A stretch of 62,313 nt of DNA from Patescibacteria group bacterium (lineage in GTDB: Bacteria > Patescibacteriota > Minisyncoccia > JAHIHE01). The notes below the pieces were generated by a model. That model was not told the DNA's origin and searched no databases. It worked only from the letters and a program-made list of their open reading frames with translations. Position numbers and translations under genes: made by a program. Positions within the stretch are counted from its first letter, which is position 1, and the number at the start of each line of letters is the position of its first letter. The DNA lies in assembly GCA_018896765.1 (NCBI GenBank), contig JAHILZ010000061.1, positions 1-62,313 of the forward strand. The letters run 5' to 3'. Positions 1 through 62,313 of this stretch are shown here, piece by piece.

Positions 1-212
1 AACGCCAATGGAAAAATTATTGGAGCATAGGAAAAGAAAAATAAATACAAAAAAACAACATCGAAATGTTGAGAAGAGAAAATAATCTTTAGCTTAATTT
101 AAAAAAACGAAGTGTTCGGAATGACCCTTGTCGGTGCCTTATTCCTCCTAAAACAACAATATCACATAATAAGCTGATTGTCAAGTATTATTCATCCATA
201 AAAACATACATA

Positions 213-241
213 AACAAAAAGACGAGGAAAATTTCCCCGCC
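213..241 (-). terminator. Intrinsic terminator downstream of groEL
   Basis: On the minus strand GGCGGGG-AAATTTT-CCTCGTC forms a 7-bp stem with two G-U pairs, followed by a U-run; it lies about 50 nt after the groEL stop. Confidence 0.5.
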
Positions 242-288
242 TTTCTTCCAAAACTTTTAACTTTACACTTTTAACTTTCAGCTTCGCC

Positions 289-2047
<1,759 letters not shown>

Positions 2048-2051
2048 TATA

Positions 2052-2342
2052 TTATTTCAATATTGCAAGCAGATCTTCTTCCTTGACAACTAAATATTCT
2101 TTTGCGCCAATTTTTACTTCAGTCGGCGAATAGCGGGAAAAAAGCACTTTGTCCCCCGCTCGGACTTCCATTTTCGCGCGAGTTCCGTCTTTTAGCAGGC
2201 GCCCCGCGCCCACGGCGACAACTTTGCCTTGTTCGGGCTTTTCTTTTTCCACGGTGCCGGGCAAAATAATTCCCGATTTTGTGGTTTCTTCCGGAGAAAT
2301 TTGTTCCAAAACCACTCTGTCCCCCAATGGTTTGATATTCAT
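2052..2342 (-). CDS. groS: Co-chaperonin GroES
   Basis: 96 aa. Typical GroES (IKPLGDRVV..., mobile loop, EYLVVKEEDLLAI); immediately upstream of groEL. Confidence 0.95.
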   Translation of the reverse strand: MNIKPLGDRVVLEQISPEETTKSGIILPGTVEKEKPEQGKVVAVGAGRLLKDGTRAKMEVRAGDKVLFSRYSPTEVKIGAKEYLVVKEEDLLAILK

Positions 2343-2404
2343 AGTAATACGCTAACAAATAATATTTATCGCAATTAAAAATAAATTGTAATATTAATTA
2401 TTTG

Positions 2405-2560
2405 TTAAAATAAATTTTTTCTAATTTTAAATTTAGAATTTTAAATTTTGAATCAATTTTTAAATTTTAAATTTTAAAACATTTTGCTATTTCTCTATTT
2501 CAAAATTTGAACATTCAAAATTCATTCGAAATCCATAATTCAAAATTAGAAATTAATTAA
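2405..2560. repeat. Degenerate AT-rich leader repeat (family A) upstream of groES
   Basis: Contains TTCATTCGAAATCCATAATTCAAAATTAGAAATTAATT, similar to the well-conserved copies at 18968, 35425 and 60006. It lies between a TTGACT/TATAAT promoter-like site (about 2596-2624, minus strand) and the groES start. Confidence 0.4.
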
Positions 2561-2735
2561 TTAACGATTTAAAAAAACAATGCCTCCCCCTAGATATTAT
2601 ATTATAATACAAACGGCTTTATAGTCAAGAAGCAAAAGCGATAAGCCGCGCGATGGCATTTTCTCGCGCCCAGAAAACCCCCGCAATAAGGGGCGAGGTC
2701 GCGCGATTCTGCGCAAGTATGAAGTGAAGTTTTCG

Positions 2736-4163
2736 CTAATTCATTTTCGCTAACTGTTTAAAACTCTTTGGCTTGTATTTATCCCATTCTTCCTGCTTCA
2801 CATATAGCATTTTATATTCAATTTTTTTCTGTCGTTCGCTTGCATCTTCGCACCACTGCGCCAATCTTTTTATCTTTTCAATATCACCCAGATCCTCCCG
2901 TCCCTTTGTTTCCACAATATAAATAGTTTTATTGTCCGTCTTTACGAAAAAGTCGGGATAGTAACTGGAAATAGCCCCGCTTGCATTTTTATAATCAATC
3001 TTGAAATGAATTTCAAAATAATTTTTTGCGAAAGAAATCACATCGTCAGCGCCTTCTAAAAAGTCGGCAAATTCAAGTTCAAAATCACTATCGCCGACAA
3101 TTTTATTGAATACGCTTTTTTTAGGCAGTAAATATTTTTTATCAGTAACGACAAACAGCCTGGCGCAGCTTACTTTAAGATAATTTTTTATTTCCGTATC
3201 ACCGACATCTTGCACAGTCAGATTATTTATTTCCTTTTTAAATGTTTCCACAATAGTTTTTACTGCTTCCAATTCGGATAAATTTCTCAAAATATTTGCG
3301 TCATTAAGATCAACCCTTTTGCTAAATAAATCATCAGTGATAAATTCTTTTACTTTGCCAAAAAGTATGTCATAGCACCCGAAGAGACGCGGTTCTTTCA
3401 TTATTCTTTGCGCAAAAAATCCAACGACGCTTTGATAATTTGGTTCAACCGCGCTATTTAAAATTGTTGTATGGTGGATTTTATCATCAATCACTTCCTT
3501 AAAAACAATTTCTTTTTTTCTTCCTCGGAGAATTGCTTTACTAAAATCCTTTCATGTTTGAAATCGGCGATATTCAACAAATTAAGGTTCTTGTATTCTC
3601 TTTGAATCCTCGGGGTTAAAACCGGCAATTCAATATCTAAATTTTCAATATCTTTTTTTGCATTATGATTATCAATTTCAATAACGGTCGGCGTAATCGG
3701 CGAGCCGGAACGATCCATTTTTCGTTTTTCCGCTTCCGGTTGCCATTTTTATCACAAAGCGAAGCCAGTCTTCATCAAACATATTCGGCGAAACTCTGCC
3801 AAGTTTATCAAATGGAATTAAATCAAATTTATTTCTCGCTCCCTGAACATCGTAAATCCAAATAATCGTTTCTACCGCTTCTCTTTGCGCGAAATAGTAT
3901 TGGAAGGCGACACTCATCCCGTCTTTGGTAAAAATCGTGTGCGGTTCTTTAAACCACCAATTCAAAAGAGCTTTTGAAGTTTCGTTGGCACCCTCATAAT
4001 TATCCGCCCGCCACTTGGCTACTTTTTCCCGCAATTCCGGCACAAAAGGAGGCAAAAGTTTTTCATAGCCTTCCTTGCGCAAATCTTCCTCAGCAGGAAA
4101 CCACCTGATTGACGGATCAAGAATTTGAAATTTGTCTTTTGGAAAGTTTTTATGCAGTGCCAT
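2736..4163 (-). pseudogene. Disrupted Type III restriction enzyme Res subunit (helicase core missing)
   Basis: Three consecutive fragments in different frames. The N-terminal piece ends just after Walker A (ATGSGKTK). A 75-aa middle piece follows. The C-terminal piece carries the PD-(D/E)xK-like YYPDFFVKTD...IVETKG. Together they total about 500 aa versus about 900 expected; one frame break is near an A8 run at about 3511. Confidence 0.6.
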
Positions 4164-4204
4164 AAATATTTTGCTTAATTTAGTTATCCACACTTACTAT
4201 TGAC
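4121..4204. repeat. Direct repeat copy A (res 5' end and upstream)
   Basis: About 83 bp, nearly identical by eye to 5095-5177. It covers the first 14 codons (MALHKNFPKDKFQI) plus upstream sequence. Confidence 0.75.
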
Positions 4205-4341
4205 GAGAAACAGTCTTTGATATATCATTGCTATAGAAGTATGTAATAATAACTTATAAAATGCTGTGGTATTCCTCCGAAGAATTCGGAACAAAAGCTA
4301 CAAATAAACCATTATATAAGACACTACTTCTAACAAAATCC

Positions 4342-5037
4342 TCAATCGTTTGATTGAGATTTTTGTTTTGGGTATTTTTCATCCCAAATATCTTTGAATA
4401 ATTCCTTACCCGAACCTAAAAGATTATTTTTTAATATTTGATAACATTCGTTACCCAGTTCTTTTTTCTCTAGATATCTTGCCAGCGCTCCAACAATCCA
4501 ATCAGCGATTTGAATATTAACATTCTGCTCTGAATCAATCATTTCAATCTGCACAATAGACTTGCTAGACATTTGTGGCAATAATCTTGCTTTTAATATC
4601 TCTTTAAATTCTGATCTTTTAATTCCTTTTAAGTGTCTTTTGTCGCAAAAAACCCTAAATTCTAAATCATTTATCGGCAAATACATCTCCAATGCTTCTC
4701 CTATAATATTAGTGTATAAATGACCACTTTGTAATTTATCTTTTTTGTAATAATTTTGTGGAATATTTTTTCTCAAAAGATATGCAAAATAAATACGCAC
4801 ATCCAAATCAGCAATAAATTTCAAAGTTTTTAGCCGAAGGTTATCATCAATTTTTATTTCCGAAAATTTAATTTCTGGTTGATAGCGAAGCTTGCGAGGG
4901 AATTTAGTTCTTTGCCATGACCGAAATTGTTTTTCTGTTCTCCTGGAATCTCCAATAATAAAAGAAGCAGCGACAAAATATTTCTCGTTATTATGTTTTG
5001 TAAACTGACCGCTTTCATCAAGAAATATATGAGCCAT
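4342..5037 (-). CDS. DUF3800-family protein
   Basis: 231 aa. N-terminal IFLDESG and C-terminal IQIADWIVGA motifs are typical of DUF3800. Confidence 0.6.
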   Translation of the reverse strand: MAHIFLDESGQFTKHNNEKYFVAASFIIGDSRRTEKQFRSWQRTKFPRKLRYQPEIKFSEIKIDDNLRLKTLKFIADLDVRIYFAYLLRKNIPQNYYKKDKLQSGHLYTNIIGEALEMYLPINDLEFRVFCDKRHLKGIKRSEFKEILKARLLPQMSSKSIVQIEMIDSEQNVNIQIADWIVGALARYLEKKELGNECYQILKNNLLGSGKELFKDIWDEKYPKQKSQSND

Positions 5038-5094
5038 AAAATTATTTTTTACATGAACTTGTTCCAGATCTTTTTTTTATTACACAAGGCCAAA

Positions 5095-5177
5095 TTATTT
5101 GAAATTTATCTTTTGGAAAATTTTTGTGTAATGCCATAAAATTTGCTTAATTTAGTTATCCACACTCAACCTATTGA
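5095..5177. repeat. Direct repeat copy B (duplicated res 5' end)
   Basis: Encodes MALHKNFPKDKFQI and then diverges to a stop (MALHKNFPKDKFQIIWPCVIKKRSGTSSCKK). Together with copy A it flanks the DUF3800 gene. Confidence 0.75.
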
Positions 5178-5270
5178 TTTTTTAATATTTATATGCTATA
5201 TTTTATTTAATCACGCTCAGTGGATTAATCCATTGAGATACACATAAGTCCGAGGATTATATCCTTGGAT

Positions 5271-5840
5271 TTATTTTTTTATGGAATTTTCTAAATTATC
5301 AACGGAACAAGCGTAAAAAAGACTATTTCCTATACTATTATATTCTTTTCCTTTGTGCCCCTCGGCAAAAACTAAAATAACTTTTTTGCCTTTTTTAATT
5401 AAGTCTTCGGTCAAAGCAAAATAATCACCATCACCGCTAAACAGTAATAAAGTGTCATAACTATCAATCATATTTAACGCATCTCGTGTTATTTCTACGT
5501 CAAAGTCACATTTCCTTCTGTAAGCTGGTTTTTTAAGACTATCTTGGAGGTTACCTATGTCAATATTAAGATTTTTTAAATCACCGTCTAACCCCTCAAT
5601 TAATTCAAAAATTTCTTTTAATTCCTCTTCGCTAATATTTTCCTCTTCCAGATTCTGCAACTTTTTTATTTTTCTAGTTAAAACATATAATTTATTAGAA
5701 AGTTCAGAATTGGTATTTTTAACATTATCCAGAACATCAAATAATTTTTTTACAACTTCCTTAAAATGATTTTGTTGATTTAATAATACTGGTGTCCACT
5801 TTACTTCTTTTGAGATTACGCTAAAACCTACTTTTTCCAT
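5271..5840 (-). CDS. NYN/LabA-like domain protein with coiled-coil N-terminal half
   Basis: 189 aa. The C-terminal DVEITRDALNMIDSYDTLLLFSGDGDYFALTEDLIKKGKKVILV resembles the NYN (PIN-like) fold. The N-terminal half is Lys/Glu/Leu-rich. Confidence 0.5.
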   Translation of the reverse strand: MEKVGFSVISKEVKWTPVLLNQQNHFKEVVKKLFDVLDNVKNTNSELSNKLYVLTRKIKKLQNLEEENISEEELKEIFELIEGLDGDLKNLNIDIGNLQDSLKKPAYRRKCDFDVEITRDALNMIDSYDTLLLFSGDGDYFALTEDLIKKGKKVILVFAEGHKGKEYNSIGNSLFYACSVDNLENSIKK

Positions 5841-5980
5841 TTCGATTCTAAAATTCTCTGATTTTCTTTGTCCATATTAAAAAGCAAAAAACGGTATTTT
5901 TCCGGCAAAGGCTTGCCAGATTCCAAATACTTGATTATATCTCGTTTTTCGTTGTCGGTGAGTTTTAATTTATTATTCAT
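5828..5980 (-). pseudogene. N-terminal remnant of a Type III Mod DNA methyltransferase
   Basis: 50-codon ORF below the track cutoff: MNNKLKLTDNEKRDIIKYLESGKPLPEKYRFLLFNMDKENQRILESKWKK. The GKPLPEKYRFLLF...W.GK pattern is the N-terminus I recall for Type III Mod proteins. No methyltransferase domain follows, and it overlaps the NYN start by 13 nt. Confidence 0.45.
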
Positions 5981-6074
5981 AATTTTATTTTTAAACCAAA
6001 TCAAACTTTTTTTATTTTCCCTTGCAAATCATCCAAATTGCCAACAAAAGATAATTTTAAAAATTCATTCGTCG

Positions 6075-6386
6075 CTATTTCAATTTATAATAAGTGGCCT
6101 TGCCTTTGCCGGTTTTAACGAGAAGCTTTAGATCAATCAGCTTTCTAAAATCCAGATTTCTTGTCGCTTTAGCCCGCTTGATTAGCTGTGAATACTCTCT
6201 GTCCGTGATAAATCCCTTTTCCTTGATATAATCTATTATTTTTTGATGATGCTCTTTTAAAATAGTGTCCGGAGTGATAGCTTCTTTTTCCAATTCTTTT
6301 TTCAATCTGAGCAGTTCGTCAATAATGCCATCGGTGAAATATTCCAGCCAAGAGGTAAAACCGATCTTGTTTTTATTTAATTCCAA
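6075..6386 (-). CDS. Winged-helix protein resembling the C-terminal part of Fic-family proteins (no Fic core)
   Basis: 103 aa. TSWLEYFTDGI... followed by ITDREYSQLIKRAKATRNLDFRKLIDLKLLVKTGKGKATYYKL (wHTH). There is no HPFxxGNGR motif, and only 35 nt separate it from the upstream gene. Confidence 0.45.
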   Translation of the reverse strand: MELNKNKIGFTSWLEYFTDGIIDELLRLKKELEKEAITPDTILKEHHQKIIDYIKEKGFITDREYSQLIKRAKATRNLDFRKLIDLKLLVKTGKGKATYYKLK

Positions 6387-6421
6387 AGTTAATCATACCA
6401 AATTTTCCGCTTTTATTCAAC

Positions 6422-7522
6422 TTAAAAATTAACAAATTTCGCCATTTTTTCTTCCCACTTCCCGATAACTTCCGTCTCAATCAAAACCGGATGAAAAACC
6501 AAATTATTATCGTCATACCTAATGCGCGCATCGGGACTTTTTGTCAAAGGATTTTTCTCGATAAAAAATATTTGAAACTTCTTGATATATTTTTCAAAAT
6601 AATCTCCAACTAAACCGCAAAGCAAAAATTCAAAAAAATGCTTGATTTTGAGCGGCAATCCTTTCAGGGAAATCGCGCGCAAGTTTTTTTCCAAGCTTCC
6701 GGAAACGGAATAAGTATAATCTTTTATCCATGCATTTTCCTTAAAAAATTTCTTGTAAATATCAAGATCGCCCGCCAGCGGCAAAAGATTCAAATATTCT
6801 TCCGCCTTATAAAGATTGCCAAAATTTACGCCCAATGATCTATCGGTAATGTAATGATTGAGGCATAAGCGATTTTGGGTCTTGCCGGTATGCCGATACG
6901 CGCCGAACACAAGCGTAAAAAAAGTCAAAATCGCGCGCGTTGTCCAAATTCTTCCGTGTTTCGCGACAATTAATAAATCAATATCCGACTCTTTGTAAGG
7001 ATTTCCCAGCCCCATTGATCCGCTTAGCATTATCAGGCGGACAAAAGGAAGATAAGAAATAAAACGCAATATCCATTTTGTTTTCTTGAATTTTTGATCC
7101 ATCAGTTTTTTCTTCTGGATCCTTTGCTTGATTATTTCCTCGCGGCCGGCTAAAAAATAAAAACCGTTTTTTTGGCCGATAAATTGCTGTAAATACTGAC
7201 TATTGTCTAATACCTTTAATACTTCATAAAAAGACGGCTTGGCTTGATTAATTTCTTTTTCAATATTAGATATTGGATATTGGATATTTTCTTCCGTTTT
7301 TTGATTTTGGTCTGTATTTTTGGTCTTTGGTTTTTCCTGCCTGCCGATAGGCATGGAATTTTTGACTTCGAAATTTATTAAGTAATAATAAATTTCGGTT
7401 GCCGTCAGCGGATAATTGAAATAATCGTAATATGCGATTGTGGCGAAAATAGATCGCTCAATGCTCGATATTGGATATTTGATATTTGATATTGAAAAAT
7501 TTTGCTGATTTTGGTTTGACAT
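6422..7522 (-). CDS. Nucleotidyltransferase-fold hypothetical protein
   Basis: 366 aa. GS...DxD signature LSGSMGLGNPYKESDIDLLIV. It also contains an internal duplicated YPIS(N/S)IE peptide encoded by GATATTGGATAT-type repeats. Confidence 0.5.
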   Translation of the reverse strand: MSNQNQQNFSISNIKYPISSIERSIFATIAYYDYFNYPLTATEIYYYLINFEVKNSMPIGRQEKPKTKNTDQNQKTEENIQYPISNIEKEINQAKPSFYEVLKVLDNSQYLQQFIGQKNGFYFLAGREEIIKQRIQKKKLMDQKFKKTKWILRFISYLPFVRLIMLSGSMGLGNPYKESDIDLLIVAKHGRIWTTRAILTFFTLVFGAYRHTGKTQNRLCLNHYITDRSLGVNFGNLYKAEEYLNLLPLAGDLDIYKKFFKENAWIKDYTYSVSGSLEKNLRAISLKGLPLKIKHFFEFLLCGLVGDYFEKYIKKFQIFFIEKNPLTKSPDARIRYDDNNLVFHPVLIETEVIGKWEEKMAKFVNF

Positions 7523-7733
7523 TTTGTAAAATTTAGTATATATTTATGTATCGCATTGCCCAAATTCGCGCATCCCCCGACTGAATTTTCTTGCTATAGC
7601 AAGAAAATTCAGTCGTTTTATTTTTACTTGGATAATTGGTATTACCAAAGTGTTTTAAAGAAAAACCAAAATCCCCATTGCCAGGAAATTCAACCTCTGA
7701 GTTTTCCGCGCAAGTTCGTGATTCGTGAAAATT

Positions 7734-7763
7734 CGAGATAAAATTCGCGATTGATTAGTGATT
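7734..7763. repeat. Half copy of family B element overlapping the uvrA stop
   Basis: GAGATAAAATTCGCGATTGATTAGTGATT matches the right arm of the 1958 and 32483 elements. The last uvrA codons (KNH-stop) lie inside it. Confidence 0.55.
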
Positions 7764-10670
7764 TTTCAGCGCTTTCTTCAAAAACCGCCCCGTATAGCTC
7801 CTCTTCACTTTTGCCACCTGCTCCGGCGTTCCTTGCGCCACGATTTCGCCGCCCTTGTCTCCGCCTTCCGGACCCAAATCGATAATCCAGTCGGCGTTTT
7901 TAATTATATCCATATTATGCTCGATCAAAAGCACGGTGTTGCCGCGGTCCACCAGCTGGCTCAAAACATTCAATAAATTCCGCACGTCTTCCGGATGCAA
8001 ACCGACTGTCGGCTCATCCATAATATAAAGAGTGGTTCCCTGCTTCTCCGGACGCGAAAGCTCGGATGCCAGCTTAATTCTTTGGGCTTCGCCTCCGGAC
8101 AAATGCGTGGCTGGCTGGCCGAGACGCAAATATCCCAAGCCCACTTTTTCCAGCAACGAAAGCTGACTGGCCAAAGCGCTGTCTTCGGCAAAAAAGCTCA
8201 GCGCCTCTTCTGCCGACATTTCCAAGACTTCGGCAATATTTTTTCCTTTATACTTGATTCTCAAAGTGTCTTCCGTGTATCTTGCGCCGTTGCAATCCTC
8301 GCAAGGCACATAAACATCGGAAAGAAAATACATTTCCACTTTTTTTACGCCGTCCCCCTTGCACGATTCGCAGCGCCCGCCTTTGACATTAAAACTAAAA
8401 TGTCCGATTTTATAGCCCAATCTTTTTGCTTCGGGAAGATCTGTAAAAATTTCCCTGATTCGATTGAATAATCCCGTATAAGTGGCGGCGTTCGAGCGAG
8501 GAGTCCGTCCAATGGGATTTTGATTGATGCGGATGACTTTTTTCAAATTTTCAACGCCGATAATTTTTTTATGCCGCCCTGCTTCATCCTTGGCGTTATA
8601 AAAACGCTTGCTTAAATATTTGCCCAAAATATCATCAATCAAAGTGCTTTTCCCGGAACCGGAAACGCCCGTAAAGCAAACTAATTTTCCCAAAGGAATT
8701 ACGATATCGATATTTTTCAAATTAAACTCGGCGGCGCCAAAAATGCATAAAGAATTTTTTTTGTCAATTTTGCCGACCTGCTTTCTGGCGCGAGTTATCA
8801 GTAATTTTCCGGACAAATATTGCCCGGTATAGCCTTTGCTTTTCGCCACATCTTTCAATGTTCCGCTAGCCATAATATTGCCTCCTGTTTTTCCGGCGCC
8901 CAGCCCGATATCGACAATCCAGTCGGCCGCCCTGATAAAAGCCTCATCATGCTCTACTACCAGCACCGAATTGCCTAAATCGCGAAGTCTGAGAAGCATT
9001 TTGATAATTTTCTCATTATCGCGCGGATGGAGCCCGATCGACGGCTCGTCAAAAACATAAAGAATGCCTGACAAAGACGCTCCTATCTGAGCCGATAGTC
9101 TCAGTCTCTCGCTCTCGCCGGCGCTCAAAGTGTCCGAAGCGCGAGCCAGCATCAAGTAGCCCAAATTTATCTCGGTAATTATTTGGGTGCGCAAAATAAT
9201 TTCTTTTAAAATCGGAGCGATAATTTGGTCATTTGCCTTTAATTCGCCGCCTTTGCTCTTTTTAGCGCTTTTTGCCTTCTTATCGGCGCCAATAGAACTT
9301 CCGGAAAATTCATTCTTAAAATAGCCGTATAACTTCTCGATCGGCATTTGAACAAAATCATCAATTGATTTATCGCCTATCCGAACCGCCAAAGCTGTTT
9401 TATTCAACCTCTTGCCTTGGCAATCGGGGCAAATCCTCTTCACCATATATTGCTCAATCTCCGCTTTTATAAATTCGGAAGCGGTTTGGCGATACTTGGC
9501 TTCAATCAGCGGAACAACTCCGCGCCACGCTTCTTCTTGAGGATTTCGGGCCAATAAAGAAGCGCCATCGCTCTTTAGCTTCTGGCCATACAGCACCATG
9601 TCCAGCGCTTCCTTCGTTAAACGAACCAAGGGAACATCAACCGAAAAATTTAATCTTTTTGAAGCTTCGTTTAGCGCTTGAAAATCATTTTGCCAAGAAT
9701 TCCACGAACTTCTCCATGGCTTGATCGCTCCTTCCGCGAGCGTCAGTTTGAAATTGGGAATGATCAAGTCCGCTGAAACTTTTAAAACCATTCCTAAGCC
9801 GGTGCAGGCAGGGCAAGCTCCGGAAGGATGATTGAAAGAAAACATCCGCGGCGATAAATTTTCCATCGTAAAATCGCATTCTTCGCAATAAAATTTCGCG
9901 CCGTACCGCTTCTCCCGGCCGCCAGCGCTTGCCACCAAACTGTCTTTCCCGTATTTCAAAGCCGAAACGATCACGTCTCTCAAGCGATTCTTTTCATTAA
10001 AAGATTCAAAAAGACTGCTTTCGATTATTTCTTCAATCAGCAAAAAAACTTTCTCTTTATTATTCTTGATTTTCGGCAAAAATTCATTTACGGGAATAAT
10101 CCCCTCGCTTGTTTTAATCTTAAAAAATCCTTCCGATTTTGCCTCGTTTAATAATTTTAAGGATGGGCTTGATCCCAAAGGGGAAAAAATAAAAATCTTA
10201 GCGCGGCCATCCTTCTTAATTTTAATTATTTCATTGTAGATTTCCAGCGGCGTATATTTGATAAGCGCCTTGCCGCAGCCCGGGCAATGCTGCGCTCCGG
10301 CCCTGGTAAAAAGCAGCCGCAAATAATCATAAATTTCCGTCATCGTGCCCACGGTTGAACGGGATGTCCGGATGCAATTTTTCTGATCAATGGCAATGGC
10401 GGGGCTCAAACCCTGAATTTCATCCACCTCCGCCGAATTCTTGCTGCTTGCTATTTTTCCAAAATCTCCGGATAAATTTTCAAGATACCGCCTTTGCGCC
10501 TCGGCATAGATCGTGTCAAAAGCCAGCGATGATTTTCCGCTCCCGGAAAGTCCGGTGAGAACTACAAGCTGATTGCGCGGAATATCGAGAGAAATATTTT
10601 TTAAATTATGCGTGCGGGCTCCCCGAATTTTTATTACTTGCCTGGAATTAACGGAAAGTTTTTGTTTCAT
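7755..10670 (-). CDS. uvrA: Excinuclease ABC subunit A
   Basis: 971 aa. Two ABC ATPase modules (GLSGSGKSSLAF, GVSGSGKSTLI), zinc-finger CxxC pairs and typical UvrA signature sequences. Confidence 0.97.
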   Translation of the reverse strand: MKQKLSVNSRQVIKIRGARTHNLKNISLDIPRNQLVVLTGLSGSGKSSLAFDTIYAEAQRRYLENLSGDFGKIASSKNSAEVDEIQGLSPAIAIDQKNCIRTSRSTVGTMTEIYDYLRLLFTRAGAQHCPGCGKALIKYTPLEIYNEIIKIKKDGRAKIFIFSPLGSSPSLKLLNEAKSEGFFKIKTSEGIIPVNEFLPKIKNNKEKVFLLIEEIIESSLFESFNEKNRLRDVIVSALKYGKDSLVASAGGREKRYGAKFYCEECDFTMENLSPRMFSFNHPSGACPACTGLGMVLKVSADLIIPNFKLTLAEGAIKPWRSSWNSWQNDFQALNEASKRLNFSVDVPLVRLTKEALDMVLYGQKLKSDGASLLARNPQEEAWRGVVPLIEAKYRQTASEFIKAEIEQYMVKRICPDCQGKRLNKTALAVRIGDKSIDDFVQMPIEKLYGYFKNEFSGSSIGADKKAKSAKKSKGGELKANDQIIAPILKEIILRTQIITEINLGYLMLARASDTLSAGESERLRLSAQIGASLSGILYVFDEPSIGLHPRDNEKIIKMLLRLRDLGNSVLVVEHDEAFIRAADWIVDIGLGAGKTGGNIMASGTLKDVAKSKGYTGQYLSGKLLITRARKQVGKIDKKNSLCIFGAAEFNLKNIDIVIPLGKLVCFTGVSGSGKSTLIDDILGKYLSKRFYNAKDEAGRHKKIIGVENLKKVIRINQNPIGRTPRSNAATYTGLFNRIREIFTDLPEAKRLGYKIGHFSFNVKGGRCESCKGDGVKKVEMYFLSDVYVPCEDCNGARYTEDTLRIKYKGKNIAEVLEMSAEEALSFFAEDSALASQLSLLEKVGLGYLRLGQPATHLSGGEAQRIKLASELSRPEKQGTTLYIMDEPTVGLHPEDVRNLLNVLSQLVDRGNTVLLIEHNMDIIKNADWIIDLGPEGGDKGGEIVAQGTPEQVAKVKRSYTGRFLKKALKNH

Positions 10671-11171
10671 ATGCAGGTTTTGTTTTTACTCTATTAAAAT
10701 CATTAGCGCTGGCATTTTAATCGCTTTATTATAGACTATAATTAATAATTAATCAACCCCGTTGGAAGTCTGGGTGTAAAATTAAATTGTCGCAAATACA
10801 AGTATGTAGCTATTACGCGCAAAATATTTATTGCTTATCGCAGAAAAATTTAGTAAAATTTTTCTGCCAAAGACTTCTAACGGGGTCAAGAGCCGAGATT
10901 AAAAAAACTCAAGTATAATAAACACGACAATAAAAATGGCGGAACCCTTAACATTTTTAAAAACAGGAGTATGCTGAAGTATTTAAATGCTCTTTTATAA
11001 ATAATTTACCGGCCGCAAAAGTTCGTTTATTTAATTGCGAATTTCTGCGGCCGGTAAACATCTTTTACCGGCCATATACACGATATGGAGCGTGAAAATA
11101 ATGAAAGAAACAATAGGTTGCTGGGTTTACTGGTGGCTTTGCTGCTATGATGCGGCAAAAAAGTTTACGCC

Positions 11172-11288
11172 ATGGGGGTGTTTACTGTGAGACTTGAAAA
11201 CAAAGTCACAATCATCACCGGAGCGGGAAGCGGTATTGGAAAAGAAACCGCAATCCTGTTCGCAAAAGATGGAGGACTGGTAATATAA
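11172..11288 (+). pseudogene. N-terminal remnant of a short-chain dehydrogenase/reductase
   Basis: MGVFTVRLENKVTIITGAGSGIGKETAILFAKDGGLVI-stop. It has the TGxxxGIG Rossmann motif but only 38 codons, and sits in a locally GC-richer patch. Confidence 0.5.
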
Positions 11289-11382
11289 CCGGATATAATT
11301 AAAAAGGAAGAAAAGGATTTGATCCTGATCTTCCTGTTTTTTTTATAAAAAATTTTTTTTCGTAAAAATGATGCCGCCGAAT

Positions 11383-11781
11383 TTATCTGTTTAAATAAGT
11401 GATTGCTAATTGCAAAACAGCCGCGAATAAAACCCAGATCAAATACGGAATTTGAATATACGCAATCCAGCGCGCGTGCGGATAAATAGCCGCCATCGCC
11501 CAAATAAGCGTGCCAAGAACAAGTAAAATATCAATGGCCGCGAGTAAATTGCTTTTTAGCCCGAATTGCAAAGCCGTAAAAGCCAGATTAAAAATTAAAT
11601 TTAGAATAAACGGCAAGGCAACCGCAAACCCGATTTGTTTTTTCCAAAAAAGCCAAAAAACCTTGCCGAAAGAAACAGCAATCAAAATATAGAGCGCTGT
11701 CCATACCGGCCCGAAAAGCCAGGAAGGCGGCGACCAGGAAGGCTTGATAAGTTGCTGATACCAATCATAAGCATCATTCAT
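11383..11781 (-). CDS. tspO: TspO/MBR family tryptophan-rich sensory protein
   Basis: 132 aa. WYQQLIKPSWSPPSWLFGPVWTALY plus multiple TM helices match the TspO signature. Confidence 0.75.
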   Translation of the reverse strand: MNDAYDWYQQLIKPSWSPPSWLFGPVWTALYILIAVSFGKVFWLFWKKQIGFAVALPFILNLIFNLAFTALQFGLKSNLLAAIDILLVLGTLIWAMAAIYPHARWIAYIQIPYLIWVLFAAVLQLAITYLNR

Positions 11782-11814
11782 AAAATTATTTTAATGTAAA
11801 AAATTTACGCATAA

Positions 11815-12363
11815 CTATTTATTCAAACAGCATTTTTTAAACTTCTTGCCGGATCCGCATAAACAAGAATCATTTCGCCCGGTCTTTGTTACCCGGCCAA
11901 CCGTTAATACCGGCTGGCCAATAATATCTCTTTTCAAAAAACTCTGGCATTCTTGCGCGGCTAAATTAATCCAAATTTTCAATTCCAAATCCGGCTTCTT
12001 CTCATATTCCTCAAGAATTTTATAAGCCTTGATGTTTCCGGCATGCGCCAAAATCATCAAAGCTCTTTTTTTGTCCTCCAAGCTCGCTTTTTGAGATAAT
12101 AAAACTTTGCCCGCCTTCTCAATTTCTTCCTTGGGCATATTTTCATAATAGCTCTTCGGCAATTTCTTATGGTATTCAATATACTCAACGGATGCTTTTC
12201 CCTCTTCGCTATTTGGATCGTCTACCATCATAATCGACCCGCTTAGTCCCCGGTTTTTCATCGCTCCAACTAAATCCGCCAGTTCCTCTTCTGAAAAATT
12301 GCCTCGATCCAAAACCCCTACTAACTCTTTTTCGGACAAATCATTGAAATTTTTATTGCTCAT
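11815..12363 (-). CDS. SEC-C motif domain protein
   Basis: 182 aa ending in GRNDSCLCGSGKKFKKCC (SEC-C metal-binding motif). Confidence 0.6.
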   Translation of the reverse strand: MSNKNFNDLSEKELVGVLDRGNFSEEELADLVGAMKNRGLSGSIMMVDDPNSEEGKASVEYIEYHKKLPKSYYENMPKEEIEKAGKVLLSQKASLEDKKRALMILAHAGNIKAYKILEEYEKKPDLELKIWINLAAQECQSFLKRDIIGQPVLTVGRVTKTGRNDSCLCGSGKKFKKCCLNK

Positions 12364-12536
12364 TATTTTAGAATTATTAAAATTAATTTTAAAATCAGCG
12401 CCAGCCGTTCTTGTTCTTCTATTCCATCCTCCGGCTGCGCGCTTATTTTTTATATTTTATATACTCTTCTATCGTCTCTTTGTAACTTTCGCCTAAATCC
12501 ATTTTCAGTCCTTCTTCCGGCAAAACCCAAACATAT

Positions 12537-12785
12537 TCATTTATTGTTTTTGATCATCTCCATTTTTTCTTTTCTTGATAATTTTTTGATTCTGGCCTCT
12601 TCTTTGGAAGCATTTGATCGATTGCGGAATTTTTTGGAATATGCCAGCTTGACCGGCCTTCGCGCTCTCGTGTATTTCGCGCCAAGATTTGAAAAATTAT
12701 GCTCCCATATTCTCCGCTTCAAATCGCGAGCTATGCCGGTATATAAAGTTATATCAGCGCATTTGAGAATGTAGAGATAATACAT
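12537..12785 (-). CDS. GIY-YIG nuclease family protein (small, stand-alone)
   Basis: 82 aa. YYLYIL...LYTGIARDLKRRIWEH... is typical of small GIY-YIG (URI) proteins. Confidence 0.8.
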   Translation of the reverse strand: MYYLYILKCADITLYTGIARDLKRRIWEHNFSNLGAKYTRARRPVKLAYSKKFRNRSNASKEEARIKKLSRKEKMEMIKNNK

Positions 12786-13560
12786 AATAAGCTTATTTTA
12801 TTTTTTAAATTACTTGCGAAGTCCGAGATATTTATTTTGTAGGTCTTTTGCAATCAACCAATTTTTAAGCTCAACGAATTCGCCATTATTTTTGATTATG
12901 CTTGAACAAGAATCAAAATGAAACCCGCTTAGCATTGCTACAAAAATCCAAGAAGGACGCTATCCGTTCTTTTGCTCATTTGCAAGTTTTTTCATACTTT
13001 CTTTATTAAATCATTTACACTAATTTTATCTTCCCGCACCCGCGCTAATTTTCCACCAAAAACCGCAAAAACCGCCTGTATCCATTCAGTAAAAGGTAAA
13101 TTCTGCCGATTTTTATCAAACTAAATTCGTTTATTTAATCTTACCCCAAAACCCGCTGAAAATCAATACAAAAAAGAACCCATTTAAAAAATAAATGGGT
13201 CAATAATTTTATTGTTCCGATATTACGTAAAATCCAATGGAAGCTTTTGCCCGTCCGCCACAACTATCTTGCTCATATATTTTTACATGTTCTTATAAAA
13301 GTCAATCTTTCAATTTTAGCCAAAAAATTTATAAAAATTTAGCTCTGCCTCAAAAATCCGCTGAAAATTAACCAAAAAATCCAAGTAGGACATTTCTGAT
13401 TCCCCTTTACGCAACCACGCAAAAATTGACAAATCTTCGGTCTTATGTTAATATTATTTTATGGCTTAAGTAAAAGCCATAAAATAATTAATAACGGATA
13501 ACATTAGATTTTTGCTTTTGTTATCAGTTATGGATTATTTGTTTTAAGTTATTTACATTT

Positions 13561-13908
13561 ATGCGTTTTATTTATCAAATATTAATAAACGCGATTGCCA
13601 TAAAAGCGGCTGCTTATTTCAAACTTATACCGGGATTTGAATTTACAGGAGACGCAATTTCGCTGCTTTGGGTTTCTTTCCTTTTAACAATAGTGAACTT
13701 CTTCTTGAAGCCTATTTTAAAATTACTATTTGGACCGCTTATTCTTCTGACCCTCGGACTTTTTACGATAGTAATCAACATGATTATCTTATATATCGTT
13801 GATTATTACACTCAAGAGCTCGCAATTGCCAATATGGAAGCTCTTTTCTGGGCAACCGTTCTTTTAGGGTTCGCTAATTTAATATATTCTTTAATTTACA
13901 AAAAATAA
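13561..13908 (+). CDS. Phage-holin-4/YvlD-like small membrane protein
   Basis: 115 aa with 3-4 TM segments. The pattern LKPILKLLFGPLILLTLGLF resembles the DUF360/holin superfamily IV. Confidence 0.5.
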   Translation: MRFIYQILINAIAIKAAAYFKLIPGFEFTGDAISLLWVSFLLTIVNFFLKPILKLLFGPLILLTLGLFTIVINMIILYIVDYYTQELAIANMEALFWATVLLGFANLIYSLIYKK

Positions 13909-13913
13909 TTGCC

Positions 13914-14138
13914 ATGAATCTACCGCAAATAATAGAAATATCGCAAATCGGCGTCTCAATATTGCTAATCATATCGATTCTTCTTCAAGCGCGCGGAGTC
14001 GGCCTTGGCTCGACTTTTGGCGGCGAGGGAAATTTTTATTTCACCAAGCGCGGCGCGGAAAAAACAATATTCATTCTTACCATAATCTTAGCCATTGCCT
14101 TTCTGGGATTGTCTTTTTACAGTTTAATGGTTCAATAA
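13914..14138 (+). CDS. secG: Preprotein translocase subunit SecG
   Basis: 74 aa with two TM segments. LLQARGVGLGSTFGG...F.KRG is typical of SecG. Confidence 0.75.
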   Translation: MNLPQIIEISQIGVSILLIISILLQARGVGLGSTFGGEGNFYFTKRGAEKTIFILTIILAIAFLGLSFYSLMVQ

Positions 14139-14289
14139 AAATCGCCATAAATGGTTCAGTCCCGAGCGCTCGGAACGCGCTATAAATAAATTCGCCATAA
14201 ATAGTAAAGTAAATCCCCTTTAAGGTTCCGGATATCCAAGACATTGCCGGTAAATCGATGGGAACAATCCGAAATATGCTTTCTAAAAC

Positions 14290-16242
14290 ATGATATCGCG
14301 CCAAACAACGGGGATAAAACTTATAAATATTTTTCGTTTTTTAAAAAATAAAAGGGGGGGGCTTCCGAATTTTAAATATCCGGACAATTTCTCCGCGCCT
14401 TCCCGCTTCGCCGAAGCGATAGCGAGGCGAGGCGGCAAAGGAAAACTTTCTTTTGCTTGGATGCTTATTAGAAAAACTTTTGCCGCTCTTGGCCGGGTGG
14501 AAAAAACATTGGTTTTTTTGCTGCTTTTAGCTTTGCTGGCCTCTAGCGCCAAGCTGACATATAATTTTTGGCTCGCGAGGACAATTTTAGTTCCGACGAA
14601 CGGCGGAACATTAACAGAAGGCATTATCGGCAATCCGCGCTATATTAACCCTCTTTTTTCTCAAGCCAAAGACGCCGATACGGATTTGGCAAAACTTATT
14701 TTTTCATCTTTATTCACTCCCGGCCAAAACGGAGAAATAAAACCGGACCTGGTCCAAGAGTACGATATTTCCGAAGATAAAAAAACTTACACTATAAAAA
14801 TTAAAAACAATGTATTTTGGCACGATCACGAAAACGATCAGCTAACCCAGGAAAGCGACAAAATTTTAACTGCCGATGATATTTTGTATACTATCAAAGC
14901 GATTCAAAACCCAAATTATAAAAGCTCTCTTAGGGGAAATTTGGCGGGCGTTGAAAGCGAAAAAATTGATGACTGGACGATAAAATTATCTCTAAGGTCG
15001 CCATACGAGCCATTCTTGCAAAATCTTACTTTTGGAATCCTGCCAAGCCATATTTGGCGATATATTAATTCCGAAAATACTCCTTTAGCCCAATACAATG
15101 TTCAACCGATCGGTTCGGGACCTTATATTTTCGACACTTTAACAAAAGACGCGAACGGAAATATCGTTTCTTTGACGCTTAAAAAAAATAATGAATATTA
15201 CGGCGAAAAGCCCTTGATCGAAAAACTTGCCTTTAAATTCTTTGATAACCAAAATTCCCTTCTCGCCGCCATAAATAGCGGACTAATCGACGCGACTGCT
15301 TATATTAGCGAAGAAAAAGAAGCGGAAATCGCAAGGCCGGATATCAAAAAATACAATTTTAAAACTCCGGGATATTTCGCGGTATTTTTTAACCAAGAAA
15401 AAGCGAAAATTTTAACCGAAAAAAATGTCCGCCTTGCTATCAATTACCTGACCGACAAAGACAAGCTTATAAGCGCCGCTTTAAAAAATAACGGCCAAAA
15501 AACCGAAACGCCTTTGCCCCCTACCTTGAAAGAGTACAATACCCAAACTAAAGTATATGCTTTTGACCTGCCTTATGCCAATACGATCTTGACTAACTCC
15601 GGCTGGGCGCTTGGAGAAAATGGCGCGCGAACAAAAGAATTTAAAAAAGAAACTGTTCCGCCGCCGATAGGAAGCAATATAAAAATAAAAGAAGAAAAAG
15701 AAAATATTCCGCTGGAATTCACTCTAACCACGTCGGATTCTCCGGAACTGAAAAAATCGGCCGAAGTCCTGAAAGAACAATGGCAAAAAGGCGGAATAAA
15801 TGTCCGTCTTAATATTCTGAACGCGGACGAAATGCAGTCGGTGATCAGAAACAGAGATTACGAAGCGCTGCTTTTCGGAGAAATACTGAGCGTCACGCCC
15901 GATCCTTTTATTTTCTGGCATTCTTCGGAAATAAAAGCCCCGGGATTAAACCTGGCTCTTTACTCAAATAAAGACACGGACAAAATACTGGAAGAATTGC
16001 GGCAAACATTCGATGCCGGCAAAAAAATGGAATTATTGGCCGCCTTCCAAGCGCAAATTGTCGATGACGCGCCGGCGGTTTTCCTTTTTAACCGATATTT
16101 GGGCTACTGGGCAAAAACCAGCATTGAAGGAATGGAGACAAAAATCATAGTTCTCCCGGCCGACAGGTTCGCAAGCGTTAAAACATGGTCGCTTGTGAAA
16201 AAAAGAATCTGGGACGGCAAATGGAAATTTTTGAATTTTTAG
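14290..16242 (+). CDS. ABC transporter substrate-binding protein, family 5 (peptide/nickel type)
   Basis: 650 aa. N-terminal anchor followed by GGTLTEGIIGNPRYINPLF, with SBP_bac_5-like architecture throughout. The true start is uncertain; an alternative Met is at about 14461. Confidence 0.8.
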   Translation: MISRQTTGIKLINIFRFLKNKRGGLPNFKYPDNFSAPSRFAEAIARRGGKGKLSFAWMLIRKTFAALGRVEKTLVFLLLLALLASSAKLTYNFWLARTILVPTNGGTLTEGIIGNPRYINPLFSQAKDADTDLAKLIFSSLFTPGQNGEIKPDLVQEYDISEDKKTYTIKIKNNVFWHDHENDQLTQESDKILTADDILYTIKAIQNPNYKSSLRGNLAGVESEKIDDWTIKLSLRSPYEPFLQNLTFGILPSHIWRYINSENTPLAQYNVQPIGSGPYIFDTLTKDANGNIVSLTLKKNNEYYGEKPLIEKLAFKFFDNQNSLLAAINSGLIDATAYISEEKEAEIARPDIKKYNFKTPGYFAVFFNQEKAKILTEKNVRLAINYLTDKDKLISAALKNNGQKTETPLPPTLKEYNTQTKVYAFDLPYANTILTNSGWALGENGARTKEFKKETVPPPIGSNIKIKEEKENIPLEFTLTTSDSPELKKSAEVLKEQWQKGGINVRLNILNADEMQSVIRNRDYEALLFGEILSVTPDPFIFWHSSEIKAPGLNLALYSNKDTDKILEELRQTFDAGKKMELLAAFQAQIVDDAPAVFLFNRYLGYWAKTSIEGMETKIIVLPADRFASVKTWSLVKKRIWDGKWKFLNF

Positions 16243-16254
16243 ATAAAACTCTTT

Positions 16255-16291
16255 CTGTCATTGCGAGGAGCCGAAACGACGAAGCAATCTC
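16255..16291. repeat. Single GTCATT-hairpin unit (family C)
   Basis: CTGTCATTGCGAGGAGCCGAAACGACGAAGCAATCTC, with ATTGC/GCAAT closing pairs. It has the same base as the units at 34546, 45901, 46269 and 48234. Confidence 0.5.
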
Positions 16292-16379
16292 TCTCAAACG
16301 CGAGACGCCGCAAACTTTTATTTTTCCCCAATAAAAAAACTCCGGAAAATTAATTCCAAATATGCTTTTAAAAGCATAT

Positions 16380-16784
16380 TTAAAAAATATCTATGATTTT
16401 TCCTCCCATAACTGCTATTGTTTTGCCTTCCACAATTGACAGAAGAGACAAAACACTCGTCAAATCGCCGCGCGCAATTCTATAATATTGAGGAATTGCC
16501 CGATTTTTACCGGGATAAGTGCCAAGTAATACTAATACTGCCCTTACTCCATAGAAATCTCCAAAGAAATAACCATATTCGTTGATGGTCGCAGGCCTTC
16601 TTAAATAAAAAGTTGCGCTAGAAGGCGACATTTCAGAAGATATTTCTAAAATTGGATTAATTAGAACAATATGTTGCCCATCCTCAGTTTCTGAAATATC
16701 TTTCGGCAAACCATTATTCTTTCCCATTATATTCACCTTTTCTCCTTTGCTCCAAATAAATATTCCAGGCTTATTAATTCTCAT
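16380..16784 (-). CDS. Hypothetical protein
   Basis: 134-aa ORF with no competing ORF and no recognisable motif. Confidence 0.35.
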   Translation of the reverse strand: MRINKPGIFIWSKGEKVNIMGKNNGLPKDISETEDGQHIVLINPILEISSEMSPSSATFYLRRPATINEYGYFFGDFYGVRAVLVLLGTYPGKNRAIPQYYRIARGDLTSVLSLLSIVEGKTIAVMGGKIIDIF

Positions 16785-16858
16785 ATTTTATTTAAAGAGC
16801 TATCCATAGTCTAAACTAAACTTTTAAAAAAATCAAGGGCGAGTGGCGGAAATATTTT

Positions 16859-16942
16859 GCCGGAGTGGTGAAATTGGCAAACACGCAGCGTTCAGGGCGC
16901 TGTGGGATTTATCCCTTGGAGGTTCAAGTCCTCTCTCCGGCA
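16859..16942 (+). tRNA. tRNA-Leu (anticodon CAG), type II long variable arm
   Basis: Acceptor GCCGGAG/CTCCGGC. Anticodon arm CAGCG-TTCAGGG-CGCTG. Long variable arm TGGGATTTATCCCTT. T-loop TTCAAGT. Discriminator A. CCA is not encoded. Confidence 0.9.
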
Positions 16943-17149
16943 CAAAATTTAATAAATTTACAATTTCGAATTTTGAATTTCAAATGAATTTTTAATAATA
17001 TAATTTTGAAACAAAAATACTTAACATTAAGTTTCAAAATTAAAAATTCGAGTTTGAATCAAAATTCATAATTTAAAATTCAAAATTAACTAAATCTTTC
17101 TTTCGTAGTAATCTGAGACTCTGAAAGAAAAAATAACAAACTTAAACAC

Positions 17150-18949
17150 ATGATGATTCAAAAAAGATTTCAGCGGCCCGTTTCGGCTATTAAAAGCCAT
17201 TTCGCGCCCGCCAAACAACCTAATGCAGCTTTTAAACAAACTCCGATGCCCGCGAGACAGCCGATTTCCCGCTATCCCGCGAGCAACATCCCTGTCCGAA
17301 TAATTCCTTTGGGCGGCCTTGAAGAAGTCGGGCGCAATATGACTGCTTTTGAATATGGCAGCGATATAATTATTATCGATATGGGCTTGCAGTTCCCTGA
17401 GGAAGACATGCCCGGCATCGATTATATCATTCCGGATATTTCTTACTTCAAAGGAAAAGAAAAAAATATAAGAGGAGTGATCATTACGCATGGCCACTAT
17501 GACCATATCGGCGCTATTCCTCATTTAATCAGGCCGCTGGGAAACCCGCCTATTTTTGCCACTCCTTTGACAATCGGCATTATTAAAAAAAGAGAAGAAG
17601 ATTATCCCGACCATATTAAGCTCAATCTTCATATGGTAAACAAAAACGACAAAATTGACCTGGGAAAATTTCATATTGAATTTTTCCATATCAATCACAA
17701 TATTCCCGACGGAATCGGAATCGCCATATTTACTCCGGCCGGGCTAATTCTATATACCGGAGATTTTAAATTCGACTTTTCGCCGGTCAATGACGCGCCG
17801 GCCGATATCGGCAGAATCGCCGAACTGGGAAAACGAGGCGTATCGCTTCTGATGAGCGATTCAACTGACGCGGAAACTCCCGGACACTCGGTCAGCGAGC
17901 AAACAATCATAGAAACTTTGGGCCGCATTTTCGAAAATGCCAAAGGAAGAATTATTGCCGTTACTTTTTCTTCGCTTATCTCGAGAATCCAGCATATCAT
18001 TACCTTGGCTGAACGGCATGGAAGAAAAGTGGCTCTGGACGGATACTCTCTAAAAACCAATCTCGAAATCGCCAAACAGCTATCCTATGTCCATATTAAA
18101 AAAGGGACCCTTATCAAAATACAAGACGTAAATAAATATCCGAGCAATCAAGTGGTGGTAATCGGCACCGGCGCGCAAGGGGAAAGCAATGCCATGCTAA
18201 TGCGAATCGCCAATCATGAGCACCGCAGCGTCAACATACAAAAAGGCGATACGATAATCTTTTCCTCTTCCGTAGTTCCGGGAAACGAAAGAACCGTCCA
18301 AGGATTAAAAGATACTCTCTGCCGCCAAGGCGCGAAAATTATCCATTACAAAATGATGGACGTCCATGCCGGCGGACATGCTTACAGAGAAGACTTAAAA
18401 ATGATGATAAATCTTGCTCACCCGAATTTTTTCATCCCTATCCATGGCAATTACTATATGAGAAAAATCCACAGCGAACTGGCGGAATTAACCGGCATCA
18501 ACCCGCAAAATATTATCATTCCCGATAATGGCAACGTTGTCGAACTCACCCCGAAAAGCATCCGCCTGACAAAAGAAAAAGTTCCAACCAACTATATTAT
18601 GGTAGACGGATTGGGAGTGGGGGATGTCGGAGAAATAGTGCTTCGCGACCGCCAAGCGATGGCCAAAGACGGAATATTCACGATTATCGTCATTGTGGAC
18701 AGCAAAACCAAAAAAATCTTGGGAGAGCCGGATATAATTTCCCGAGGTTTTATCTATATGAAAGAATCCGCAGATCTTCTGAATGAAACAAAAAAGAAAG
18801 TTCGAGACGTCGTTACTTTAAAAACCCAAGCCGAAGGGCCGATTAATTGGGCGTATGTCAGAAACAACCTGCGCGATATTATCGGAGAATTCTTATACGC
18901 TAAAACGCAAAGAAGACCCCTGGTATTGCCAATGATAATTGAAGTGTAG
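17150..18949 (+). CDS. rnj: Ribonuclease J
   Basis: 599 aa. Metallo-beta-lactamase HGHYDHIGAIP, beta-CASP region and the RNase J C-terminal domain. The start codon is uncertain within the first 30 codons. Confidence 0.9.
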   Translation: MMIQKRFQRPVSAIKSHFAPAKQPNAAFKQTPMPARQPISRYPASNIPVRIIPLGGLEEVGRNMTAFEYGSDIIIIDMGLQFPEEDMPGIDYIIPDISYFKGKEKNIRGVIITHGHYDHIGAIPHLIRPLGNPPIFATPLTIGIIKKREEDYPDHIKLNLHMVNKNDKIDLGKFHIEFFHINHNIPDGIGIAIFTPAGLILYTGDFKFDFSPVNDAPADIGRIAELGKRGVSLLMSDSTDAETPGHSVSEQTIIETLGRIFENAKGRIIAVTFSSLISRIQHIITLAERHGRKVALDGYSLKTNLEIAKQLSYVHIKKGTLIKIQDVNKYPSNQVVVIGTGAQGESNAMLMRIANHEHRSVNIQKGDTIIFSSSVVPGNERTVQGLKDTLCRQGAKIIHYKMMDVHAGGHAYREDLKMMINLAHPNFFIPIHGNYYMRKIHSELAELTGINPQNIIIPDNGNVVELTPKSIRLTKEKVPTNYIMVDGLGVGDVGEIVLRDRQAMAKDGIFTIIVIVDSKTKKILGEPDIISRGFIYMKESADLLNETKKKVRDVVTLKTQAEGPINWAYVRNNLRDIIGEFLYAKTQRRPLVLPMIIEV

Positions 18950-18967
18950 TAGAATTAGGGTAAAGGC

Positions 18968-19083
18968 TTAAAATTTTGAATTTCCAATTTTGAATTTTGA
19001 TTAAATTTTGAATGTTTGAATGTTTCAAAATTAAATCATTATGTCATTCATTCGAAATTCAGAATTCGAAATTAGAAATTATT
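18968..19083 (+). repeat. AT-rich leader repeat (family A), well-conserved copy
   Basis: Reverse complement of the copies at 35425-35538 and 60006-60127. It ends 14 nt before the ATG at 19097. Confidence 0.7.
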
Positions 19084-19096
19084 AAATAAAGCGCTT

Positions 19097-19351
19097 ATGC
19101 TCTATCTCCTTATCCTCATCCTTCCCTTATTAATTTACACGGTATTGTCCGCAATAATATTATTTCATTTGAAAAAATACGGAATTGCCGGAGATTTTAC
19201 GCGGCAAATAATTATCTTATTTTTTATGGTTTCCGTAATTCTGATTTTCTTTACCGCCTTAAGCTTTTTTAATATTCCATGGGATGAATTAAATTTAGCC
19301 GATATGCTTCAAAATACGCGAAACGATAATCCCTATTTTTATCAGCCGTAA
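19097..19351 (+). CDS. Small membrane protein
   Basis: 84 aa with two predicted TM helices; 19 nt upstream of the next ORF. Confidence 0.4.
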   Translation: MLYLLILILPLLIYTVLSAIILFHLKKYGIAGDFTRQIIILFFMVSVILIFFTALSFFNIPWDELNLADMLQNTRNDNPYFYQP

Positions 19352-19370
19352 AATATTTTACTTTAAAAAT

Positions 19371-19943
19371 ATGAGCATAACAACAATCGTTAATCCCGAA
19401 GAAACAAAAAAAATCACTTTCCCCGGACAATACGAAAACGAGCAAATTCTTTTAGTCAAGCGCCGCCATTGGATAGTTCTTGCGGGATTTATCCTCATGA
19501 TCGCTTTATTAATTTTAGTTCCTATTTTTGTTTATTTTTTTCTGCCTCTGGTCTTTGAGATCCCGAATGCCGAAATTTTTAATAAATTATTTTTATTTAT
19601 CACCTGCCTTTATTATCTATTCCTCTCTGTCATGTCTTTTTTTATGATCATTGATTACTATCTTGATATTTGGATAATTACAAGCCAAAGAATTCTTTCC
19701 GTAGAGCAAAAGGGGCTTTTCCATCGAATTGTTGTTGAAGTAAGATACAGCCAAATTCAGGACATCACTAGCGTTGTTCCCGGCCTTGTTGCCACCTATT
19801 TCCAATTCGGGAATATAAATATCCAAACCGCCGCCGAAAAAGAAAGAATGATGCTGAAACAAATCACCCATCCGGTAGAAACCCGCCGCGTAATCTCTGA
19901 TGCCTATCATAAAGAAATGGAAAAAACGGAAGAAAAAAAATAA
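19371..19943 (+). CDS. Membrane protein with bacterial PH (YdbT/bPH_2-like) domain
   Basis: 190 aa. Two TM helices, then ...RILSVEQKGLFHRIVVEVRYSQIQDITS...NINIQTAA, reminiscent of bPH_2. Confidence 0.5.
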   Translation: MSITTIVNPEETKKITFPGQYENEQILLVKRRHWIVLAGFILMIALLILVPIFVYFFLPLVFEIPNAEIFNKLFLFITCLYYLFLSVMSFFMIIDYYLDIWIITSQRILSVEQKGLFHRIVVEVRYSQIQDITSVVPGLVATYFQFGNINIQTAAEKERMMLKQITHPVETRRVISDAYHKEMEKTEEKK

Positions 19944-20002
19944 AAGTTTAATAACCGAATTCCTTCATAAATCATTCATTCAAATTTATTATATTACAAC
20001 TA

Positions 20003-20030
20003 TTGACAAAACTATTGCTTATAGTATAAT
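20003..20030 (+). promoter_or_regulatory. Sigma-70-type promoter for the Cys-rich mini-ORF
   Basis: TTGACA (20003-20008), 16-nt spacer, TATAAT (20025-20030). The ATG is 13 nt after the -10 element, which implies a leaderless or very short-leader mRNA. Confidence 0.5.
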
Positions 20031-20042
20031 GAGGTTAATCAT

Positions 20043-20141
20043 ATGACAACTATTAATCAAACAAAATTAATTGCCAATACTGCCTGCGCTTGTTGCTGCG
20101 CCGCTATTAAGTCCGGGCAAGTTTTTGTTTTGAGAAAATAA
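20043..20141 (+). CDS. 32-codon Cys-rich mini-ORF (candidate leader peptide or small peptide)
   Basis: MTTINQTKLIANTACACCCAAIKSGQVFVLRK. Four Cys codons lie in 20085-20099. It is flanked by a consensus promoter and a terminator-like hairpin, and is below the ORF-track cutoff. Confidence 0.45.
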   Translation: MTTINQTKLIANTACACCCAAIKSGQVFVLRK

Positions 20142-20168
20142 GTTTTAGATCATATTATTTTTATCAGA

Positions 20169-20197
20169 CTGCCCGGCAAAAGGCGGTTTTTTGTTTT
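20169..20197 (+). terminator. Terminator-like hairpin between mini-ORF and tRNA-Cys
   Basis: CTGCC (20169-73) pairs with GGCGG (20182-86), including one G-U pair, around an 8-nt loop, followed by TTTTTTGTTTT. The 5' arm can alternatively pair with 20113-20119. Confidence 0.45.
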
Positions 20198-20208
20198 ATC
20201 ATTATTAT

Positions 20209-20279
20209 GACGAGGTAGCAAAGAGGCAATGCGGGAGACAGCAGATCTCCTTACGCGGGTTCAAATCCTGCCCTCGTCT
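20209..20279 (+). tRNA. tRNA-Cys (anticodon GCA) with non-canonical anticodon loop
   Basis: Acceptor GACGAGG/CCTCGTC. Discriminator U73. A13:A22 mismatch. Anticodon arm GGAGA-CAGCAGA-TCTCC. T-loop TTCAAAT. The loop contains no U, so position 33 is A and position 37 is G. Confidence 0.75.
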
Positions 20280-20321
20280 TTTAGAAATAAAAACTGCACA
20301 CTAAAATTATAAGGAGGAAAA

Positions 20322-21188
20322 ATGAACGAAAGAGAAATATCAAATAAGGTAATGGGGGTTTTAACTTCCCGAAAGTATGGATTTCACCAAAGGGGAAACG
20401 GGAAAAACGCGCCAAAAAGAAACACACGGGAGTATGAATTTTTCCTCAGGTGTATCGAGGAAAAATTAAGAAAACAAAAACCTGTAGAATTTTTTATTAA
20501 CTTTACAGGCCTTAAAAATTATAATGCCTGCAAATACTACAATCCCGATGAGTCTGAAAAACGCGCTTTCAGTTTTTTGCTAAACATGGCAAAACAAATC
20601 GAAAAAATATATCCTCAAGGCGTCGTTATAAATATAATATCAAACGACGCTCGGGCAATGTTTGCCAACGGCGCAAAAGAAGAAAACTGTAGAATATATT
20701 ACACCGGACTCGAAAAAATGATTAAGGAAAACGAAAGTTTTTCCAAACATTTCAGGCTTTTCCACCTAAAAGATATCTGGCAAAAAGAAGGCGAAGATTT
20801 TTTTTCGCTTCTTAGCCAAACTGTCGCAGAGGTTGAAAAAAACATAGAAAACGATCCGGATTTTCAGGAACTACTTCTCCGAGCAAAAAGAAGCGCAAAA
20901 CCAAACACCCCTGACCATGAACTCAAGCAGGCTGTTGTAAAATTTAAAGCCACTCTTGCAACCGAAAAAGAGCTAAGAATATGGGACAAACATTTTCCAC
21001 ACGCAATTATGCTTAGCTATAGGATAAATCCTGCCTGGGGTCTGCCATTCCTTTTGCCGTGGGCAACAGGCGAAGGCGAAGTTACTCAGCCTTGGCACGG
21101 CTGGTATGACAAAAATACCAACAAGGTAATGACCGTATGGAGGCAAGAAAAGCAAAAAGAGCTACAAAAATGGATGTTTAGGATATAA
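20322..21188 (+). CDS. PvcA/Dit1-family (isonitrile-synthase-like) protein, divergent
   Basis: 288 aa. KPVEFFINF...PDESEKRAFSFLL....IEKIYPQGVVINIISND...YYTGLEKMIKE and C-terminal FPHAIMLSYRINP...TQPWHG parallel my recollection of PvcA (EPIHFILPAFP...PD..E..A..L...Y.PGA...I.SDG; FP.AVRLSIHPQ...TPWHG). A strong AGGAGG lies 6 nt upstream. Confidence 0.5.
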   Translation: MNEREISNKVMGVLTSRKYGFHQRGNGKNAPKRNTREYEFFLRCIEEKLRKQKPVEFFINFTGLKNYNACKYYNPDESEKRAFSFLLNMAKQIEKIYPQGVVINIISNDARAMFANGAKEENCRIYYTGLEKMIKENESFSKHFRLFHLKDIWQKEGEDFFSLLSQTVAEVEKNIENDPDFQELLLRAKRSAKPNTPDHELKQAVVKFKATLATEKELRIWDKHFPHAIMLSYRINPAWGLPFLLPWATGEGEVTQPWHGWYDKNTNKVMTVWRQEKQKELQKWMFRI

Positions 21189-21294
21189 ACCAAAGGCCAG
21201 AATCAAGTTTCGATAAAATTTTCGATTAACGATTCTGGCTAATTTTTTAATCATTTATTTGACTAATTATTTTAATCATTTAACATATAAACAT

Positions 21295-22278
21295 ATGACA
21301 TCACGAGAACGAATCTATAAAACAATGAAAGGAAAACCTACCGATCGAATCCCCGTCTCACTATGGCAACATTTTCCAGATGCAGATCAAACCAGTCAAG
21401 GATTGGCCGATTCTATATTAAACTTTCAAAAAAAGTTTAATTTTGATTTGGTAAAAGTAACACCTGCCAGCGGATATATGACAGAAGCTTTTGGCGGAAA
21501 ATTTATACCACTTAAAACCGGCCTGCAAAAAGGAATCAGGGAATGCGTTGATTTTCCGATCAAGAATCATAACGACTGGAAAAAAATCAAACCAGCCAGT
21601 ATTAACCAAGGGATTTTAAAGCGCGAACTGGAAGCCTTAAAGCTTATTAAAAAAGGTATCGGCAACGATGTACCAATAGTACAAACAATCCCTAACCCTT
21701 TAACTCTTGCGAAAACCATTCGGGGAAAATTATTATTTGATGACCTTAGGAATCATCCTAACGATTTAAAATCAGCCCTTGATGTTATTACGGATACTAT
21801 ACTTACATTTTCCTTAGAATCTTTAAAAGTCAGAGCCGATGGCATATTCTTTTTTACCCAGATGGCAAGTTTTGATTTTCTAACGGAAAAAGAATATCAA
21901 GAATTCGGAGTAAAATACGATTTGCAAATATTAAATAATCTAGCAAAACAAAATGCATTGCTTATACTGCATATCCATGGCTTGAATATTATGTTCGATC
22001 TCCTTAAAGAATATCCCGTACAGATCATAAATTGGCACGACCAATTGACCGCGCCAACGATCGCCGAAGCGCAAAAAATCTGTACAAAAACTTTTATAGG
22101 TGGAATAGAAGAAAATGAAATGTTGTTAAAAGAAAATCCTGAAGTTATCAAAAAACATATAAAAAAATTTATTAACAAAAACAATGGCAAACGATTAATA
22201 TTCGGTCCTGGCTGTGTTTTACCTGTTAATACTCCGGAAATGAATATAAGCGCCATAAAAAAAGCTTTAGAAAAATAA
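21295..22278 (+). CDS. Uroporphyrinogen decarboxylase (URO-D) family protein (MtaA/CmuA-like)
   Basis: About 327 aa from the ATG at 21295. MTSRERIYKTMKGKPTDRIPVSLWQHF... has URO-D family N-terminal and overall architecture. The track start at 21259 is a TTG. Confidence 0.65.
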   Translation: MTSRERIYKTMKGKPTDRIPVSLWQHFPDADQTSQGLADSILNFQKKFNFDLVKVTPASGYMTEAFGGKFIPLKTGLQKGIRECVDFPIKNHNDWKKIKPASINQGILKRELEALKLIKKGIGNDVPIVQTIPNPLTLAKTIRGKLLFDDLRNHPNDLKSALDVITDTILTFSLESLKVRADGIFFFTQMASFDFLTEKEYQEFGVKYDLQILNNLAKQNALLILHIHGLNIMFDLLKEYPVQIINWHDQLTAPTIAEAQKICTKTFIGGIEENEMLLKENPEVIKKHIKKFINKNNGKRLIFGPGCVLPVNTPEMNISAIKKALEK

Positions 22279-22358
22279 AAAGCCTGGCTGAATTTTACGC
22301 TATCATAAAGACTTTTCTTGAAACCATTTAGTTTTCCACCGTCGAGCTAAAAGCCTAT

Positions 22359-22387
22359 TTGACGGCATCCGCAACTTGCGGTATAAT
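22359..22387 (+). promoter_or_regulatory. Sigma-70-type promoter upstream of the 22420 ORF
   Basis: TTGACG, 17-nt spacer, TATAAT; located 33 nt upstream of the ATG. Confidence 0.45.
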
Positions 22388-22419
22388 ATAGATATAATTA
22401 ATAATTTAATTAAAATACT

Positions 22420-22620
22420 ATGAATGGATCTAAAGAAGAAAAAGGCGGATATGGTCTTTACTGCTCGGGCGGTTTAAGACCTGTCTACGTAGGCCTTGTT
22501 TTATTTGTCATCGGATTAATAATGCAAGGCGGCAGCAGCGTACCGGAAATTATAATGATAGTTGGATCATTGGTTGTAATCACCGGACTCATTTCAATGT
22601 TTTTTCATAAAGAAAAATAG
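22420..22620 (+). CDS. Small membrane protein
   Basis: 66 aa with two hydrophobic helices; preceded by a good promoter. Confidence 0.4.
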   Translation: MNGSKEEKGGYGLYCSGGLRPVYVGLVLFVIGLIMQGGSSVPEIIMIVGSLVVITGLISMFFHKEK

Positions 22621-22905
22621 AATATCTGTTCATTGCTTATCGCAACTCCGCTCGATAAAATCCGGGCGGTTTTAAACAATAACTTAATAGCGGAAACCCG
22701 TCTTGTCCCGCTAAATGGCGAGGTTTCCCCCGTAATCATGGAATAGCTAATATCGTTCCGCTTTTTATGCACCAGTAAAAAATTTGCAAGTGATTTCAGC
22801 GAGTTCTTTATTAAAAACTGCCAAAGAACCTGTAAAAAAATATCGGCTCGAACCATATTTAGTAAAAGAAAATTTTATCATCATTTAAAATTAATCCAAT
22901 TATAC

Positions 22906-23271
22906 ATGAAGAATAAATTCTGCACTGTATTTCTATATATGTTTCTAATTGATGGACTCCTTGCGATTCTTGAAGGAGGAGATGGACTACTAGGATTAAG
23001 AATCTATTATGGAGATTTTTTTCAGTTTTTTGCAGCTATTTTTAGCCTTGCTATTGGAATTTGCGCTATAATACAAATAATCATAGGATTCGTGGAGAAA
23101 TTGCGATGGTCTGCGCGAATAATAGGTTTGTATGTTCTGTTTTACATCGCTATTATTATGATAGGAACTGTTCATAATATAAATATTTTTTCATTACTCG
23201 TTGGATTATTACAAATCTTACTATTCTTTTGGGCATCCAAAGATTTATCAAAAGGACACTATTTGAATTAA
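22906..23271 (+). CDS. Integral membrane protein
   Basis: 121 aa with about 4 TM helices. Confidence 0.4.
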   Translation: MKNKFCTVFLYMFLIDGLLAILEGGDGLLGLRIYYGDFFQFFAAIFSLAIGICAIIQIIIGFVEKLRWSARIIGLYVLFYIAIIMIGTVHNINIFSLLVGLLQILLFFWASKDLSKGHYLN

Positions 23272-23305
23272 AATATACTTTGGAGCAGAAAAGTTAAAAT
23301 ATCTT

Positions 23306-23734
23306 ATGAAACGTGTTTTAATTATCATCATTGCGCTAATCTTTGTTTGCATCATCTGTCTGTTTTCGCTAAAACCAGGTGACTGGGATTTAGCCGGTGA
23401 AATAAAAGGATATGCCCCAAATCCTGCTTACGTCGGCGATAAAGTTAGTTTTACTTATGTAGTCAGGAATCTAGGAAAAAATACATTGCCAACTAGAAGT
23501 TATGAGGTTGAGTTCTATATTAACGATGAAATGATTTCATTTGACCGAGATGGAAATCCCCTCACCCAAGGAGGAGGTGTTACTTACAGCAGATCCAAAG
23601 GCTATTACGATTTTATACCCGATAAATCTGGTAAATATTCTTACATTCTTATTCTAGATCCGAAAAACACGCTTAAAGAAACGAACGAGGATAATAACAA
23701 AATAACTGGTGAAATAACTGTGCTTGAGCGATAG
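23306..23734 (+). CDS. Secreted CARDB-like domain protein
   Basis: 142 aa. N-terminal signal/anchor, then GDKVSFTYVVRNLGKNTL... and DPKNTLKETNEDNN, as in CARDB domains. Confidence 0.55.
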   Translation: MKRVLIIIIALIFVCIICLFSLKPGDWDLAGEIKGYAPNPAYVGDKVSFTYVVRNLGKNTLPTRSYEVEFYINDEMISFDRDGNPLTQGGGVTYSRSKGYYDFIPDKSGKYSYILILDPKNTLKETNEDNNKITGEITVLER

Positions 23735-24235
23735 ATTTTAAAATAATATTTTTAGACTTCATTTATTAAAAACTTAAAATTGTCATCAGTGCAACTCCGC
23801 CGCATTTTCAGAATTTCGTGGGGGTTCCTTGCCGCCACAGGCGGCGAAATGCGTTCGAACTAATTCAAAAACTCAAAGGAATCCTGAATTAGTAAAAGCT
23901 GTCCCGAGTATTCGGGACAGCCAAGGTGGCGCCGCGGAATTTCTCGACCTCGCTCAAGATAAAAACTTTTCGTCCTTGCGTACATTTTTTGATATATATT
24001 AAGATGAGAAATTTTTTTTAATTTAGACTAAATTAAATATTCACTTTGATTATCCAAATAATCAAAGTGGAGCAGAATATAATTTTATGTTTTTAAGTAG
24101 TTTTAAAAATCTATCTTTCCAATTAAACTGGCGTTCCCAAAACACTTAGGCTGTTTTGACGTTTCTTTAATTTTGTTTTAAACAAATCCCGAAGCAGCTT
24201 CAAGAAAGCTGCTTTTGAAATAGAAGGAAAACAAA

Positions 24236-24487
24236 ATGGAGAAAAGAATAATCATTCCGATTGCGCCGGAAGACTTTGGCGCGCTAAAAAAGAAAATTGG
24301 GATTAATCAGAGCGAATTTTACTCAATCTGCGACGGTTCTTTGGAAACTTTTCCCAAAGGAATTTTTGCGCCGGGAATATTTTATAAATGCCAAAATTGC
24401 GGCAAAGAATTCAAGAAAACCAATTATATTGATTTTCAAACGAATACCGATTATTTCCAATTAGTAGAAACGAGAGGGGTTTGCTAA
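24236..24487 (+). CDS. Hypothetical protein (single CxxC)
   Basis: 83 aa. GGAAAACAAAATG ribosome-binding context, upstream of trpS on the same strand; no family recognised. Confidence 0.35.
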   Translation: MEKRIIIPIAPEDFGALKKKIGINQSEFYSICDGSLETFPKGIFAPGIFYKCQNCGKEFKKTNYIDFQTNTDYFQLVETRGVC

Positions 24488-24562
24488 AAAGCCTGCTCCT
24501 CCCTTAATTTTAGTTTGATTAAATTCTTAAATAAAGTATAATTAACATATAACAATAAATTT

Positions 24563-25555
24563 ATGACCAAACAAGAAAACAAGCAAGTATTCAGCGGCAT
24601 CCGCTCAAGCGGCGAACTGCATCTTGGAAATTATATAGGCGCGATCAAAAGTTTTATTGAATTGCAAAAAACCCGCGACTGCGTTTTTATGATCGTGGAT
24701 TACCACGGCATTACTACTCCGTTCGATCCGAAAGAAATTAAAAATACTATTTTAAATGTGGCATTGGATTATCTAGCCGCCGGAATAGATCCAAATAAAA
24801 GCATTTTAGCCGTACAATCGAATGTTCCGGAACACCTAGAGCTTTCTTGGATTTTTAGCACGATTACGCCGGTGGGACTGCTCCAGCGAATTCCAACTTT
24901 TAAGGAAAAAATAAGGCAGCACCCGGATTATGTCAATCTCGGTCTTTTAAGCTATCCCGTTTTGATGGCCGCGGATATTTTAATTTACAAAGCCGGATTA
25001 GTGCCGGTGGGAGAAGACCAATTGCCTCATATCGAATTTACCAACGAAACCGCCAAACGTTTTAACAATAAATTCGGCAAAACTTTTCCGGAAGTAAAAG
25101 CAAAATTAAGCGAAGGCGCTCGAATAATGTCCTTAAATGATCCGGCGAAAAAAATGAGCAAAAGCCTTGGGCCAAAAACTTATATTGCCTTAAACGATTC
25201 CCCGGAAACAATCAAAGAAAAAATGAAAAAAGCGGTTACCGATATCGGAACCACGGGAAAGATGACGCCGGCAACGGAAAATTTATTCCTGCTTTTAAAA
25301 ATCCTGGGCAAACCCGAGCATTATGAAGAATTTTTAGCCGAACACAAAAAAGGAACGATAAAATACAGCCTGCTAAAAGAAACTCTTGCGGCTGACATCG
25401 CCGATTATTTCGCGCCATTCCGCGCCAAGCGAAAAGAATTGGAAGCCAAACCCGAATATGTCAAAAAAATTCTAGCCGACGGCGCCGACCGCGCCCGAAA
25501 AATCGCCCGCGCCACAATGCGGGAGGTAAAAGAAAAAATCGGGCTAATGATATAA
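24563..25555 (+). CDS. trpS: Tryptophan--tRNA ligase
   Basis: 330 aa. HLGNYIG (HIGH-type) and KMSKS motifs; TrpRS-like throughout. Confidence 0.95.
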   Translation: MTKQENKQVFSGIRSSGELHLGNYIGAIKSFIELQKTRDCVFMIVDYHGITTPFDPKEIKNTILNVALDYLAAGIDPNKSILAVQSNVPEHLELSWIFSTITPVGLLQRIPTFKEKIRQHPDYVNLGLLSYPVLMAADILIYKAGLVPVGEDQLPHIEFTNETAKRFNNKFGKTFPEVKAKLSEGARIMSLNDPAKKMSKSLGPKTYIALNDSPETIKEKMKKAVTDIGTTGKMTPATENLFLLLKILGKPEHYEEFLAEHKKGTIKYSLLKETLAADIADYFAPFRAKRKELEAKPEYVKKILADGADRARKIARATMREVKEKIGLMI

Positions 25556-25610
25556 AAAAAATAGATCGTAGAAATTTTTTTAATCTAATCTACAATCTTT
25601 TTAAACTTAA

Positions 25611-25766
25611 TTAAAAATTAGAATTGACCAATACACCGTCTATTGCAATTATTTTTCCTCCATTGGCTATAATCCTCGACTCTACAAAACAACCTCTGCC
25701 AAAAACTTCGACATCAGTCGTTGTTTTCCCATCGTCGGACTGGATAGTATAAACTGTCATTACCAT
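25611..25766 (-). CDS. 51-aa hypothetical ORF, possibly coupled to the upstream 103-aa ORF
   Basis: MVMTVYTIQSDDGKTTTDVEVFGRGCFVESRIIANGGKIIAIDGVLVNSNF. It starts 8 nt after the stop of 25774..26085, preceded by AAGGATGG. Below the track cutoff. Confidence 0.3.
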   Translation of the reverse strand: MVMTVYTIQSDDGKTTTDVEVFGRGCFVESRIIANGGKIIAIDGVLVNSNF

Positions 25767-25773
25767 ACCATCC

Positions 25774-26085
25774 TTAATTCGCTGTCGATGCTATCGTTTT
25801 TAGTCTTTGTACATATTCATTTTGGGGCAGTTTTTTTTCTATCTCTTCGATTTGTTTAATCAAGATAGCAATGGCTGCTGGTGAAAAATCGTGTAATATT
25901 TTTTTTATATCTGAATCCGTCATGCCATCCATTTGCCTTAAAAATTCTCTTTTCGGTGGACCTCCGAAAATTGTTAAAATTTTCGACAAATATTTCAACG
26001 CAGAAATAAAACCAAATCCTGCATCTATTGTTTCCAGATTTTCACTTTGGGAATTAAATTCCCATATATCCGACATTGATGCCAT
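25774..26085 (-). CDS. Hypothetical protein
   Basis: 103-aa ORF with no recognised family. Confidence 0.35.
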   Translation of the reverse strand: MASMSDIWEFNSQSENLETIDAGFGFISALKYLSKILTIFGGPPKREFLRQMDGMTDSDIKKILHDFSPAAIAILIKQIEEIEKKLPQNEYVQRLKTIASTAN

Positions 26086-26419
26086 TTATTTTCCTCCTTA
26101 TTTTCTCTTTTATTATAAGTAATTCATTTTATTTTTTGTTGGATTAAACATCATTATAAAATGGTTTAATCCAAAATAAAATTTTTTACCTATAAAAAAA
26201 TAACTCCGAAAAATCGGAATTATTTTTTTAGAGACAATTGATTTAAAACCCGGCAAACGGCGATTTGCGCGCCGGCGGACAAGACTGAAAATTTAGCGTA
26301 TTTTTTTCTAATGTTTGCCATATTTTTTGATTTTCATTTTTTCACCCTCTAACATTGCATTATACGCTAAGCAAATAATTTGTCAATGCCTCACGCCCTT
26401 GATTATCAACATTTATTAC

Positions 26420-26459
26420 CTATTGCGTTAATTCTGCCATGGCAGAATTAACGCAATAG
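26420..26459. repeat. Perfect 40-bp palindrome (copy 1 of 2), probable bidirectional terminator/REP-like element
   Basis: CTATTGCGTTAATTCTGCCA|TGGCAGAATTAACGCAATAG. It lies 12 nt beyond the 3' end of the phosphohexomutase gene. The second copy is at 38759-38800. Confidence 0.8.
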
Positions 26460-26471
26460 CTTTTAAAAAAA

Positions 26472-27839
26472 TTAATTCTTATTGATAATTTCGGAAATCT
26501 CCCGCGCTTTTTCTCGGGTTAATTCGGCGCTTTTTGATTCCAAGTTCAGACGGATTACCGTCTCCGTGTTTGACCCGCGGATATTGAACCACCAATCTGG
26601 ATATTCAACGGTAATGCCGTCTAGTTTGATTATTTTTCCATCAGAATATATATTTTCAATTTCTTCTAATTTTTCCGGCACGCTTTTCGCTTTGAAATTT
26701 ATCTCTCCTGAATGAAAATATTTTTGATAAGGCTTTATAATTTCAGAAAACGCTTTGTTTTTATCGGTAAGAAATTTCAAAAATTTTGCCACTTGAATTA
26801 TCGGCATTTCAAAAGTGCCATAATCTCTTTTATAAAAATAATGACCGGAAGACTCTCCGCCAAAAATCGCGCCGTTTGCAACCATTACTTCCTTGATCAA
26901 GGAATGGCCGACTGGCGTCACCACCGCTTTGCCCCCGGCTTTTTCAATCATATCTTTGGTAATTCTTCCCGGTCGAATATCATAGCAAACCGTCGCGCCC
27001 GGATACTCGGCTAGCTCAATCTGCGCCATAATTCCCCGCAAAATTTCCTGCCGCAAAGTGTTTCCTTTTTCGTCCACAAAAAAATATCTGTCGCCATCGC
27101 CATCCGGAGCAATGCCAAAATCAGCTTTGCTTTCAATAACTTTATTTTTTAGAAATTCCAGATTTTCTTCTTTGAGAGGATCCGCTTCGTGAGAAGGAAA
27201 AGAACCGTCAAGATTAAAATTTATTTTTATCAAATCCGCCGGCAATTTTTTGAAAAGTTCGCTCATATCCAAAGCGCTCATTGCGTTAGAGGCGTCAATG
27301 GCAATTTTAAATTTTTTTATACCCGATAGATCAATTCCCGCTAATTGCTCTTTGACTAAATCTTTCAAAGCATTTTCTTTTGCAATAATTTTTCCTTTTT
27401 TATCAGATGCAAAAAAAATATTCGATAAAATAATATTTTTAATTTCATTTATACCGGTATTCTTGCTTATCGGCAAAGATTTTTCCCTCACCATTTTAAA
27501 TCCATTATATTCTTTCGGATTATGCGATGCCGACACCTGAATTCCGCCGTCATAATCATAATGGCCGACTGCAAAATAAAAAGTGGGCGTGCTAACCAAA
27601 CCGACATCAATCACATTTAAGCCGCAATCGGTAATTCCTTTAACTAGCTCTTTTTTTAGCGCCGGCGAAGAAAGCCGCATATCCGAACCTATAACTATAT
27701 TTTTTGCTTTAGAATTTTCTTTTAAAATAAAAGTTCCGTAGGCTCTGCCTATTTTATAAGCCAGATATTCGTCCAACTGGCTCGGATAAATTCCGCGAAT
27801 ATCATAAGCTTTGAAAATTGTTTCGTCTATTATTGCCAT
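26472..27839 (-). CDS. Phosphomannomutase/phosphoglucomutase (alpha-D-phosphohexomutase family)
   Basis: 455 aa. Active-site loop GGIQVSASHNPKEYNGFK and metal-binding DGDGDR. Confidence 0.85.
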   Translation of the reverse strand: MAIIDETIFKAYDIRGIYPSQLDEYLAYKIGRAYGTFILKENSKAKNIVIGSDMRLSSPALKKELVKGITDCGLNVIDVGLVSTPTFYFAVGHYDYDGGIQVSASHNPKEYNGFKMVREKSLPISKNTGINEIKNIILSNIFFASDKKGKIIAKENALKDLVKEQLAGIDLSGIKKFKIAIDASNAMSALDMSELFKKLPADLIKINFNLDGSFPSHEADPLKEENLEFLKNKVIESKADFGIAPDGDGDRYFFVDEKGNTLRQEILRGIMAQIELAEYPGATVCYDIRPGRITKDMIEKAGGKAVVTPVGHSLIKEVMVANGAIFGGESSGHYFYKRDYGTFEMPIIQVAKFLKFLTDKNKAFSEIIKPYQKYFHSGEINFKAKSVPEKLEEIENIYSDGKIIKLDGITVEYPDWWFNIRGSNTETVIRLNLESKSAELTREKAREISEIINKN

Positions 27840-27840
27840 A

Positions 27841-28470
27841 TTATTTATTTAATTCATTAATTATTACTCTCGCTTCATCTAAATTTTTGACAATATAATC
27901 CGCCGATTCCGATTTTGGCAAAATATGCCTTCCTGTAATCCTTTCCATTTTTATTGCCACGATTTCTGGCAATCTTTTTTTGGCTTCGTCTATTTGCTTG
28001 GCCTTGTCATCTATAAAAAATATCTTTTCAGATGGGTATTTTTTGACTATTAATTCTATTTCATCGCTTTTGTATTCTAAAGAAATGCTTATTTTGCCAA
28101 AAAAAGAAACTATGCCGGCATTTTCAATTTTTCCCATTTGAATTTCTTTCAAACCCGCGGAAACAAGCGTTAAGTCTTTTTTATTAAAGCTTTTAGCGAA
28201 ATCAAAAAAATCCTTATAAACAAAACCTTTGGATTTATTTATTGTAGATTTTATTTCTTTTTTTATTTTATCTTTATTTATCTGCTTCGATTCCGAGAAT
28301 AATTGAATCATAAAATCCGCGTCAAAATCGCCCTTTTCCTCTTTTGATTTCCAGTAATTAACTTCATACTCTTCGCGGAAAAACCCTTCTTCGGTAAAAA
28401 TATTTATCAGTTCTTCCGTCCAGTCGCCTGTATTAAAAATTGTATCGTCAAAATCCAAAACTATTTTCAT
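27841..28470 (-). CDS. HAD-superfamily hydrolase-like protein
   Basis: 209 aa. N-terminal DFDDTIF (HAD motif I-like) and late FFIDDK. It is 1-2 nt from the flanking genes, so probably part of an operon. Confidence 0.5.
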   Translation of the reverse strand: MKIVLDFDDTIFNTGDWTEELINIFTEEGFFREEYEVNYWKSKEEKGDFDADFMIQLFSESKQINKDKIKKEIKSTINKSKGFVYKDFFDFAKSFNKKDLTLVSAGLKEIQMGKIENAGIVSFFGKISISLEYKSDEIELIVKKYPSEKIFFIDDKAKQIDEAKKRLPEIVAIKMERITGRHILPKSESADYIVKNLDEARVIINELNK

Positions 28471-28472
28471 TG

Positions 28473-29741
28473 CTATTTTTTAAAATTATTATCGGTTAAA
28501 TCTTTCTTCACAATCTCCCCCGGCAAAGTCATGCAGCCCGTGCCGATTTTTACGCCGGGATAGAGAGAAGTATGAATGCCGGTTTTGCAATTATCGCCCA
28601 TAATCACGCCGAGTTTTTGCCGGCCGGTGTCTTTTAATTCTCCCTTTACCATGCATTTGATATTTTTCCAATCGTGCCGCAAATTCGCCGTAATCGTGCC
28701 AGCGCCTAAATTGCAATTATCGCCGATAATGGAATCGCCGACATAAGACAAATGCGCGACATTCGTGTTGTCGCCGATAATAGAGTTTTTAATTTCCACC
28801 GCGTTGCCAATATGGCAATTATCCCCAATCGCGACTGAAGCTCGAATAAAACAATTAGGACCGATTACGCAACGCGCGCCGATTATCGCCGGCCCTTCAA
28901 TATATACTCCATTTTTAATAATCGTTCCCTCGCCTATTGTAATCTCGCCTTTGAACGTCGCGCCTTTTTCCACCATCGCGCTTTTGGCGATCTTCCCTTT
29001 GGCTTTTCCAAGCAAATATTCATTGGCTTCCAGCAAATTCCACGGATAGCTTACCGCATGCCAAAAATCTTTCACTTCTTCATAATTCACTTCCCTCTTG
29101 CCTGCAAGCTCGCTTACCGCGTCCGTTAATTCATATTCGTTTCGCGAAGATTTTTTGACATTTTTTATCGCCGCAAAAATTTCTTCGCTCAAAACATAAA
29201 GCCCGGTATTTGCCAAATCTGAAACAAATTCTTTCGGTTTTTCCACGATTTTTTTGACTTTTCCGCCTTCCAGGAGCAACACGCCAAATCGGCTCGGATC
29301 CTCGATTTTTTTCGCCAAAACGCAATTTTTATGCTTTAGGCAATTCTCTATGTCTTTCTTGCTATATAAATCATCTCCGTTCAGGACAATAAAATTTCCT
29401 TTAACTTTACCCTCCGCCATTCCCAAAGCATGAGCCGTACCCAACCGCTCTTTTTCTTCAATATAGCTTATTTTCATTTTGCCAAAACTATCGCCTGCGT
29501 ATTTTTTTATTATTTCTTCCTTGTATCCTATCACTATAATCACTTCGCCTGCCAAATCTTCCAGCTGTGTCAAATTATGCTCCAATATAGTGCGCCCCGC
29601 CACTTTCAGCATTGGCTTTGGCTTGGTCGCGGTTAAAGGATATAAACGGGTTGAATTGCCGGCGGCCAAAATTATCGCTTGCCTCGCACCAGAAATAAAC
29701 GATGCGGAATTAGACCGATTAATCATTTTATAATTATTCAT
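28473..29741 (-). CDS. Sugar-1-phosphate nucleotidyltransferase with C-terminal left-handed beta-helix (GlmU-like/archaeal-type)
   Basis: 422 aa. AIILAAGNSTRLYPLTATKPKPMLKVAG (NTP-transferase signature) followed by hexapeptide repeats (IGDN..., IGPNC...). Confidence 0.75.
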   Translation of the reverse strand: MNNYKMINRSNSASFISGARQAIILAAGNSTRLYPLTATKPKPMLKVAGRTILEHNLTQLEDLAGEVIIVIGYKEEIIKKYAGDSFGKMKISYIEEKERLGTAHALGMAEGKVKGNFIVLNGDDLYSKKDIENCLKHKNCVLAKKIEDPSRFGVLLLEGGKVKKIVEKPKEFVSDLANTGLYVLSEEIFAAIKNVKKSSRNEYELTDAVSELAGKREVNYEEVKDFWHAVSYPWNLLEANEYLLGKAKGKIAKSAMVEKGATFKGEITIGEGTIIKNGVYIEGPAIIGARCVIGPNCFIRASVAIGDNCHIGNAVEIKNSIIGDNTNVAHLSYVGDSIIGDNCNLGAGTITANLRHDWKNIKCMVKGELKDTGRQKLGVIMGDNCKTGIHTSLYPGVKIGTGCMTLPGEIVKKDLTDNNFKK

Positions 29742-29947
29742 TTCTTTTGTTAAATTAACCCCTTTTGTCTTAATTTCTTGGTTCGGGGCTTTTATAAATG
29801 CTTTTTTATTCTTACAATTTATGCTATTATCTTATCATATACGCATAATTTGTCCATAATTAATTGCATGTAGAAAGTGGAAAGTTGAGAGTAGCAAAAA
29901 TTTTTTATTTAAACTACTTTCTACCCTCCACCTTCCACTTACTAAAC

Positions 29948-30277
29948 ATGACCTTCGACGAATACCAAAAACAATCCAGAAAAACCGCGGTGTATCCTGA
30001 CGCGGACAAAAATTTTATCTACCCGACTTTGGGACTCGCCGGCGAATCCGGCGAAGTGGCGGAAAAGATCAAAAAAGTTTTGCGCGATAAAGGCGGAGTT
30101 ATTGATGAAACAACGAAACAAGAAATTACCAAAGAGCTTGGCGACGTGCTTTGGTATGTAGCGCAACTTAGCACGGAGCTGGGATTATCTCTGGATAACG
30201 TTGCCGCGGAAAATATCAAAAAACTCTTTTCACGCCTGGAAAGAGGCAAGCTCGGCGGCAATGGAGATAATAGATAG
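29948..30277 (+). CDS. mazG: MazG-like nucleotide pyrophosphohydrolase
   Basis: About 110 aa from the ATG at 29948. YQKQSRKTAVYP...LGLAGESGEVAEKIKK...ELGDVLWYVAQL is typical of the MazG domain. The track's upstream extension crosses an inverted repeat. Confidence 0.75.
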   Translation: MTFDEYQKQSRKTAVYPDADKNFIYPTLGLAGESGEVAEKIKKVLRDKGGVIDETTKQEITKELGDVLWYVAQLSTELGLSLDNVAAENIKKLFSRLERGKLGGNGDNR

Positions 30278-30589
30278 CAAGCGAAATGACAAATAACAAA
30301 TCAAATCCAAATATCAAAATGTCTAAATAAAATTAGGCATTTTTTTATTGACATCTTAGCCATAATTTGATAGATTTTAATAGCTATTCAAATAAATATC
30401 AAGTAATGCTTTGAAAATTTCTGCAAAAGCGCATTTTGGCGATAACGCCAAATAAGTATTTACTTCAAATTATTAAAAAGCCAAAATTCGAGTGAGGCAC
30501 GAAAAAACGATTAATAGCAAATGGTACCTGCCGAACGTCTTTAAAGAAATCTTCAAAGTATTACAAGTTTATAATTTAAGATTAATCTT

Positions 30590-31672
30590 ATGTCATTCTC
30601 TATCGGTATCGTCGGCCTTCCGAATGTGGGCAAGTCCACCCTTTTCAAAGCCCTGACCAAAAAACAAGTAAATATCGCCAATTATCCTTTCTGCACCATT
30701 GATCCGAATGTGGGAGTAGTAAAAGTGCCGGACGAACGGCTGGAAAAATTGGCGAAAATGTCCTGCTCGGCGCGCATTGCGCCGACTGCGATTGAATTTG
30801 TCGATATCGCCGGACTCGTCCGCGGCGCCAACAAAGGCGAAGGGCTAGGAAACCAATTCCTGGCCAATATCCGCGAAGTGGACGCCATCGCCCAAGTCGT
30901 GCGCGTATTTGAAGATAAAGAAATAATCCATGTGGACAAGGATCTGAATCCTAAGCGCGATATTGAAACAATCAACATAGAATTGATCATAAAAGACATG
31001 AAAAGCCTGGAAAAAAGAATTGCAAAAATCTCAGGCGAAGCCAAAGCCGGCAAAAAAGATAAAGTTCAGGAAATGGAAAACTTAAACGCAATCAGGGCAA
31101 TTTTAGATAAAGGACAATTAATTTATGGCAAAGACTTAAGCGACGGCGCCAAGGAAATTGTCCGAGAAATGCAATTTTTGACCGCCAAGCCCATGCTTTT
31201 CGTCTTCAATAAAAAAATCGAAGCGGCCGACGACGAAAAACAGCTGGAAAAATTATTATCCGATTTAGGCATTAAAGCGGCTTTTGCCGCCATTGATATC
31301 AAAATGGAGTCGGACTTATCCGAACTTGCCGATGAAGAAAAAATAAGCTACAAAAAAGACTTGGAAATAAATGAGGATGGCATCGATAAATTAATTAAAT
31401 CATCTTATGAGCTTCTGGAATTGATCACTTATCTTACTACCGGTAAAGACGAAACTCGCGCATGGACTGTCCAAAAAGGCGCCCGAGCGCCCCAAGCCGC
31501 CGCCGCCATTCACACGGATTTTGAGAAAAAATTCATCCGCGCCGAAGTGATCAATTGGGAAAAATTGCTCGAAACCGGCTCTTGGAGCAAAGCAGCCGAA
31601 CTCGGAATGCTCCGCACCGAAGGCAAAGAATATATCGTCCAAGACGGAGACGTGATTGAATTCAAAATATAA
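30590..31672 (+). CDS. ychF: Ribosome-binding ATPase YchF
   Basis: 360 aa. GIVGLPNVGKSTLF, the TGS-like C-terminus and full-length YchF/OLA1 similarity. Confidence 0.92.
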   Translation: MSFSIGIVGLPNVGKSTLFKALTKKQVNIANYPFCTIDPNVGVVKVPDERLEKLAKMSCSARIAPTAIEFVDIAGLVRGANKGEGLGNQFLANIREVDAIAQVVRVFEDKEIIHVDKDLNPKRDIETINIELIIKDMKSLEKRIAKISGEAKAGKKDKVQEMENLNAIRAILDKGQLIYGKDLSDGAKEIVREMQFLTAKPMLFVFNKKIEAADDEKQLEKLLSDLGIKAAFAAIDIKMESDLSELADEEKISYKKDLEINEDGIDKLIKSSYELLELITYLTTGKDETRAWTVQKGARAPQAAAAIHTDFEKKFIRAEVINWEKLLETGSWSKAAELGMLRTEGKEYIVQDGDVIEFKI

Positions 31673-31870
31673 AATTCGGAGAAACTTGCAAAAATTAGCG
31701 CGGCGGCTTGCCAAAAATATTTCTTTGTGCTAACATAAACATATTAAATACGTTTAAATTCTAATTTCTGATTTTTAGCCAAAGGCGAGCCTTCGCCGAT
31801 TTATGATTTCAAAATTTGAGAATTAAAAATTGATTTAAAATTAAAAATTTAGAATTAAAAATTACTCATT

Positions 31871-32476
31871 ATGCACTATCAATTAACCTATATCATCCCT
31901 TCGGATGTCGCCGACCCAAAAACATTAGAAGGAATAATCGCCGATATCAATAAAAAAATTACCGATGCGGGCGGAATTATAAAAGCGCCTTTAGCCGGGC
32001 TGGAAGATCAAATGATAACGGACAAAAGCGCCGAAGAGCTAGAAAAAATCAAAAAATCTCAAAACGTAAGACTCTTTAAGCATAGATTGGGCTATCCAAT
32101 AAAACATGTTTCTTACGGTTTTTATGTCGCGGCTGTTTATGAACTGCCTGAAAAAAATCAAGCGGCGGCAACCAAAAAAATAACAACGGAAATCAAGTTA
32201 AATAAAAAAATTACCAGATTTATAAATACTAAATATAATTTTGAAGTTTTTTCCGAACAATCCCGACAAAAAGAAAAAACAAAAAATATAAAAGTTCCTG
32301 AAAATCCTGAGAAGATAGAACGAAAAGAAGTGGAACCTCTTCAGAGCATCGTCGACGAAGCGATTCGGGCCAAAAAAGAAAAGAGAGAGAGATTGCTTGA
32401 CGAAAAACCGGCCAAAGACAAAAAAACGGAAATCGAAGAATTGGACGAAAAACTGGAACAAATATTAAACGCGTAA
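31871..32476 (+). CDS. rpsF: 30S ribosomal protein S6 with Lys/Glu-rich C-terminal extension
   Basis: 201 aa. The N-terminal YQLTYIIP... is S6-like, and it occupies the conserved rpsF-ssb-rpsR position. Confidence 0.6.
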   Translation: MHYQLTYIIPSDVADPKTLEGIIADINKKITDAGGIIKAPLAGLEDQMITDKSAEELEKIKKSQNVRLFKHRLGYPIKHVSYGFYVAAVYELPEKNQAAATKKITTEIKLNKKITRFINTKYNFEVFSEQSRQKEKTKNIKVPENPEKIERKEVEPLQSIVDEAIRAKKEKRERLLDEKPAKDKKTEIEELDEKLEQILNA

Positions 32477-32482
32477 ATATAT

Positions 32483-32579
32483 AATCACTAATCAATCTCG
32501 AATTTTATCTCAAATAATCGCTATGAAGTAAATAATAATTAGAGATAATTAGCGATGAAATTCGTGATTGATTAGTGAA
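32483..32579. repeat. Intercistronic inverted-repeat element (family B), rpsF-ssb gap
   Basis: Arms AATCACTAATCAATCTCGAATTTTATC and GATGAAATTCGTGATTGATTAGTGAA. The spacer shares TAGAGATAATT with the copy at 1958-2047. Confidence 0.65.
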
Positions 32580-32602
32580 ATAATTATTTAATAATAATTA
32601 CT

Positions 32603-33040
32603 ATGAATCTTAATAAAGTATTTGTTTTAGGCAATCTAGCTAAAGATCCGGAAGTGCGAACGATTCCCAGCGGACAGCAAGTCGCAACTTTTTCTGTCGC
32701 TACCAACCGCATTTGGTATAATCAAGCCAAAGAAAAAAATCAAGAGGTGGAATTTCACAATATCGTGGCATGGGGACGGCTCGCGGAAATAGCCGGCCAA
32801 TATCTTACTAAAGGAAAATTAGTGCTGATAGAAGGAAGAATTAAAACCCGCTCGTGGCAAGCGCAAGACGGAACCAAAAAATACCGCACTGAAATTATCG
32901 CGGAGGCCATGCAAATGGGGCCGAAAACTCAAGGGACATCTTTCGCCAAACCGGAATCAAAAGAAGAAACCCCCGTTGCCGAACAAAGCGCCGCGCCTGA
33001 TAATTCAGGAGAAATAACAACCGAAGAAGTGCCGTTTTAA
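32603..33040 (+). CDS. ssb: Single-stranded DNA-binding protein
   Basis: 145 aa. OB-fold N-terminus (NKVFVLGNLAKDPEVR...) and acidic tail ending EEVPF. Confidence 0.9.
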   Translation: MNLNKVFVLGNLAKDPEVRTIPSGQQVATFSVATNRIWYNQAKEKNQEVEFHNIVAWGRLAEIAGQYLTKGKLVLIEGRIKTRSWQAQDGTKKYRTEIIAEAMQMGPKTQGTSFAKPESKEETPVAEQSAAPDNSGEITTEEVPF

Positions 33041-33170
33041 TAAATTAGGTCTGCTGACACTAATTTCGCGGAATCTCGCTGAATTCACGCGGAAAGTCGC
33101 GGAAATATTGAAATTCCTTAACGATAAATTAATTAATCAAACGATAATATAAAAGAAAATAAAAAAAACT

Positions 33171-33386
33171 ATGATCACGGAAGAAAAAAAAACATGCTAT
33201 TTTTGCGCTAACGGAATCGAGGAAGTTGATTTTTTGAATCTTGCCCTTTTGAAAAAATTCATCAATCAGCGAGGAAAAATTATCAATCCCAAAAGAACGG
33301 GGACTTGCAGCAAGCACCAAAGAAAAATCGCCACCGCGATCAAAAGAGCGAGAACCGTAGCGCTACTCTCGCCATCCTACAAATAA
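33171..33386 (+). CDS. rpsR: 30S ribosomal protein S18
   Basis: 71 aa. CYFC...IDF.N...LKKFI..RGKI..KR.TG.C.KHQRK...AIKRAR is typical of S18. Confidence 0.9.
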   Translation: MITEEKKTCYFCANGIEEVDFLNLALLKKFINQRGKIINPKRTGTCSKHQRKIATAIKRARTVALLSPSYK

Positions 33387-33399
33387 AATACGCATATTA

Positions 33400-33436
33400 A
33401 ATAACCCTCTTTTTATCAGGAGGGTTATTTTTTTGA
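33400..33436. terminator. Bidirectional intrinsic terminator between convergent rpsR and recA
   Basis: AATAACCCTC / GAGGGTTATT form a 10-bp stem, flanked by an A-run and a T-run. Confidence 0.7.
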
Positions 33437-33439
33437 TAT

Positions 33440-34486
33440 CTACTTCGCTAGCGCCAGTTTCGCTTTTATCTGTTTCTGGATCTCTGGCGCGATCTTCGGA
33501 TTTTCCTCCAAATATTTTTTGCTCGCTTCCATTCCTTGCCCCATTTTTTGTCCGTCAAAGGAGAACCAAGTGCCAGCTTTCTGAACTACGCCATACTTAA
33601 CTCCGGTAACGATCAAATCGGACAACCTTGAAATTCCTTGGTTGTAAATAATATCGAATTCCGCTATTTGAAAAGGAGGAGCGACTTTATTTTTCACGAT
33701 TTTGGCGATCGTGTGATTTCCTATGACCCTGTCCCCTTCCTTGATCTGCTCTTTTCTCCTGACATCAATCCGGACTGAAGCGTAAAATTTCAAGGCATTG
33801 CCGCCGGTGGTCGTTTCCGGATTGCCAAACATTACTCCGATCTTCATTCTCAGCTGATTGATAAAAATAACCGTGGTGTTGGTTTTGGAAATCGTGCCGG
33901 TCAATTTTCTCAGAGCCTGGCTCATTAACCGCGCTTGAAGACCCATGTGAGAATCTCCCATCTCGCCTTCAATTTCCGCTTTTGGAGTCAAAGCGGCTAC
34001 CGAATCAATTACAATAACATCCATGCTGTTTGAGCGAACCAAAGCATCAACAATCTCCAGCGCCTGCTCGCCATTATCGGGTTGGGAAATAAATAAATCA
34101 TCCACTTTTACGCCAATCTTTCTCGCGTATTCCGGGTCAAGCGCGTGCTCGGCATCGATAAAAGCGGCCAAACCGCCGCGTTTTTGAGCTTCGGATACAA
34201 TGTGAAGAGCCAGTGTGGTTTTTCCGCTTGATTCCGGTCCATAAATTTCAATAACCCTCCCCTTGGGCACTCCGCCAATTCCCAAAGCGATATCAAGAGA
34301 GATTGATCCGGTCGGAATCGCTTCCACGTTCATTTTTCTGGCCTCGCCTAATTTCATAATAGATCCTTCGCCAAATCTTTTTCTAATATCTTCCGCCGCT
34401 GTTTCAGCCAGCTTGTTTTTAGGATTTGCATCCGCTTTTGCTTTTTTTACTTCTTTTTCTTTTTCCTTTTCTTTTACCATAACCAT
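33440..34486 (-). CDS. recA: Recombinase RecA
   Basis: 348 aa. [12 protein letters not shown] Walker A and full-length RecA similarity, with a KE-rich N-terminal extension. Confidence 0.97.
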
Positions 34487-34545
34487 ATTTTTAAAATTAA
34501 TTTATTATTTATTATAATTAGTTTCTGTTGAAATAGTCACAAATT

Positions 34546-34675
34546 TGTCATTGCGAGCCTTATAATCAAGGCGCGGCAATCTCTCATTATTAAACAAAAT
34601 ATGCTTTATTATAAAGTCTTATTTACATAACCGCGAGGGATTGCTTCGTATTGAGTACAATACTCGCAATGACAG
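34546..34675. repeat. Pair of inverted GTCATT-hairpin units with about 50-nt AT-rich spacer (family C, no cargo gene)
   Basis: Left unit: TGTCATTGCGAGCCTTATAATCAAGGCGCGGCAATCTC. Right unit: GAGGGATTGCTTCGTATTGAGTACAATACTCGCAATGACA. Confidence 0.5.
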
Positions 34676-34702
34676 AAAAAACACTATTTCAACAATAACT
34701 AA

Positions 34703-35419
34703 TTATTCATTCTGATATATCAAATCCGCTTCCGAAGCTTTTTTATCCGCTACTTTTAAAATCACTGTCCTGGTAATTTCAGTTCTTTTTTTAAATCTAT
34801 TAACTGCCGAAATTTTAATTATATTGGAACCTGGAGTCAGGCTGATCTCTTCCGCTATTTTGCCATCTTTTAGCCCTATCGCCTCTCCGTTAATATAAAC
34901 GACCGAATCAGGATCGTTGATCGAACCTTCAACTAATACGGGCGTAAAATCCACAACGAGCTCGTCGCTGGGAGAATATATTAAAAGCTCCGGCCCTTTA
35001 AAAATCGCGCTAACCTGATAGCCAAAAAAAACTAAAAAAGAGATCAGAATAATGCCTAAAGCCAAAACAGTGATGGTGCGCGGAGTGATGATAAAAGTCG
35101 GAGAATGGTTTAAGTTAAAAGGAGGGTACTTGCTTTTATCAATATTTTGCCTGATACATTCTTCTTTTTTATAAAGCCTGAGAAAATCTTTCACGTCAAC
35201 TCCGTAAAAATCCGCTATTTTTTTTAAAAAACCTTTCACGTAAATTTCCGCCGGCATTTTTTCAAGCCTTCCTTCCTCTAAATAAACTAAATATTTTTTG
35301 GTAATTTTGGTTTCATCGGCAAGAACATCCAAATCTATTTTATTGGCAGTTCTAATTTCTATTAATTTTTCGGAAAGCGTATCAGACCCTTCCACTTTTT
35401 TTGTCGTAAACCAATTCAT
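34703..35419 (-). CDS. RodZ-like HTH membrane protein
   Basis: About 238 aa from MNWFTTKK (ATG 35419). It has an XRE-type HTH (LADETKITKKYLVYLEEGRLEKMPAEIYVKGFLK), one TM helix and an extracellular tail. The track's longer start runs into the family A repeat. Confidence 0.55.
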   Translation of the reverse strand: MNWFTTKKVEGSDTLSEKLIEIRTANKIDLDVLADETKITKKYLVYLEEGRLEKMPAEIYVKGFLKKIADFYGVDVKDFLRLYKKEECIRQNIDKSKYPPFNLNHSPTFIITPRTITVLALGIILISFLVFFGYQVSAIFKGPELLIYSPSDELVVDFTPVLVEGSINDPDSVVYINGEAIGLKDGKIAEEISLTPGSNIIKISAVNRFKKRTEITRTVILKVADKKASEADLIYQNE

Positions 35420-35424
35420 AGAAA

Positions 35425-35538
35425 AATAATTTTTAATTTCGAATTCTGAATTTCGAATCAAACTCGAATTCATTAATTTTCAAACATTCAATCATTAAAA
35501 TTTCACTCAAAATTCAAAATTGGAAATTCAAAATTTTA
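35425..35538 (-). repeat. AT-rich leader repeat (family A), well-conserved copy
   Basis: The first 47 nt are identical to 60006-60052. It starts 6 nt upstream of the rodZ-like ATG. Confidence 0.7.
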
Positions 35539-35593
35539 TATTATTACACTGGACAATGATCAGTTTAATGTTTGATATCTAAATTTTGATTTT

Positions 35594-37915
35594 CTAAAGC
35601 TTCTTCATTTCCGCGTCTCTATCATTTCTAAATTCCGTATTCAATCCCTCGCTCGCCGCGCTTTCCGCGGCCAATATCGCCCTAGGCTTTGCGCCGTCAG
35701 AGGGTCCTATTATTCCCTGCTCTTCCAAAAGATCAAGCAGTCTTGCCGCTCTGGCATATCCCACGCGAAAACGCCTTTGCAAAAGAGACGCTGAAGCTTT
35801 TTTTGACCTAATCACCATTTCCTTTGCTTGTTCATACAGTTCATCGCCTCCGACATCGTTATTGCTCAGAGAAAACTCAATACTTGAAGCCGGGGCCTTG
35901 GCAATAACGGTTTCATCGAGCATTTGCGCGCCTTCTTTATTATTTTCCTTAAGCCATCGGACTACTTTTTTAACCTCCGACTCGGAAACAAAACAGCCTT
36001 GCAAGCGCTTTGGTTTAGCCGTACCCGTAGCCAAATAAAGCATATCGCCGCGGCCTAAAAGTTTTTCCGCGCCGCTATGATCTAAAATTGTCCTGGAATC
36101 GATCAAGCTCGCCACGCGAAAAGCAATTCGAGCCGTGATATTGGCTTTAATCAAACCTGTAATTACATTAACCGAAGGCCTTTGGGTGGAAATAACCAAG
36201 TGAATTCCAACCGCCCTGGACATTTGAGCCAAACGCACAACCGCCGCTTCCACTTCGCGAGGAAAAGTAGCCATCAGGTCAGCCAGCTCATCAATAACAA
36301 CCACGATATAACTCATGGGCTCGCTATCTTCGGCCTTGGAATCTATCATTTTTTTGTTATAAGAATCAATGTCTCGGCTAGCAGCTTCCGCGAGCACAAT
36401 GTATCGCCTTTCCATTTCCGCGACCACCCATTTCAAAACCCCGACTGCTTTTTCGTTTTCAACGATTACCGGCGTTAAAAGATGAGGAATATTATTATAC
36501 AAAGTTAATTCCACTCTTTTCGGATCAATCAAAATAAGCTTCAAAGCCTCGGGAGAATTATTATAGATCAAGCTCATTATCAAATTATTAACAAAAATTG
36601 TTTTTCCGCTCCCGGTAGAGCCGGCTATCAATAAATGAGGAAGACCGCCAAGATCTACCCAATGCGGACTTCCCGAGACATCCAAACCCATTGCCACTTT
36701 TAGCGAGGCGAAGTATTCATTTTTATAAAAATTAGGGAATGTTTCCAAAAGATTCCTAAGCCGGACAATGGCGGCGGACACATTGGGAATTTCTATTCCA
36801 ACCAAAGATTTTCCCGGAATAGGAGCTTCGATTCTGATCGAACTTGCGGCCAAGCTCAGCGCCAAATCATTCTGCAAAGCGGTAATCTTGCTAAGCTTTA
36901 CTCCAACCGCCGGCTTTAAAGTATATTGGCTTACAGTCGGCCCGATAAATACTTTTCCCATTTCCACCTCAATTCCAAAATTTGATAATGTTTTTTCAAT
37001 AATCGACGCATTGCCGCCGATATCGCCGCTATTGGCGCTGGTAAAATCACTTTCCAAAAGATTCAATGGAAATTTGCTCCACTGAGCCATTATTCGAGCT
37101 TTTTTCTTTGCCAGTTTTTCCGAATATTCATGGTTTTCCGCGCTGAAATTTTCTTCTTTGTTTTCTTTTTGATCATTCGGCCCGTCATTTTCTTTGTCTT
37201 CAAGCGATTTTATTTTAAAAGAGGGCTTCGCGCCATTTTTCTTGCCGTTTTCTTTTTGCATTGCGGCAATATTGTCTCCATAATGCTCTTCCTCTATCTT
37301 TGTTTTCTTGCTTTTTTTAATTTGAGAAATAAAACGATAATAGTTATAAAAAGCTTTAGTGTTGTAAATAATTTTGCTTAAAAAAGATTCAAGAGAAATA
37401 TTAAAAATAAAAAGAGCGAAAATGGCAATCGCCATTATCAATATAACGCTCGCTACCGCCGGACCGGTAAAAGAGGTTAAAATAATGGAAAAAATCAAGC
37501 CAAGATAACCGCCGCCGCCTAAATTCGCGGCAATTGAACGAAAATCATGCGGGAAAAACACCAGATTTACCAAAGCCAAAAAACTCAAAAGCGCTGCGGT
37601 AAAAACTATAAGCATAACCGGAGAATAATTAAATCGCCGCATCTGGCTATTATTATCGGATGTTTTGGCTACAAGAGAAAGCCCTCCGAGAAAAAGAAAA
37701 ACAGGAGCAAGAATAAATAAATGCCCGAAAAGCAATCTTGTCGCCCAATAAATTTTTGCGCTGAACGGATCGTTGACCCCGATTAACCCTAAAATACTGA
37801 TCACGCCCAAAGCAAAAAAAATAATCGCCAAGATATTGTATTTAAGCCCTTTTGAAATATACTTTCGCTTGGAATAACTCTGATTATTCTTATTTTTTCT
37901 TTTATTTCTTGACAT
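35594..37915 (-). CDS. ftsK: DNA translocase FtsK/SpoIIIE
   Basis: 773 aa. N-terminal TM helices, motor domain GSTGSGKT, and C-terminal gamma wHTH (LLQRRFRVGYARAARLLDLLEEQGIIG). Confidence 0.9.
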   Translation of the reverse strand: MSRNKRKNKNNQSYSKRKYISKGLKYNILAIIFFALGVISILGLIGVNDPFSAKIYWATRLLFGHLFILAPVFLFLGGLSLVAKTSDNNSQMRRFNYSPVMLIVFTAALLSFLALVNLVFFPHDFRSIAANLGGGGYLGLIFSIILTSFTGPAVASVILIMAIAIFALFIFNISLESFLSKIIYNTKAFYNYYRFISQIKKSKKTKIEEEHYGDNIAAMQKENGKKNGAKPSFKIKSLEDKENDGPNDQKENKEENFSAENHEYSEKLAKKKARIMAQWSKFPLNLLESDFTSANSGDIGGNASIIEKTLSNFGIEVEMGKVFIGPTVSQYTLKPAVGVKLSKITALQNDLALSLAASSIRIEAPIPGKSLVGIEIPNVSAAIVRLRNLLETFPNFYKNEYFASLKVAMGLDVSGSPHWVDLGGLPHLLIAGSTGSGKTIFVNNLIMSLIYNNSPEALKLILIDPKRVELTLYNNIPHLLTPVIVENEKAVGVLKWVVAEMERRYIVLAEAASRDIDSYNKKMIDSKAEDSEPMSYIVVVIDELADLMATFPREVEAAVVRLAQMSRAVGIHLVISTQRPSVNVITGLIKANITARIAFRVASLIDSRTILDHSGAEKLLGRGDMLYLATGTAKPKRLQGCFVSESEVKKVVRWLKENNKEGAQMLDETVIAKAPASSIEFSLSNNDVGGDELYEQAKEMVIRSKKASASLLQRRFRVGYARAARLLDLLEEQGIIGPSDGAKPRAILAAESAASEGLNTEFRNDRDAEMKKL

Positions 37916-37966
37916 AGAATGAATTTTTTAGATAAAAACATCTATCGGGACCGTCTGGTGAACCTT

Positions 37967-38047
37967 TTAAAAACCCTACAAACTACCAACTACAACCTAC
38001 CGACTATTAAAAACCCTACAAACTACCAACTACAACCTACCGACTAT
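37967..38047. repeat. Perfect 2 x 40-bp tandem repeat built from CTACNNN heptads
   Basis: TTAAAAACCCTACAAACTACCAACTACAACCTACCGACTA occurs twice with a 40-bp period. The top strand is almost free of G. It lies between divergent ftsK and pyrI. Confidence 0.9.
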
Positions 38048-38087
38048 CTTATTATTATACTACTTTTAAAGAAAAAATCAAAGAAAT

Positions 38088-38115
38088 TTGACAAATTTTA
38101 TCGTAGAGGTAGAAT
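38088..38115 (+). promoter_or_regulatory. Sigma-70-type promoter for pyrI
   Basis: TTGACA, 16-nt spacer, TAGAAT. GGAGG lies 5 nt before the ATG at 38147. Confidence 0.5.
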
Positions 38116-38146
38116 ACGGTTAGCACATTTTAATATGGAGGGATTT

Positions 38147-38650
38147 ATGCAAGCAGAAGAAACAACGGAAAAAAAGGAAGAAGGGAAAATATCAAAAATT
38201 GAAAACGGAACAGTAATTGATCATATTTCTTCGGGATACGCGCTAAAAGTTCTTGAAATTCTGGGCATCCTGTCCAGCACTAGCGCAAAGGTAAGTTTTG
38301 TAATGAATATTTCAAGCCTAAAAGCGAAAAATGGGAAAAAAGACATAGTGAAATTCGAAGGCAGAGAGCTTACAAAGCGTGAAACTGACAAAATTACGGT
38401 AGTTTCTCCCGGCGCCACGATAAACATAATTAGAAATTATGAAATAGCTAAAAAATATCACGTAGAACTGCCGAACAAAATAATTGATATCATCAAATGC
38501 CCCAATCCCAATTGCGCCACGAACAACTTAAAAGAAATGGGGAGTATTAAAACGATATTTAAAGTAATGGGCAAAGCGCCAATTATTTTTGAGTGTCATT
38601 ACTGCGGAGCCCAGATAGACAATGATATAATCAATCATGTAAAATGCTAA
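38147..38650 (+). CDS. pyrI: Aspartate carbamoyltransferase regulatory chain PyrI
   Basis: About 167 aa. I.NGTVIDHI, KD.VK.E...L, and zinc domain CPNPNC...C.YCG align with my recollection of E. coli PyrI. The track ORF's 76-codon N-terminal extension reads through the tandem repeat. Confidence 0.8.
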   Translation: MQAEETTEKKEEGKISKIENGTVIDHISSGYALKVLEILGILSSTSAKVSFVMNISSLKAKNGKKDIVKFEGRELTKRETDKITVVSPGATINIIRNYEIAKKYHVELPNKIIDIIKCPNPNCATNNLKEMGSIKTIFKVMGKAPIIFECHYCGAQIDNDIINHVKC

Positions 38651-38758
38651 CCCTTGCTTTTGGCGAGGGATTTTTTTATTCCAAATTAAAAATAAAAAAA
38701 ATGAACAAAGAAACTTCACGCAAGTAAAAGTTATGTCAAATAAAAGTTAGTTTTTAAA

Positions 38759-38800
38759 CCTATTGCGTTAATTCTGCCATGGCCTTGTTAACGCAATAGG
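38759..38800. repeat. Palindromic element copy 2 (13-bp perfect arms, degenerate centre)
   Basis: CCTATTGCGTTAA...TTAACGCAATAGG, with the same arms and CCATGG core as 26420-26459. It lies between convergent pyrI and the 38860 ORF. Confidence 0.7.
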
Positions 38801-38859
38801 TTTGAAATAATAAACTAAAAAGCGGCTAAGAAGTTTATCTTAAGCCGCTAAATTTTTTA

Positions 38860-39141
38860 TTATCCCGTAAATCCTTTTAAATTTATAAATTCACGGAATT
38901 CCGTTTTTCTCCTTTCGTAGTCTGCCTCATTTTTGAATTCTACTATTGTTCCCGGGCCAAAACTAAGTTTGCAAAAGTAAGTAGTGGTTTGAAATCCAAT
39001 AAAGTGCTTTTTCCCTCCTTTTTCCATGATTTCTCCTTTAAAAAATCGCCGCCTTTTTTTACCCCTGGTAAAAATAATGCATTCGATTTTTTCTCCGGCT
39101 TCAAAATCTTTTACTTGTTTTCTTATCATATTTTCCTCCAT
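38860..39141 (-). CDS. Hypothetical protein
   Basis: 93-aa ORF with no recognised family. Confidence 0.35.
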   Translation of the reverse strand: MEENMIRKQVKDFEAGEKIECIIFTRGKKRRRFFKGEIMEKGGKKHFIGFQTTTYFCKLSFGPGTIVEFKNEADYERRKTEFREFINLKGFTG

Positions 39142-39254
39142 TTATTTTAATTCTATTTTTTAAAGTACAAAAAAACCTTTTCTAAAAACAAAAAGCCCCT
39201 TATCGCTAAAGGGTTAGAAAAGGTTTATATTATAACACAAATCAAACTAACCCC

Positions 39255-39320
39255 TTAACAACAAGAGGCCGCCGCGGGCACTTTAAGATTAATTGTACTG
39301 ACGATTTCAGTTTTTGACAT
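39255..39320 (-). CDS. 21-codon mini-ORF ending in Cys-Cys (speculative)
   Basis: MSKTEIVSTINLKVPAAASCC-stop. Upstream are TTGACA (39366-71, minus strand) and a weak -10. Nested hairpins follow at 39173-39226. No Shine-Dalgarno sequence is visible. Confidence 0.3.
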   Translation of the reverse strand: MSKTEIVSTINLKVPAAASCC

Positions 39321-39412
39321 AAAATTTATTTACTGCATTAATAGATTAACATGGGATTTTAAAAGTGTCAATGACTTAGACATTCGCAAGCTATGATATG
39401 TATTAAAAAATA

Positions 39413-40063
39413 TTATTGCTTTAATTTATTCAAATTTTCAACAAGCAAATAAACCGTGGTTGAAGGATTCTTTTTTAAATACGATTTTTCACACTCATGC
39501 ATTTTTATCAAATACTTGGCATTTTTAATTGCCGTTTCTTCCAAATCTTTTATCAAAAAATGCATATTTTCTTTCTTTTTTTCATATTTTTCACTATATT
39601 TTTTTTGTAGAACATCACCTAACTTTTCTTTTATTAATTCTCTGCTAAGAGCCGAGGAAAGTAAATTGAAATGCAATAAAAACCACAGCTCAAAAGATTC
39701 ATTTGAATATGCGACACCTATGTTGCTGGCTTTTGCTTTGTTTATAGCGCTGTCAAAATCTTTATCAAAACTGTCTTTATCAAAAACGACCCAGCATTCA
39801 TCGCTATCCGCTGAGCCGTTTATTTCAATATTTTCTTTATCGATAAAATCTAAAGCATATTCTACAATGCTTAATGTATTATGTCCTGTGCCTTTAATCT
39901 CTATTTTAATATTTCTTCTTCTAATCTCTGCTTCAATTTCTAATTTTTTAGACTCAAAATAATTAACCTCTGTTTTTTCTCCCTCGGTAAAAATATAAAT
40001 TATTTTATATTCATTTCGCGTATTATACTTTCTATTAAATCGTGAATTTTGATTTCTATTCAT
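39413..40063 (-). CDS. RloB-like (Toprim-like) protein, partner of the upstream ATPase
   Basis: About 216 aa from the ATG at 40063. IIYIFTEGEKTEVNYF and CWVVFDKD...VAYSNESFELWFLLHF match RloB-family signatures. It starts 4 nt after the ATPase stop. Confidence 0.7.
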   Translation of the reverse strand: MNRNQNSRFNRKYNTRNEYKIIYIFTEGEKTEVNYFESKKLEIEAEIRRRNIKIEIKGTGHNTLSIVEYALDFIDKENIEINGSADSDECWVVFDKDSFDKDFDSAINKAKASNIGVAYSNESFELWFLLHFNLLSSALSRELIKEKLGDVLQKKYSEKYEKKKENMHFLIKDLEETAIKNAKYLIKMHECEKSYLKKNPSTTVYLLVENLNKLKQ

Positions 40064-40067
40064 ATTA

Positions 40068-41303
40068 TTATATAGATTCAATAAAAGGCAAAGCGCCAAA
40101 CCGTCCTTCAAGATATTTTTTAGAAAATTCCGTATCATTCCTTATGTCGTCGTTAATTTCAGACAAAGAAAACAAATTGCCTGAGCCATATTTATCTTTT
40201 TCTGTAAACCAAATTTGATCTTTAATAAAATCATTTTTATGTGAAATCAAACTAGTATCGTGAGTTGTGACTATCAGCTGAGCATTGTTAGGATTATTTT
40301 TTTCAAAAATATCAACAATAAATTTAGTTAAAAGCGGATGCAAACTATTATCAAATTCATCAATAAGCAAAACCTTACCATTTTCAATAGTATCAATTAT
40401 GGGACCAAGCGCATCAAAAAACTTTTGTGTTCCTACTGACTCATCACCCATATTAAACCTTTCAAGTCCTATTTTATTATTTTTTGAGTCAAATTTGCTA
40501 TGTGAAAAAAATACAATATCCATTGTTTCAAAACCATCTTTTTTATCAGGAAATACCGTTTGTTTTTCAATAGGTTTAGGAATTATTGTTTCTTTAACTT
40601 CTACGGTTTCAATAGAAAAATCAGCCTTTTGTAAAAAAGTTATTATTTTTTCTCTTGCCTCCATATTTTCTTTAACTAATTTTACAGTATATCCTCTATA
40701 AGCGCCATTTCCTCCCCCGCTAATAATATTGATATTTTCAAAACCATCCACTATCTTTATAGCAAGAGGATTATTCCATTGTGCGGCTGCTGATAAAAAT
40801 AATACTTCTTTCCTTGTTTTGGTTTTTATATCTTCACTTTCTGTAAAATCATTAAACACCTTAATAGAATGTTCGTTTCTGATTAAATATTGTTTTTCTT
40901 TTCCATTAGATAAAATTTCAAATAAATTTTCTGCTACTATTTTTTCTTTGAGAATTGAGAGACTGTATTTAAAAATTTGTTCATCAATGGAAAAAATAAC
41001 TTCAAAAAAAGAAGGTTGCCCGCTTTTATCTGACAATACAAATGGAATATATGGTAAGTCGGCATTTTCAGGGTTATTTGCTGAATAAATTATTCCGGTT
41101 TTTAAGATTATAAAAGCGCTTAACAACGTACTTTTGCCGGAAGCATTTGGTCCATATATTAAGGATGTTTTTAATAAATTTTCGCCATTACTATCAAAAG
41201 CATGTTCACCTTTTCTGGTAAGCATAGAAAAAGTCGCCTTATTTTTAAAGATTTTAAAATTTTCTACCGAAAACTCAATTAATGAAACTTTCATATTTTG
41301 CAT
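40068..41303 (-). CDS. AAA_21/ABC-type ATPase (AbiL/OLD-like defence ATPase)
   Basis: 411 aa. Walker A LIYGPNASGKSTLL, Walker B LLIDEFDNSLHP and TTHD. Confidence 0.75.
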   Translation of the reverse strand: MQNMKVSLIEFSVENFKIFKNKATFSMLTRKGEHAFDSNGENLLKTSLIYGPNASGKSTLLSAFIILKTGIIYSANNPENADLPYIPFVLSDKSGQPSFFEVIFSIDEQIFKYSLSILKEKIVAENLFEILSNGKEKQYLIRNEHSIKVFNDFTESEDIKTKTRKEVLFLSAAAQWNNPLAIKIVDGFENINIISGGGNGAYRGYTVKLVKENMEAREKIITFLQKADFSIETVEVKETIIPKPIEKQTVFPDKKDGFETMDIVFFSHSKFDSKNNKIGLERFNMGDESVGTQKFFDALGPIIDTIENGKVLLIDEFDNSLHPLLTKFIVDIFEKNNPNNAQLIVTTHDTSLISHKNDFIKDQIWFTEKDKYGSGNLFSLSEINDDIRNDTEFSKKYLEGRFGALPFIESI

Positions 41304-41413
41304 ATTATTTACTCAAACTATCTATATTATACATAAACTATAAAAAAAGTCAAGTATTTTGTAAAATCTCCGCACTTTTCTCTTTAGTCAAAAAATATTA
41401 TGCATTACATGAT

Positions 41414-41442
41414 CAAAAAAACCACCCCGCTATCTCGGGGCG
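41414..41442 (-). terminator. Intrinsic terminator downstream of rpoC
   Basis: On the minus strand CCCCG-AGATAG-CGGGG is followed by TGGTTTTTTT, about 25 nt after the rpoC stop. Confidence 0.65.
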
Positions 41443-41467
41443 ATTTTAATTTCCATGAAAATCTTTT

Positions 41468-44400
41468 TTATTTTCCGAATCCTGTTCCGGCCGGTATCAG
41501 CTTGCCGATAATGACATTTTCTTTCAGGCCTTTCAATTCGTCCGACTTGCCGAACAAGGCGGCGGAAATAAGCACGCGGGCGGTTTCTTGGAATGAAGCG
41601 GCAGCCAGAAAGCTTTCAGTGGAAAGCGATACTTTGGTAATGCCAAGCAGCAATTCTTCGCCTTTGGCCGGCTTCTTGCCTTCTTTTTTGGCTATGGCAT
41701 TTACTTTATTGTATTGAACCGCTTCCACTACGCTGCCTTCCGGCAATTCCGTATCTCCGGCATCGCTGATTATAATTCTCGAAAACATCTGCCTGACAAT
41801 CAATTCGATATGCTTGTCATTGATGCCTTCTCCTTGAGCGGTGTAAATTTCCTGCACTTCGCCGATAATGTATTCCGCCACCGCCATCTTATCAACCAAT
41901 TTAAAAAGTTCGTGGATATCAATGTGCCCTTCGGTCAATCTTTGTCCTTTTTTGACAGTCGCGCCTTTCTCGACAGAAATCGCGATATCGGAATCTACTT
42001 CGTATTCTTTTACTTCGGCCTCCGCTTTTCTTTTTTCATTAGTCACATTGACGCGGATAATTTTTTTATTGGTCAAAGCGATAACATCTATTACTTTCCC
42101 GTCCACCTCGGAAATCAAGGCTTTTCCTTTTGGAACGCGGGCCTCGAAAATTTCTTCCACGCGAGGCAAGCCCTGAGTAATATCCCGTCCGGCGACTCCT
42201 CCGCTATGGAAAGTTTTCATGGTCAGCTGAGTTCCGGGCTCGCCGATAGCTTGCGCGGTAACAATACCGATAGCTTCGCCTTTAACAATGGGCTTATTCC
42301 TGCCTAAATCATAGCCGTAGCATTTTTGGCAAATTCCCCGTTCGGCCTTGCAGTAAATAACCGTGCGAACTTTAACAGAATCGATTCCGGGAGTATTTTC
42401 AATCACCTTGGCAATATCTTTGGGAATAAATTCTCCCGACGGCGCTAAAACCTTCTTTGTTTTTGGATTAATAATATCTTCCGCGGCGACTCGGCCGTAA
42501 ATCCTCGCCGCGAAACCTCTGCCCAGTTCATATTGATCAATTCTTGGAATCGTAATAAATCGCTTGCTTCCGCAATCAATTTCGTTAATAACCATATCTT
42601 GCGCGACATCGACCAAGCGCCTGGTCAAATAACCGGCGGTGGCGGTTCTAAGAGCAATGTCGGTCATGCCTTTTCTGGCTCCGTGAGTGGAAATGAAATA
42701 TTCCAAAACATCAAAACCTTCCTTGAAACTATTTTTAATCGGCAGCTCGATCGTTTCTCCTGCCGGATTAACAACCAGCCCTTTCATTCCCATCATCTGC
42801 GCGACTACCGCCCAAGAACTTCTTGCTCCGGATTCAATCATCAAAAATACCGGACTATTTTGATCCAAAGTATTTAAAACAGCTTTAGTAACCTTATTCT
42901 TGGTATCGGTCCATGTTTCAATCACTTTGGTTCTCCGCTCTTCGCTGGTAAGGAGCCCCTCATTATATTGATGCTCGATAATTTCCGCCTGTTTTTTCGC
43001 TTCTTCTATCAAAGCGGCTTTTTCCGGCGGTATTTTCAAATCGCTCATCCCCCAGCTAAGCCCGGAGATCGTTACATATTCAAATCCCAATTTCTTAATC
43101 CTGTCGACCAAATCCACGGTTTCATCAGCGCCAGCTTTTTCCAGAGAATCAGCCACCAGCGCTTTCAAATTTTTCGCATCCATAACTTCATTCACAAACC
43201 GCAAAACTTTCGGCAACGCTTCATTAAAAATGATGCGCCCCACCGAAGTCTTGATATATTTGCCTTCATTAAGCTCTTCTTTTTTAATGACATTGATTTC
43301 AAAATCTTTGCGCAGTTTTATTTCCGCCTTAAGATCGATAATATTCAATTGATAACTCAAAATCGCTTCCTTGGCGTCATAGAAAATCTTGCCCTCGCCT
43401 TTGCCGCCGCGCACAATCTTGGTCATATAATAGCATCCTAAAATAATATCCTGATAAGGAATGACGATCGGATCTCCTGTTGCCGGCTTCAATAAATTCT
43501 TGCTTGAGAGCATTATCTCTCTGCCTTCTTTTTGCGCTTCTTCGCCCAGCGGCAAATGCACCGCCATCTGGTCTCCGTCGAAATCGGCATTGAAAGCCTT
43601 GCAAACCAAAGGATGGATTTGGATAGCTTTGCCTTCGATCAGCACCGGATAAAACGCCTGAATGCTCAAGCGATGAAGAGTCGGAGCGCGATTTAAAAGC
43701 ACTACTTTGCCATTGATAATATTTTCCAAAATATCCCAAACTTCCACGGTTTCCTGCTCAATCAATCGAGCGGCGCTCCTGACATTATAGGCATAATTCC
43801 CTTCAATTAATTTTCGCATAACGAACGGCTTGAACAATTCCAAAGCCATATTTTTCGGCAATCCGCATTGATTCAATTTCAATTCCGGCCCGACCACGAT
43901 CACGGAGCGTCCGGAATAATCCACGCGCTTGCCGAGCAAATTCTGCCTGAATCGGCCTTGCTTTCCTTTTAACATATCGGCCAAAGATCTTAATTGCCTT
44001 TTTTGCCCGGTAGAAGCGATAGTCACCTGTCCGCGCTTAATGCTATTGTCGATCAAAGCGTCAACCGCTTCCTGCAACATTCTTTTTTCGTTGCGGCAAA
44101 TAACTTCCGGGGCTTTTAATTCAATCAAATGCTTTAGGCGATTATTGCGATTGATAACTCTTCGGTATAGATCATTCAAGTCAGAAGTGGCAAAACGCCC
44201 GCCGTCCAGCTGAACCATCGGCCTGAGATCCGGCGGAATCACGGGCAAAACCGTGAAGCACATCCACTCGGGTTTTACTCCGGCCTTAATCATTCCTTGC
44301 GCCAATCTTAAGCGCTTGGTAATTTTTTTCCTTATAACATCATTCGTGACGCTTTTCAATTCTTGAGTCAAGGCATCTTTAAGTTTTTTTAAATCGGTGC

Positions 44401-45064
44401 GGACAAGCATTTCTCTCACCGTTTCCGCTCCTGTCCCGGCCTTAAATACGGAACCGAATTTCAGCGATAAATTCCGATATTCAATTTCAGAAATTACTTT
44501 CATCGGAACAATGCTTTTCATTTCCGCCTTTGCCAAATCTCTGGAAGCTTTTAGCTCGGCAATGCCATCCTTTGTTTTCTGCTCTTTGCTTCTTGTTTTA
44601 AATTCCCGATCTATTTCTTTGAAGGCCTCTTCCTTGTTTTTTTCATTTACTTCGGTAATGACATAAGCCGCGAAATAAATAATTTTTTCCAGATCCTGCA
44701 CGGAAATATCCAAAGTCAAGCCAATGCTGGAAGGCACGCCTCGGACAAACCAAATATGAGTAATAGGCACCGCCAGTTTGATATGGCCCATCCGTTCGCG
44801 CCTGACCGAGGAGCGGGTTACTTCCACTCCGCATTTGTCGCAAATGATTCCTTTGTACCTGATTCGCTTATATTTTCCGCAATAGCATTCCCAATCCTTG
44901 GTCGGGCCGAAAATACGCTCGGAAAAAAGCCCGTCCGGCTCCGGCCGCTGAGTCCGATAATTGATTGTTTCCGGCTTTACAACTTCGCCGCGCGACCAAG
45001 CTAAAATGTTTTCCGGGCTGGCTAAGGTTAATTTTACTGATTTGAAGGTTGATGTTTTGTACAT
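41468..45064 (-). CDS. rpoC: DNA-directed RNA polymerase subunit beta'
   Basis: 1198 aa. Zinc-binding CYCGKYKRIRYKGIICDKCGVEV, catalytic NADFDGD and full-length RpoC similarity. Confidence 0.97.
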   Translation of the reverse strand: MYKTSTFKSVKLTLASPENILAWSRGEVVKPETINYRTQRPEPDGLFSERIFGPTKDWECYCGKYKRIRYKGIICDKCGVEVTRSSVRRERMGHIKLAVPITHIWFVRGVPSSIGLTLDISVQDLEKIIYFAAYVITEVNEKNKEEAFKEIDREFKTRSKEQKTKDGIAELKASRDLAKAEMKSIVPMKVISEIEYRNLSLKFGSVFKAGTGAETVREMLVRTDLKKLKDALTQELKSVTNDVIRKKITKRLRLAQGMIKAGVKPEWMCFTVLPVIPPDLRPMVQLDGGRFATSDLNDLYRRVINRNNRLKHLIELKAPEVICRNEKRMLQEAVDALIDNSIKRGQVTIASTGQKRQLRSLADMLKGKQGRFRQNLLGKRVDYSGRSVIVVGPELKLNQCGLPKNMALELFKPFVMRKLIEGNYAYNVRSAARLIEQETVEVWDILENIINGKVVLLNRAPTLHRLSIQAFYPVLIEGKAIQIHPLVCKAFNADFDGDQMAVHLPLGEEAQKEGREIMLSSKNLLKPATGDPIVIPYQDIILGCYYMTKIVRGGKGEGKIFYDAKEAILSYQLNIIDLKAEIKLRKDFEINVIKKEELNEGKYIKTSVGRIIFNEALPKVLRFVNEVMDAKNLKALVADSLEKAGADETVDLVDRIKKLGFEYVTISGLSWGMSDLKIPPEKAALIEEAKKQAEIIEHQYNEGLLTSEERRTKVIETWTDTKNKVTKAVLNTLDQNSPVFLMIESGARSSWAVVAQMMGMKGLVVNPAGETIELPIKNSFKEGFDVLEYFISTHGARKGMTDIALRTATAGYLTRRLVDVAQDMVINEIDCGSKRFITIPRIDQYELGRGFAARIYGRVAAEDIINPKTKKVLAPSGEFIPKDIAKVIENTPGIDSVKVRTVIYCKAERGICQKCYGYDLGRNKPIVKGEAIGIVTAQAIGEPGTQLTMKTFHSGGVAGRDITQGLPRVEEIFEARVPKGKALISEVDGKVIDVIALTNKKIIRVNVTNEKRKAEAEVKEYEVDSDIAISVEKGATVKKGQRLTEGHIDIHELFKLVDKMAVAEYIIGEVQEIYTAQGEGINDKHIELIVRQMFSRIIISDAGDTELPEGSVVEAVQYNKVNAIAKKEGKKPAKGEELLLGITKVSLSTESFLAAASFQETARVLISAALFGKSDELKGLKENVIIGKLIPAGTGFGK

Positions 45065-45096
45065 ACTTTTTTATTTATTAGCGGCTAAAATTATAA

Positions 45097-45855
45097 TTAA
45101 TTGGTTTTTATTTTTAAATCATCAAAATTATATTCTTTTATAATTCCTGCATTAATTCCACCCGTTCCATAAATTTTTAAAATACCTTCTGAAACTGATA
45201 AGCTAGAATAATCTTTTCCAGTATCGGGCAAAGTAATAATTCTTTCATATGAATTTAAATTTGTAAAATATTTAAATTCTTTGTTTATATTTGATGGGTA
45301 GCTAATAAACAATCCTGAAATATCATATACTGATAAAAATTGTTCACTAAAGTTTCCCTTATAGCCAGATAAGGATATTAATTTATCATCTGGTAAAAAC
45401 ACGATATCAAAAATATTTGAGGTACCAAGGACATTAAGTTGAATATTCTCATTGTGTTCTAACGAATAGATTCTTAGTGCGGAGTCGAGTCCACCAGAAA
45501 TATCTTGAAAAACAACATATTTACCTGAAGGAGAAACTATGTTTAATAAAAATTGATAACATTTTGTTTCTGGAGAAAATTCAGAATATTCTGTGTTTAA
45601 AAAGATATCGCCTTTTGTTGTATTAATCTTTATTTTACAACCCTCAACAGTTGCCTCCGAAGAAATAATTTTATCGGTTGTTGGTTGTGATGTTAATTTC
45701 GGAGCTACCACCGTCACAGGTTTAACAACTCTCGGCGTTTCACGATATTTAATCACCGCTATTGTTGAAGCAATGACAACAACCGCCGCGATAATCGCCA
45801 TTCCGGCGAATGTCGAGATTTGAACTGCGCCTTTTTGAGAATTGATTTTTGACAT
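45097..45855 (-). CDS. Membrane-anchored extracellular protein (PD40/TolB-like repeats?), paralogous N-terminus
   Basis: 252 aa. The N-terminus MSKINSQKGAVQISTFAGMAIIAAVVVIASTIAVIKYRE is nearly identical to that of 46832..48187. The rest is beta-rich (SPSGKYVVF...). Confidence 0.4.
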   Translation of the reverse strand: MSKINSQKGAVQISTFAGMAIIAAVVVIASTIAVIKYRETPRVVKPVTVVAPKLTSQPTTDKIISSEATVEGCKIKINTTKGDIFLNTEYSEFSPETKCYQFLLNIVSPSGKYVVFQDISGGLDSALRIYSLEHNENIQLNVLGTSNIFDIVFLPDDKLISLSGYKGNFSEQFLSVYDISGLFISYPSNINKEFKYFTNLNSYERIITLPDTGKDYSSLSVSEGILKIYGTGGINAGIIKEYNFDDLKIKTN

Positions 45856-45900
45856 AATTTAAATTAGTTAATTAGTTTTTATTGAAATGGTTAAAATTTT

Positions 45901-46306
45901 CTGTCATTCCGATTTATCAGCAGATAAAGAGGAATCCCTTAAACCCTATTCATCGGTTAAAACTTTATATAAATCGCTCCAAGTCGGATTATCTATTTTA
46001 ATTAAATTTTGTTTCTTTTCTCTCCTCCATTTCTTGATTTCTTTTTCTCTGTTCATCGCCGAATAAACATCACTACATTGTTCATAATAAATTAATTTAT
46101 GGCAAGCGTATTTTTGAGTAAAACCTTTTATTTTTCCTTCTTTGTGTTCAGCTACCCTTCTCAATAAATCGTTAGTAAAACCGGTATAGAGTGTTCCGCT
46201 TAAACTCGCCATTATATAAACATAAAAACTATATTCTTTTTTCATGTTTTTTAATTAAACACCACGAAGGGATTTCTCGCCCCGAGTACGGGACTCGAAA
46301 TGACAG
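45901..46306 (-). mobile_element. Candidate GIY-YIG mini-element: nuclease gene bracketed by inverted GTCATT-hairpin units
   Basis: Left unit: CTGTCATTCCGATTTATCAGCAGATAAAGAGGAATCC (45901-45937). The right unit (46269-46306) reverse-complements to CTGTCATTTCGAGTCCCGTACTCGGGGCGAGAAATCCC. The right unit supplies the last about 19 codons of the neighbouring Bro-N ORF. Confidence 0.45.
45946..46245 (-). CDS. GIY-YIG nuclease family protein
   Basis: 99 aa. FYVYIMAS..GTLYTGFTNDLLRRVAEHK...REKEIKKWRREKK. Confidence 0.8.
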   Translation of the reverse strand: MKKEYSFYVYIMASLSGTLYTGFTNDLLRRVAEHKEGKIKGFTQKYACHKLIYYEQCSDVYSAMNREKEIKKWRREKKQNLIKIDNPTWSDLYKVLTDE

Positions 46307-46745
46307 AAAACATTAATTTAGTATAACCTTTTTGCAAATATGTTTTCATCGCTCTGTCAAAAGCCAACTCAGGATTTTCAGTTTCTTCTATCCTTTCATA
46401 TCCTACTTTTGCCAGCCACAATTTAAACGGCTCGGCATTGGGAGACGAAATTGATTGAATAAGACGAAATATCGTTTCAGTATCCGCCGTATCAATAATG
46501 CGCATTTTGCCATCCGGAGCAATCATTTTCAACCCGTTACATTTTGTAACGGTTTCGTTTGAACCCTCGTCAATAAGTCTTTTTTTCAATACGCGCCAAT
46601 ATACTTGCGGATTATCGCTATTTGTAAGTGCGGCGATTATATCTACAATCGCAAAATACCACAACTCTTTTTCATCATCCCAATGGCGGCGAATTTGTTT
46701 TTCCCCGAAAATCGCTATGGCTTTATTTTTCAATTGATTTTCCAT
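46251..46745 (-). CDS. Bro-N domain (phage antirepressor-like) DNA-binding protein
   Basis: 164 aa. FGEKQIRRHWDDEKELWYFAIVDIIAALT...LKMIAPDGKMRIIDTADTETIFRLIQSISSPNAEPFKLWLAKVGYERIEE is typical of Bro-N family proteins. Confidence 0.7.
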   Translation of the reverse strand: MENQLKNKAIAIFGEKQIRRHWDDEKELWYFAIVDIIAALTNSDNPQVYWRVLKKRLIDEGSNETVTKCNGLKMIAPDGKMRIIDTADTETIFRLIQSISSPNAEPFKLWLAKVGYERIEETENPELAFDRAMKTYLQKGYTKLMFSVISSPVLGARNPFVVFN

Positions 46746-46751
46746 AAAATT

Positions 46752-46803
46752 AAAAATATCTTGGTCTCAATCCGCTCATCCGACACAAGGCTGATTTTAG
46801 TTT
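46752..46803 (-). pseudogene. Remnant of an ORF6N gene 5' end
   Basis: About 50 bp matching 48832-48883 (codons 4-20 of the intact ORF6N gene: KISLVSDERIETKIF). It has no start codon and stops precede it. It lies directly upstream of the Bro-N ATG. Confidence 0.6.
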
Positions 46804-46831
46804 ATTAAATATAATAGTGAAATTGTAATTT

Positions 46832-48187
46832 TTATTTTATATAAAATTCCTCGCTATGCTTATTATCAATAATAAATTGATATTTACCCGACTCGAAATT
46901 ATTCGGAACATCAAAATCATAATAACCTTTTATTGGTGAAACCGTATTGGTGTTTTCTTCCCATACTAAATTCAATGAAACTACGGGTAATTTGTATAAT
47001 TTTATGCTCACAAAATCGTTTTTACAACCAAACGACTCCCATGTAATTTTATAACTTTTATTTTTTTCCCATTTAATATCTTTTACGGGAGAAATAATAT
47101 TTATTTCTTTATTATCCGCACATTCCGAAAAATTTAAAGATTTTGACAATAAGTCATACTCCTGAATCGCTTTATATACTTTCAGTTGTTTATTTTTATC
47201 TTTCATGGCGTCAATGATTATTTCGTCAAAACCAATATCTTGATTTATATGAAGGGCCATTTCTTTTTCTGCCCAATCTAGAAGCTCTCCGGAAAATAAA
47301 GAAAAGTTCGTCAAAATAATTTTATTATTTTTGAGGAAAATAGTTTTATAATAATAACGAGCGGCGCTTACATCAGAACCCATATATCCAATTATTCTTA
47401 TACCTTGCACATTAATTTGAGAGTTGTAAATAAGATCTACATAAAATCTGCTATCATTTCCCCACATGCGGCCGGGTTTAAATAAAGTAAAATCAGATTT
47501 AATTTCTTCCTCTAGAGTTTTATCTAATTTTTCCGCCTTACTCACTTTTTCTAATATTTGAAATTGTTTTTGTAATAACTCGGGATTGTATATGTATGGC
47601 TCGTATGGTCTGCCACCAGTAATACTGCACTCAAAGCCTCGTTTTTTAAGATCGTCCCATATTTTCATATTATCATATACAAATGATTTATCGTAGCTCA
47701 CCGTTTCAGTTTTGTATGGTTGGCAATTAAAAGAAGTAAGGGATGGAGAGCATTCAAAATATGAATCTCCGCATTCAAAAAATGGTTTGGGTTTAATATA
47801 AATAAATTCCGAATCAACCTTTGGTGTTACCGTAATAAAACCTTCAAAATTATCACTATTTTGTTTTGATATAGTAATTTCATCGTGTATTCGTTCTCCC
47901 GTTCTTCTTATTTTAGGAATTGACCATTCCGAAGGATATTTAAATTCTATATCCAATTCTTTACTTGAATATGTTTGCCAATCTGCAGTTTCATCCGAAT
48001 TTGGTGTCGGCGTAACGCTCGGCGTTAATTCTGGAGTTATCACAACAACTGGAGCGACAACATTTGATATTTCGCGATATTTAATTACCGCAATTGTTGA
48101 CGCCACGACAACAACCGCCGCGATAATTGCCATTCCAGCGAAGGCCGAGATTTGAACTGCGCCTTTTTGGAAACTATTTTTTGACAT
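46832..48187 (-). CDS. Membrane-anchored extracellular protein, paralogous N-terminus
   Basis: 451 aa. The first about 40 aa, and about 120 bp of DNA, closely match 45097..45855. The remainder is unrelated and unassigned. Confidence 0.4.
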   Translation of the reverse strand: MSKNSFQKGAVQISAFAGMAIIAAVVVVASTIAVIKYREISNVVAPVVVITPELTPSVTPTPNSDETADWQTYSSKELDIEFKYPSEWSIPKIRRTGERIHDEITISKQNSDNFEGFITVTPKVDSEFIYIKPKPFFECGDSYFECSPSLTSFNCQPYKTETVSYDKSFVYDNMKIWDDLKKRGFECSITGGRPYEPYIYNPELLQKQFQILEKVSKAEKLDKTLEEEIKSDFTLFKPGRMWGNDSRFYVDLIYNSQINVQGIRIIGYMGSDVSAARYYYKTIFLKNNKIILTNFSLFSGELLDWAEKEMALHINQDIGFDEIIIDAMKDKNKQLKVYKAIQEYDLLSKSLNFSECADNKEINIISPVKDIKWEKNKSYKITWESFGCKNDFVSIKLYKLPVVSLNLVWEENTNTVSPIKGYYDFDVPNNFESGKYQFIIDNKHSEEFYIK

Positions 48188-48233
48188 AAAATAAATTGTT
48201 TAGTTGATTATTATAAACTGCAAATATAATACT

Positions 48234-48308
48234 TTGTCATTTCGACCGTAGGGAGAAATCTGCCATTTTACTTGTTTAAGGAATTCCTCGCTTCGCTCGG
48301 AATGACAA
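48234..48308. repeat. Back-to-back inverted GTCATT-hairpin units without cargo (family C)
   Basis: TTGTCATTTCGACCGTAGGGAGAAATCT ... GGAATTCCTCGCTTCGCTCGGAATGACAA, separated by about 18 nt. Confidence 0.5.
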
Positions 48309-48350
48309 AAAAGAGCATTTCGTAATTTAAGATTTTTTATTTATGATTAT

Positions 48351-48893
48351 TTACCTTAAAAATCCGATTTTGTTGGGAATTTTTTTATCTTGATCTTTTT
48401 TATCTTCCGAAAAACTTTTAAGCGTTTCAAAAATCGCTTTAAAATATTTATTATATTTTTTCTCCAGCTCCTCTATTTTTATCCTTAAATCTTTATTGCC
48501 GGCAATCATTTCTCTCAACTTAATGAATGTTTTGATAATTTGGATATTTACTTGTATAGCCTTTTTGCTGTTTAAAACACTGGAAAGCATAGCTACTCCC
48601 GGTTCAGTAAAAACCAAAGGCACCTTTCGTCTTCCGCCCCAACTTGATATCACAGTTTGTGATGTCAAGACTTGTGACTGCCAAATTTCAGTCTCTTTTT
48701 TATTTAACTGAAACATAAATTCTTCCGGGAAACGCTCAATATTTCTTTTAACCGCTTGATTAAGCGCTCTTGTTTCCACTCCATAAAGCTCTGCCAAGTC
48801 TCTATCAAACATAACTTTCTTGCCTCTGATAAAAAATATTTTAGTTTCAATCCGCTCGTCCGGCACAAGGCTGATTTTAATTTCCTTAAGCAT
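48351..48893 (-). CDS. ORF6N-domain (KilA-N-like) DNA-binding protein
   Basis: 180 aa. IRGKKVMFDRDLAELYGVETRALNQAVKRNIERFPEEFMFQL matches the ORF6N signature. It starts 36 nt after the rpoB stop. Confidence 0.75.
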   Translation of the reverse strand: MLKEIKISLVPDERIETKIFFIRGKKVMFDRDLAELYGVETRALNQAVKRNIERFPEEFMFQLNKKETEIWQSQVLTSQTVISSWGGRRKVPLVFTEPGVAMLSSVLNSKKAIQVNIQIIKTFIKLREMIAGNKDLRIKIEELEKKYNKYFKAIFETLKSFSEDKKDQDKKIPNKIGFLR

Positions 48894-48928
48894 AATTATT
48901 GATAAATCACACGAATAATAATTTTTCT

Positions 48929-51900
48929 CTAAAAATTCCTCTTATCATGTTCCTCTTCCCCTTCCAGCTCAATATTCAATCCCAAAGCTTTAAGCTCATT
49001 TACCAGCACGAAGAAAGAAGCCGGAATATATGGGCTTTTTATCGGCTCTCCCTTGATTATCGATTCATAAGACTTAGATCTTCCGGCAACATCATCGGAC
49101 TTGATCGTCAAAACTTCCTGAAGCGAATGCGCGGCGCCATAACCTTCCAGCGCCCAAACTTCCATTTCTCCGAATCTCTGTCCGCCGAATTGAGCCTTGC
49201 CTCCGAGCGGCTGCTGGGTAATCAGCGAGTACGGCCCGATCGAGCGGGTATGAATCTTGTCTTCCACCAAATGATGAAGTTTCAGCATATAAATAATTCC
49301 TACGGTTGATCTTTCGTTGAATTTTTCCCCTGTCCGGCCATCATAAAGCTGAACCTTGCCGTCTTGGGGCAATCCCGCTTTTACAAGCTCCACTTTAATT
49401 TCTTCCTCCGAAATGCCGTTCAACGCCGGGCAAGCCACCTTGTAGCCCAATTTTACCGCCGCCCATCCCAAGTGTGTTTCCAAAATCTGGCCGATGTTCA
49501 TACGGCTTGCAACGCCGAGAGGATTTAAAATTATATCAACCGGAGTTCCATCCGCCAAATGCGGCATTTCTTCCTCCGGCAAGATTTTTGAAATTACTCC
49601 TTTGTTTCCGTGGCGGCCGGCTAATTTATCGCCAATCGATATTTTTCGAAGCTGCGCGATGCTTACTTGAATCATTTTTATCACTCCGGCTGAAAGCTTA
49701 TCGCCCTGCTCTCTGGAAAATATCTTAATACCGACTACTTTTCCGCGCTCGCCGTGCTGAAGATAAAGCGAAGTATCTTTCACATCGCGCGCTTTCTCGC
49801 CGAAAATCGATCTCAATAATCGCTCTTCCGCAGTCAATTCGCTCTCGCCTTTGGGCGTAATTTTCCCCACCAAAATATCGCCGGATTTTACTTCGGCGCC
49901 GATTCGAATAATTCCTTCCTCGTCCAAATCTTTTAATTTTTCCTCGCCGACATTGGGAATATCCCGGGTTATAATTTCCGGACCCAGTTTGGTATCGCGA
50001 ACTTCAATAGAAAAATCTTCGATGTGAATGGAGCTGAAAACATCTCTTTTCACCAATTTCTGCGAAAGAATAATCGCATCTTCATAGTTCGCTCCGCCCC
50101 AGCTCATAAAAGAAACCAATAAATTTTGTCCGAGAGCGATTTCCCCGTCTTCGGTCCCCGCTCCGTCAGCCAGAAGTCCGCCCGCCGGCACAATTTGATT
50201 TTTTTCCACCCGCACTGTTTGATTAATGCTGGTGGCGGCATTAGACCTGACAAATTTTTTAAATCGATAGCTTTTCTTGGTTTTATTTTTTATGCTTTCC
50301 ACGACCGCGTGGTTCGCGTCTACTTCGATAACTTTTCCTTCTTCGGCAGACAGCGTAACATAGCCGGAATCGGTTGCTACTTTGGCTTCAACTCCGGTTC
50401 CAATAACAGGCGCTTCCGGCCTGATACAAGCCACTGCCTGGCGCTGCATATTCGAACCCATCAAAGCCCTCTGCGCATCATTGTGTTCAAGAAAAGGAAT
50501 AAGAGCGGTGGCAATACTGATAGCTTGATGATGAGCGATATCCATATAATCAACTTTGCTCGCTTCAATAATTCCCGGATTTTGTTTTATGCGGGCCTCC
50601 ACTTTTTCCTCGATAAATCTTCCTTCTTTATCCAACAGCACTCCTGCATGAGCGATATTTACCAAATCTTCGGCAACCGCATCCAGATGAACGACTTGAT
50701 TTGTTACTTTGCCGTTTACCACTTTTTTATAAGGTGTTTCGATGAAACCATAATTATTAACTATGGCATAGCTGGCCAAATGCCCAACCAAGCCGATGTT
50801 CGGACCTTCCGGAGTTTCGATCGGACAAATTCTCCCGTAATGAGAAGAGTGCACATCGCGAACTTCGAAACCGGCTCTCTCTCTCGTCAAACCGCCGGGT
50901 CCCATAGCCGAAAGCCGCCTCTTGTGTTCAAGCTCGGCCAAAGGATTAACCTGATCCATAAACTGGGAAAGCTGGGAAGAAGCAAAAAATTCCTTGATTA
51001 CCGCGACCAGCGGCCGACTGTTTACCAAATGCACCGGAGAAACCAAGGAAGAATCAACCGTGCTCATGCGATCTTTGATATTTCGCTCCATTCGGGTCAG
51101 CCCCAAGCGAAAACGTTCTTGAATCAATTCTCCAACGCCCCTTACTCTTCTGTTTCCCAAATGATCGATATCATCCGCGAGAGCGTTCGCGTTATTGCTT
51201 AATGCGATAATTTCTCTGACTGTTTTTATTAAATCGCTAACTAAAAAAACTCTATGTTCCGGATCATCGGCGAGATTGATGCCTAATCGCTGATTGGCCT
51301 TGTATCGCCCGACTACGCCCAAGTCATAATGCGCAAAATTGAAAAACATATTTTCCACCAATTGCCGCGCGTTCTCGATTGTCGCCAAATCTCCAGGCCT
51401 GATTCTCCGATAAACTTCGATAAAACCATCCTCGCTGCTTTTAGTGGTATCGTGCTTGAGAGTTTCTTCGATAAACTTAATATTTCCCGTATCGATATCT
51501 TTGAATAAATTCAAAATTTTCTCGTTGGTGCTGTAGCCGAACGCGCGGATCAAAGAAGTCGCGGCGATTTTTCTTTTGCGATCAATGCGGACATAGATAG
51601 ATCCGCTTGAATCTGTGTCAATTTCAAGCCATGCTCCGCGATTGGGAATAACTTTCGCGCCAAAAAATCTTCGCTCGGCTTTTTCCGCGGAAAGATGGAA
51701 AAATATCCCCGGAGACTTGATCAGCTGGCTGACGACTACTCTTTCTACGCCATTTATGACAAAATTGCCCCTGTCGGTCATTAAAGGAAATTCTCCAAAA
51801 TAGCACTCCTGCTCTTTTACTCCATGAGTTTTTTTATTGGTTAATCTCGCTTTAACCCGCAAAGGGGCTTCATAAGATACGTTTTTTTCAATCGAGGTTT

Positions 51901-52150
51901 TTTCGTCGTATTTGGCTTCGTCCAGATAATAATCGACAAACTCCAGCTCCAATTCCTTGTTGTAGCTTTTGACCGAACCGACTTCTTTAAACAATTCGCC
52001 TAGTCCTTTTTCGATAAACCAGCGATAGGAGTTATGTTGAATTTCTATTAAATTATGCAAGGGCGTTTCTTTCGCTTTTTTGAAAAAATTCCGCGGCTTA
52101 GCTGAAACGGTTGCGAGAACTTCTCCTTTGGTCTTCTTTGAAACGATCAT
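48929..52150 (-). CDS. rpoB: DNA-directed RNA polymerase subunit beta
   Basis: 1073 aa with full-length RpoB similarity (…GRHGNKGVISKI…, …MNIGQILETHLGWAA…). Confidence 0.97.
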   Translation of the reverse strand: MIVSKKTKGEVLATVSAKPRNFFKKAKETPLHNLIEIQHNSYRWFIEKGLGELFKEVGSVKSYNKELELEFVDYYLDEAKYDEKTSIEKNVSYEAPLRVKARLTNKKTHGVKEQECYFGEFPLMTDRGNFVINGVERVVVSQLIKSPGIFFHLSAEKAERRFFGAKVIPNRGAWLEIDTDSSGSIYVRIDRKRKIAATSLIRAFGYSTNEKILNLFKDIDTGNIKFIEETLKHDTTKSSEDGFIEVYRRIRPGDLATIENARQLVENMFFNFAHYDLGVVGRYKANQRLGINLADDPEHRVFLVSDLIKTVREIIALSNNANALADDIDHLGNRRVRGVGELIQERFRLGLTRMERNIKDRMSTVDSSLVSPVHLVNSRPLVAVIKEFFASSQLSQFMDQVNPLAELEHKRRLSAMGPGGLTRERAGFEVRDVHSSHYGRICPIETPEGPNIGLVGHLASYAIVNNYGFIETPYKKVVNGKVTNQVVHLDAVAEDLVNIAHAGVLLDKEGRFIEEKVEARIKQNPGIIEASKVDYMDIAHHQAISIATALIPFLEHNDAQRALMGSNMQRQAVACIRPEAPVIGTGVEAKVATDSGYVTLSAEEGKVIEVDANHAVVESIKNKTKKSYRFKKFVRSNAATSINQTVRVEKNQIVPAGGLLADGAGTEDGEIALGQNLLVSFMSWGGANYEDAIILSQKLVKRDVFSSIHIEDFSIEVRDTKLGPEIITRDIPNVGEEKLKDLDEEGIIRIGAEVKSGDILVGKITPKGESELTAEERLLRSIFGEKARDVKDTSLYLQHGERGKVVGIKIFSREQGDKLSAGVIKMIQVSIAQLRKISIGDKLAGRHGNKGVISKILPEEEMPHLADGTPVDIILNPLGVASRMNIGQILETHLGWAAVKLGYKVACPALNGISEEEIKVELVKAGLPQDGKVQLYDGRTGEKFNERSTVGIIYMLKLHHLVEDKIHTRSIGPYSLITQQPLGGKAQFGGQRFGEMEVWALEGYGAAHSLQEVLTIKSDDVAGRSKSYESIIKGEPIKSPYIPASFFVLVNELKALGLNIELEGEEEHDKRNF

Positions 52151-52443
52151 AAAAATTGCTCAGTTTCATTTTCACTTAAATTTAAAAAGTAAATTTCAGA
52201 CTCTTTAAAATTCGTGAATTATCCCAATTTCAAAACAAAAAAGAATTCTCCGCTTTTTTCTGAAAACAAAAAAACAGCGAAGATGAGTTTCAAAATATGC
52301 TTGGGGCTAAGGTGAAACTTGTTTAATAAAAAGTATTATAAAAAAATGCTATTTTCCCGCCAAAAATTAAAATAGACCAAAAAAACACTGCGGTCTTTTG
52401 GTAACCTTAATTAATTTATTTAATTTGTTTTGCTCATAGCGTA

Positions 52444-52719
52444 TTAATTTTTCCCGCGCATCCAGTTAAAAACGCTAACAACCGAATTTCCTATTAAATT
52501 GCTGACGAAACTGCTTGATTCGGAGATAAAATAACCCCGAATTTTCTCTTGTTTTTTAAGTTTAACATATCCTAGATTTTTGTCAAGACCCTTAATGATT
52601 TTGTCCGACAGATCTTTTTGATAAGAATCTTTGACCGTATTCAAAATTTCCCTGCCTCTTTGAGCGGAGACTTCCAAAGTTTTCATATCTTTATCGAGTT
52701 TTACCAAAAGTTTTAACAT
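52444..52719 (-). CDS. Hypothetical protein (5' end repeated at 54821 and 56821)
   Basis: 91-aa ORF. Its first about 30 codons recur as truncated copies elsewhere in the window. Confidence 0.3.
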   Translation of the reverse strand: MLKLLVKLDKDMKTLEVSAQRGREILNTVKDSYQKDLSDKIIKGLDKNLGYVKLKKQEKIRGYFISESSSFVSNLIGNSVVSVFNWMRGKN

Positions 52720-52760
52720 AAATAAAAATAATTTACTGCCAATTAATCGCCTTACAATGA

Positions 52761-54068
52761 CTATTCATTATCAATTTCTTTATCCAGCATATATTCTTTT
52801 TGCTCTTTTAGGGAATATTTTATCGTATCAGTTATTTCATCGTCGTAAAATTCATGATAAAATATTATTGAATCGGTCTCTAAATCATATCGACAAGACG
52901 CTCCGGCAGTCCTAAGCGCACTAAGCGCATCATACACGACTTCAAAGCTCGGAACAGCATAAATGCTTCCCAGCGAATCACTTCCCATACCACCCCAAGA
53001 GCAAACATAAAAATATTTTTCATCAGGCGTAAAACCAACATTCGCTTCATCTGGAAATGCCATAAACGACAAAATATCGTTTTTATTCTTTGTGTCATAG
53101 ATATAACTTAAAGATCCTTCGTGCACACCTGCCCAATACATAAGATAATTACCACTTGGTGAAAAACTTGGACTGTGGAAACGAACAGGCCCCCAATCAT
53201 CATAATCATCATTTAAATCACCATATTCCATACGCCCCTTATTAATAATTGTTTCTTTTCCCTCTTCAGATAAAACTGCATAATTATAATTTGCATCTTC
53301 TTTTACATAAGCTGACATACTACCAAATATAGCCGGTTCGGGAAGAATACTAAATGATGCAAGAATTAAGGGAATCGCGCAATATTCATCTTCGTATAAG
53401 TCTTGTGCCTCGAAATCTGAACTATAAGAACCTATAAAAAAATTATTCTCTGTTTCGAAATAAACATCAGATGTAATGGCTCCCGCTTGTGCCCCCGAAT
53501 TACCTCCTGTTCCCGTATAAACAAGCGCAAAAGGAATCTCTCTTGAAGGAATAATCATTTTTTGAACAGAATACCTAATTATATAATCTTCGTATTCGGA
53601 ATTTTTTTCAGCGGCAAGAGCGTTAAGATATTTTTTTAAACCAGAAAAATCAGAGGGTTTATTTTTTACAGTTAAAATTAACTCTACATGGTCTGAGGAA
53701 ATCTTAACAGAAGAAATGTCTTCTGGATTTTCTAATGTACTAACGGTCTCGAAATCCCAACTGCATGGGTACTGTAGTCCAAAACCATATTCTTTATTTT
53801 TATAGGTCTTCCAGTCACTAAAATCAACCGCCGGGCACGGGGTAATCCGCGTCGGTTTTGCAATTGGTGTTACTTCCGGAGTTGATACTATTGTCGGTGT
53901 TTCTATTGCGACAATCGGCGTTTCATTTAGAATTTCTGAGGCTTTTTTATTACCCGCCAAATACCCCGCCACGCACATTACAATCACGAATGAAATTGGT
54001 GCGGTTGCGGATAAAATTAATTGTGCTGTAGCTAAATTTGGCGATTTAGGTTTTTGTTCCGGTGTCAT
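52761..54068 (-). CDS. Membrane-anchored extracellular protein (PD40-like segment)
   Basis: 435 aa. N-terminal anchor, Pro/Thr linker, then a beta-rich domain (FSPSGNYLMYWAG...). Confidence 0.4.
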   Translation of the reverse strand: MTPEQKPKSPNLATAQLILSATAPISFVIVMCVAGYLAGNKKASEILNETPIVAIETPTIVSTPEVTPIAKPTRITPCPAVDFSDWKTYKNKEYGFGLQYPCSWDFETVSTLENPEDISSVKISSDHVELILTVKNKPSDFSGLKKYLNALAAEKNSEYEDYIIRYSVQKMIIPSREIPFALVYTGTGGNSGAQAGAITSDVYFETENNFFIGSYSSDFEAQDLYEDEYCAIPLILASFSILPEPAIFGSMSAYVKEDANYNYAVLSEEGKETIINKGRMEYGDLNDDYDDWGPVRFHSPSFSPSGNYLMYWAGVHEGSLSYIYDTKNKNDILSFMAFPDEANVGFTPDEKYFYVCSWGGMGSDSLGSIYAVPSFEVVYDALSALRTAGASCRYDLETDSIIFYHEFYDDEITDTIKYSLKEQKEYMLDKEIDNE

Positions 54069-54186
54069 AAAATTTTATTTCACTATGATAATTCATATTA
54101 CCATAGTGATGAGTTAAAAATTATAAAAATAAAGTTAAAATAATTTTCAATTTGTCTGTCAGTAAATTCTTGTTTTTTGAACATAC

Positions 54187-54732
54187 TTATAAAATTTTAA
54201 TTACCTTACCGCTAAAAATATTCGCTATGAATTCGTCTTTATCTTTTTTTCTTTTGGCAAAATCCTTTTCGGTCAAATCAACAACATTTATTTCACGCTT
54301 AATTTTTTCTTGTATCGGCAATAACGCTTTTGTCGCTTCCATAACAGCATGATCGCCGATTATCAAAACATCAATATCGCTTTCCGCCTCAAAGTCTCCG
54401 TTAGCATATGAACCGAAAATATAAGCTTCCTTTATTCCTTTTATTTTTTTTAAACCATTGGCGATCAAATATCCCAAACCATATTTTAATTCAAAAGCCT
54501 TTTTTATTTCTTTCAATAGTGGATACTTTTTATTAATAAAATAATATCTTTGCTCTCCTAAAAATTCAGAATTTAAAATTCCTTCCTTTTCCAATTCTTG
54601 CAATTTACGGCTTAAATTTCCCGGGTCGGCTTCCAATATGCGAGCCAATTCATTGATATAATTTTTCTTGCTCGGGTTTATAAAAAAATATCTTAATATT
54701 TTAGCGGCAATCTCTGATTTTAAATTAAACAT
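54187..54732 (-). CDS. wHTH plus nucleotidyltransferase (MNT-like) protein
   Basis: About 181 aa from the ATG at 54732. LARILEADPGNLSRKLQELEKEGIL (wHTH), then AYIFGSYANGDFEAESDIDVLII (GS...DxD NTase motif). Confidence 0.6.
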   Translation of the reverse strand: MFNLKSEIAAKILRYFFINPSKKNYINELARILEADPGNLSRKLQELEKEGILNSEFLGEQRYYFINKKYPLLKEIKKAFELKYGLGYLIANGLKKIKGIKEAYIFGSYANGDFEAESDIDVLIIGDHAVMEATKALLPIQEKIKREINVVDLTEKDFAKRKKDKDEFIANIFSGKVIKIL

Positions 54733-54873
54733 ATTATTATAGTTATTGTTAATATTTACAATAACTATTGTAGCATTATACAATGGTTTAATCAAGAACA
54801 AAAAAACCGTTAATGTAAAACTTCGATAGTTTTCATATCTTTGTCGATTTTTACCAAAAGTTTTAACATAAAT

Positions 54874-55386
54874 TTATTTAAAATTATTTTTGATTTTATA
54901 TTCTTCAACTTCTAAATTTGACTTAAATAGAAAATCCGCGTCCAATACATTGCCTTTTATTACATCTGGTAACCAGTAATACGCATCAGACCACATTAAA
55001 TCAAACGGAATTTCACTAAAGTTAAACCATTGTGGTAATATTTCGTCGGATTCTTTTATTTCACCAGACCAGTCATTAGATACAAAAACACAAACCTGTT
55101 GATTCCATTTTTCGGGTTTGTCGGCGTATGGAAAATAAAAGTTCAAGGTTGCTATTCTGACGAAATTATTCGGTGTCACATTAATTTCTTCGATTGTTTC
55201 TCGGATAATCGCATTTTCAAGTGTTTCCAATTCTTCCACTTTTCCGCCTGCGCCAGCGAGCCATTTACCTTCTCCAAAACCCCGTTTCTTTTTAGCTAAT
55301 AAAATTTTGCCGTTCTTAATTAAGAGACATAAGGTTCGTTGTTTAAGCGACAATATTAATGATTGTTTGTATTGTTGAATAGTCAT
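54874..55386 (-). CDS. NUDIX hydrolase (MutT-like)
   Basis: 170 aa. Nudix box GGKVEELETLENAIIRETIEEINV. Confidence 0.8.
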   Translation of the reverse strand: MTIQQYKQSLILSLKQRTLCLLIKNGKILLAKKKRGFGEGKWLAGAGGKVEELETLENAIIRETIEEINVTPNNFVRIATLNFYFPYADKPEKWNQQVCVFVSNDWSGEIKESDEILPQWFNFSEIPFDLMWSDAYYWLPDVIKGNVLDADFLFKSNLEVEEYKIKNNFK

Positions 55387-55409
55387 ATACGAAAAAACTA
55401 ATTATAAAA

Positions 55410-56696
55410 TTATAATTCCTTTAAAAATTTTGCTAAGAAGAAAAAAGGCGTAAAAATAATTTCTCCATCGGCAATTTTTATTCGCTTGGCCAAATTAATA
55501 TTGACGACAATCGCTTTCTTGCAATGATATTGATTGATAAAACTTTTAATGCCGGAGGGAATAGAGTCTTTTTCCGCCTTAAATTTTTGAAACTTAACTT
55601 CTATCGGATAAATAATATTGTTTTTCTGAAAAATAAAATCCACTTCGCTTTGCATCTTGGTGCGCCAAAATTTCAAATCCCAAAGGAGCAAGTTTAATTT
55701 TGAAATTTCATTGGCGGTAAAATTTTCCAGCAAAATCCCGTTATCTTCCCTTTTTGCCAAATTATTAAAATTATTTATCGCCAAATTTCTCAGCCCCGTA
55801 TCTTCAAAATATACTTTCGGCATTTTGGTGATTTCTTTAAGCTTATTGGAGAAAAACGGATTTACATTCCGTATAACAAAAGTTTCATTCAGTAAAAACA
55901 AATATTTTTCTATTTCTCCTCTGGAAAATCCGGTTTGAACGGCGATTTTATTAATATTCAGCAATCTTCCGTTATTAACCGCCAAAATTTCTATCAATTT
56001 ATTGTAAGAAAAAAGATTGTCCGATTTTATAATTCCTTTAATATCTTTTTTGATATAGGATTCGTAAACTTCCTTGAGCCGAATAATTTTTTCCTCGTAA
56101 GTATTCTGAAGCGCTACGCGCGGATAACCGCCGAATATTAAAAACTCTTCCAATAGTTTTAAAAAAATATCCGTTTCCGTTTCGCCTAAATTTATTTCCG
56201 GTGTCCAATTTTTTATATAATTCAAGTATTTTTCTTCTCTTTTGAACTCCAAAAATTCTTCAAAACTCAAAGGATGAATTTTATAAACTATTTTTCTTCC
56301 TGTTAAAGTTTCTTTTAAAGATTTATAAATTTCCGCGCTTGACGATCCTGAAGCAAAAATTTTTAAATTCGGGTAATGATCGGATAAATTTTTCATTATT
56401 GCCGTAGCGCTTGGCGAGTGCTGAAATTCGTCAATAAAAACAACTGCCCGATTTTTAAGATCTATGCCGCTTATTTTTAGAAAACTTAAAAAATTTGCCA
56501 ATGTGCTGAAACTTTCCAAATTTTCCGCCAGATCCAAATCCAAAAAAATAGTTTTTTCATTTCTTTTTTTAACTTCTTCTTCAAGCATTCGCAATAAAAC
56601 CGTCTTGCCGACCTGCCTTGAACCGGTTAAAACCACTATTTCTTTACTATTTAACTCACTAATTAATTTTGGATAAATTTGTCGAGAATAATACAT
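55410..56696 (-). CDS. AAA ATPase with DUF4143 (AAA_14 family)
   Basis: 428 aa. VLTGSRQVGKTVLL Walker A, VFIDEFQ Walker B and a C-terminal DUF4143-like region (EVDFIF...PIEVK). Confidence 0.8.
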   Translation of the reverse strand: MYYSRQIYPKLISELNSKEIVVLTGSRQVGKTVLLRMLEEEVKKRNEKTIFLDLDLAENLESFSTLANFLSFLKISGIDLKNRAVVFIDEFQHSPSATAIMKNLSDHYPNLKIFASGSSSAEIYKSLKETLTGRKIVYKIHPLSFEEFLEFKREEKYLNYIKNWTPEINLGETETDIFLKLLEEFLIFGGYPRVALQNTYEEKIIRLKEVYESYIKKDIKGIIKSDNLFSYNKLIEILAVNNGRLLNINKIAVQTGFSRGEIEKYLFLLNETFVIRNVNPFFSNKLKEITKMPKVYFEDTGLRNLAINNFNNLAKREDNGILLENFTANEISKLNLLLWDLKFWRTKMQSEVDFIFQKNNIIYPIEVKFQKFKAEKDSIPSGIKSFINQYHCKKAIVVNINLAKRIKIADGEIIFTPFFFLAKFLKEL

Positions 56697-56820
56697 ATTT
56701 TCTTTTTTTATAATTTTATACTTACTATTTTATCATACTTATATAAAAAAGTAAATACTTTATTGCTATATTTATCAAAAACGCCTTTTAAAGCTATAGA
56801 ACCATACATTTTGTATTACC

Positions 56821-57062
56821 ATAAGTATCTTTAGTTGCGCTCAAAATTTCCTTGCCTCTTTGGGCGGAAACTTCCAATGTTTTCATATCTTTGCCGAGTT
56901 TTACTAATAATTTTAGCATAAATAAAAATAACTTACTTGGCAATTAAAATTAATCTTGCCGCCGCCAACCCCGATGGTTTGGGTTTTTGTTCCGGAAACA
57001 TAAATTTTGCTTCACTATGATAATTCATATTATCATAGTGAATAGTTTAATAATTATAAAAT
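56821..57062 (-). pseudogene. Internally deleted second copy of the module at 52444-54130
   Basis: 56979-57062 matches 54047-54130 (upstream region plus the first codons, MFPEQKPKP...). 56821-56950 matches 52621-52750 (5' end of the 91-aa ORF, truncated as MLKLLVKLGKDMKTLEVSAQRGKEILSATKDTYGNTKCMVL). Confidence 0.6.
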
Positions 57063-57159
57063 TGGTTTTTAAAAAACTTAATTTGCTTTGCCTATTTTGT
57101 TATTTCCCAAAAAAATGCTAAAATACATTCAATATCTTAATTTTACTCTAAATCACTAA

Positions 57160-57609
57160 ATGCTTCAACTCAAATATATGGATTTCTATTTTATCATCCC
57201 CCTTTTCGCGGTTATTAGCGCGCAGATTATAAAAGTCGCCCTAATGAGCTTAAAAACCGGCGCTTTTAACCCCTCTTACTTTTTAAAGCATGGCCGCATG
57301 CCTTCGGCGCATACCGCGCTGGTCACTTCTCTGGCAACAGTCGCATATTATTACGAAGGCTTTGGTTCTATGGCTTTTGCCATCAGCGTCACACTGGCTT
57401 TTGTTGTAATAGATGACGCGGTACGTTTCCGCTTTTATTTGGGACAACAGGCAAAAACCGTCAATCGCTTAATTAAAGATGTTCTTCCTCCGGAAAAAGC
57501 GGCCAAATATCATCGCCTTCACGAAACATTGGGACATTACCCCAAAGAAGCCTTGGCCGGAGCGATCTATGGAGTGGGAGTATCATTTTTACTTTTAAAA
57601 ATTTTATAA
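57160..57609 (+). CDS. Divergent PAP2 (DUF212) family membrane protein
   Basis: 149 aa. GRMPSAHTALVTSLA and VIDDAVRFR motifs. An alternative start is at 57178. Confidence 0.7.
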   Translation: MLQLKYMDFYFIIPLFAVISAQIIKVALMSLKTGAFNPSYFLKHGRMPSAHTALVTSLATVAYYYEGFGSMAFAISVTLAFVVIDDAVRFRFYLGQQAKTVNRLIKDVLPPEKAAKYHRLHETLGHYPKEALAGAIYGVGVSFLLLKIL

Positions 57610-57711
57610 AATCCTGCTTTACGAAAAAGTTTTCAGCTACGCTATGTGCAAAAAATCTAAAAATATGCAATAATTTTAAATTCACACCATAAATTATCCC
57701 GATAATAAAAT

Positions 57712-59325
57712 ATGATCATTGAACAGGTGAAAGAAAATATGCCACAAGAGAAAATGGAAAATTTTAAATTCCCTCCTGAGAATAATGCGGGTGATTTAAA
57801 CGAGCAAGAAATAGAACAAGCGAAGCTTTATATCGCGAAAAGAAAAAACAACGAATCTGTGGAAAACAGGCCTTTTGTCGCAGAAGATATTAGACAGCTA
57901 TCTTCAAAATATTTAAGCGGCGAAAAAAGAATTAAAGATTTTGGTGATTTTCTTGCTGTAAAAACTGATCCAAAAAATAAATATAGCAGAAGAAATTTTC
58001 TAAAAATAGCCGGAGCCGCCATTGGTGTAGCCACTGGTATCATGACCTATAAATATCTTAAAGAAAATTTTGATGCTTTATGGGCAGAATTTCAGGAAAC
58101 AACGGAAAATAATTATGAAACTGTTTACTCAAAGGAAATGACTAACCTTTATAAAGAACTTGAAAAATTTCCAGAAGAAAAAATAGATTATGAAAAAGTA
58201 AATAAAAATCTAAATGGTATTAATATAGAATTTAAACATGCTGAATTTATAAAAAATAGCGACAAAAAAGAGGTCGATGAAATGATTGATAGTATGATTG
58301 CAAGTAAAAATGATATTATATTATTCGGAGAATACCATGGTGTTGACAGTAATGCCGTTGATGCTGTGCAAGTGCTCGAAAAATTGATGAAAAAAACTGA
58401 TAAAAAAATTTCTAAAATTGGTTTGGAATTTTTGGATTTTAAAGATCCTGTAAGCGTTGACTTAATAGAAAAATTTAATAATAAACAAATTTCTTCCGAA
58501 GATTTTTATTCTCAAGGTTATTTTCAAAGCGACATAAGACCGCTTTTGGAATTTGCGCAGAAAAATAATATACCCGTAGAAGGGCTTGAAAATAAAAATA
58601 ATCTTAGTGACGATTTGAGTTTAGAAGAAAAGGCTGCAAAAAGGGCCGTTGATATGAATCTCAAGGCAGGATCTATGGCGCAAGAAAAGGATAGTAATGA
58701 CATTTTAATTATTTTTTCAGGCGTGGCTCATTCTTCCAAAAGCGGCTATGGAGAAAAAAAAGGGAGAAATTATCTACCTCCGGTACAAACAGTTGAATAT
58801 ACTACGCAAGGAACAGCCGACGAAGCAGTGGAAAAGAATTATCTTTTCAAAGAATCTCTTGAAAAGCAGAAATTTAAACCTGCTGTTATAAAGCTAGAAA
58901 ATATGAATCATCAAGCGCGAGCCAACAATAATCTTTTTGGATATACATATAATTTTCTTAAAGATGAAGATGCGCAAAAATTTAGCGAACAATGGAAGCA
59001 AGAGTGGCAAAATTATAAAATCGATAGAAAAAAACCATTTTCAATAAATTCAAATGATGAAAAAAATTCTTTCTTGCTTGTTAATCCTTCTGAAATTCCA
59101 AATACGCCTCCGGCTCTTAATGTATTTGAGGAAATAAGAAAAAAATTTAATCCCTTATATAAAATGATTCGCAAAAAAGACTATGTAAGCTATTCGCCTC
59201 CGCCTAACAAATATGAGATGAGTTTGCTTGCCCAAACAGGAGCCAGTCTGTCGGCAAAACTAGCAGACATAAACCTGAAAAGTGGAAATCCTGAAAAAAT
59301 GTATTTGCCGGAACAAATAAAATAA
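57712..59325 (+). CDS. Membrane protein with extracellular ChaN/Tiki-like domain (tentative)
   Basis: 537 aa. Internal SRRNFLKIAGAAIGVATG segment near residue 95. ILFGEYHGVDSNAVDAVQVL resembles the ChaN/haem-uptake GE.H motif. Confidence 0.35.
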   Translation: MIIEQVKENMPQEKMENFKFPPENNAGDLNEQEIEQAKLYIAKRKNNESVENRPFVAEDIRQLSSKYLSGEKRIKDFGDFLAVKTDPKNKYSRRNFLKIAGAAIGVATGIMTYKYLKENFDALWAEFQETTENNYETVYSKEMTNLYKELEKFPEEKIDYEKVNKNLNGINIEFKHAEFIKNSDKKEVDEMIDSMIASKNDIILFGEYHGVDSNAVDAVQVLEKLMKKTDKKISKIGLEFLDFKDPVSVDLIEKFNNKQISSEDFYSQGYFQSDIRPLLEFAQKNNIPVEGLENKNNLSDDLSLEEKAAKRAVDMNLKAGSMAQEKDSNDILIIFSGVAHSSKSGYGEKKGRNYLPPVQTVEYTTQGTADEAVEKNYLFKESLEKQKFKPAVIKLENMNHQARANNNLFGYTYNFLKDEDAQKFSEQWKQEWQNYKIDRKKPFSINSNDEKNSFLLVNPSEIPNTPPALNVFEEIRKKFNPLYKMIRKKDYVSYSPPPNKYEMSLLAQTGASLSAKLADINLKSGNPEKMYLPEQIK

Positions 59326-59369
59326 ATATCACCCTGAAAAGCGATATTTATTTTATTTGAAAATCTTTT

Positions 59370-59942
59370 TTATTTTTTCTTCCCCAAATTCTTCAGCGCC
59401 AGCCGGACTTTTTCAGCAGGATCGACTATATCATCAGGAACTTTTTCCAGCGCCCCAAAAGCATGCGCGCGGCTGTAGCCCAAACTCATCAGGGCTTCCA
59501 AAGCATCTGACAGGCCTTCCGTTTCGCGCGTCACTTCGCCAAAAATTTTCATTTTGGAAGATAGTTCCAAAATCACTCTTTCGGCGGTTTTTTTGCCCAC
59601 GCCGGAAACTTTTGTCAAAAGAGAAATATCACTCTTGGCAATAGCGGACTTAATCGAATCAACCGTGGCCATATTCAAAATTCCCATTGCCGATTTCGGC
59701 CCGATGCCGGTAACCGAAAAAAGCATCTCAAACATCTGCTGATCTTGGCGAGCCGCAAACCCATAAAGCCGCGCGTCGTCTTCGCGGACATAATGATAAG
59801 TGAAAAATTCCGCCATATCGCCCGCGTTCAAACCAGCCACATCCCGCTCAATCGTAAAAATTTTATAACCAATATCGCTGGTCACCACTATCACAAAACC
59901 CTCTTCCTTTACTTTAATTGTGCCTTTTATATAAGAAATCAT
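59370..59942 (-). CDS. ruvA: Holliday junction DNA helicase subunit RuvA
   Basis: About 190 aa from MISYIKG. GYKIF..., LYGF, two HhH motifs (GIGPKSAMGIL, VSGVGKKTAERVILEL). Confidence 0.9.
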   Translation of the reverse strand: MISYIKGTIKVKEEGFVIVVTSDIGYKIFTIERDVAGLNAGDMAEFFTYHYVREDDARLYGFAARQDQQMFEMLFSVTGIGPKSAMGILNMATVDSIKSAIAKSDISLLTKVSGVGKKTAERVILELSSKMKIFGEVTRETEGLSDALEALMSLGYSRAHAFGALEKVPDDIVDPAEKVRLALKNLGKKK

Positions 59943-60005
59943 AAAAAAAATTAAAATGTAAATATCAAAAATCAAAATGACAGATTAAAATTATAAAATA
60001 TTACT

Positions 60006-60127
60006 AATAATTTTTAATTTCGAATTCTGAATTTCGAATCAAACTCGAATTCTTTAATTTTTAAACATTAAATCATTCAAAATTCACTCAAAATTCAAAA
60101 TTGGAAATTGGAAATTCAAAATTTTAA
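60006..60127 (-). repeat. AT-rich leader repeat (family A), well-conserved copy
   Basis: Matches 35425-35538, with one extra GGAAATT unit. It lies about 60 nt upstream of the ruvA ATG. Confidence 0.7.
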
Positions 60128-60191
60128 GATTTTGCGTTGTCATTTTCCATTTTGATTTTTCAATTTTACATTACCTATATTCTACCTCCCC

Positions 60192-60220
60192 TTGACCAAT
60201 TCCGCAACTTATGGTACATT
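60192..60220 (+). promoter_or_regulatory. Promoter-like element upstream of rpsT
   Basis: TTGACC, 17-nt spacer, TACATT. The spacer shares TCCGCAACTT with the promoter at 22359. Confidence 0.4.
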
Positions 60221-60376
60221 TTCTCTATCGTTTAAATCATATTAGCATTTTAGCATTTAACATATAAACATATAAACATCCGCCAATAATTCTAAATCTT
60301 AATACTATTTCTTGAGCGATTTAATATATTTCGGAAACGGTAATAAATAAATTAGACAGATCAAGGATTAAGGCGG

Positions 60377-60408
60377 TGTTAAAATGTTAAAATGTTAAAA
60401 TGTTAAAA
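60377..60408. repeat. Microsatellite (TGTTAAAA) x4 abutting the rpsT start
   Basis: Four perfect 8-bp units ending 7 nt before the ATG at 60416. Confidence 0.85.
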
Positions 60409-60415
60409 TGAATTC

Positions 60416-60700
60416 ATGCCAATCATTAAATCAGCAAAAAAAGCTTTAAGACAAAATATCGCGCGGCGAGCCAGAAACGCAAAAGTAAAAAATAAAGTCA
60501 GGGCTTTAATAAAAAACCTTACCAAGCTTGTTGCCGCTAAGAACGCGGAAGAAATCAAAAAAACTTTGATTTTAGCTGTTAAAGCTATCGACAAAGCCGC
60601 CAAGAATCATATTATCCCCAAAAACACCGCCTCAAGAAAAAAATCATTTTTAGCCAAACTCGCGAATTCCGGCTTAGAACAACCTACCAAAAAGGACTAG
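60416..60700 (+). CDS. rpsT: 30S ribosomal protein S20
   Basis: 94 aa. MPIIKSAKKALRQ...RNAKVKNKVR... is typical of S20. Confidence 0.9.
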   Translation: MPIIKSAKKALRQNIARRARNAKVKNKVRALIKNLTKLVAAKNAEEIKKTLILAVKAIDKAAKNHIIPKNTASRKKSFLAKLANSGLEQPTKKD

Positions 60701-61704
60701 GATAAATTTCCAATTTCAATGATCAGTAATTCTAGGGCCGCCTCGGCATTGAGGCGCCCTTTTTTAATCAGAAAATCAAACTTAAAAAATCTCTTATGCA
60801 CTTTTTTCAAATATTCATAGCTAAACCCGTTCGCTTGCGCGATTGTTTTACTAACCACATATGGATTAAGCTTGGTTTCTTCCGCTATTACTCCCGTATT
60901 AGCGGTCTTTTTCCGCGCCATCGCGTCTTTGACTTTCAAGAGATTTCGAAATTGATAAACAAACATCGTAAATAAATAAATCGGCGCTTCGCCTTTTTCC
61001 AGATGCCCGGCCAAAAGTTTTAAGGCCGTTTTTTTATCGCGCCTTGCCAAAGCATCAATGGTCGAAAAAATATTGCCGGGCAAGTCGCTTTTTACCAGCT
61101 CTTCGACATCTTGTTCGTTGATTTCCGCGCCGCCTTCCTTTTTCTTCTCCCCGCTAAAATCCATTTTCAGCAAAACCAGTTTTTCAATTTCCGCGTTCAG
61201 CCGCCAAAGATCGCCGCCGACAAAAAGCGCCAGCTTGCTCGCGGCATCGCGCGTTATTTTATTTTTTTCCTTCCCGACCTTGGCAATAATCCATTTATCG
61301 ATCTCAAGCGGCGCCATCGGCGCGAAATTAAATAAATTTCCTTTTTTTACAAGCGCGCTCCATTCTTTTCCGCCGGCAGCGCCTTTTTTCCCGATCTCTT
61401 TTCCCTCAAAAAATACAAAATCCACTTCCCGCTTTTTCTTATCCATATCAATGACATAATCCGATACTTCTTCCTTTGTCTTGATATCGCCCTCGCTGAA
61501 CAAATTTTTCATCACCATCATTCTCGCCGCTGAAAAAAAACCCAGCGACTGACTTGCGGCTTTAATTTTGTTCGCATTTATATTTTCCGCGTCAAAAATT
61601 TCCAGATTCATCCGGCCCTTATCCTTTTTTTCAAATTCGGCGATCAGCTCGTTTAATTTTTCGCGGCTGCGGAAGCTATCCGCGCCGTGGATTAGATAGA
61701 TCAT
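60697..61704 (-). CDS. holA: DNA polymerase III delta subunit
   Basis: About 335 aa from MIYLIHGADSF. It has a delta-subunit N-terminal pattern and length. The stop overlaps the rpsT stop in a shared CTAG. Confidence 0.7.
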   Translation of the reverse strand: MIYLIHGADSFRSREKLNELIAEFEKKDKGRMNLEIFDAENINANKIKAASQSLGFFSAARMMVMKNLFSEGDIKTKEEVSDYVIDMDKKKREVDFVFFEGKEIGKKGAAGGKEWSALVKKGNLFNFAPMAPLEIDKWIIAKVGKEKNKITRDAASKLALFVGGDLWRLNAEIEKLVLLKMDFSGEKKKEGGAEINEQDVEELVKSDLPGNIFSTIDALARRDKKTALKLLAGHLEKGEAPIYLFTMFVYQFRNLLKVKDAMARKKTANTGVIAEETKLNPYVVSKTIAQANGFSYEYLKKVHKRFFKFDFLIKKGRLNAEAALELLIIEIGNLS

Positions 61705-61880
61705 AAAAATGATTATTTTATTCAAACAATTTACCCTTAACTTTTGCCTCCGTTACTTTCGCCAACTGGCAGATATCATCAGATATCATCAATCGATGCT
61801 CCGTTTTTCCGCAATCCGTAAAAATGATTTTCTCCTAATAAAATAATTGCCAATATTCAATATTTTTCTGTTCATAATTT

Positions 61881-62313
61881 TTACCTTTTAATTGTTAATA
61901 TCCTTGAGCCGTAAGCAGGCACAGTTATTTTAAAATTATCAGAATCGCTGACAGTAAAAATTTCTCCATTCATTTCATCTTTCAGCCGCGTTCCATTTGG
62001 AAACGGAATATCCAAAATGCTTTCGACTTGTTTTCCGTTGAAATTAATTACAACGATGACAGTTTCGTTTTCATAAGTCCTTGAATAAGCGTAAACATTA
62101 TCCCCGCCTTTCCAGACATTTTTGATGTCGCCGTATTTTAGAGCGTTGTTGGAATTGCGGATGGAAAATACCTTTTTATAAAACTGCCGTATATCTGAAT
62201 TGGTGTCATAGTTAGATAAATCAAAAACCTGTTTTTTTACGCTTCCTGTTTCCTGCCCCGCAAATATCATTGGCACTCCCGGAATTGTGGATATCATAGC
62301 CAGCAAAGCCTTA
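61881..62313 (-). CDS. Alpha-amylase family (GH13) protein, C-terminal part; 5' end beyond the window
   Basis: The frame stays open to the window edge. MISTIPGVPMIFAGQETG resembles GH13 conserved region VII, followed by a C-terminal beta-sandwich. Confidence 0.55.
   Translation of the reverse strand, partial: KALLAMISTIPGVPMIFAGQETGSVKKQVFDLSNYDTNSDIRQFYKKVFSIRNSNNALKYGDIKNVWKGGDNVYAYSRTYENETVIVVINFNGKQVESILDIPFPNGTRLKDEMNGEIFTVSDSDNFKITVPAYGSRILTIKR

Follow-up and report, generated by a model that had tools for sequence, protein, structure and literature searches.

A putative cysteine-specific leader-peptide attenuator in front of a tRNA-Cys operon in Patescibacteria

Analysis of a 62,313-nt stretch of DNA from a Patescibacteria group bacterium (contig JAHILZ010000061.1; hereafter the window) indicated that the region directly upstream of a tRNA-Cys gene is likely a cysteine-specific leader-peptide (ribosome-mediated) transcription attenuator, in which a mini-ORF most likely acts as the sensor of charged tRNA-Cys. 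The sequence elements and their conservation were demonstrated in silico, as were two helices that exclude one another and where the switch lies with respect to the Cys codons. The layout of a ribosome-stalling attenuator had been proposed in a preliminary description of this DNA and was supported in silico, with a Cys run, a terminator and an antiterminator in all 13 distinct leaders recovered (that of the window and those found among the related Patescibacteria loci L001-L021).

Promoter, leader ORF and switch helices of the window

All features described here lie on the + strand. Direct reading of the sequence gave a sigma-70-type promoter at 20003-20030, consisting of TTGACA (20003-20008), a 16-nt spacer and TATAAT (20025-20030). 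The promoter scan scored it as a 12/12 match, and it was one of two perfect TTGACA-N16-18-TATAAT sites in the whole window. The ATG at 20043 followed the -10 box by 12 nt, so the near-consensus promoter that had been described 12 nt before the ATG was borne out. This spacing was 12-13 nt in 6 of 8 leaders of types A, B and D (see below), and TTGACAA and GTATAAT were invariant in the five type-A relatives. The RNA start was predicted at about 20037-38, which would leave a 5' UTR of 5-6 nt. The leader ATG had no Shine-Dalgarno sequence; a GAGG right behind the -10 box was considered for this role and rejected because it was not conserved. The mRNA had been expected to be leaderless or nearly so: a near-leaderless mRNA is what the prediction gave, and a truly leaderless one may occur in leader L019a, where the distance from the -10 box to the ATG was 7 nt.

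The leader ORF (20043-20141; MTTINQTKLIANTACACCCAAIKSGQVFVLRK) had 32 codons, with the regulatory Cys codons C15, C17, C18 and C19 (TGC, TGT, TGC and TGC, starting at 20085, 20091, 20094 and 20097) at 20085-20099, exactly as first described. It was the sole ORF in all six frames of the window with at least four Cys in 5 codons, and shuffles contained a mean of 0.1 such ORFs. Cys made up 0.66% of the residues in the long ORFs of the window.

Folding and conservation defined segment 2 (20113-20140; CCGGGCAAGUUUUUGUUUUGAGAAAAUA) as the 5' strand of the antiterminator, beginning with the 7-mer CCGGGCA (20113-20119). The 3' strand, segment 3 (20156-20176), was assigned by folding; it held the complementary TGCCCGG (20170-20176) and the entire 5' arm of the terminator. 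Segments 2 and 3 formed 20 pairs, taking up 6 of the 6 bases of that arm. The predicted intrinsic terminator (20168-20197) consisted of a stem (20168-73/20182-87), an 8-nt loop and UUUUUUGUUUU. Within it, CTGCC (20169-73) paired with GGCGG (20182-86) and was followed by TTTTTTGTTTT (20187-97), and the terminator scan placed a hairpin at 20166-20189. In the minimum free energy fold of the free leader RNA, segment 1 (20057-20075) would pair with the 5' half of segment 2, which would put the Cys codons into an apical loop. When a ribosome occupied the last Cys codon, the fold with the antiterminator was 5.1 kcal/mol better than the terminator-constrained fold. The 7-mer complementarity, the hairpin and U-run overlapping the 7-mer's partner, and the competition between the two pairings, all noted in the preliminary description, held up in these analyses.

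The terminator of the window was weak, with 6 pairs including a G-U and a local hairpin energy of -7.8 kcal/mol. The fold of 20037-20200 was marginally better than shuffles (z = -1.85), and the antiterminator was equalled by 14.5% of shuffles; on these values the window locus taken alone is suggestive, and the comparative data carry the case. Rfam searches of 19000-21500 at E <= 10 returned no T-box or riboswitch match, and at the gathering score over the whole window they returned tRNAs and a DUF3800-V RNA, with no T-box and no riboswitch.

Leaders in related Patescibacteria and their folding around a ribosome

Relatives were found through homologues of the two enzyme genes behind the tRNA, one DIT1-like and one URO-D-like. 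A first contig scan with the DIT1-like alignment found zero relatives, and a metagenome scan returned only the L003 and L005 contigs again. The search of related genomes for the mini-ORF, suggested at the outset, revealed homologous Cys-run ORFs at the corresponding position in every relative that has a leader, with a run of 3-4 Cys codons in each of the 13 distinct leaders. The leaders sorted into four or five designs whose helix sequences differed: type A (window, L007, L010, L011 and L013), type B (L001, L002 and L014), type C (L003, L018 and L021), type D (L019a) and L019b, which was listed apart from these. L019 thus had two Cys leaders. At L016 the enzymes and tRNA-Cys were present and the leader was absent.

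The peptides were 15-32 aa long and varied widely in sequence. They had in common the N-terminal motif M-x-[YI]-x-I-N-Q, by which the leaders are probably homologous and not independent inventions. All 13 leaders had a hairpin followed by a U-run and, near the ORF, a segment able to pair with the terminator 5' arm. The antiterminators comprised 14-22 pairs and took 3-9 bases of the terminator 5' arm, and types B and C had an additional 1:2 helix overlapping the end of the ORF. The switch helices were wholly different in each type (CCGGGCA/UGCCCGG, GGAAAAGAG/CUCUUUUCC, CAGGC/GCCUG and GAAAAGAGGCU/AGCCUCUUUUC), and the architecture was the same although the helices had been entirely replaced.

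Compensatory changes in the helices had been named as a check. Between types, the helices were replaced as a whole under a constant architecture. Within type A covariation was not significant, the 2 double-sided changes being equalled by 71-95 of 500 shuffles in a count over five sequences that were too few and too alike, one of which had supplied the structure. Nucleotide identity was 77-83% in the leader region, compared with 74-83% in the adjacent coding genes. Segment 2 was identical at 32-34 of 34 nt in L013, L011 and L007. It was also conserved in L010 though it lies outside the ORF there: an early stop codon cuts off the last 10 codons, and the downstream nucleotides GGGCAAGUUUUGUUUUGAGAAAAUAAG were still kept, which argues that the constraint acts on the RNA.

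The leaders were folded with a ribosome set at each codon in turn and only the RNA 3' of the ribosome allowed to pair; RNA 5' of the ribosome was assumed to be unable to pair across it, and the following values depend on such footprint assumptions. In 13/13 leaders the mean terminator-pair probability was about 0 up to the last Cys codon and rose to 0.5-0.9 within 1-4 codons past it. In the window, the switch between antiterminator and terminator was predicted 2 codons past C19. The preliminary description had supposed that a stall at the Cys codons frees the 7-mer to sequester the terminator arm, and the position of the modelled switch in all leaders agrees with this. For a ribosome positioned on the last Cys codon, the antiterminator was ahead of the terminator-constrained fold by 1.7-11.5 kcal/mol. 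When the segment from ribosome to terminator was shuffled with dinucleotides preserved, sequestration as strong as the real one arose in 0-3.5% of shuffles for 10 of the 13 leaders, the exceptions being the window (14.5%), L014 (10.5%) and L019a (33.5%).

A model that permitted pairing across the bound ribosome gave contradictory patterns for type A and was set aside. In that model the terminator formed on a stall at Cys19; a ribosome that had reached the type-A stop codon gave the antiterminator, whose outer 7-bp helix was still permitted there. The model restricted to RNA 3' of the ribosome was chosen because helices enclosing a ribosome with linkers of 3-5 nt were judged, by assumption, sterically unrealistic. 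In several relatives the ribosome-free RNA preferred the antiterminator at equilibrium; termination would therefore depend on coupled translation and on kinetics.

The tRNA-Cys and the regulated genes

The gene for tRNA-Cys(GCA) was located at 20209-20279 by ARAGORN and by the Rfam tRNA model (53.3 bits), in keeping with the tRNA-Cys first described just downstream of the hairpin. It begins 11 nt past the U-run, and its own promoter therefore has no room there. A promoter-like match (10/12) at 20130-20158 was not accepted as the promoter of the tRNA, since it was not kept in L007, L011 and L013 and its RNA would open with the intact terminator. From the tRNA to the two enzyme genes the promoter scan found only weak 9/12 matches, which fits the earlier statement that these genes have no recognisable promoter of their own.

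The anticodon loop of the tRNA-Cys was C-A-G-C-A-G-A, with A and not U at position 33. The discriminator was U73, position 37 was G, the T-loop was canonical and CCA was not encoded. In the tRNA-Cys of relatives, position 33 was A, G or C, with U only in L018, so that U33 was missing in 7 of 8 versions; a tRNA-Leu in the window had U33. Literature searches returned nothing on a tRNA-Cys without U33 in CPR. Four relatives had a remodelled T-arm with a compensatory base-pair change, and three others (L010, L011 and L013) had an anticodon-less cloverleaf in place of the tRNA. No tRNA followed the leaders of L019 and L021.

The first enzyme gene (20322-21188), preceded by the Shine-Dalgarno sequence AAGGAGG, encoded a DIT1/PvcA-like (isonitrile-synthase-fold) protein of 288 aa (Pfam PF05141, E = 4e-10). 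Its AF2 model aligned with PIsnA/PvcA at a TM of about 0.55. Weak fold similarity to the aminoacyl-tRNA-using cyclodipeptide synthases was also detected (E 1e-3 to 1e-2, TM 0.3-0.4), and the fold appears to bear a distant resemblance to class-I aaRS as well as cyclodipeptide synthases. The clade was rare: a set of 1.84 billion representatives contained 4 clusters that matched at E < 1e-30. When the protein or its alignment was used in word-indexed protein searches, only 5 clusters came back and the divergent DIT1-b subfamily was missed; it was found later via its URO-D-like neighbour. No relation of the 243-aa protein of L019 to the DIT1-like family was detectable, and no publication on the structure of isonitrile synthases and its relatives came up in literature searches.

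The second gene (21295-22278) encoded an MtaA/URO-D-family protein of 327 aa from the ATG at 21295 (Pfam URO-D, 3e-32); the ORF as listed has a TTG start at 21259, and the homologues start at MTSRERIY. The best solved relative was the methylcobalamin:CoM methyltransferase 4ay7, with whose LHICG and APGC the LHIHG and GPGC of this protein aligned. The His-x-His...Cys triad was kept at the positions of the MtaA zinc/thiol site, and NCBIfam gave MtaA/CmuA-type matches below the cutoff.

Among the genes of other leader-bearing operons were a homologue of L-cysteine desulfidase and a creatininase-family gene; an MtaA/URO-D-like gene was nearly always present. The L021 leader preceded a homologue of a solved L-cysteine desulfidase (E = 1.4e-26), and the L019a leader preceded a creatininase-family gene only. 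The tRNA-Cys was linked to the enzyme pair even in L016 with its missing leader. cysS was absent from the operon and from the window. The desulfidase homologue of L021, the MtaA-like triad and the tRNA linkage in L016 mean that the regulated genes point to cysteine.

Mechanism, alternative explanations and known systems

For this region we infer leader translation, termination and a response to cysteine as follows. The strong promoter would give an RNA with the AUG about 5-6 nt from its 5' end, whose 32-codon leader would be translated by ribosomes. When charged tRNA-Cys is scarce, a ribosome would stall on the four Cys codons (20085-20099), and its footprint would stop just before segment 2. 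The freed segment 2 would pair with segment 3 and consume the 5' arm of the terminator, and the polymerase would read through into the tRNA-Cys and on into the DIT1/PvcA-like and MtaA/URO-D-like genes. With ample Cys-tRNA, the ribosome would cover segment 2, the hairpin at 20168-20187 would form with its U-run, and transcription would end near 20190-20197. As the operon opens with the gene of the cognate tRNA, this would also amount to feedback on the supply of tRNA-Cys itself.

The same features were weighed under other explanations. The promoter could simply serve the tRNA-Cys, whose long 5' leader would be processed, with the ORF untranslated and the hairpin with its U-run acting as a partial terminator or processing structure without any sensing. 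Consensus promoters are typical of tRNA genes, and the ATG without a Shine-Dalgarno sequence and the marginal fold (z = -1.85) would suit this explanation; it was nevertheless considered improbable, as it leaves unexplained an ATG frame with 3-4 Cys codons kept in 13 diverged leaders against a background of 0.66% Cys, a switch boundary that tracks these codons, and the like leaders of L019 and L021 that have no tRNA downstream. Even less credit was given to a translated leader that controls termination but reports general translation status (ribosome availability or any slow codon stretch) and not cysteine. Arrest of any ribosome short of codon 20 frees the antiterminator in the model, and leaderless initiation is itself sensitive to growth state; the Cys run is, however, the only feature at the critical position common to all designs, and one regulated operon encodes the L-cysteine desulfidase homologue.

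An equally slight chance was accorded to the mini-ORF as a Cys-rich RiPP or bacteriocin precursor, or a scaffold peptide, that is modified by the DIT1-like and MtaA-like enzymes, perhaps with Cys-tRNA, the hairpin being the usual leaky terminator behind a precursor gene. A short Cys-rich peptide does adjoin two enzymes without assigned function, one of them weakly similar in fold to enzymes that use aminoacyl-tRNA, thiols are substrates of MtaA-type enzymes, and the peptides have a short N-terminal motif in common. This reading, offered as the alternative in the preliminary description, found no support: in the variable 15-32 aa peptides nothing but the Cys run and its spacing from the RNA switch is kept, the L010 peptide is truncated with its downstream nucleotides retained, and similar leaders precede unrelated genes (L019 and L021), that of L019a a creatininase-family gene only. 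L016, which keeps the enzymes and the tRNA-Cys without the peptide, argues against a precursor, and no protease, transporter or known RiPP maturase was found nearby. As an extension of the attenuator, it could also control a dedicated non-canonical tRNA-Cys paralogue together with an isonitrile-synthase-fold enzyme and a zinc/thiol MtaA-like enzyme, as a new tRNA-Cys-dependent route in CPR. This idea is speculative and rather unlikely; if true, the route would yield Cys-tRNA, cysteine or a product derived from cysteine, and it would be on under Cys-tRNA shortage.

On the modelling and comparison above, the element is most probably a real regulatory element and a new variant of leader-peptide attenuation. 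It resembles the enterobacterial attenuators of trpL, hisL, pheL, thrL, leuL and ilvL in its short ORF with a codon run for the regulating amino acid, in the exclusive antiterminator and terminator helices between which the ribosome position decides, and, in types B and C, in the 1:2 helix over the ORF end. It differs in that the amino acid is cysteine, the hosts are Patescibacteria, the predicted mRNA has almost no 5' UTR and no Shine-Dalgarno sequence, and the regulated genes start with the cognate tRNA and continue with enzymes outside the known Cys pathways. T-box riboswitches bind uncharged tRNA directly and do not need translation. The cysteine T-boxes of Firmicutes have the same input (tRNA-Cys charging) and output (terminator versus antiterminator), but no T-box or other Rfam family matches the leader here. 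The E. coli thrU-tyrU-glyT-thrT-tufB operon is likewise a mixed operon, in which tRNAs are co-transcribed with a protein-coding gene and released by processing; for such operons no control by a leader peptide reading their own tRNA is known.

Among cysteine leaders, the predicted uORFC-8-2 upstream of cysS in Rhodobacterales has a Cys-codon uORF, a terminator stem and a U-run, and was proposed as a Cys-tRNA sensor controlling a Cys-tRNA supply gene (Brewer et al. 2021, PMC8632094). The Cys-codon uORF, the terminator and a target in the Cys-tRNA supply chain are the same here. In uORFC-8-2, two tandem Cys codons lie inside the first stem, it occurs only before cysS in alpha-proteobacteria, and the sequences are unrelated, whereas here the switch helices follow the Cys codons, and the tRNA-Cys and other enzymes would be regulated. 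The polycysteine leaderless short ORFs of mycobacteria act by a translational mechanism (Canestrari et al., bioRxiv 10.1101/834739). They are leaderless or nearly so, as is predicted for the leader here, with Cys runs and several operons controlled in parallel (a 'ribulon'; compare the two leaders of L019), whereas here the predicted output element is an intrinsic terminator hairpin plus U-run in front of a tRNA gene, which has no ribosome-binding site. For the Cys leaders of actinobacteria no terminators were found (Seliverstov et al. 2005, PMC1262725). The literature searches agreed with the initial remark that no Cys leader had been described before a tRNA-Cys gene or in CPR. To our knowledge and after these searches, this would be the first attenuated operon that begins with the tRNA whose charging its leader reads.

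Very few regulatory RNAs are known to us from Patescibacteria/CPR, a group whose biology has been deduced almost entirely from sequence. The leaders would provide a clear case for amino-acid sensing by ribosome stalling in CPR, and their diverged versions could be used as natural mutants. A leader before its own cognate tRNA would feed directly back on the supply of that tRNA. The leader also offers a functional handle on otherwise opaque genes: the rare isonitrile-synthase-like clade, the MtaA/URO-D-like and creatininase-family proteins and the L-cysteine-desulfidase homologue fall into one proposed cysteine-responsive regulon, which suggests how reduced CPR organisms may obtain or manage cysteine.

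The leader locus in the window

The window represented an ordinary stretch of chromosome from a Patescibacteria-group bacterium, with genes including GroEL, UvrA, RecA, FtsK, RNase J, and TrpRS. A DUF3800-V RNA (Rfam RF02964, 64 bits) at 4235–4331 (+) adjoined a DUF3800 protein gene (4342–5037, −), which is a known association.

All elements listed in the preliminary description were confirmed on the + strand. The promoter (TTGACA at 20003–20008, a spacer of 16 nt, and TATAAT at 20025–20030) scored 12/12 in the promoter scan. The leader ORF of 32 codons (MTTINQTKLIANTACACCCAAIKSGQVFVLRK) started with the ATG at 20043, 12 nt beyond the −10 box, and contained Cys codons at 20085, 20091, 20094, and 20097. 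The complementary 7-mers CCGGGCA (20113–20119) and TGCCCGG (20170–20176) were read from the sequence; the hairpin CTGCC/GGCGG, followed by TTTTTTGTTTT, was a terminator-like site in the terminator scan, and tRNA-Cys(GCA) was located at 20209–20279. In the six frames of the 62-kb window, no other ORF contained four or more Cys within five codons (average in shuffles, 0.1), and Cys accounted for 0.66% of long-ORF residues.

Only two perfect consensus promoters occurred within the window. The second (TTGACAAATTATTTGCTTAGCGTATAAT) belonged to an array at 26386–26190 (−) and had a spacer resembling that of the Cys-leader promoter. Downstream of it came, in order, a Shine-Dalgarno sequence, a Lys-rich ORF of 9 codons (MKIKKYGKH), a structured stretch rich in GC, and a strong hairpin with a U-run that looked like a terminator; the whole array lay upstream of a 103-aa ORF (26085–25774). 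This element had no Rfam match and may be another leader/attenuator or a small RNA.

Related leaders and the predicted RNA switch

The search for related loci (L001–L021) was anchored on the downstream genes, which encode a DIT1/PvcA-like (DIT1-like) protein and an MtaA/URO-D-family (URO-D-like) protein. Close relatives of the DIT1-like protein formed only five clusters among 5.8 billion proteins, and four clusters among 1.84 billion representatives at E < 1e-30; the URO-D-like protein had far more relatives. The mini-ORF of the preliminary description was recovered as Cys-run leaders in related genomes, giving 13 distinct leaders (the window and twelve from contigs of relatives and a genome scan). 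Among plus-strand ORFs of at most 60 aa in the first 15 loci, only the leader matched C.?C.?C. About 75 loci of Chloroflexota, Armatimonadota, and others with a URO-D-like relative (~40% identity) contained no DIT1-like gene and no tRNA-Cys, and their Cys-run ORFs were rejected as scattered out-of-frame noise in GC-rich DNA.

The leaders were assigned to four types: type A [window, L007 (MKNISRTKSNACACCCSAIIAGQVFVLRK), L011 (MESISQTKLIAKIGCVCCCAAMQPGQIFVLKK), L013 (MNIINQTKLIAKIGCVCCCAATMSGQVFVLRK), and L010 (MKIISQAKSIAKISCLCCATAI)], type B [L001 (MIYQIAETCCACLSLLEKRMI), L002, and L014], type C [L003 (MKTFQNQICCCCNIL), L018, and L021], and type D [L019a (MNYQINQNQNCCVCCETSLRKEAGLIFRN)]; L019b (MNIKINQICCCCYLISFKKSD), the other leader of L019, was listed apart. 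A hairpin and U-run lay 3′ of every leader (13/13). Types A, B, and D kept the consensus promoter, with 7–13 nt from the end of the −10 box to the ATG (12–13 nt in 6 of 8), and no conserved Shine-Dalgarno was found before their ORFs; type C leaders had a UTR of ~20 nt. The N-terminal motif M-x-Y/I-x-I-N-Q was common to the leader peptides, which suggests that they are probably a single diverged family and not independent inventions.

The RNA 3′ of the ribosome was folded with the A-site stepped codon by codon (footprint +12 or +15 nt), and the mean probability of terminator pairs was recorded. The ribosome-stalling layout proposed in the preliminary description was supported by this model in 13/13 leaders: the predicted terminator was sequestered (probability ~0) with the A-site at or before the Cys codons and formed (0.5–0.9) within 1–4 codons past the last Cys. 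For the window, the probability was 0.0 at Ala20 and 0.8 at Ala21. When the ribosome occupied the last Cys codon, the RNA left free was predicted to form a 14–22-pair antiterminator occupying most or all of the terminator 5′ arm, and this was 1.7–11.5 kcal/mol more stable than the best terminator-keeping fold. The model assumes no pairing across the bound ribosome; when such pairing was allowed, type A was inconsistent.

At 39372–39185 (−) in the window, a promoter-like TTGACA was followed by a 21-codon ORF (MSKTEIVSTINLKVPAAASCC) ending in two Cys codons, a 22-bp hairpin competing with a terminator (CCCUU/AAGGG and a U-run), and a 93-aa ORF. Here the terminator formed in the footprint model with the ribosome on the Cys codons, in the sense opposite to that of the main leader, and the arrangement may reflect chance or a different logic.

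Dinucleotide-preserving shuffling, applied to the ribosome-to-terminator segment only, equalled the real sequestration in 0–3.5% of shuffles in 10 leaders, 10.5% in L014, and 33.5% in L019a, whose terminator was very weak; terminator energies were weak across the leaders (−4.7 to −12.5 kcal/mol). For the competing folds proposed for the window, the antiterminator was favored by 5.1 kcal/mol over the best terminator-keeping fold, and 14.5% of shuffles gave one equally effective. Because of this figure and a fold z of only −1.85 for 20037–20200, the window locus by itself was only suggestive.

The switch helix paired CCGGGCA... with ...UGCCCGG in type A, GGAAAAGAG with CUCUUUUCC in type B and L019b, (A)CAGG(C/U) with GCCUG(U) in type C, and GAAAAGAGGCU with AGCCUCUUUUC in type D, so that the sequences were wholly different between types. 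Inside type A, the terminator 3′ arms also varied (window GGCGG; L011 and L013 GCGGGG; L007 GGGGCGG; L010 GCGGG). The evidence for the putative switch is that its helices turned over while the architecture and the register with the Cys codons were unchanged. Of the conservation sought, the Cys run was present in every leader, but covariation, assessed formally in the five sequences of type A, was not significant.

Constraint at the RNA level is favored by three comparisons. An early stop in L010 drops the last ten codons, and GGGCAAGUUUUGUUUUGAGAAAAUAAG was nonetheless kept; segment 2, the 5′ strand of the antiterminator (20113–20140 in the window), was identical at 32–34 of 34 nt in L013, L011, and L007; and the whole leader was as conserved (77–83%) as the adjacent coding genes (74–83%). 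The 7-bp outer helix of L010 had three changes, all C-to-U transitions preserving G-U pairs.

Proposed attenuation, alternative readings, and known Cys leaders

In the proposed mechanism, the leader would be translated and a ribosome stalled at the Cys codons would allow the antiterminator to form, giving read-through, in the way classical trp/his-type attenuators work. From the geometry, read-through would occur when Cys is short. The preliminary description had offered a RiPP or bacteriocin precursor as an alternative. This reading, or that of a scaffold peptide, is very improbable, as the peptides diverge outside the Cys run, the peptide is truncated in L010 and absent from L016, L019a ties the ORF to another gene, and no maturase or export genes were found nearby. 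That the promoter simply serves the tRNA and the leader goes untranslated is unlikely; it would leave the conserved ATG-framed Cys runs and their register with the switch unexplained, and some leaders have no tRNA after them. A sensor of translation in general, rather than of Cys, is very improbable, as it would not account for Cys codons being the only constant feature.

The mycobacterial polycysteine leaderless sORF attenuators mentioned in the preliminary description are indeed in the literature and are reported to have translational output through ribosome-binding-site sequestration (bioRxiv 10.1101/834739). Candidate Cys leaders of Actinobacteria are without terminators (PMC1262725), and the uORFC-8-2 motif of Rhodobacterales bears a terminator and lies upstream of cysS (PMC8632094). 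The present element shares a predicted near-leaderless start and multi-operon logic with the mycobacterial sORFs, and a predicted terminator output with uORFC-8-2. It differs from all three in phylum and sequence, in having its Cys codons upstream of the switch helices, and in the regulated genes, chiefly tRNA-Cys as the first. Literature searches found no leader-peptide attenuator described in front of a tRNA gene, in agreement with the earlier remark on tRNA-Cys.

The tRNA-Cys and the regulated enzymes

The 11 nt between the U-run end and tRNA-Cys in the window leave no room for a tRNA promoter, and the only promoter-like site in the leader interior (20130–20158) was not conserved; on this reading, tRNA-Cys and both enzyme genes must be transcribed by read-through.

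The window tRNA-Cys had GCA, U73, G37, and normal T- and D-loops. Its anticodon loop (C-A-GCA-G-A) has A at position 33; U33 is near-universal in tRNAs and was present in the window tRNA-Leu. U33 was absent in 7/8 operon-linked versions (loop C-N-GCA-R/Y-A, N = A, G or C): position 33 was also A in L007 (~2349–2421), G in L001 (169–240) and L003 (4853–4923), C in L002 (~343–415), L014 (~3980–4052), and L016 (4005–4078), and U only in L018 (2990–3061). In L001 (~215–235), L002 (~390–410), L007 (~2395–2415), and L014 (~4025–4045), the hairpin GGUGCGAGCACC, of the form (A/G)GGUGC(G/A)AGCAC(U/C)C and without the T-loop motif, replaced the T-arm, and the D-loop was without GG. One compensatory change (A:U to G:C) suggests that the replacement stem is under selection. 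The Rfam tRNA model did not reach E ≤ 1 for tRNA-Cys of L001, L002, L003, L007, L014, and L018; tRNA-Leu genes on those contigs scored 48–54 bits.

In L010 (~1745–1815), L011 (~4075–4145), and L013 (~4010–4080), the tRNA-Cys slot directly upstream of the gene for DIT1-b, a DIT1-like subfamily, held a ~69-nt four-way cloverleaf with a 6-bp "acceptor," three arms, and no GCA anticodon. It had no ARAGORN or Rfam match and showed consistent or compensatory base changes when L010, L011, and L013 were compared; a degenerate tRNA retained as a processing or stability element is one possible explanation. An insertion of 200–300 nt, bounded by inverted repeats (CCCCTCTCTAATTTTGC and GCAAAATTAGGGATGGGG), separated the leader terminator from the cloverleaf in L011 (~3745–4060) and L013 (~3790–4000). 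It had no Rfam match and looks MITE-like, or may be a structured element.

The DIT1-like protein (20322–21188, +) was a distant isonitrile-synthase family member (Pfam 4e-10), and its AF2 model (mean pLDDT 78) matched PIsnA and PvcA (TM ~0.55). The next structural neighbors, cyclodipeptide synthases and TyrRS/TrpRS (class-Ic aaRS), were weak (E 1e-3 to 1e-2, TM 0.3–0.4). Cyclodipeptide synthases use aminoacyl-tRNA, and the likeness is suggestive given the linkage of a tRNA-Cys gene to the DIT1-like enzyme in most clusters. The URO-D-like ORF, listed as 21259–22278 (+), begins with TTG at 21259; the homologue start MTSRERIY corresponds to ATG 21295 (327 aa). Compared with uroporphyrinogen decarboxylase, methylcobalamin:CoM methyltransferase MtaA was the nearer relative. 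The invariant His238-x-His240 and Cys319 of the URO-D-like protein align with the H-x-C...C motif, the zinc/thiol site of MtaA, so a metal-dependent thiol or alkyl transferase is more likely than a decarboxylase.

The enzyme partner differed among relatives, being DIT1-a or DIT1-b (roughly 22% identity). L016 had DIT1-a, the URO-D-like gene, and tRNA-Cys after both, with the leader absent. L019 carried two Cys-leader attenuators (208–360 and 1198–1335), one before a creatininase-family gene (L019a) and the other before an unrelated 243-aa partner protein and an MtaA-like gene. The L021 leader (1037–1225) preceded a 448-aa homologue of a solved L-cysteine desulfidase (PDB 9fsl, E = 1.4e-26), and this locus also had a weak DIT1-like protein. 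These arrangements point, in Patescibacteria, to a small regulon responsive to Cys, in which the MtaA-like gene is central and often accompanied by tRNA-Cys, and induction on Cys-tRNA shortage would suggest that the enzymes serve the supply or salvage of cysteine.

Follow-up and report, generated by a model that had tools for sequence, protein, structure and literature searches.

We found that a short region of a patescibacterial genome is best explained as a cysteine-limitation response module specific to one Patescibacteria clade, a reading to which we give a probability of about 0.5. The region lies in a stretch of 62,313 nucleotides, the whole of which we analysed and here call the window. 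It comprises a leader ORF with Cys codons, tRNA-Cys, a gene for a PvcA-like protein, and a gene for a URO-D-like protein (Table 1). The regulatory architecture, in which a Cys-codon attenuator is predicted to control tRNA-Cys and the PvcA-like gene, is highly likely on the basis of sequence and folding. We assign the module a role in cysteine or thiol supply only tentatively, at somewhat less than even odds, and any specific chemistry for the two enzymes has at best a slim chance of being right. An isonitrile product, haem, and RiPP tailoring are all unlikely outputs. The module appears to point to an undescribed cysteine-shortage response and not to the making of pigments, haem, or peptide antibiotics, and our literature searches found no description of it. 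The evidence is metagenome sequence throughout.

Table 1. Predicted features of the cysteine-linked region, in coordinates of the window
Feature	Position	Strand	Remarks
Sigma-70-type promoter, TTGACA-16-TATAAT	20003..20030	+	12/12 match; predicted to drive the attenuated unit
Leader ORF, MTTINQTKLIANTACACCCAAIKSGQVFVLRK and stop	20043..20141	+	Four Cys codons (20085-20087, 20091-20099); putative sensor of Cys-tRNA(Cys) supply
Antiterminator, 5' strand	20112..20124	+	In 3' part of leader ORF; pairs with 20166-20176 (constrained folding)
Intrinsic terminator of attenuator	20166..20197	+	AGACTGCC-loop-GGCGGTTT, then T-tract
tRNA-Cys (GCA)	20209..20279	+	ARAGORN and Rfam; U73 discriminator, CCA not encoded, canonical cloverleaf except A33
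288-aa divergent PvcA/IsnA-fold protein, "type A"	20322..21188	+	PF05141, profile, AlphaFold/Foldseek
Intrinsic terminator of leader-tRNA-PvcA-like unit	21196..21248	+	Stem GCCAGAATC/GATTCTGGC, then TAATTTTTT; 26-nt loop with direct repeat; -20.7 kcal/mol
Own promoter of URO-D-like gene, TTGACT-16-TAACAT	21259..21286	+	ATG 8 nt past -10 box; predicted leaderless mRNA, no SD
327-aa URO-D-superfamily TIM-barrel protein, MtaA-like	21295..22278	+	Putative Zn site His226-x-His228...Cys307 (plus His248/Asp249)

In the model that we propose, a consensus promoter would lead into a short, almost leaderless ORF that contains a run of Cys codons. The leader ATG lies 12 nt past the -10 box, leaving a 5' UTR of about 5 nt without an SD, and the spacing is likewise 12 to 13 nt in related loci. 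This is the sole Cys-codon short ORF of its kind in the 62-kb window. In constrained folding, a ribosome on the Cys codons allows the antiterminator (20112 to 20124 with 20166 to 20176) to form, whereas one on the stop codon abolishes it. With ample Cys-tRNA(Cys), the ribosome would get to the stop codon, the terminator at 20166 to 20197 would fold, and transcription would end. When Cys-tRNA(Cys) is scarce, the ribosome would stall at the Cys codons and the 20112 to 20124 strand would pair with the 5' half of the terminator. RNA polymerase would then continue into tRNA-Cys and the PvcA-like gene and stop at the second terminator (21196 to 21248).

We found a short Cys-codon leader ORF with a terminator and an antiterminator upstream in all 13 Patescibacteria loci (the window plus twelve further loci), which upholds the link to cysteine that an earlier sequence-only reading of this DNA had suspected. 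Constrained folding predicts for 11 of the 12 modelled leaders that a stall on the Cys codons gives the antiterminator and that a ribosome at the stop gives the terminator. The Cys leader is retained at the tRNA-less loci L016 and L099. Cys leaders also stand before other genes: L016 has two different ones before unrelated genes and carries a creatininase-family amidohydrolase gene behind a Cys leader, and the leader in L019 precedes a gene for an SDH_alpha/L-cysteine-desulfidase-type protein. M20 amidohydrolases lie immediately downstream in L097 and L012. An Rfam scan of the region and the related loci gave tRNA matches only and no known riboswitch or leader family.

The predicted attenuator resembles the ribosome-mediated attenuators of trp, his, and pheST in its short ORF, where codons for a single amino acid cluster, and in its mutually exclusive terminator and antiterminator. 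It differs from known leader attenuators in its host, a Patescibacterium, and in the identity of the first regulated gene, which is that of the cognate tRNA. We found no literature report of an attenuator with its cognate tRNA as the first regulated gene and none of such an attenuator in the phylum Patescibacteria. In mycobacteria, polycysteine leader ORFs de-repress cysteine-metabolism operons (bioRxiv 10.1101/834739). Those short ORFs are nearly leaderless as well, but control is translational in the described mycobacterial case and predicted to be transcriptional here.

The short ORF could instead encode a substrate. The sequence-only reading had raised a tailoring pathway for a Cys-rich peptide, and in such a RiPP or peptide-scaffold pathway the ORF would supply the precursor or scaffold modified by the two enzymes. 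It is predicted to be translated from a strong promoter, and the peptides of L001, L014, and L019 are alike (MKTFxNQICCCCxIL). A leaky terminator after the precursor gene is common in RiPP operons. However, the 12 distinct leaders conserve only their Cys codons and the alternative RNA pairings. Between clades the Cys codons alone are conserved, with lengths of 15 to 32 aa, variable termini, and unrelated C-terminal sequences. The 3' half of each leader ORF is complementary to the terminator, and the leaders behave as classical attenuators in the folding models. Protease, transporter, and immunity genes are absent, the two leaders of L016 precede unrelated genes, and the mycobacterial precedent is for such leaders as attenuators (bioRxiv 10.1101/834739). 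We rejected the ORF as a tailoring substrate because of what its relatives conserve and how they fold, and we consider a RiPP pathway highly improbable.

The tRNA-Cys scored 53.3 bits against Rfam RF00005 (cut-off, 29); its U73 was read from the sequence. It lacks the U33 (U-turn) of an elongator tRNA-Cys, having A33 instead, and an alignment of seven related copies gave A, A, C, C, G, G, and U at position 33. Apart from that position, the anticodon stem-loop of the copies is strictly conserved; the T arm is altered in some. Of the 12 loci that have a PvcA-like gene, 11 carry a tRNA or tRNA-like element immediately 5' of it. These include L019, where another gene intervenes between the leader and the tRNA. 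The tRNA slot is occupied in L010, L096, and L097 by a cloverleaf without an anticodon loop, and the RNA element is absent altogether from L099. An additional tRNA-Cys would aid the capture of cysteine when it is scarce, but making more tRNA-Cys does not, in its simple version, explain the non-U33 copies and the degenerate tRNA-like elements.

The gene that follows has a strong SD (AAGGAGG) 6 nt upstream. The sequence-only reading had taken its 288-aa product for a PvcA/Dit1-like protein, and HMM and Foldseek searches confirmed this. Although very divergent, the protein scored 40 bits (E = 4.3e-10) against Pfam DIT1_PvcA (PF05141), for which the gathering score is 26.4, with a single-sequence match that spans only model positions 3 to 135 of 273; all 12 family members pass PF05141. 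A 12-sequence profile aligned near end to end with the solved structures of PIsnA (9dh4/9dhm) and PvcA (3e59) at E values of 5e-15 to 9e-15, residues 14 to 276 matching PIsnA 17 to 297 (E = 5e-15). The AlphaFold model (pLDDT, 88) matched PIsnA and PvcA in Foldseek with TM scores of 0.64 to 0.71, E values of 5e-13 to 1e-9, and a probability of 1.0. The motifs that had been quoted for it are present (IYPQG...IISND, FPHAIMLS, and TQPWHG).

With PvcA, IsnA, PIsnA, and yeast Dit1, the protein shares the fold and K65, D76, E79, Y97-P-x-G100, Y126, FP-x-AI-x-LS, and (T/Q)PWHG, at about 20% identity. The protein retains all ten positions (start Met excluded) with a conservation of at least 75% among 85 distant relatives, P257 and W258 being further near-universal PvcA/IsnA residues among those retained. 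Since the near-universal family residues are all retained, the protein is probably an active enzyme. The SDG(H/R)VFxD of PvcA and PIsnA is replaced by NDARAxFAN, and the NCBIfam L-tyrosine isonitrile synthase equivalog (NF045653) gave 32.3 bits against a cut-off of 600. The enzyme would derivatise an amino-acid alpha-amino group with a keto-sugar phosphate to give an isonitrile or N-formyl-type product. An exhaustive homologue search gave just four clusters below 1e-30, so that type A is rare; a word-index search found only five to six close relatives, and a scan of GTDB genomes with peptide patterns of the protein gave no match. One distant PvcA-like protein (P0012) has an archaeal context and adjoins an amino-acid kinase, without a URO-D-like gene, and sheds no light on function. 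The high pI of the PvcA-like protein, considered as a hint of RNA binding, carries no weight, as the proteome in general is basic (pI about 9.3).

These similarities raise the question of whether the genes form an isonitrile or N-formyl amino-acid natural-product cluster like those of PvcA, IsnA, and Dit1. Such a cluster would make a metal-binding or antibiotic metabolite, with the URO-D-like protein as a tailoring methyltransferase or decarboxylase. PF05141 membership, the shared fold, and the retained family-invariant residues are what such a cluster would be expected to show. Yet, as the sequence-only reading had remarked, the usual partners are missing. The ORFs between 17 and 26 kb and the other window ORFs scanned yielded neither a PvcB-type dioxygenase nor a P450 nor a corrinoid protein, and the related loci yielded no PvcB/IsnB or Dit2-type P450 partner. 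No transporter or other tailoring gene lies nearby, and the equivalog score falls far below its cut-off (32 against 600). Unlike its characterized relatives, the PvcA-like gene is placed under a Cys-codon attenuator and predicted to be co-transcribed with tRNA-Cys in a reduced CPR genome, as is typical of primary metabolism. The URO-D-like gene is predicted to lie on a separate transcript. Taken together, these data make a natural-product cluster quite unlikely.

The second ORF had been assigned from its sequence to the URO-D family (decarboxylase or MtaA-type methyltransferase fold), with haem biosynthesis not expected; the family assignment held, and the type is that of MtaA and not of haem synthesis. 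It scored 112.4 bits against URO-D PF01208 (versus 23.9; E = 3e-32). Translation almost certainly starts at ATG 21295 (327 aa) rather than at TTG 21259 (339 aa), because a length of about 327 aa is common to more than 100 homologues, with a coverage of 96% of the 339-aa query. The fold matched MtaA and UROD structures with TM scores of 0.79 to 0.86, the best being MtaA (4ay7; TM, 0.86). The protein shares with HemE its Pfam family and TIM-barrel fold (TM about 0.8) but differs in the hemE equivalog score (TIGR01464, 34.3 bits against 302.95) and in the N-terminal third, which is left unaligned by profile alignments with UROD chains that begin only at about residue 80. No other haem genes lie near it. 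Haem biosynthesis was rejected on the equivalog score, the unalignable N-terminal region, and the closer match to MtaA. Three NCBIfam models for the MtaA/MtbA/CmuA MT2 methyltransferases also gave scores below their cut-offs (NF004889, 106.9 against 244; TIGR01463, 68.9 against 235.4; and MtaA, 76.2 against 400).

MtaA and MtbA are URO-D-superfamily enzymes of Zn-dependent thiol alkylation. The LHIhG/gPGCv of the URO-D-like protein aligns with the MtaA Zn motif LHIcG/aPGCg, so that the His-x-Cys...Cys ligands of the MtaA/MetE-type barrel become His-x-His...Cys. Two of the three Zn-ligand positions of the MtaA/MtbA methylcobamide:CoM methyltransferases are thus kept and the third changes from Cys to His. 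H226, H228, and C307 are invariant in 26 homologues, and a metal site is plausible. The protein differs from MtaA and MtbA in its low identity (about 20%) and in the additional invariant W(R/Q)HFP and NWHD of its family. Neither the window nor the related loci gave a corrinoid protein or an MT1 partner, and corrinoid-dependent methyl transfer was rejected on the absence of these genes. In this enzyme, Zn would activate a thiol or sulfide, and the reaction would form or cleave a C-S bond.

The sequence-only reading had placed all four elements in one transcription unit. That holds, as predicted from sequence, for the leader, tRNA-Cys, and the PvcA-like gene, which form one attenuated unit; the URO-D-like gene is set apart from it by the terminator at 21196 to 21248 and the promoter at 21259 to 21286. 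A hairpin with a U-tract occupies the same place between the two genes, with different sequences, in at least 12 of the 13 leader-bearing CPR loci, and in L006 it has the textbook form with a 7-nt loop. Past the terminator, the clade of the window conserves TTGACT-16-TAxxAT, with the URO-D ATG 8 to 9 nt after the -10 box, and the 25 nt of promoter and spacer occur nowhere else in the window and are conserved at eight loci. A single four-part operon is excluded by this conserved terminator and separate promoter. The URO-D-like gene always lies immediately downstream, but in our model it would be expressed from its own promoter on a leaderless mRNA. Because the gene is outside the attenuated transcript, its link to cysteine is one of adjacency alone.

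That adjacency is well conserved. The two genes had been proposed as a pair, and far from never being co-located, a PvcA-like gene immediately precedes the URO-D-like gene at 12 of the 13 distinct Patescibacteria loci. Ten carry the pair outright (the window, L001, L005, L006, L007, L010, L012, L014, L096, and L097). L019 and L099 have a remote PvcA-like type in that place (hhalign, 91.6%; PIsnA E = 4e-5). The 243-aa partner in L016 has no detectable similarity to PvcA-like proteins (hhalign probability, 0.1%) and no Pfam match. Flanks differ between loci, for example LTD/LytR in L001 versus RNase J/TrpRS in the window. The URO-D-like family is large, with at least 546 matches among GTDB species representatives, and is widespread outside CPR, where about 78 loci with homologues had no PvcA-like gene, Cys leader, or tRNA. 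There the gene lies in recurrent hydrolase and transporter cassettes (M24 peptidase, DUF1028, PALP, and aconitase-like protein with a peptide ABC transporter, or amidohydrolase with JAB), yet these neighbourhoods gave no identifiable substrate.

These other partners, together with the separate terminator and promoter of the URO-D-like gene and the existence of tRNA-less loci, are consistent with adjacency without shared function. The attenuator would then regulate tRNA-Cys, the PvcA-like gene would ride along, and the URO-D-like gene would be an independent neighbour kept by synteny. In contrast, the order of the two genes is preserved where both flanks have changed, where one type of PvcA-like gene (A, B, or C) has replaced another, where a MITE-like element has been inserted, and where the tRNA has been lost, and the Cys leader persists where the tRNA is gone (L016 and L099). 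We regard mere adjacency as unlikely. PvcA-like types that are about 24% identical have been exchanged among genomes whose URO-D-like proteins are 83 to 84% identical, which is unusual for a fixed two-step pathway.

Because the unit is predicted to be induced by a lack of charged tRNA-Cys, we propose that the module serves cysteine supply. The two enzymes would provide cysteine by synthesis or salvage, possibly via an N-formyl-cysteine or thiazoline-type intermediate, and we infer that their chemistry is C-S bond chemistry. A rival proposal involves the tRNA itself. The PvcA-fold enzyme would charge the tRNA-Cys(-like) RNA with a precursor, or use or modify Cys-tRNA, after which the C-S bond would be formed by the Zn enzyme, as a functional analogue of SepRS/SepCysS or by CDPS/PEARL-like use of aminoacyl-tRNA. 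Induction by Cys-tRNA shortage suits an alternative route to Cys-tRNA, and in 11 of 12 loci, even in L019, the RNA element immediately precedes the PvcA-like gene. The conserved anticodon stem-loop (position 33 excepted) and the remodelled T arm suggest recognition by a protein rather than ribosomal decoding. In Foldseek, the matches next below PIsnA and PvcA were CDPS (E = 3e-5) and class-Ic aminoacyl-tRNA synthetases (E about 3e-4), but the remote fold resemblance, to TyrRS/TrpRS and CDPS, is weak (TM, 0.3 to 0.4) and is probably shared by the PvcA family at large, in which the known members act on free amino acids. On reading the sequence, we recognised no HIGH/KMSKS-type ATP motif in the PvcA-like protein. 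The cloverleaves of L010, L096, and L097 have no anticodon loop, L099 has no RNA element, and the URO-D-like family is widespread without any tRNA. We consider chemistry that depends on the tRNA an outside chance.

The likeness to SepRS/SepCysS and the cyclodipeptide synthases is one of analogy only: an aaRS-like fold beside a dedicated tRNA-Cys and a predicted induction by Cys-tRNA shortage. There is no sequence homology to SepRS (class II) or SepCysS (PLP dependent), and we saw no sign that the PvcA-like enzyme touches tRNA. It is very unlikely that a PvcA-fold, aaRS/CDPS-like enzyme acting on a co-transcribed, non-decoding tRNA-Cys(-like) RNA forms with the Zn enzyme a PLP-independent, tRNA-linked route to cysteine or Cys-tRNA that is triggered by Cys-tRNA shortage. 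If true, this route would join CysRS and SepRS/SepCysS as a third solution.

The ultra-small CPR/Patescibacteria are thought to be short of most amino-acid biosynthesis and to live off hosts, and we know of no account of how they cope with scarce cysteine. The module offers a concrete handle on this problem: a predicted Cys-sensing attenuator and two orphan enzyme subfamilies that it would control or that lie next to it. The tRNA-Cys copies that lack U33 or are remodelled form a natural series, in itself unusual, that bears on the roles of tRNA-shaped RNAs outside decoding. The module would also give a large unannotated branch of the URO-D/MtaA superfamily its first physiological context, and it would put the isonitrile-synthase fold in primary rather than secondary metabolism.

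We fetched contigs for both enzymes and obtained 13 distinct Patescibacteria (CPR) loci, including the window, with a Cys leader (a short ORF with a run of Cys codons) upstream of a URO-D-like gene; all sequences compared are metagenome-derived. The sequence-only reading had paired this gene with a PvcA/Dit1-like gene, and we found that a PvcA-like gene lies directly upstream of it in 12/13 loci. The pairing thus survives the refuting condition set for it, that the two genes never occur together in related genomes. The flanks vary by locus (LTD protein and LytR in L001 vs RNase J and TrpRS in the window). URO-D-like proteins that are 83 to 84% identical adjoin PvcA-like types only 20 to 24% identical to each other; type C gave hhalign 91.6% to the family and an E of 4e-5 to the isonitrile-synthase-family structure PIsnA. 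We concluded that the pair is anchored by a stable URO-D-like gene, whose partner is replaceable. In ~78 non-CPR loci with URO-D-like homologues, there was no PvcA-like gene, Cys leader, or tRNA within 4 kb.

Features of the module. Coordinates are those of the window unless a fetched locus (L001 and the like) is named.
Feature	Position or loci	Strand	Details
Promoter of leader unit	20003-20030		Perfect TTGACA-16-TATAAT
Cys leader ORF	20043-20141		32 codons, MTTINQTKLIANTACACCCAAIKSGQVFVLRK; begins 12 nt past promoter
Leader terminator	20166-20197		Between leader ORF and tRNA-Cys
tRNA-Cys(GCA)	20209-20279		After leader terminator, before PvcA-like gene
PvcA-like ORF	20322-21188	+	288 aa, strong SD
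Terminator between enzyme genes	21196-21248		Hairpin GCCAGAATC...GATTCTGGC, then TAATTTTTT
Promoter of URO-D-like gene	21259-21286		TTGACT-16-TAACAT; ATG 8 nt past -10 box, without SD
URO-D-like ORF	21259/21295-22278	+	Real ORF; start placed at ATG 21295
Promoter of next gene downstream of URO-D-like gene	22359-22387
PvcA-like type A directly upstream of URO-D-like gene	Window, L001, L005, L006, L007, L014
PvcA-like type B, same position	L010, L012, L096, L097		~24% identical to A
PvcA-like type C, same position	L019, L099		367-371 aa
Unrelated protein in partner slot	L016		243 aa
Canonical-looking tRNA-Cys	Window, L001, L014		Directly 5' of PvcA-like gene
tRNA-like	L005, L006, L007, L012		6-bp stem and tetraloop (CAAG or CGAG) in place of T arm
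70-nt four-way junction (cloverleaf-like)	L010 ~4985-5055; L096 ~1735-1805; L097 ~4030-4100		No anticodon loop; directly 5' of type-B PvcA-like gene
55-nt tRNA	L019		Anticodon arm deleted

In Pfam searches, the PvcA-like ORF scored 40 bits against PF05141 (DIT1_PvcA; threshold 26.4, E 4.3e-10), a single-sequence match that spans the N-terminal half of the model only, and 12/12 relatives passed the same family. A PDB search returned PIsnA (9dh4, 9dhm) and PvcA (3e59), with the C-terminal FP-AI-LS...PWHG stretch included, and a 12-relative profile aligned with them over nearly the whole length (E, ~5e-15). The AlphaFold model (pLDDT 88, pTM 0.88) matched PIsnA/PvcA at TM 0.64 to 0.71 and, more remotely, cyclodipeptide synthases and TyrRS/TrpRS. 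Residues K65, D76, E79, Y97, G100, Y126, P257, and W258, near-invariant in the PvcA family, are kept, and NCBI labels the identical protein [quoted passage not shown] Close relatives are very rare, with five clusters among 5.8 billion sequences and four below 1e-30 in an exhaustive search. The protein belongs to the PvcA/IsnA superfamily, as proposed, and lies outside the characterised isonitrile-synthase equivalog.

The URO-D-like ORF scored 112 bits against PF01208 (URO-D) and fell well short of the curated thresholds for HemE, MtaA, MtbA, and CmuA. We placed its start at ATG 21295 because homologues are ~327 aa long. Its structure model (pLDDT 94) was nearest to Methanosarcina mazei MtaA, a Zn methyltransferase (TM 0.86), followed by UROD (TM ~0.8) and MetE (~0.6). 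The stretch LHIHG...GPGCV aligns with the MtaA zinc motif LHICG...APGCG, and His226, His228, and Cys307 (327-aa numbering), invariant in 26 homologues along with W24-x-H26-F-P and N246-W-H-D249, occupy the computed position of the MtaA zinc site. The protein is a member of the URO-D superfamily and is neither HemE nor MtaA. Both ORFs and their family assignments are confirmed far beyond chance. Relatives of the URO-D-like protein number in the hundreds, and a search of GTDB species representatives gave at least 546 hits. Outside the CPR (L035, L040, L045, L056, L057, L059, L060, L064, and others; L034, L036, L037, L048, L080), the gene recurs in a cassette of GNAT, M24 peptidase, DUF1028, (PALP), URO-D-like, aconitase-like, and SBP_bac_5/ABC transporter genes; the Anaerolineae version consists of Amidohydro_3, JAB, and URO-D-like genes. 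This cassette is apparently an uncharacterised catabolic cluster for an amino-acid or peptide derivative.

The leader, tRNA-Cys, and both enzyme genes had been suggested as a possible single transcription unit, no promoter being visible between the two enzyme genes and the leader/tRNA unit. We found instead that a hairpin terminator and a promoter lie between the enzyme genes, and the leader unit and the URO-D-like gene are separate transcription units by computation. A hairpin and U-tract stand just 5' of the URO-D-like gene in at least 12/13 loci; its sequences differ between clades, so it is the position of the hairpin that is conserved, beyond what common descent alone would give. The arrangement TTGACT-16-TAxxAT with an ATG 8 to 9 nt after the -10 box is common to the eight loci of the window's clade, and the window has a single copy of the 25-nt stretch of promoter and spacer. 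Since the gene has its own promoter with the ATG this close and without an SD (21259-21297), its mRNA is predicted to be leaderless. The spacer contains a possible operator, the near-palindrome TGACTAA-N5-TTAATCA. A direct repeat, TTTCGAT-N6-TTTCGAT, sits in the terminator loop (21205-21230) and recurs in L005 and L007; the L006 loop has only 7 nt.

Apart from the leader ORF, no short ORF anywhere in the window has a run of Cys codons; such an ORF was found in 13/13 Patescibacteria loci (for example, MKTFQNQICCCCNIL, MIYQIAETCCACSSLLEKRMI, MKNISRTKSNACACCCSAIIAGQVFVLRK, and MNAKTFKQTKNKARVCCLDQCRLGDILVEKL), twice in L016. Only the Cys codons and RNA pairings are conserved. We folded each of 12 leaders with the ribosome-covered nucleotides masked. 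In 11/12 leaders, placing the ribosome at the Cys codons made the terminator's 5' half pair with the 3' part of the ORF. Placing it at the stop codon gave the hairpin and U-tract of the terminator. The folding predicts classical attenuation, with expression on under Cys-tRNA(Cys) shortage. Attenuators of this kind are known. Polycysteine leader ORFs have been shown experimentally to de-repress cysteine-metabolism operons in mycobacteria (bioRxiv 10.1101/834739). The literature searched contained no report of a Cys attenuator in this phylum or with the cognate tRNA as first regulated gene. The leader ATG is 12 nt from the -10 box without an SD (20025-20045), which predicts little or no 5' untranslated region ahead of the leader ORF. 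Cys leaders with terminators also precede a creatininase-family amidohydrolase and the 243-aa protein in L016 (208-1174, 1198-2138) and an SDH_alpha/L-cysteine-desulfidase-type protein in L019 (1063-2593), a pattern resembling a small regulon under Cys leaders in module-bearing bacteria.

The tRNA slot varies between loci. The window tRNA-Cys is canonical (U8, A14, G18G19, T-loop, U73; 53 bits) save for A33 (20241). U33 is normally invariant in tRNA; over the seven GCA-bearing copies (window, L001, L005, L006, L007, L012, and L014), position 33 reads A, A, C, C, G, G, and U, and the anticodon stem-loop GGAGA-CNGCAGA-TCTCC is otherwise identical in 5/7. ARAGORN called no tRNA in the L005, L006, and L012 slots, and L012, the one copy searched among the four tRNA-like ones, had no Rfam tRNA match at the gathering score. 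The four-way junction (24 pairs, 0 broken, with 1 compensatory and 6 one-sided changes over three sequences) had no Rfam match, and L016 and L099 have no RNA element in the slot. The slot may encode a true tRNA-Cys, homeostatically controlled and decayed in some lineages; it may serve RNase P/Z processing or RNA stability; or its RNA may be a partner of the PvcA-like enzyme with its aaRS-like fold. A MITE-like insertion, absent from the window, separates attenuator and cloverleaf in L010 (~4745-4975) and L097 (~3790-4010); its ends, TAACCCCTCTCTAATTTTGC/GCAAAATTAGGGATGGGGT, are inverted, and its core is rich in GC.

Elsewhere, the window carries housekeeping genes that are usual for Patescibacteria (GroEL, UvrA, RNase J, TrpRS, RecA, FtsK, rpoB/rpoC, RuvA). 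Among the window ORFs scanned, none encoded a dioxygenase, a P450, a corrinoid protein, or a haem enzyme, in agreement with the earlier remark that a PvcB-type dioxygenase or P450 partner is missing. rpoB (48929-52150) and rpoC (41468-45064) lie ~3.8 kb apart, and the gap (45097-48893) holds four ORFs, with Bro-N and ORF6N (KilAC-type) domain proteins; it resembles a mobile or phage-derived element that has inserted into the rpoBC operon. Just downstream of rpoC, overlapping RloB-like and AAA_21 ATPase genes (39413-41303) resemble an OLD/Abi-type defence pair. A low-GC cluster at 2736-5840 (TnsA-like endonuclease, DUF3800, NYN-domain protein) may be a mobile or defence island. A PyrI-like ORF (aspartate carbamoyltransferase regulatory chain; 37919-38650) has no adjacent PyrB.

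The computations show how promoter, leader, terminator, and antiterminator would work together, and to which family and fold each enzyme belongs. The PvcA-like enzyme would still condense an amino-acid amine with a keto-sugar phosphate, and the MtaA-like enzyme would activate a thiol or sulfide through Zn; jointly, they would supply cysteine at Cys-tRNA shortage. One route that is coherent as chemistry but speculative, and very unlikely to be the right one, would run from a serine-type amino acid through an isonitrile, a Zn-delivered thioformamide/thiazoline, and N-formyl-cysteine to cysteine, with the last hydrolysis by creatininase-type and M20 amidohydrolases seen in relatives. There is a small chance that the module carries out tRNA-linked cysteine chemistry that is categorically new.

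Follow-up and report, generated by a model that had tools for sequence, protein, structure and literature searches.

The core RNA polymerase genes rpoB and rpoC adjoin one another in almost all bacteria. In variable surface-protein families, such as the variable lipoproteins of mycoplasmas, a conserved 5′ region is joined to divergent gene bodies. A published case of a few genes inserted within a gene order that ranks among the most conserved of bacteria is fixed in its family, and the authors favour 'duplication followed by asymmetric loss', while defence islands and other variable hotspots combine conserved flanks, strain-variable content and host-like GC without an integrase. One PDC-S05 representative, which bears a RhuM domain, has been reported to be active in E. 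coli (bioRxiv 10.1101/2024.09.26.614923). The Ssn/NTS system consists of single-domain, ssDNA-specific GIY-YIG nucleases flanked by hairpin repeats, and its authors liken the 'repeat-gene-repeat' layout to an insertion sequence (Chenal et al. 2025, PMC11893778).

The locus described here lies in a 62,313-nucleotide stretch of an uncultivated Patescibacteria group bacterium (contig JAHILZ010000061.1, assembly GCA_018896765.1; the whole stretch is referred to as the window). As in the published gene-order case a few genes interrupt a highly conserved order, and the relics present (gene 5′ remnants and a paralogue upstream of rpoB) fit the favoured route; unlike that case, the insertion separates rpoB and rpoC themselves, comprises surface-protein genes and probable selfish or defence-type genes, and is polymorphic at ~96% genome identity. 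With defence islands it shares conserved flanks, strain-variable content, host-like GC, the lack of an integrase, and a cluster of candidate genes (PDC-S05, PDC-S13, PDC-S01, PDC-M05A and AbiL), but it sits inside an essential operon, all of its genes are co-oriented, and strong terminators are lacking.

The original prediction held that rpoB and rpoC are both intact and that 3,864 bp (45065..48928) carrying five same-strand ORFs are embedded between them, with ORF6N, Bro-N and GIY-YIG domains among the products; coordinates, the ORF list with its translations, and Pfam matches agree on each point (Table 1). Both rpo products contain the complete Pfam RNA polymerase domain set. All five ORFs are on the minus strand, co-directional with rpoBC; the ORF6N gene starts 35 nt past the rpoB stop codon, and the last ORF ends 32 nt ahead of the rpoC ATG. 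The unit had also been described as contiguous in most bacteria, and spacing comparison bears this out: the rpoB-rpoC gap is below 0.9 kb at 157 of 157 other loci (79 genome loci and 78 Patescibacteria metagenome loci), and in L166, the nearest relative from outside the genus, it is 118 nt. The split is thus exceptional among bacteria, other Patescibacteria included. GC content is ~30% in the insert and flanking regions, compared with 45% in rpoB and rpoC. We note also that rpoBC is here already separate from the rplKAJL and str operons.

Table 1. Features of the rpoB-rpoC locus, in window coordinates, ordered from the rpoB leader to the rpoC terminator.
Feature	Coordinates	Strand	Description
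rpoB leader: promoter-like site and hairpin/T-run	52237..52363	-	putative transcription unit start
rpoB	48929..52150	-	1073 aa, intact; seven Pfam Rpb2 domains
ORF6N-domain protein	48351..48893	-	180 aa; PF10543 1.3e-33; phrog_4792 1.9e-28; PDC-S05 2e-58, full length
Solo inverted NTS-like hairpin pair	48233..48315	.	GTCATTCC-GA-GCGAAGC-GA-GGAAT + GTCATTTC-GA-CCGTAGG-GA-GAAAT
Direct repeat copy 1	48024..48214	-	78% identical to 45692-45882
N-terminally anchored protein, 451 aa	46832..48187	-	no Pfam match; N-terminal hydrophobic helix
ORF6N 5′-end relic	46749..46803	-	87% identical to 48829-48883; ORF6N residues 6-25 at 80%
Bro-N, truncated	46251..46745	-	164 aa; PF02498 5.9e-9; PDC-S13 1.2e-65
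GIY-YIG cassette, ~425 nt	45895..46320	-	terminal inverted repeats TTTTYTGTCATTYCGA
Cassette NTS-like hairpins	46272-46304; 45903-45935	minus; plus	
GIY-YIG ORF	45946..46245	-	99 aa, single-domain; PF01541 4.6e-16
N-terminally anchored protein, 252 aa	45097..45855	-	no Pfam match; N-terminal helix; predicted all-beta
Block directly upstream of rpoC ATG, 30 nt	45065..45094	-	common to L174 and L171, absent from 50-nt-spacer relatives
rpoC	41468..45064	-	1198 aa, intact
Intrinsic terminator after rpoC	41412..41442	-	CCCCGAGATAGCGGGG then T-run; -15.7 kcal/mol

On sequence grounds the block is made up of two tandem modules, each with a DNA-binding gene followed by a gene for a membrane-anchored protein: the first would pair ORF6N with a protein of predicted PsbP-like fold, and the second would carry Bro-N in place of ORF6N, plus the GIY-YIG cassette. 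Direct repeats of 191 nt and 55 nt have copies 2,332 and 2,080 nt apart; the longer corresponds to the 5′ leader of the membrane-protein genes together with the stretch that encodes the N-terminal anchor, and the ORF6N relic, just upstream of Bro-N, marks the start of the second module. A homologue of the ORF6N protein (66% identical) lies downstream of rpoC in the relatives L172 and L173. Homology of the truncated Bro-N protein is confined to residues 1 to ~143, in a family of ~280 aa (positions 3-139 of 274 in phrog_15286, 4-139 of 286 in PDC-S13; the top matches are 75-84% identical and 275-285 aa long), and its tail is translated from the left hairpin of the GIY-YIG cassette. Description of the DNA-binding genes as phage-type holds for the ORF6N and Bro-N domains, and the phrog_4792 family is phage anti-repressor-like, but the term is too narrow in view of the PADLOC matches to PDC-S05 and PDC-S13 and of the Bro-N family, of which chromosomes of the candidate phyla radiation (CPR, = Patescibacteria) contain very many, highly conserved members. 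Most likely the DNA-binding genes are of a selfish or defence type, although both defence and nuclease roles are read only from profile matches to candidate families.

The nearest solved structures to the GIY-YIG protein are UPF0213 proteins (1zg2, 3.6e-9). The cassette is 88-90% identical, terminal repeat to terminal repeat, to positions 722-1139 of L175, where the flanks are unrelated, the context is non-rpo and a different truncated gene lies upstream; the same element in another genomic context suggests that it is mobile, and dN/dS is 0.14. As in Ssn/NTS, a GIY-YIG-only protein of ~100 aa has hairpins on both sides, and like NTS (CGTCATTCCCGCG..GCGGGAATC) the hairpins start with GTCATTCC and end with GGAAT; unlike in NTS, their internal loops are GA/GA and the inner hairpin varies, and the published degenerate SRM search motif has no match to the block hairpins. 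The most likely role of the protein is that of an Ssn-like nuclease with its own single-stranded hairpin repeats as substrate. There are four NTS-like hairpins in the 62 kb, all within the block, and the solo pair, which as RNA would form a long stem (-30.4 kcal/mol, z -2.9), resembles a MITE-like, empty form of the cassette.

The two membrane-anchored proteins are 73-76% identical over their first 55-59 residues, with similarity confined to the first 55-70 and the remainder unrelated. The ectodomain core of the 451-aa protein, which belongs to a small family (11 matches), has a predicted PsbP/Mog1-like fold (pLDDT 64.8; CyanoP 2lnj, E 1.2e-4, TMt 0.58), while the model of the 252-aa protein is poor (pLDDT 43.8); a 435-aa protein encoded upstream of rpoB is weakly similar to both. 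As in mycoplasma-type families the paralogues are clustered and recombining, with 5′ leader and anchor 73-83% identical and then unrelated ectodomains, but there are few of them, and neither phase-variation machinery nor an invertible promoter or a repeat tract was seen.

Comparison with relatives shows that the same split is not routine. In rpoB and rpoC, L174 shares 96-97% identity with the window, yet its spacer is just 310 nt: positions 1169-6325 match window 54079-48929 at 96.8% with homology ending exactly at the rpoB stop codon, and 6606-10284 match window 45094-41416 at 97.2%, homology resuming 30 nt ahead of the rpoC ATG. What remains of a membrane-protein gene in the L174 spacer is a relic of 51 codons ('MSKSS...DKILSTFKFTK*') whose C-terminal tail is the same as in the paralogues L171 mem263 and L172 mem365. 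In L172, L173 and L176 (~87% identity) the spacer is 50 nt. In L171 (rpoC 94% identical in amino acids), where the assembly does not connect this region to rpoB, the elements upstream of rpoC are, in order, mem253, a 63-nt copy of the 5′ end of rpoC, the pair PDC-M05A/B, and mem263. The site content is wholly different in the window, L174 and L171, and the five-gene array is seen in the window strain only; the block is strain-variable and not fixed in the lineage. The suggestion of a recent insertion therefore stands in part: the history of the site is longer than a single recent insertion, because a membrane-protein gene appears to predate the split between the window strain and L174 and a different array is present in another species. 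The L174 relic and L171 are 93% identical where rpoC is 86% identical, and common descent could be mimicked here by horizontal exchange among species.

The prediction had seen no convincing terminator at either junction, and two scans (one for a hairpin plus T-run) likewise gave no strong terminator on the minus strand within the block, with nothing at or below -9 kcal/mol. Strong terminators are confined to the downstream side of rpoC and to the rpoB leader, where a hairpin plus T-run (~52285-52237; -16.2 kcal/mol) accompanies a promoter-like site (TTGGCG-17-TATAAT, 52363..52335). AT-rich promoter-like sites precede the membrane-protein genes and rpoC, including one at 45118..45090 whose TATAAT overlaps the 30-nt block, although such matches are frequent in this AT-rich DNA (48 found, 31 expected). 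Read-through transcription into rpoC is plausible, and is the most likely route of its expression because the five genes are co-oriented and the block lacks a strong intrinsic terminator; the solo hairpin pair could attenuate it.

A chimeric join placing unrelated DNA between rpoB and rpoC might be suspected, since the sequence comes from a metagenome-assembled genome built on short reads, there are repeats in the block, and contigs of related MAGs end near the locus. However, both junctions are recovered at 99.97-100% identity in contigs of three independently assembled runs. L082 (SRR27456247), from a different sequencing project and assembler, matches window 44057-48984 at 100% with zero mismatches, covering the entire insert and both junctions; L083 (SRR11548473) and L084 (SRR11548472) cross the rpoB junction and L165 the rpoC junction. 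Two MAGs (GCA_018902975.1 contig JAHIPU010000093.1 and its twin) have identical proteins, with five genes between rpoB and rpoC by accession numbering, and homology with L174 stops at clean, sensible points. An artefact is hardly credible and is effectively refuted already. It is unlikely, too, that rpoB and rpoC have been permanently uncoupled as a fixed lineage trait, with promoters of their own and ordinary resident genes between them. A membrane-protein gene or relic does lie upstream of rpoC in the window, L174 and L171, the conserved 30 nt ahead of rpoC overlap a TATAAT, and the detachment from rplKAJL and str is in keeping with such uncoupling, but in three of five lineages or strains of the genus the spacer is 50 nt, too short to accommodate a promoter, and the differing contents of the site argue against it.

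Derivation from an integrated phage or satellite targeting the spacer would account for ORF6N and Bro-N, both of them anti-repressor or Bro domains typical of phages, and GIY-YIG nucleases are known in phages; we regard it as quite improbable given that GC in the block is host-like, that neither an integrase nor att repeats nor any structural or replication gene is present in it, that the IMG/VR search returned distant relatives at best (ORF6N at no more than 46% identity, none for Bro-N), and that members of the Bro-N family are located on chromosomal contigs of CPR bacteria by the thousand. Insertion driven by a homing endonuclease, in the manner of T4 seg and mob genes, is another alternative: a GIY-YIG enzyme that cut conserved rpoB or rpoC sequence could have copied its own gene and neighbouring ones into the spacer; the position of the ORF between a pair of essential, highly conserved genes, the presence/absence polymorphism, and the duplicated rpoC 5′ end in L171, which resembles a repair scar, are all consistent with this. 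That reading is highly improbable, as the protein is a 99-aa catalytic domain without a DNA-binding domain, the same cassette has a non-rpo context in L175, and the gene is absent from both the L171 array and the L174 relic.

We think it likely instead that accessory genes have built up, as an array specific to this strain, in the rpoB-rpoC spacer, which would act as a recombination hotspot in this genus; the split is real and unusual, but mechanistically an ordinary genomic hotspot. With the order of events taken from relics, a gene for an N-terminally anchored, PsbP-like extracytoplasmic protein of a fast-evolving family would have arrived between rpoB and rpoC, likely by intrachromosomal duplication given the paralogue just upstream of rpoB. 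An ORF6N gene would then have been added and the two-gene module tandemly duplicated, after which the ORF6N body of the second copy would have been swapped for a Bro-N of the family spreading horizontally among CPR, itself then truncated beside the hairpin-bounded GIY-YIG cassette. In sister strains and species the same site is reduced to the 51-codon relic, still compact at 50 nt, or occupied by other genes. No recombinase, target-site duplication or att site was found that would account for the arrival of the pieces. Expression of rpoC most likely still comes from transcripts that start at the rpoB promoter and read through the block, perhaps with a contribution from weak promoters before the membrane-protein genes, and only co-oriented, terminator-free insertions would be tolerated. 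The surroundings are also defence-island-like, with PDC-S01 and PDC-M05A upstream and AbiLi/AbiLii downstream, and L174 has other genes where the window has AbiL.

The adjacency of rpoB and rpoC is among the most conserved in bacteria, and because their products are required in equal amounts, selection is presumed to act strongly on gene order and on co-transcription. A contiguous operon, with no gene between the two and a gap of a few hundred nucleotides, is not what is found here: the ORF list and translations place 3,864 bp and five minus-strand ORFs between the two genes. The original prediction of rpoB, a five-ORF block and rpoC matches the ORF list, translations and Pfam assignments almost to the base. 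The GC content of the block (~30%) is that of the rest of the window, with rpoB and rpoC at ~45%. None of the five block proteins was matched in NCBIfam, and a permissive-threshold Rfam search of the block revealed neither an RNA family nor an intron or other structured element; the sole Rfam match sits inside rpoB and was dismissed as chance.

Features of the rpoB-rpoC locus and of the loci compared with it (window coordinates unless a contig is named)
Feature	Position	Strand	Description
rpoB	52150 to 48929	-	1073 aa, complete Pfam RNA polymerase domain set
ORF6N protein	start 35 nt past rpoB stop	-	180 aa, PF10543, 1.3e-33
Solo hairpin pair	48233-48315		between ORF6N and 451-aa gene
451-aa protein	in block	-	N-terminal hydrophobic helix, no Pfam match
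Bro-N protein	46251-46745	-	164 aa
GIY-YIG cassette	45895-46320		~425 nt, terminal inverted repeats TTTTYTGTCATTYCGA, NTS-like hairpins
Cassette hairpins	46272-46304; 45903-45935	-; +	
GIY-YIG protein	in block	-	99 aa
252-aa protein	ends 32 nt before rpoC ATG	-	N-terminal helix near-identical to that of 451-aa protein
rpoC	45064 to 41468	-	1198 aa, complete Pfam RNA polymerase domain set
Module 1			ORF6N, hairpin pair, 451-aa protein
Module 2			55-nt relic of ORF6N 5' end, Bro-N, GIY-YIG cassette, 252-aa protein
Upstream genes	upstream of rpoB		91-aa ORF, 435-aa membrane protein, PDC-M05A, NUDIX protein, PDC-S01 ATPase
AbiLi/AbiLii pair	40068-41303; 39413-40138		abortive-infection genes, AAA_21 + RloB, directly downstream of rpoC terminator
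L171 array	upstream of L171 rpoC		mem253, 63-nt rpoC 5'-end copy, PDC-M05A/B, mem263, shared 30-nt block, rpoC
L095 spacer ORF	L095 6694-7410		IS200-like Y1 transposase between rpoB and rpoC, PF01797, 1.4e-6
L137 spacer ORF	L137 4692-5132		unannotated 146-aa ORF between rpoB and rpoC

The arrangement that splits rpoB from rpoC is real and rare. A contig from sequencing run SRR27456247 (L082) is 100% identical to window positions 44057-48984, passing from rpoB through the entire block into 1 kb of rpoC; the rpoB junction is also spanned by L083 and L084 and the rpoC junction by L165, and since these are independent per-run assemblies, the arrangement is no artefact of mis-assembly. The window itself belongs to GCA_018902975.1 or to its twin, two Patescibacteria MAGs with identical proteins. 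Comparison loci were taken from species-representative genomes (the best match only 64% identical) and JGI metagenome contigs (Patescibacteria, 58-71% identical), and at all 157 where both genes could be placed the rpoB-rpoC gap is less than 0.9 kb. Extra spacer ORFs were present at only two of the Patescibacteria metagenome loci examined, L095 and L137. The excerpted text of a survey of the operon cluster describes insertions elsewhere, such as nrdHEF between rplL and rsmC, and makes no mention of one between rpoB and rpoC (PMC8046335).

A protein search with the rpoC N-terminus missed the closest relatives, returning only fragments (best identity 77%), and exact look-up of the window rpoC gave no match; five related contigs were instead found through the rpoB and rpoC clusters at 90% identity. 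In one of these, L174, the two genes are 96-97% identical to those of the window and are separated by 310 nt, and homology to the window ends precisely with the rpoB stop codon, restarting 30 nt before the rpoC ATG. Three others (L172, L173 and L176, all 86-88% identical to the window) have 50-nt spacers; L173 does not differ from L172 in the stretch of rpoC compared or in how it matches the window, and L172 has an ORF6N gene (66% identical) after its rpoC terminator. Content thus varies among close genomes while the flanks are conserved, as seen against L174, L172, L176 and L171, and the spacing comparison reveals a strain-variable split, with spacers of 50 nt, 310 nt or 3.9 kb constituting a natural strain-level polymorphism among genomes 86-97% identical.

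The fifth contig, L171, whose rpoC is 94% identical to that of the window in amino acids and 86% in nucleotides, carries a different array upstream of rpoC. It includes 253-aa and 263-aa paralogues of the window membrane proteins (mem253 and mem263) and an intact PDC-M05A/B pair (1010-1959), a phage defence candidate consisting of an HTH-nucleotidyltransferase and a small partner; the contig ends in a hairpin upstream of mem253. At L171 836-900, behind mem253 and ~1.9 kb ahead of the genuine rpoC, 63 nt duplicating the 5' end of that gene, ATG included, resemble the scar that an insertion into the beginning of rpoC would leave. The rpoC identity matrix describes four species-level lineages that are roughly equidistant, and the L171 insertion may reflect either common descent or exchange, neither being favored. 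The insertion point of the window block could not be mapped against the closest relative outside the genus (L166), as the spacers are not alignable. The L174 spacer contains a 51-codon relic, 'MSKSS...DKILSTFKFTK*', with a C-terminal tail common to L171 mem263 and the 365-aa membrane protein of L172 (mem365), and therefore a membrane-protein gene between rpoB and rpoC predates the split of the window and L174 strains. The sequences suggest that this gene was expanded in one of the two strains and collapsed in the other.

Two tandem modules are defined within the block by a 191-nt direct repeat (copies 78% identical and 2.3 kb apart) and a 55-nt one (87% identical, 2.1 kb apart). The 451-aa and 252-aa proteins have in common only their first 55-70 residues and the 5' leader, and each shows weak similarity to the 435-aa protein whose gene lies immediately upstream of rpoB. 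Modelled by AlphaFold from an alignment (pLDDT 64.8), the 451-aa protein has a predicted PsbP/Mog1-like core (Foldseek match to CyanoP, E 1.2e-4), in agreement with weak PsbP_2 Pfam matches in paralogues; the single-sequence model of the 252-aa protein is too poor for use (pLDDT 43.8). The Bro-N ORF covers only the first ~140 positions of profiles ~280 long and its relatives are 275-285 aa, showing that it is truncated, with a hairpin repeat supplying its final codons; truncated forms of ~145 aa recur in the database. More than 7,900 close relatives of this protein (75-84% amino acid identity) occur in many Patescibacteria phyla whose rpoC is only ~60% identical, and conservation so far above that of rpoC points to horizontal spread. 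Among PADLOC phage defence candidate families, ORF6N matches PDC-S05 (2e-58) and Bro-N matches PDC-S13 (1.2e-65, N-terminal half only). One PDC-S05 representative, with a RhuM domain, is reported to confer protection from T7, T5 and T4 on E. coli, in a heterologous test of a gene different from the ORF6N of the window, whose host is uncultivated (bioRxiv 10.1101/2024.09.26.614923).

The GIY-YIG gene lies in a compact cassette bounded by hairpins of the form GTCATTYC-GA-[variable stem-loop]-GA-GRAAT. Covariation is seen in the outer stem (ATTCC/GGAAT versus ATTTC/GAAAT), and the inner stems differ yet remain complementary. All four copies of the motif in the window are within the block, and only four more were found in 2.8 Mb of other loci; the solo pair that separates ORF6N from the 451-aa gene resembles an emptied form of the cassette. 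A second copy of the cassette, in the relative L175 (722-1139), is 88-90% identical from terminal repeat to terminal repeat and has unrelated flanks, sitting behind a truncated HTH-nucleotidyltransferase gene; dN/dS between the two GIY-YIG genes is 0.14. The cassette thus has both terminal inverted repeats and different genomic contexts, as expected of an insertion sequence or MITE-like mobile cassette. No transposase was recognised, the GIY-YIG domain being the only ORF, and no target-site duplication was found at the window or L175 copy.

By analogy, the cassette resembles the Ssn/NTS system, in which Ssn (cd10448) nucleases are associated with NTS/SRM repeats CGTCATTCCCGCG..GCGGGAATC (PMC11893778). 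Both have a GIY-YIG gene lying between hairpin repeats (PMC11893778); the window protein is a single-domain protein of 99 aa with PF01541 at residues 7-80, and hairpin-forming repeats are present on both sides of the gene in the window and in L175. Only the outer GTCATTCC and GGAAT parts of the window hairpins agree with the published repeats, however, and because the published SRM regular expression HGTCWYN(0-2)YYVSBRHN(0-5)WNVSBRGN(0-2)RNCYNB has no match in the window we refer to the hairpins as NTS-like only. The solved structures in the PDB nearest to the GIY-YIG protein are UPF0213 proteins. The presence of the cassette in two contexts, with homology ending at the hairpins, bears on whether Ssn-like cassettes are mobile elements. 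The window encodes a second, distant GIY-YIG paralogue (12549-12782, minus strand; 35% identical) without flanking NTS-like hairpins.

The absence of a convincing terminator had been proposed for the block junctions, and two scans bear this out, in that there is no strong terminator inside the insert; a search of the block for hairpins followed by T-runs gave no candidate with a folding energy of -9 kcal/mol or lower. As RNA, the inverted hairpin pair reaches -30 kcal/mol and lacks a U-tract, and a textbook terminator follows rpoC. Promoter-like matches, which are common in this AT-rich DNA, precede the membrane-protein genes and also lie just before rpoC (45118..45090). In the relatives whose spacer is 50 nt, rpoB and rpoC have to share a transcript, and the most economical reading of the sequence is that read-through into rpoC would persist in the window strain; if so, only co-oriented, terminator-free insertions would be tolerated. 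In the rpoB leader (~52237-52285, minus strand), between a promoter-like site at 52363..52335 and the rpoB ATG, there is a strong hairpin (-16.2 kcal/mol) with a T-run that could be an attenuator.

A strain-variable accessory array that sits at a recombination hotspot is the explanation that fits the block best. A prophage or satellite would be expected to bring integrase, structural or replication genes, and Pfam and PHROGs searches of all five ORFs found none; no flanking direct repeats bound the block, no att sites were found, and there is no target-site duplication around the block as a whole. Scans of viral contigs recovered only distant relatives of ORF6N and none of Bro-N. Homing by the GIY-YIG protein can be rejected as it comprises the catalytic domain only, with no DNA-binding domain, and the L175 cassette is at a different site; a group I intron or intein as its host is likewise rejected, since the non-coding part is only ~120 nt and both rpoB and rpoC are uninterrupted. 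The strain variability of the arrangement argues against a fixed lineage trait.

Beyond the accessory array itself, we consider it possible, if rather unlikely, that three features hold jointly: that rpoBC acts as a landing pad and expression platform, that selection favors insertions that are co-oriented and terminator-free, and that the cassette is truly mobile. The essential rpoBC operon of a Patescibacteria genus would then host defence-type, selfish and surface-protein genes, which would be transcribed constitutively from the RNA polymerase promoter and would be hard for the host to silence or delete without endangering rpoC; single-stranded-DNA cuts by the Ssn-like cassette might help create local rearrangements. 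If true, this would represent 'operon hitch-hiking' as a persistence strategy and the first genomic evidence of Ssn cassette movement. The locus illustrates the colonisation of core operons by accessory genes; it indicates that the rpoB-rpoC constraint can relax in a reduced-genome, slow-growing symbiont lineage, given co-oriented, terminator-free inserts, and provides a concrete system for weighing the role of operon integrity in RNA polymerase stoichiometry.

In the window, rpoBC is detached from the ribosomal-protein operons. Like ORF6N and Bro-N, its neighbors match PADLOC defence profiles (AbiLi, 1.9e-85; AbiLii; PDC-S01, 1.9e-83; PDC-M05A, 2.3e-39), which denote candidate roles. In the place of the AbiL pair, L174 has DUF6398, a PDC-S62-like protein and HisG, with homology restarting at PyrI (window 38821). 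With such variable defence-type neighbors, the operon lies inside a variable region resembling a defence island. The genes upstream of rpoB are interspersed with relics of gene 5' ends, whose recurrence suggests the same duplicate-and-replace process as in the rpoB-rpoC block; those derived from the 91-aa ORF and the 435-aa gene are at 52621-52737, 54820-54873 and 56821-56937, and at 54012-54130 and 56945-57062. The window PDC-M05A gene (54187-54801) is partnerless, with a 16-codon relic of the partner at 54137-54184. The 91-aa ORF, a conserved one with no family match (52444-52719; L172 9424-9699; L174 2535-2810; L176 332-607), is directly upstream of rpoB throughout the genus, at the usual place of rplJ/rplL. 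Elsewhere in the window, positions 4235-4331 (plus strand) match the Rfam DUF3800-V RNA with 64 bits, where the gathering score is 37.4.
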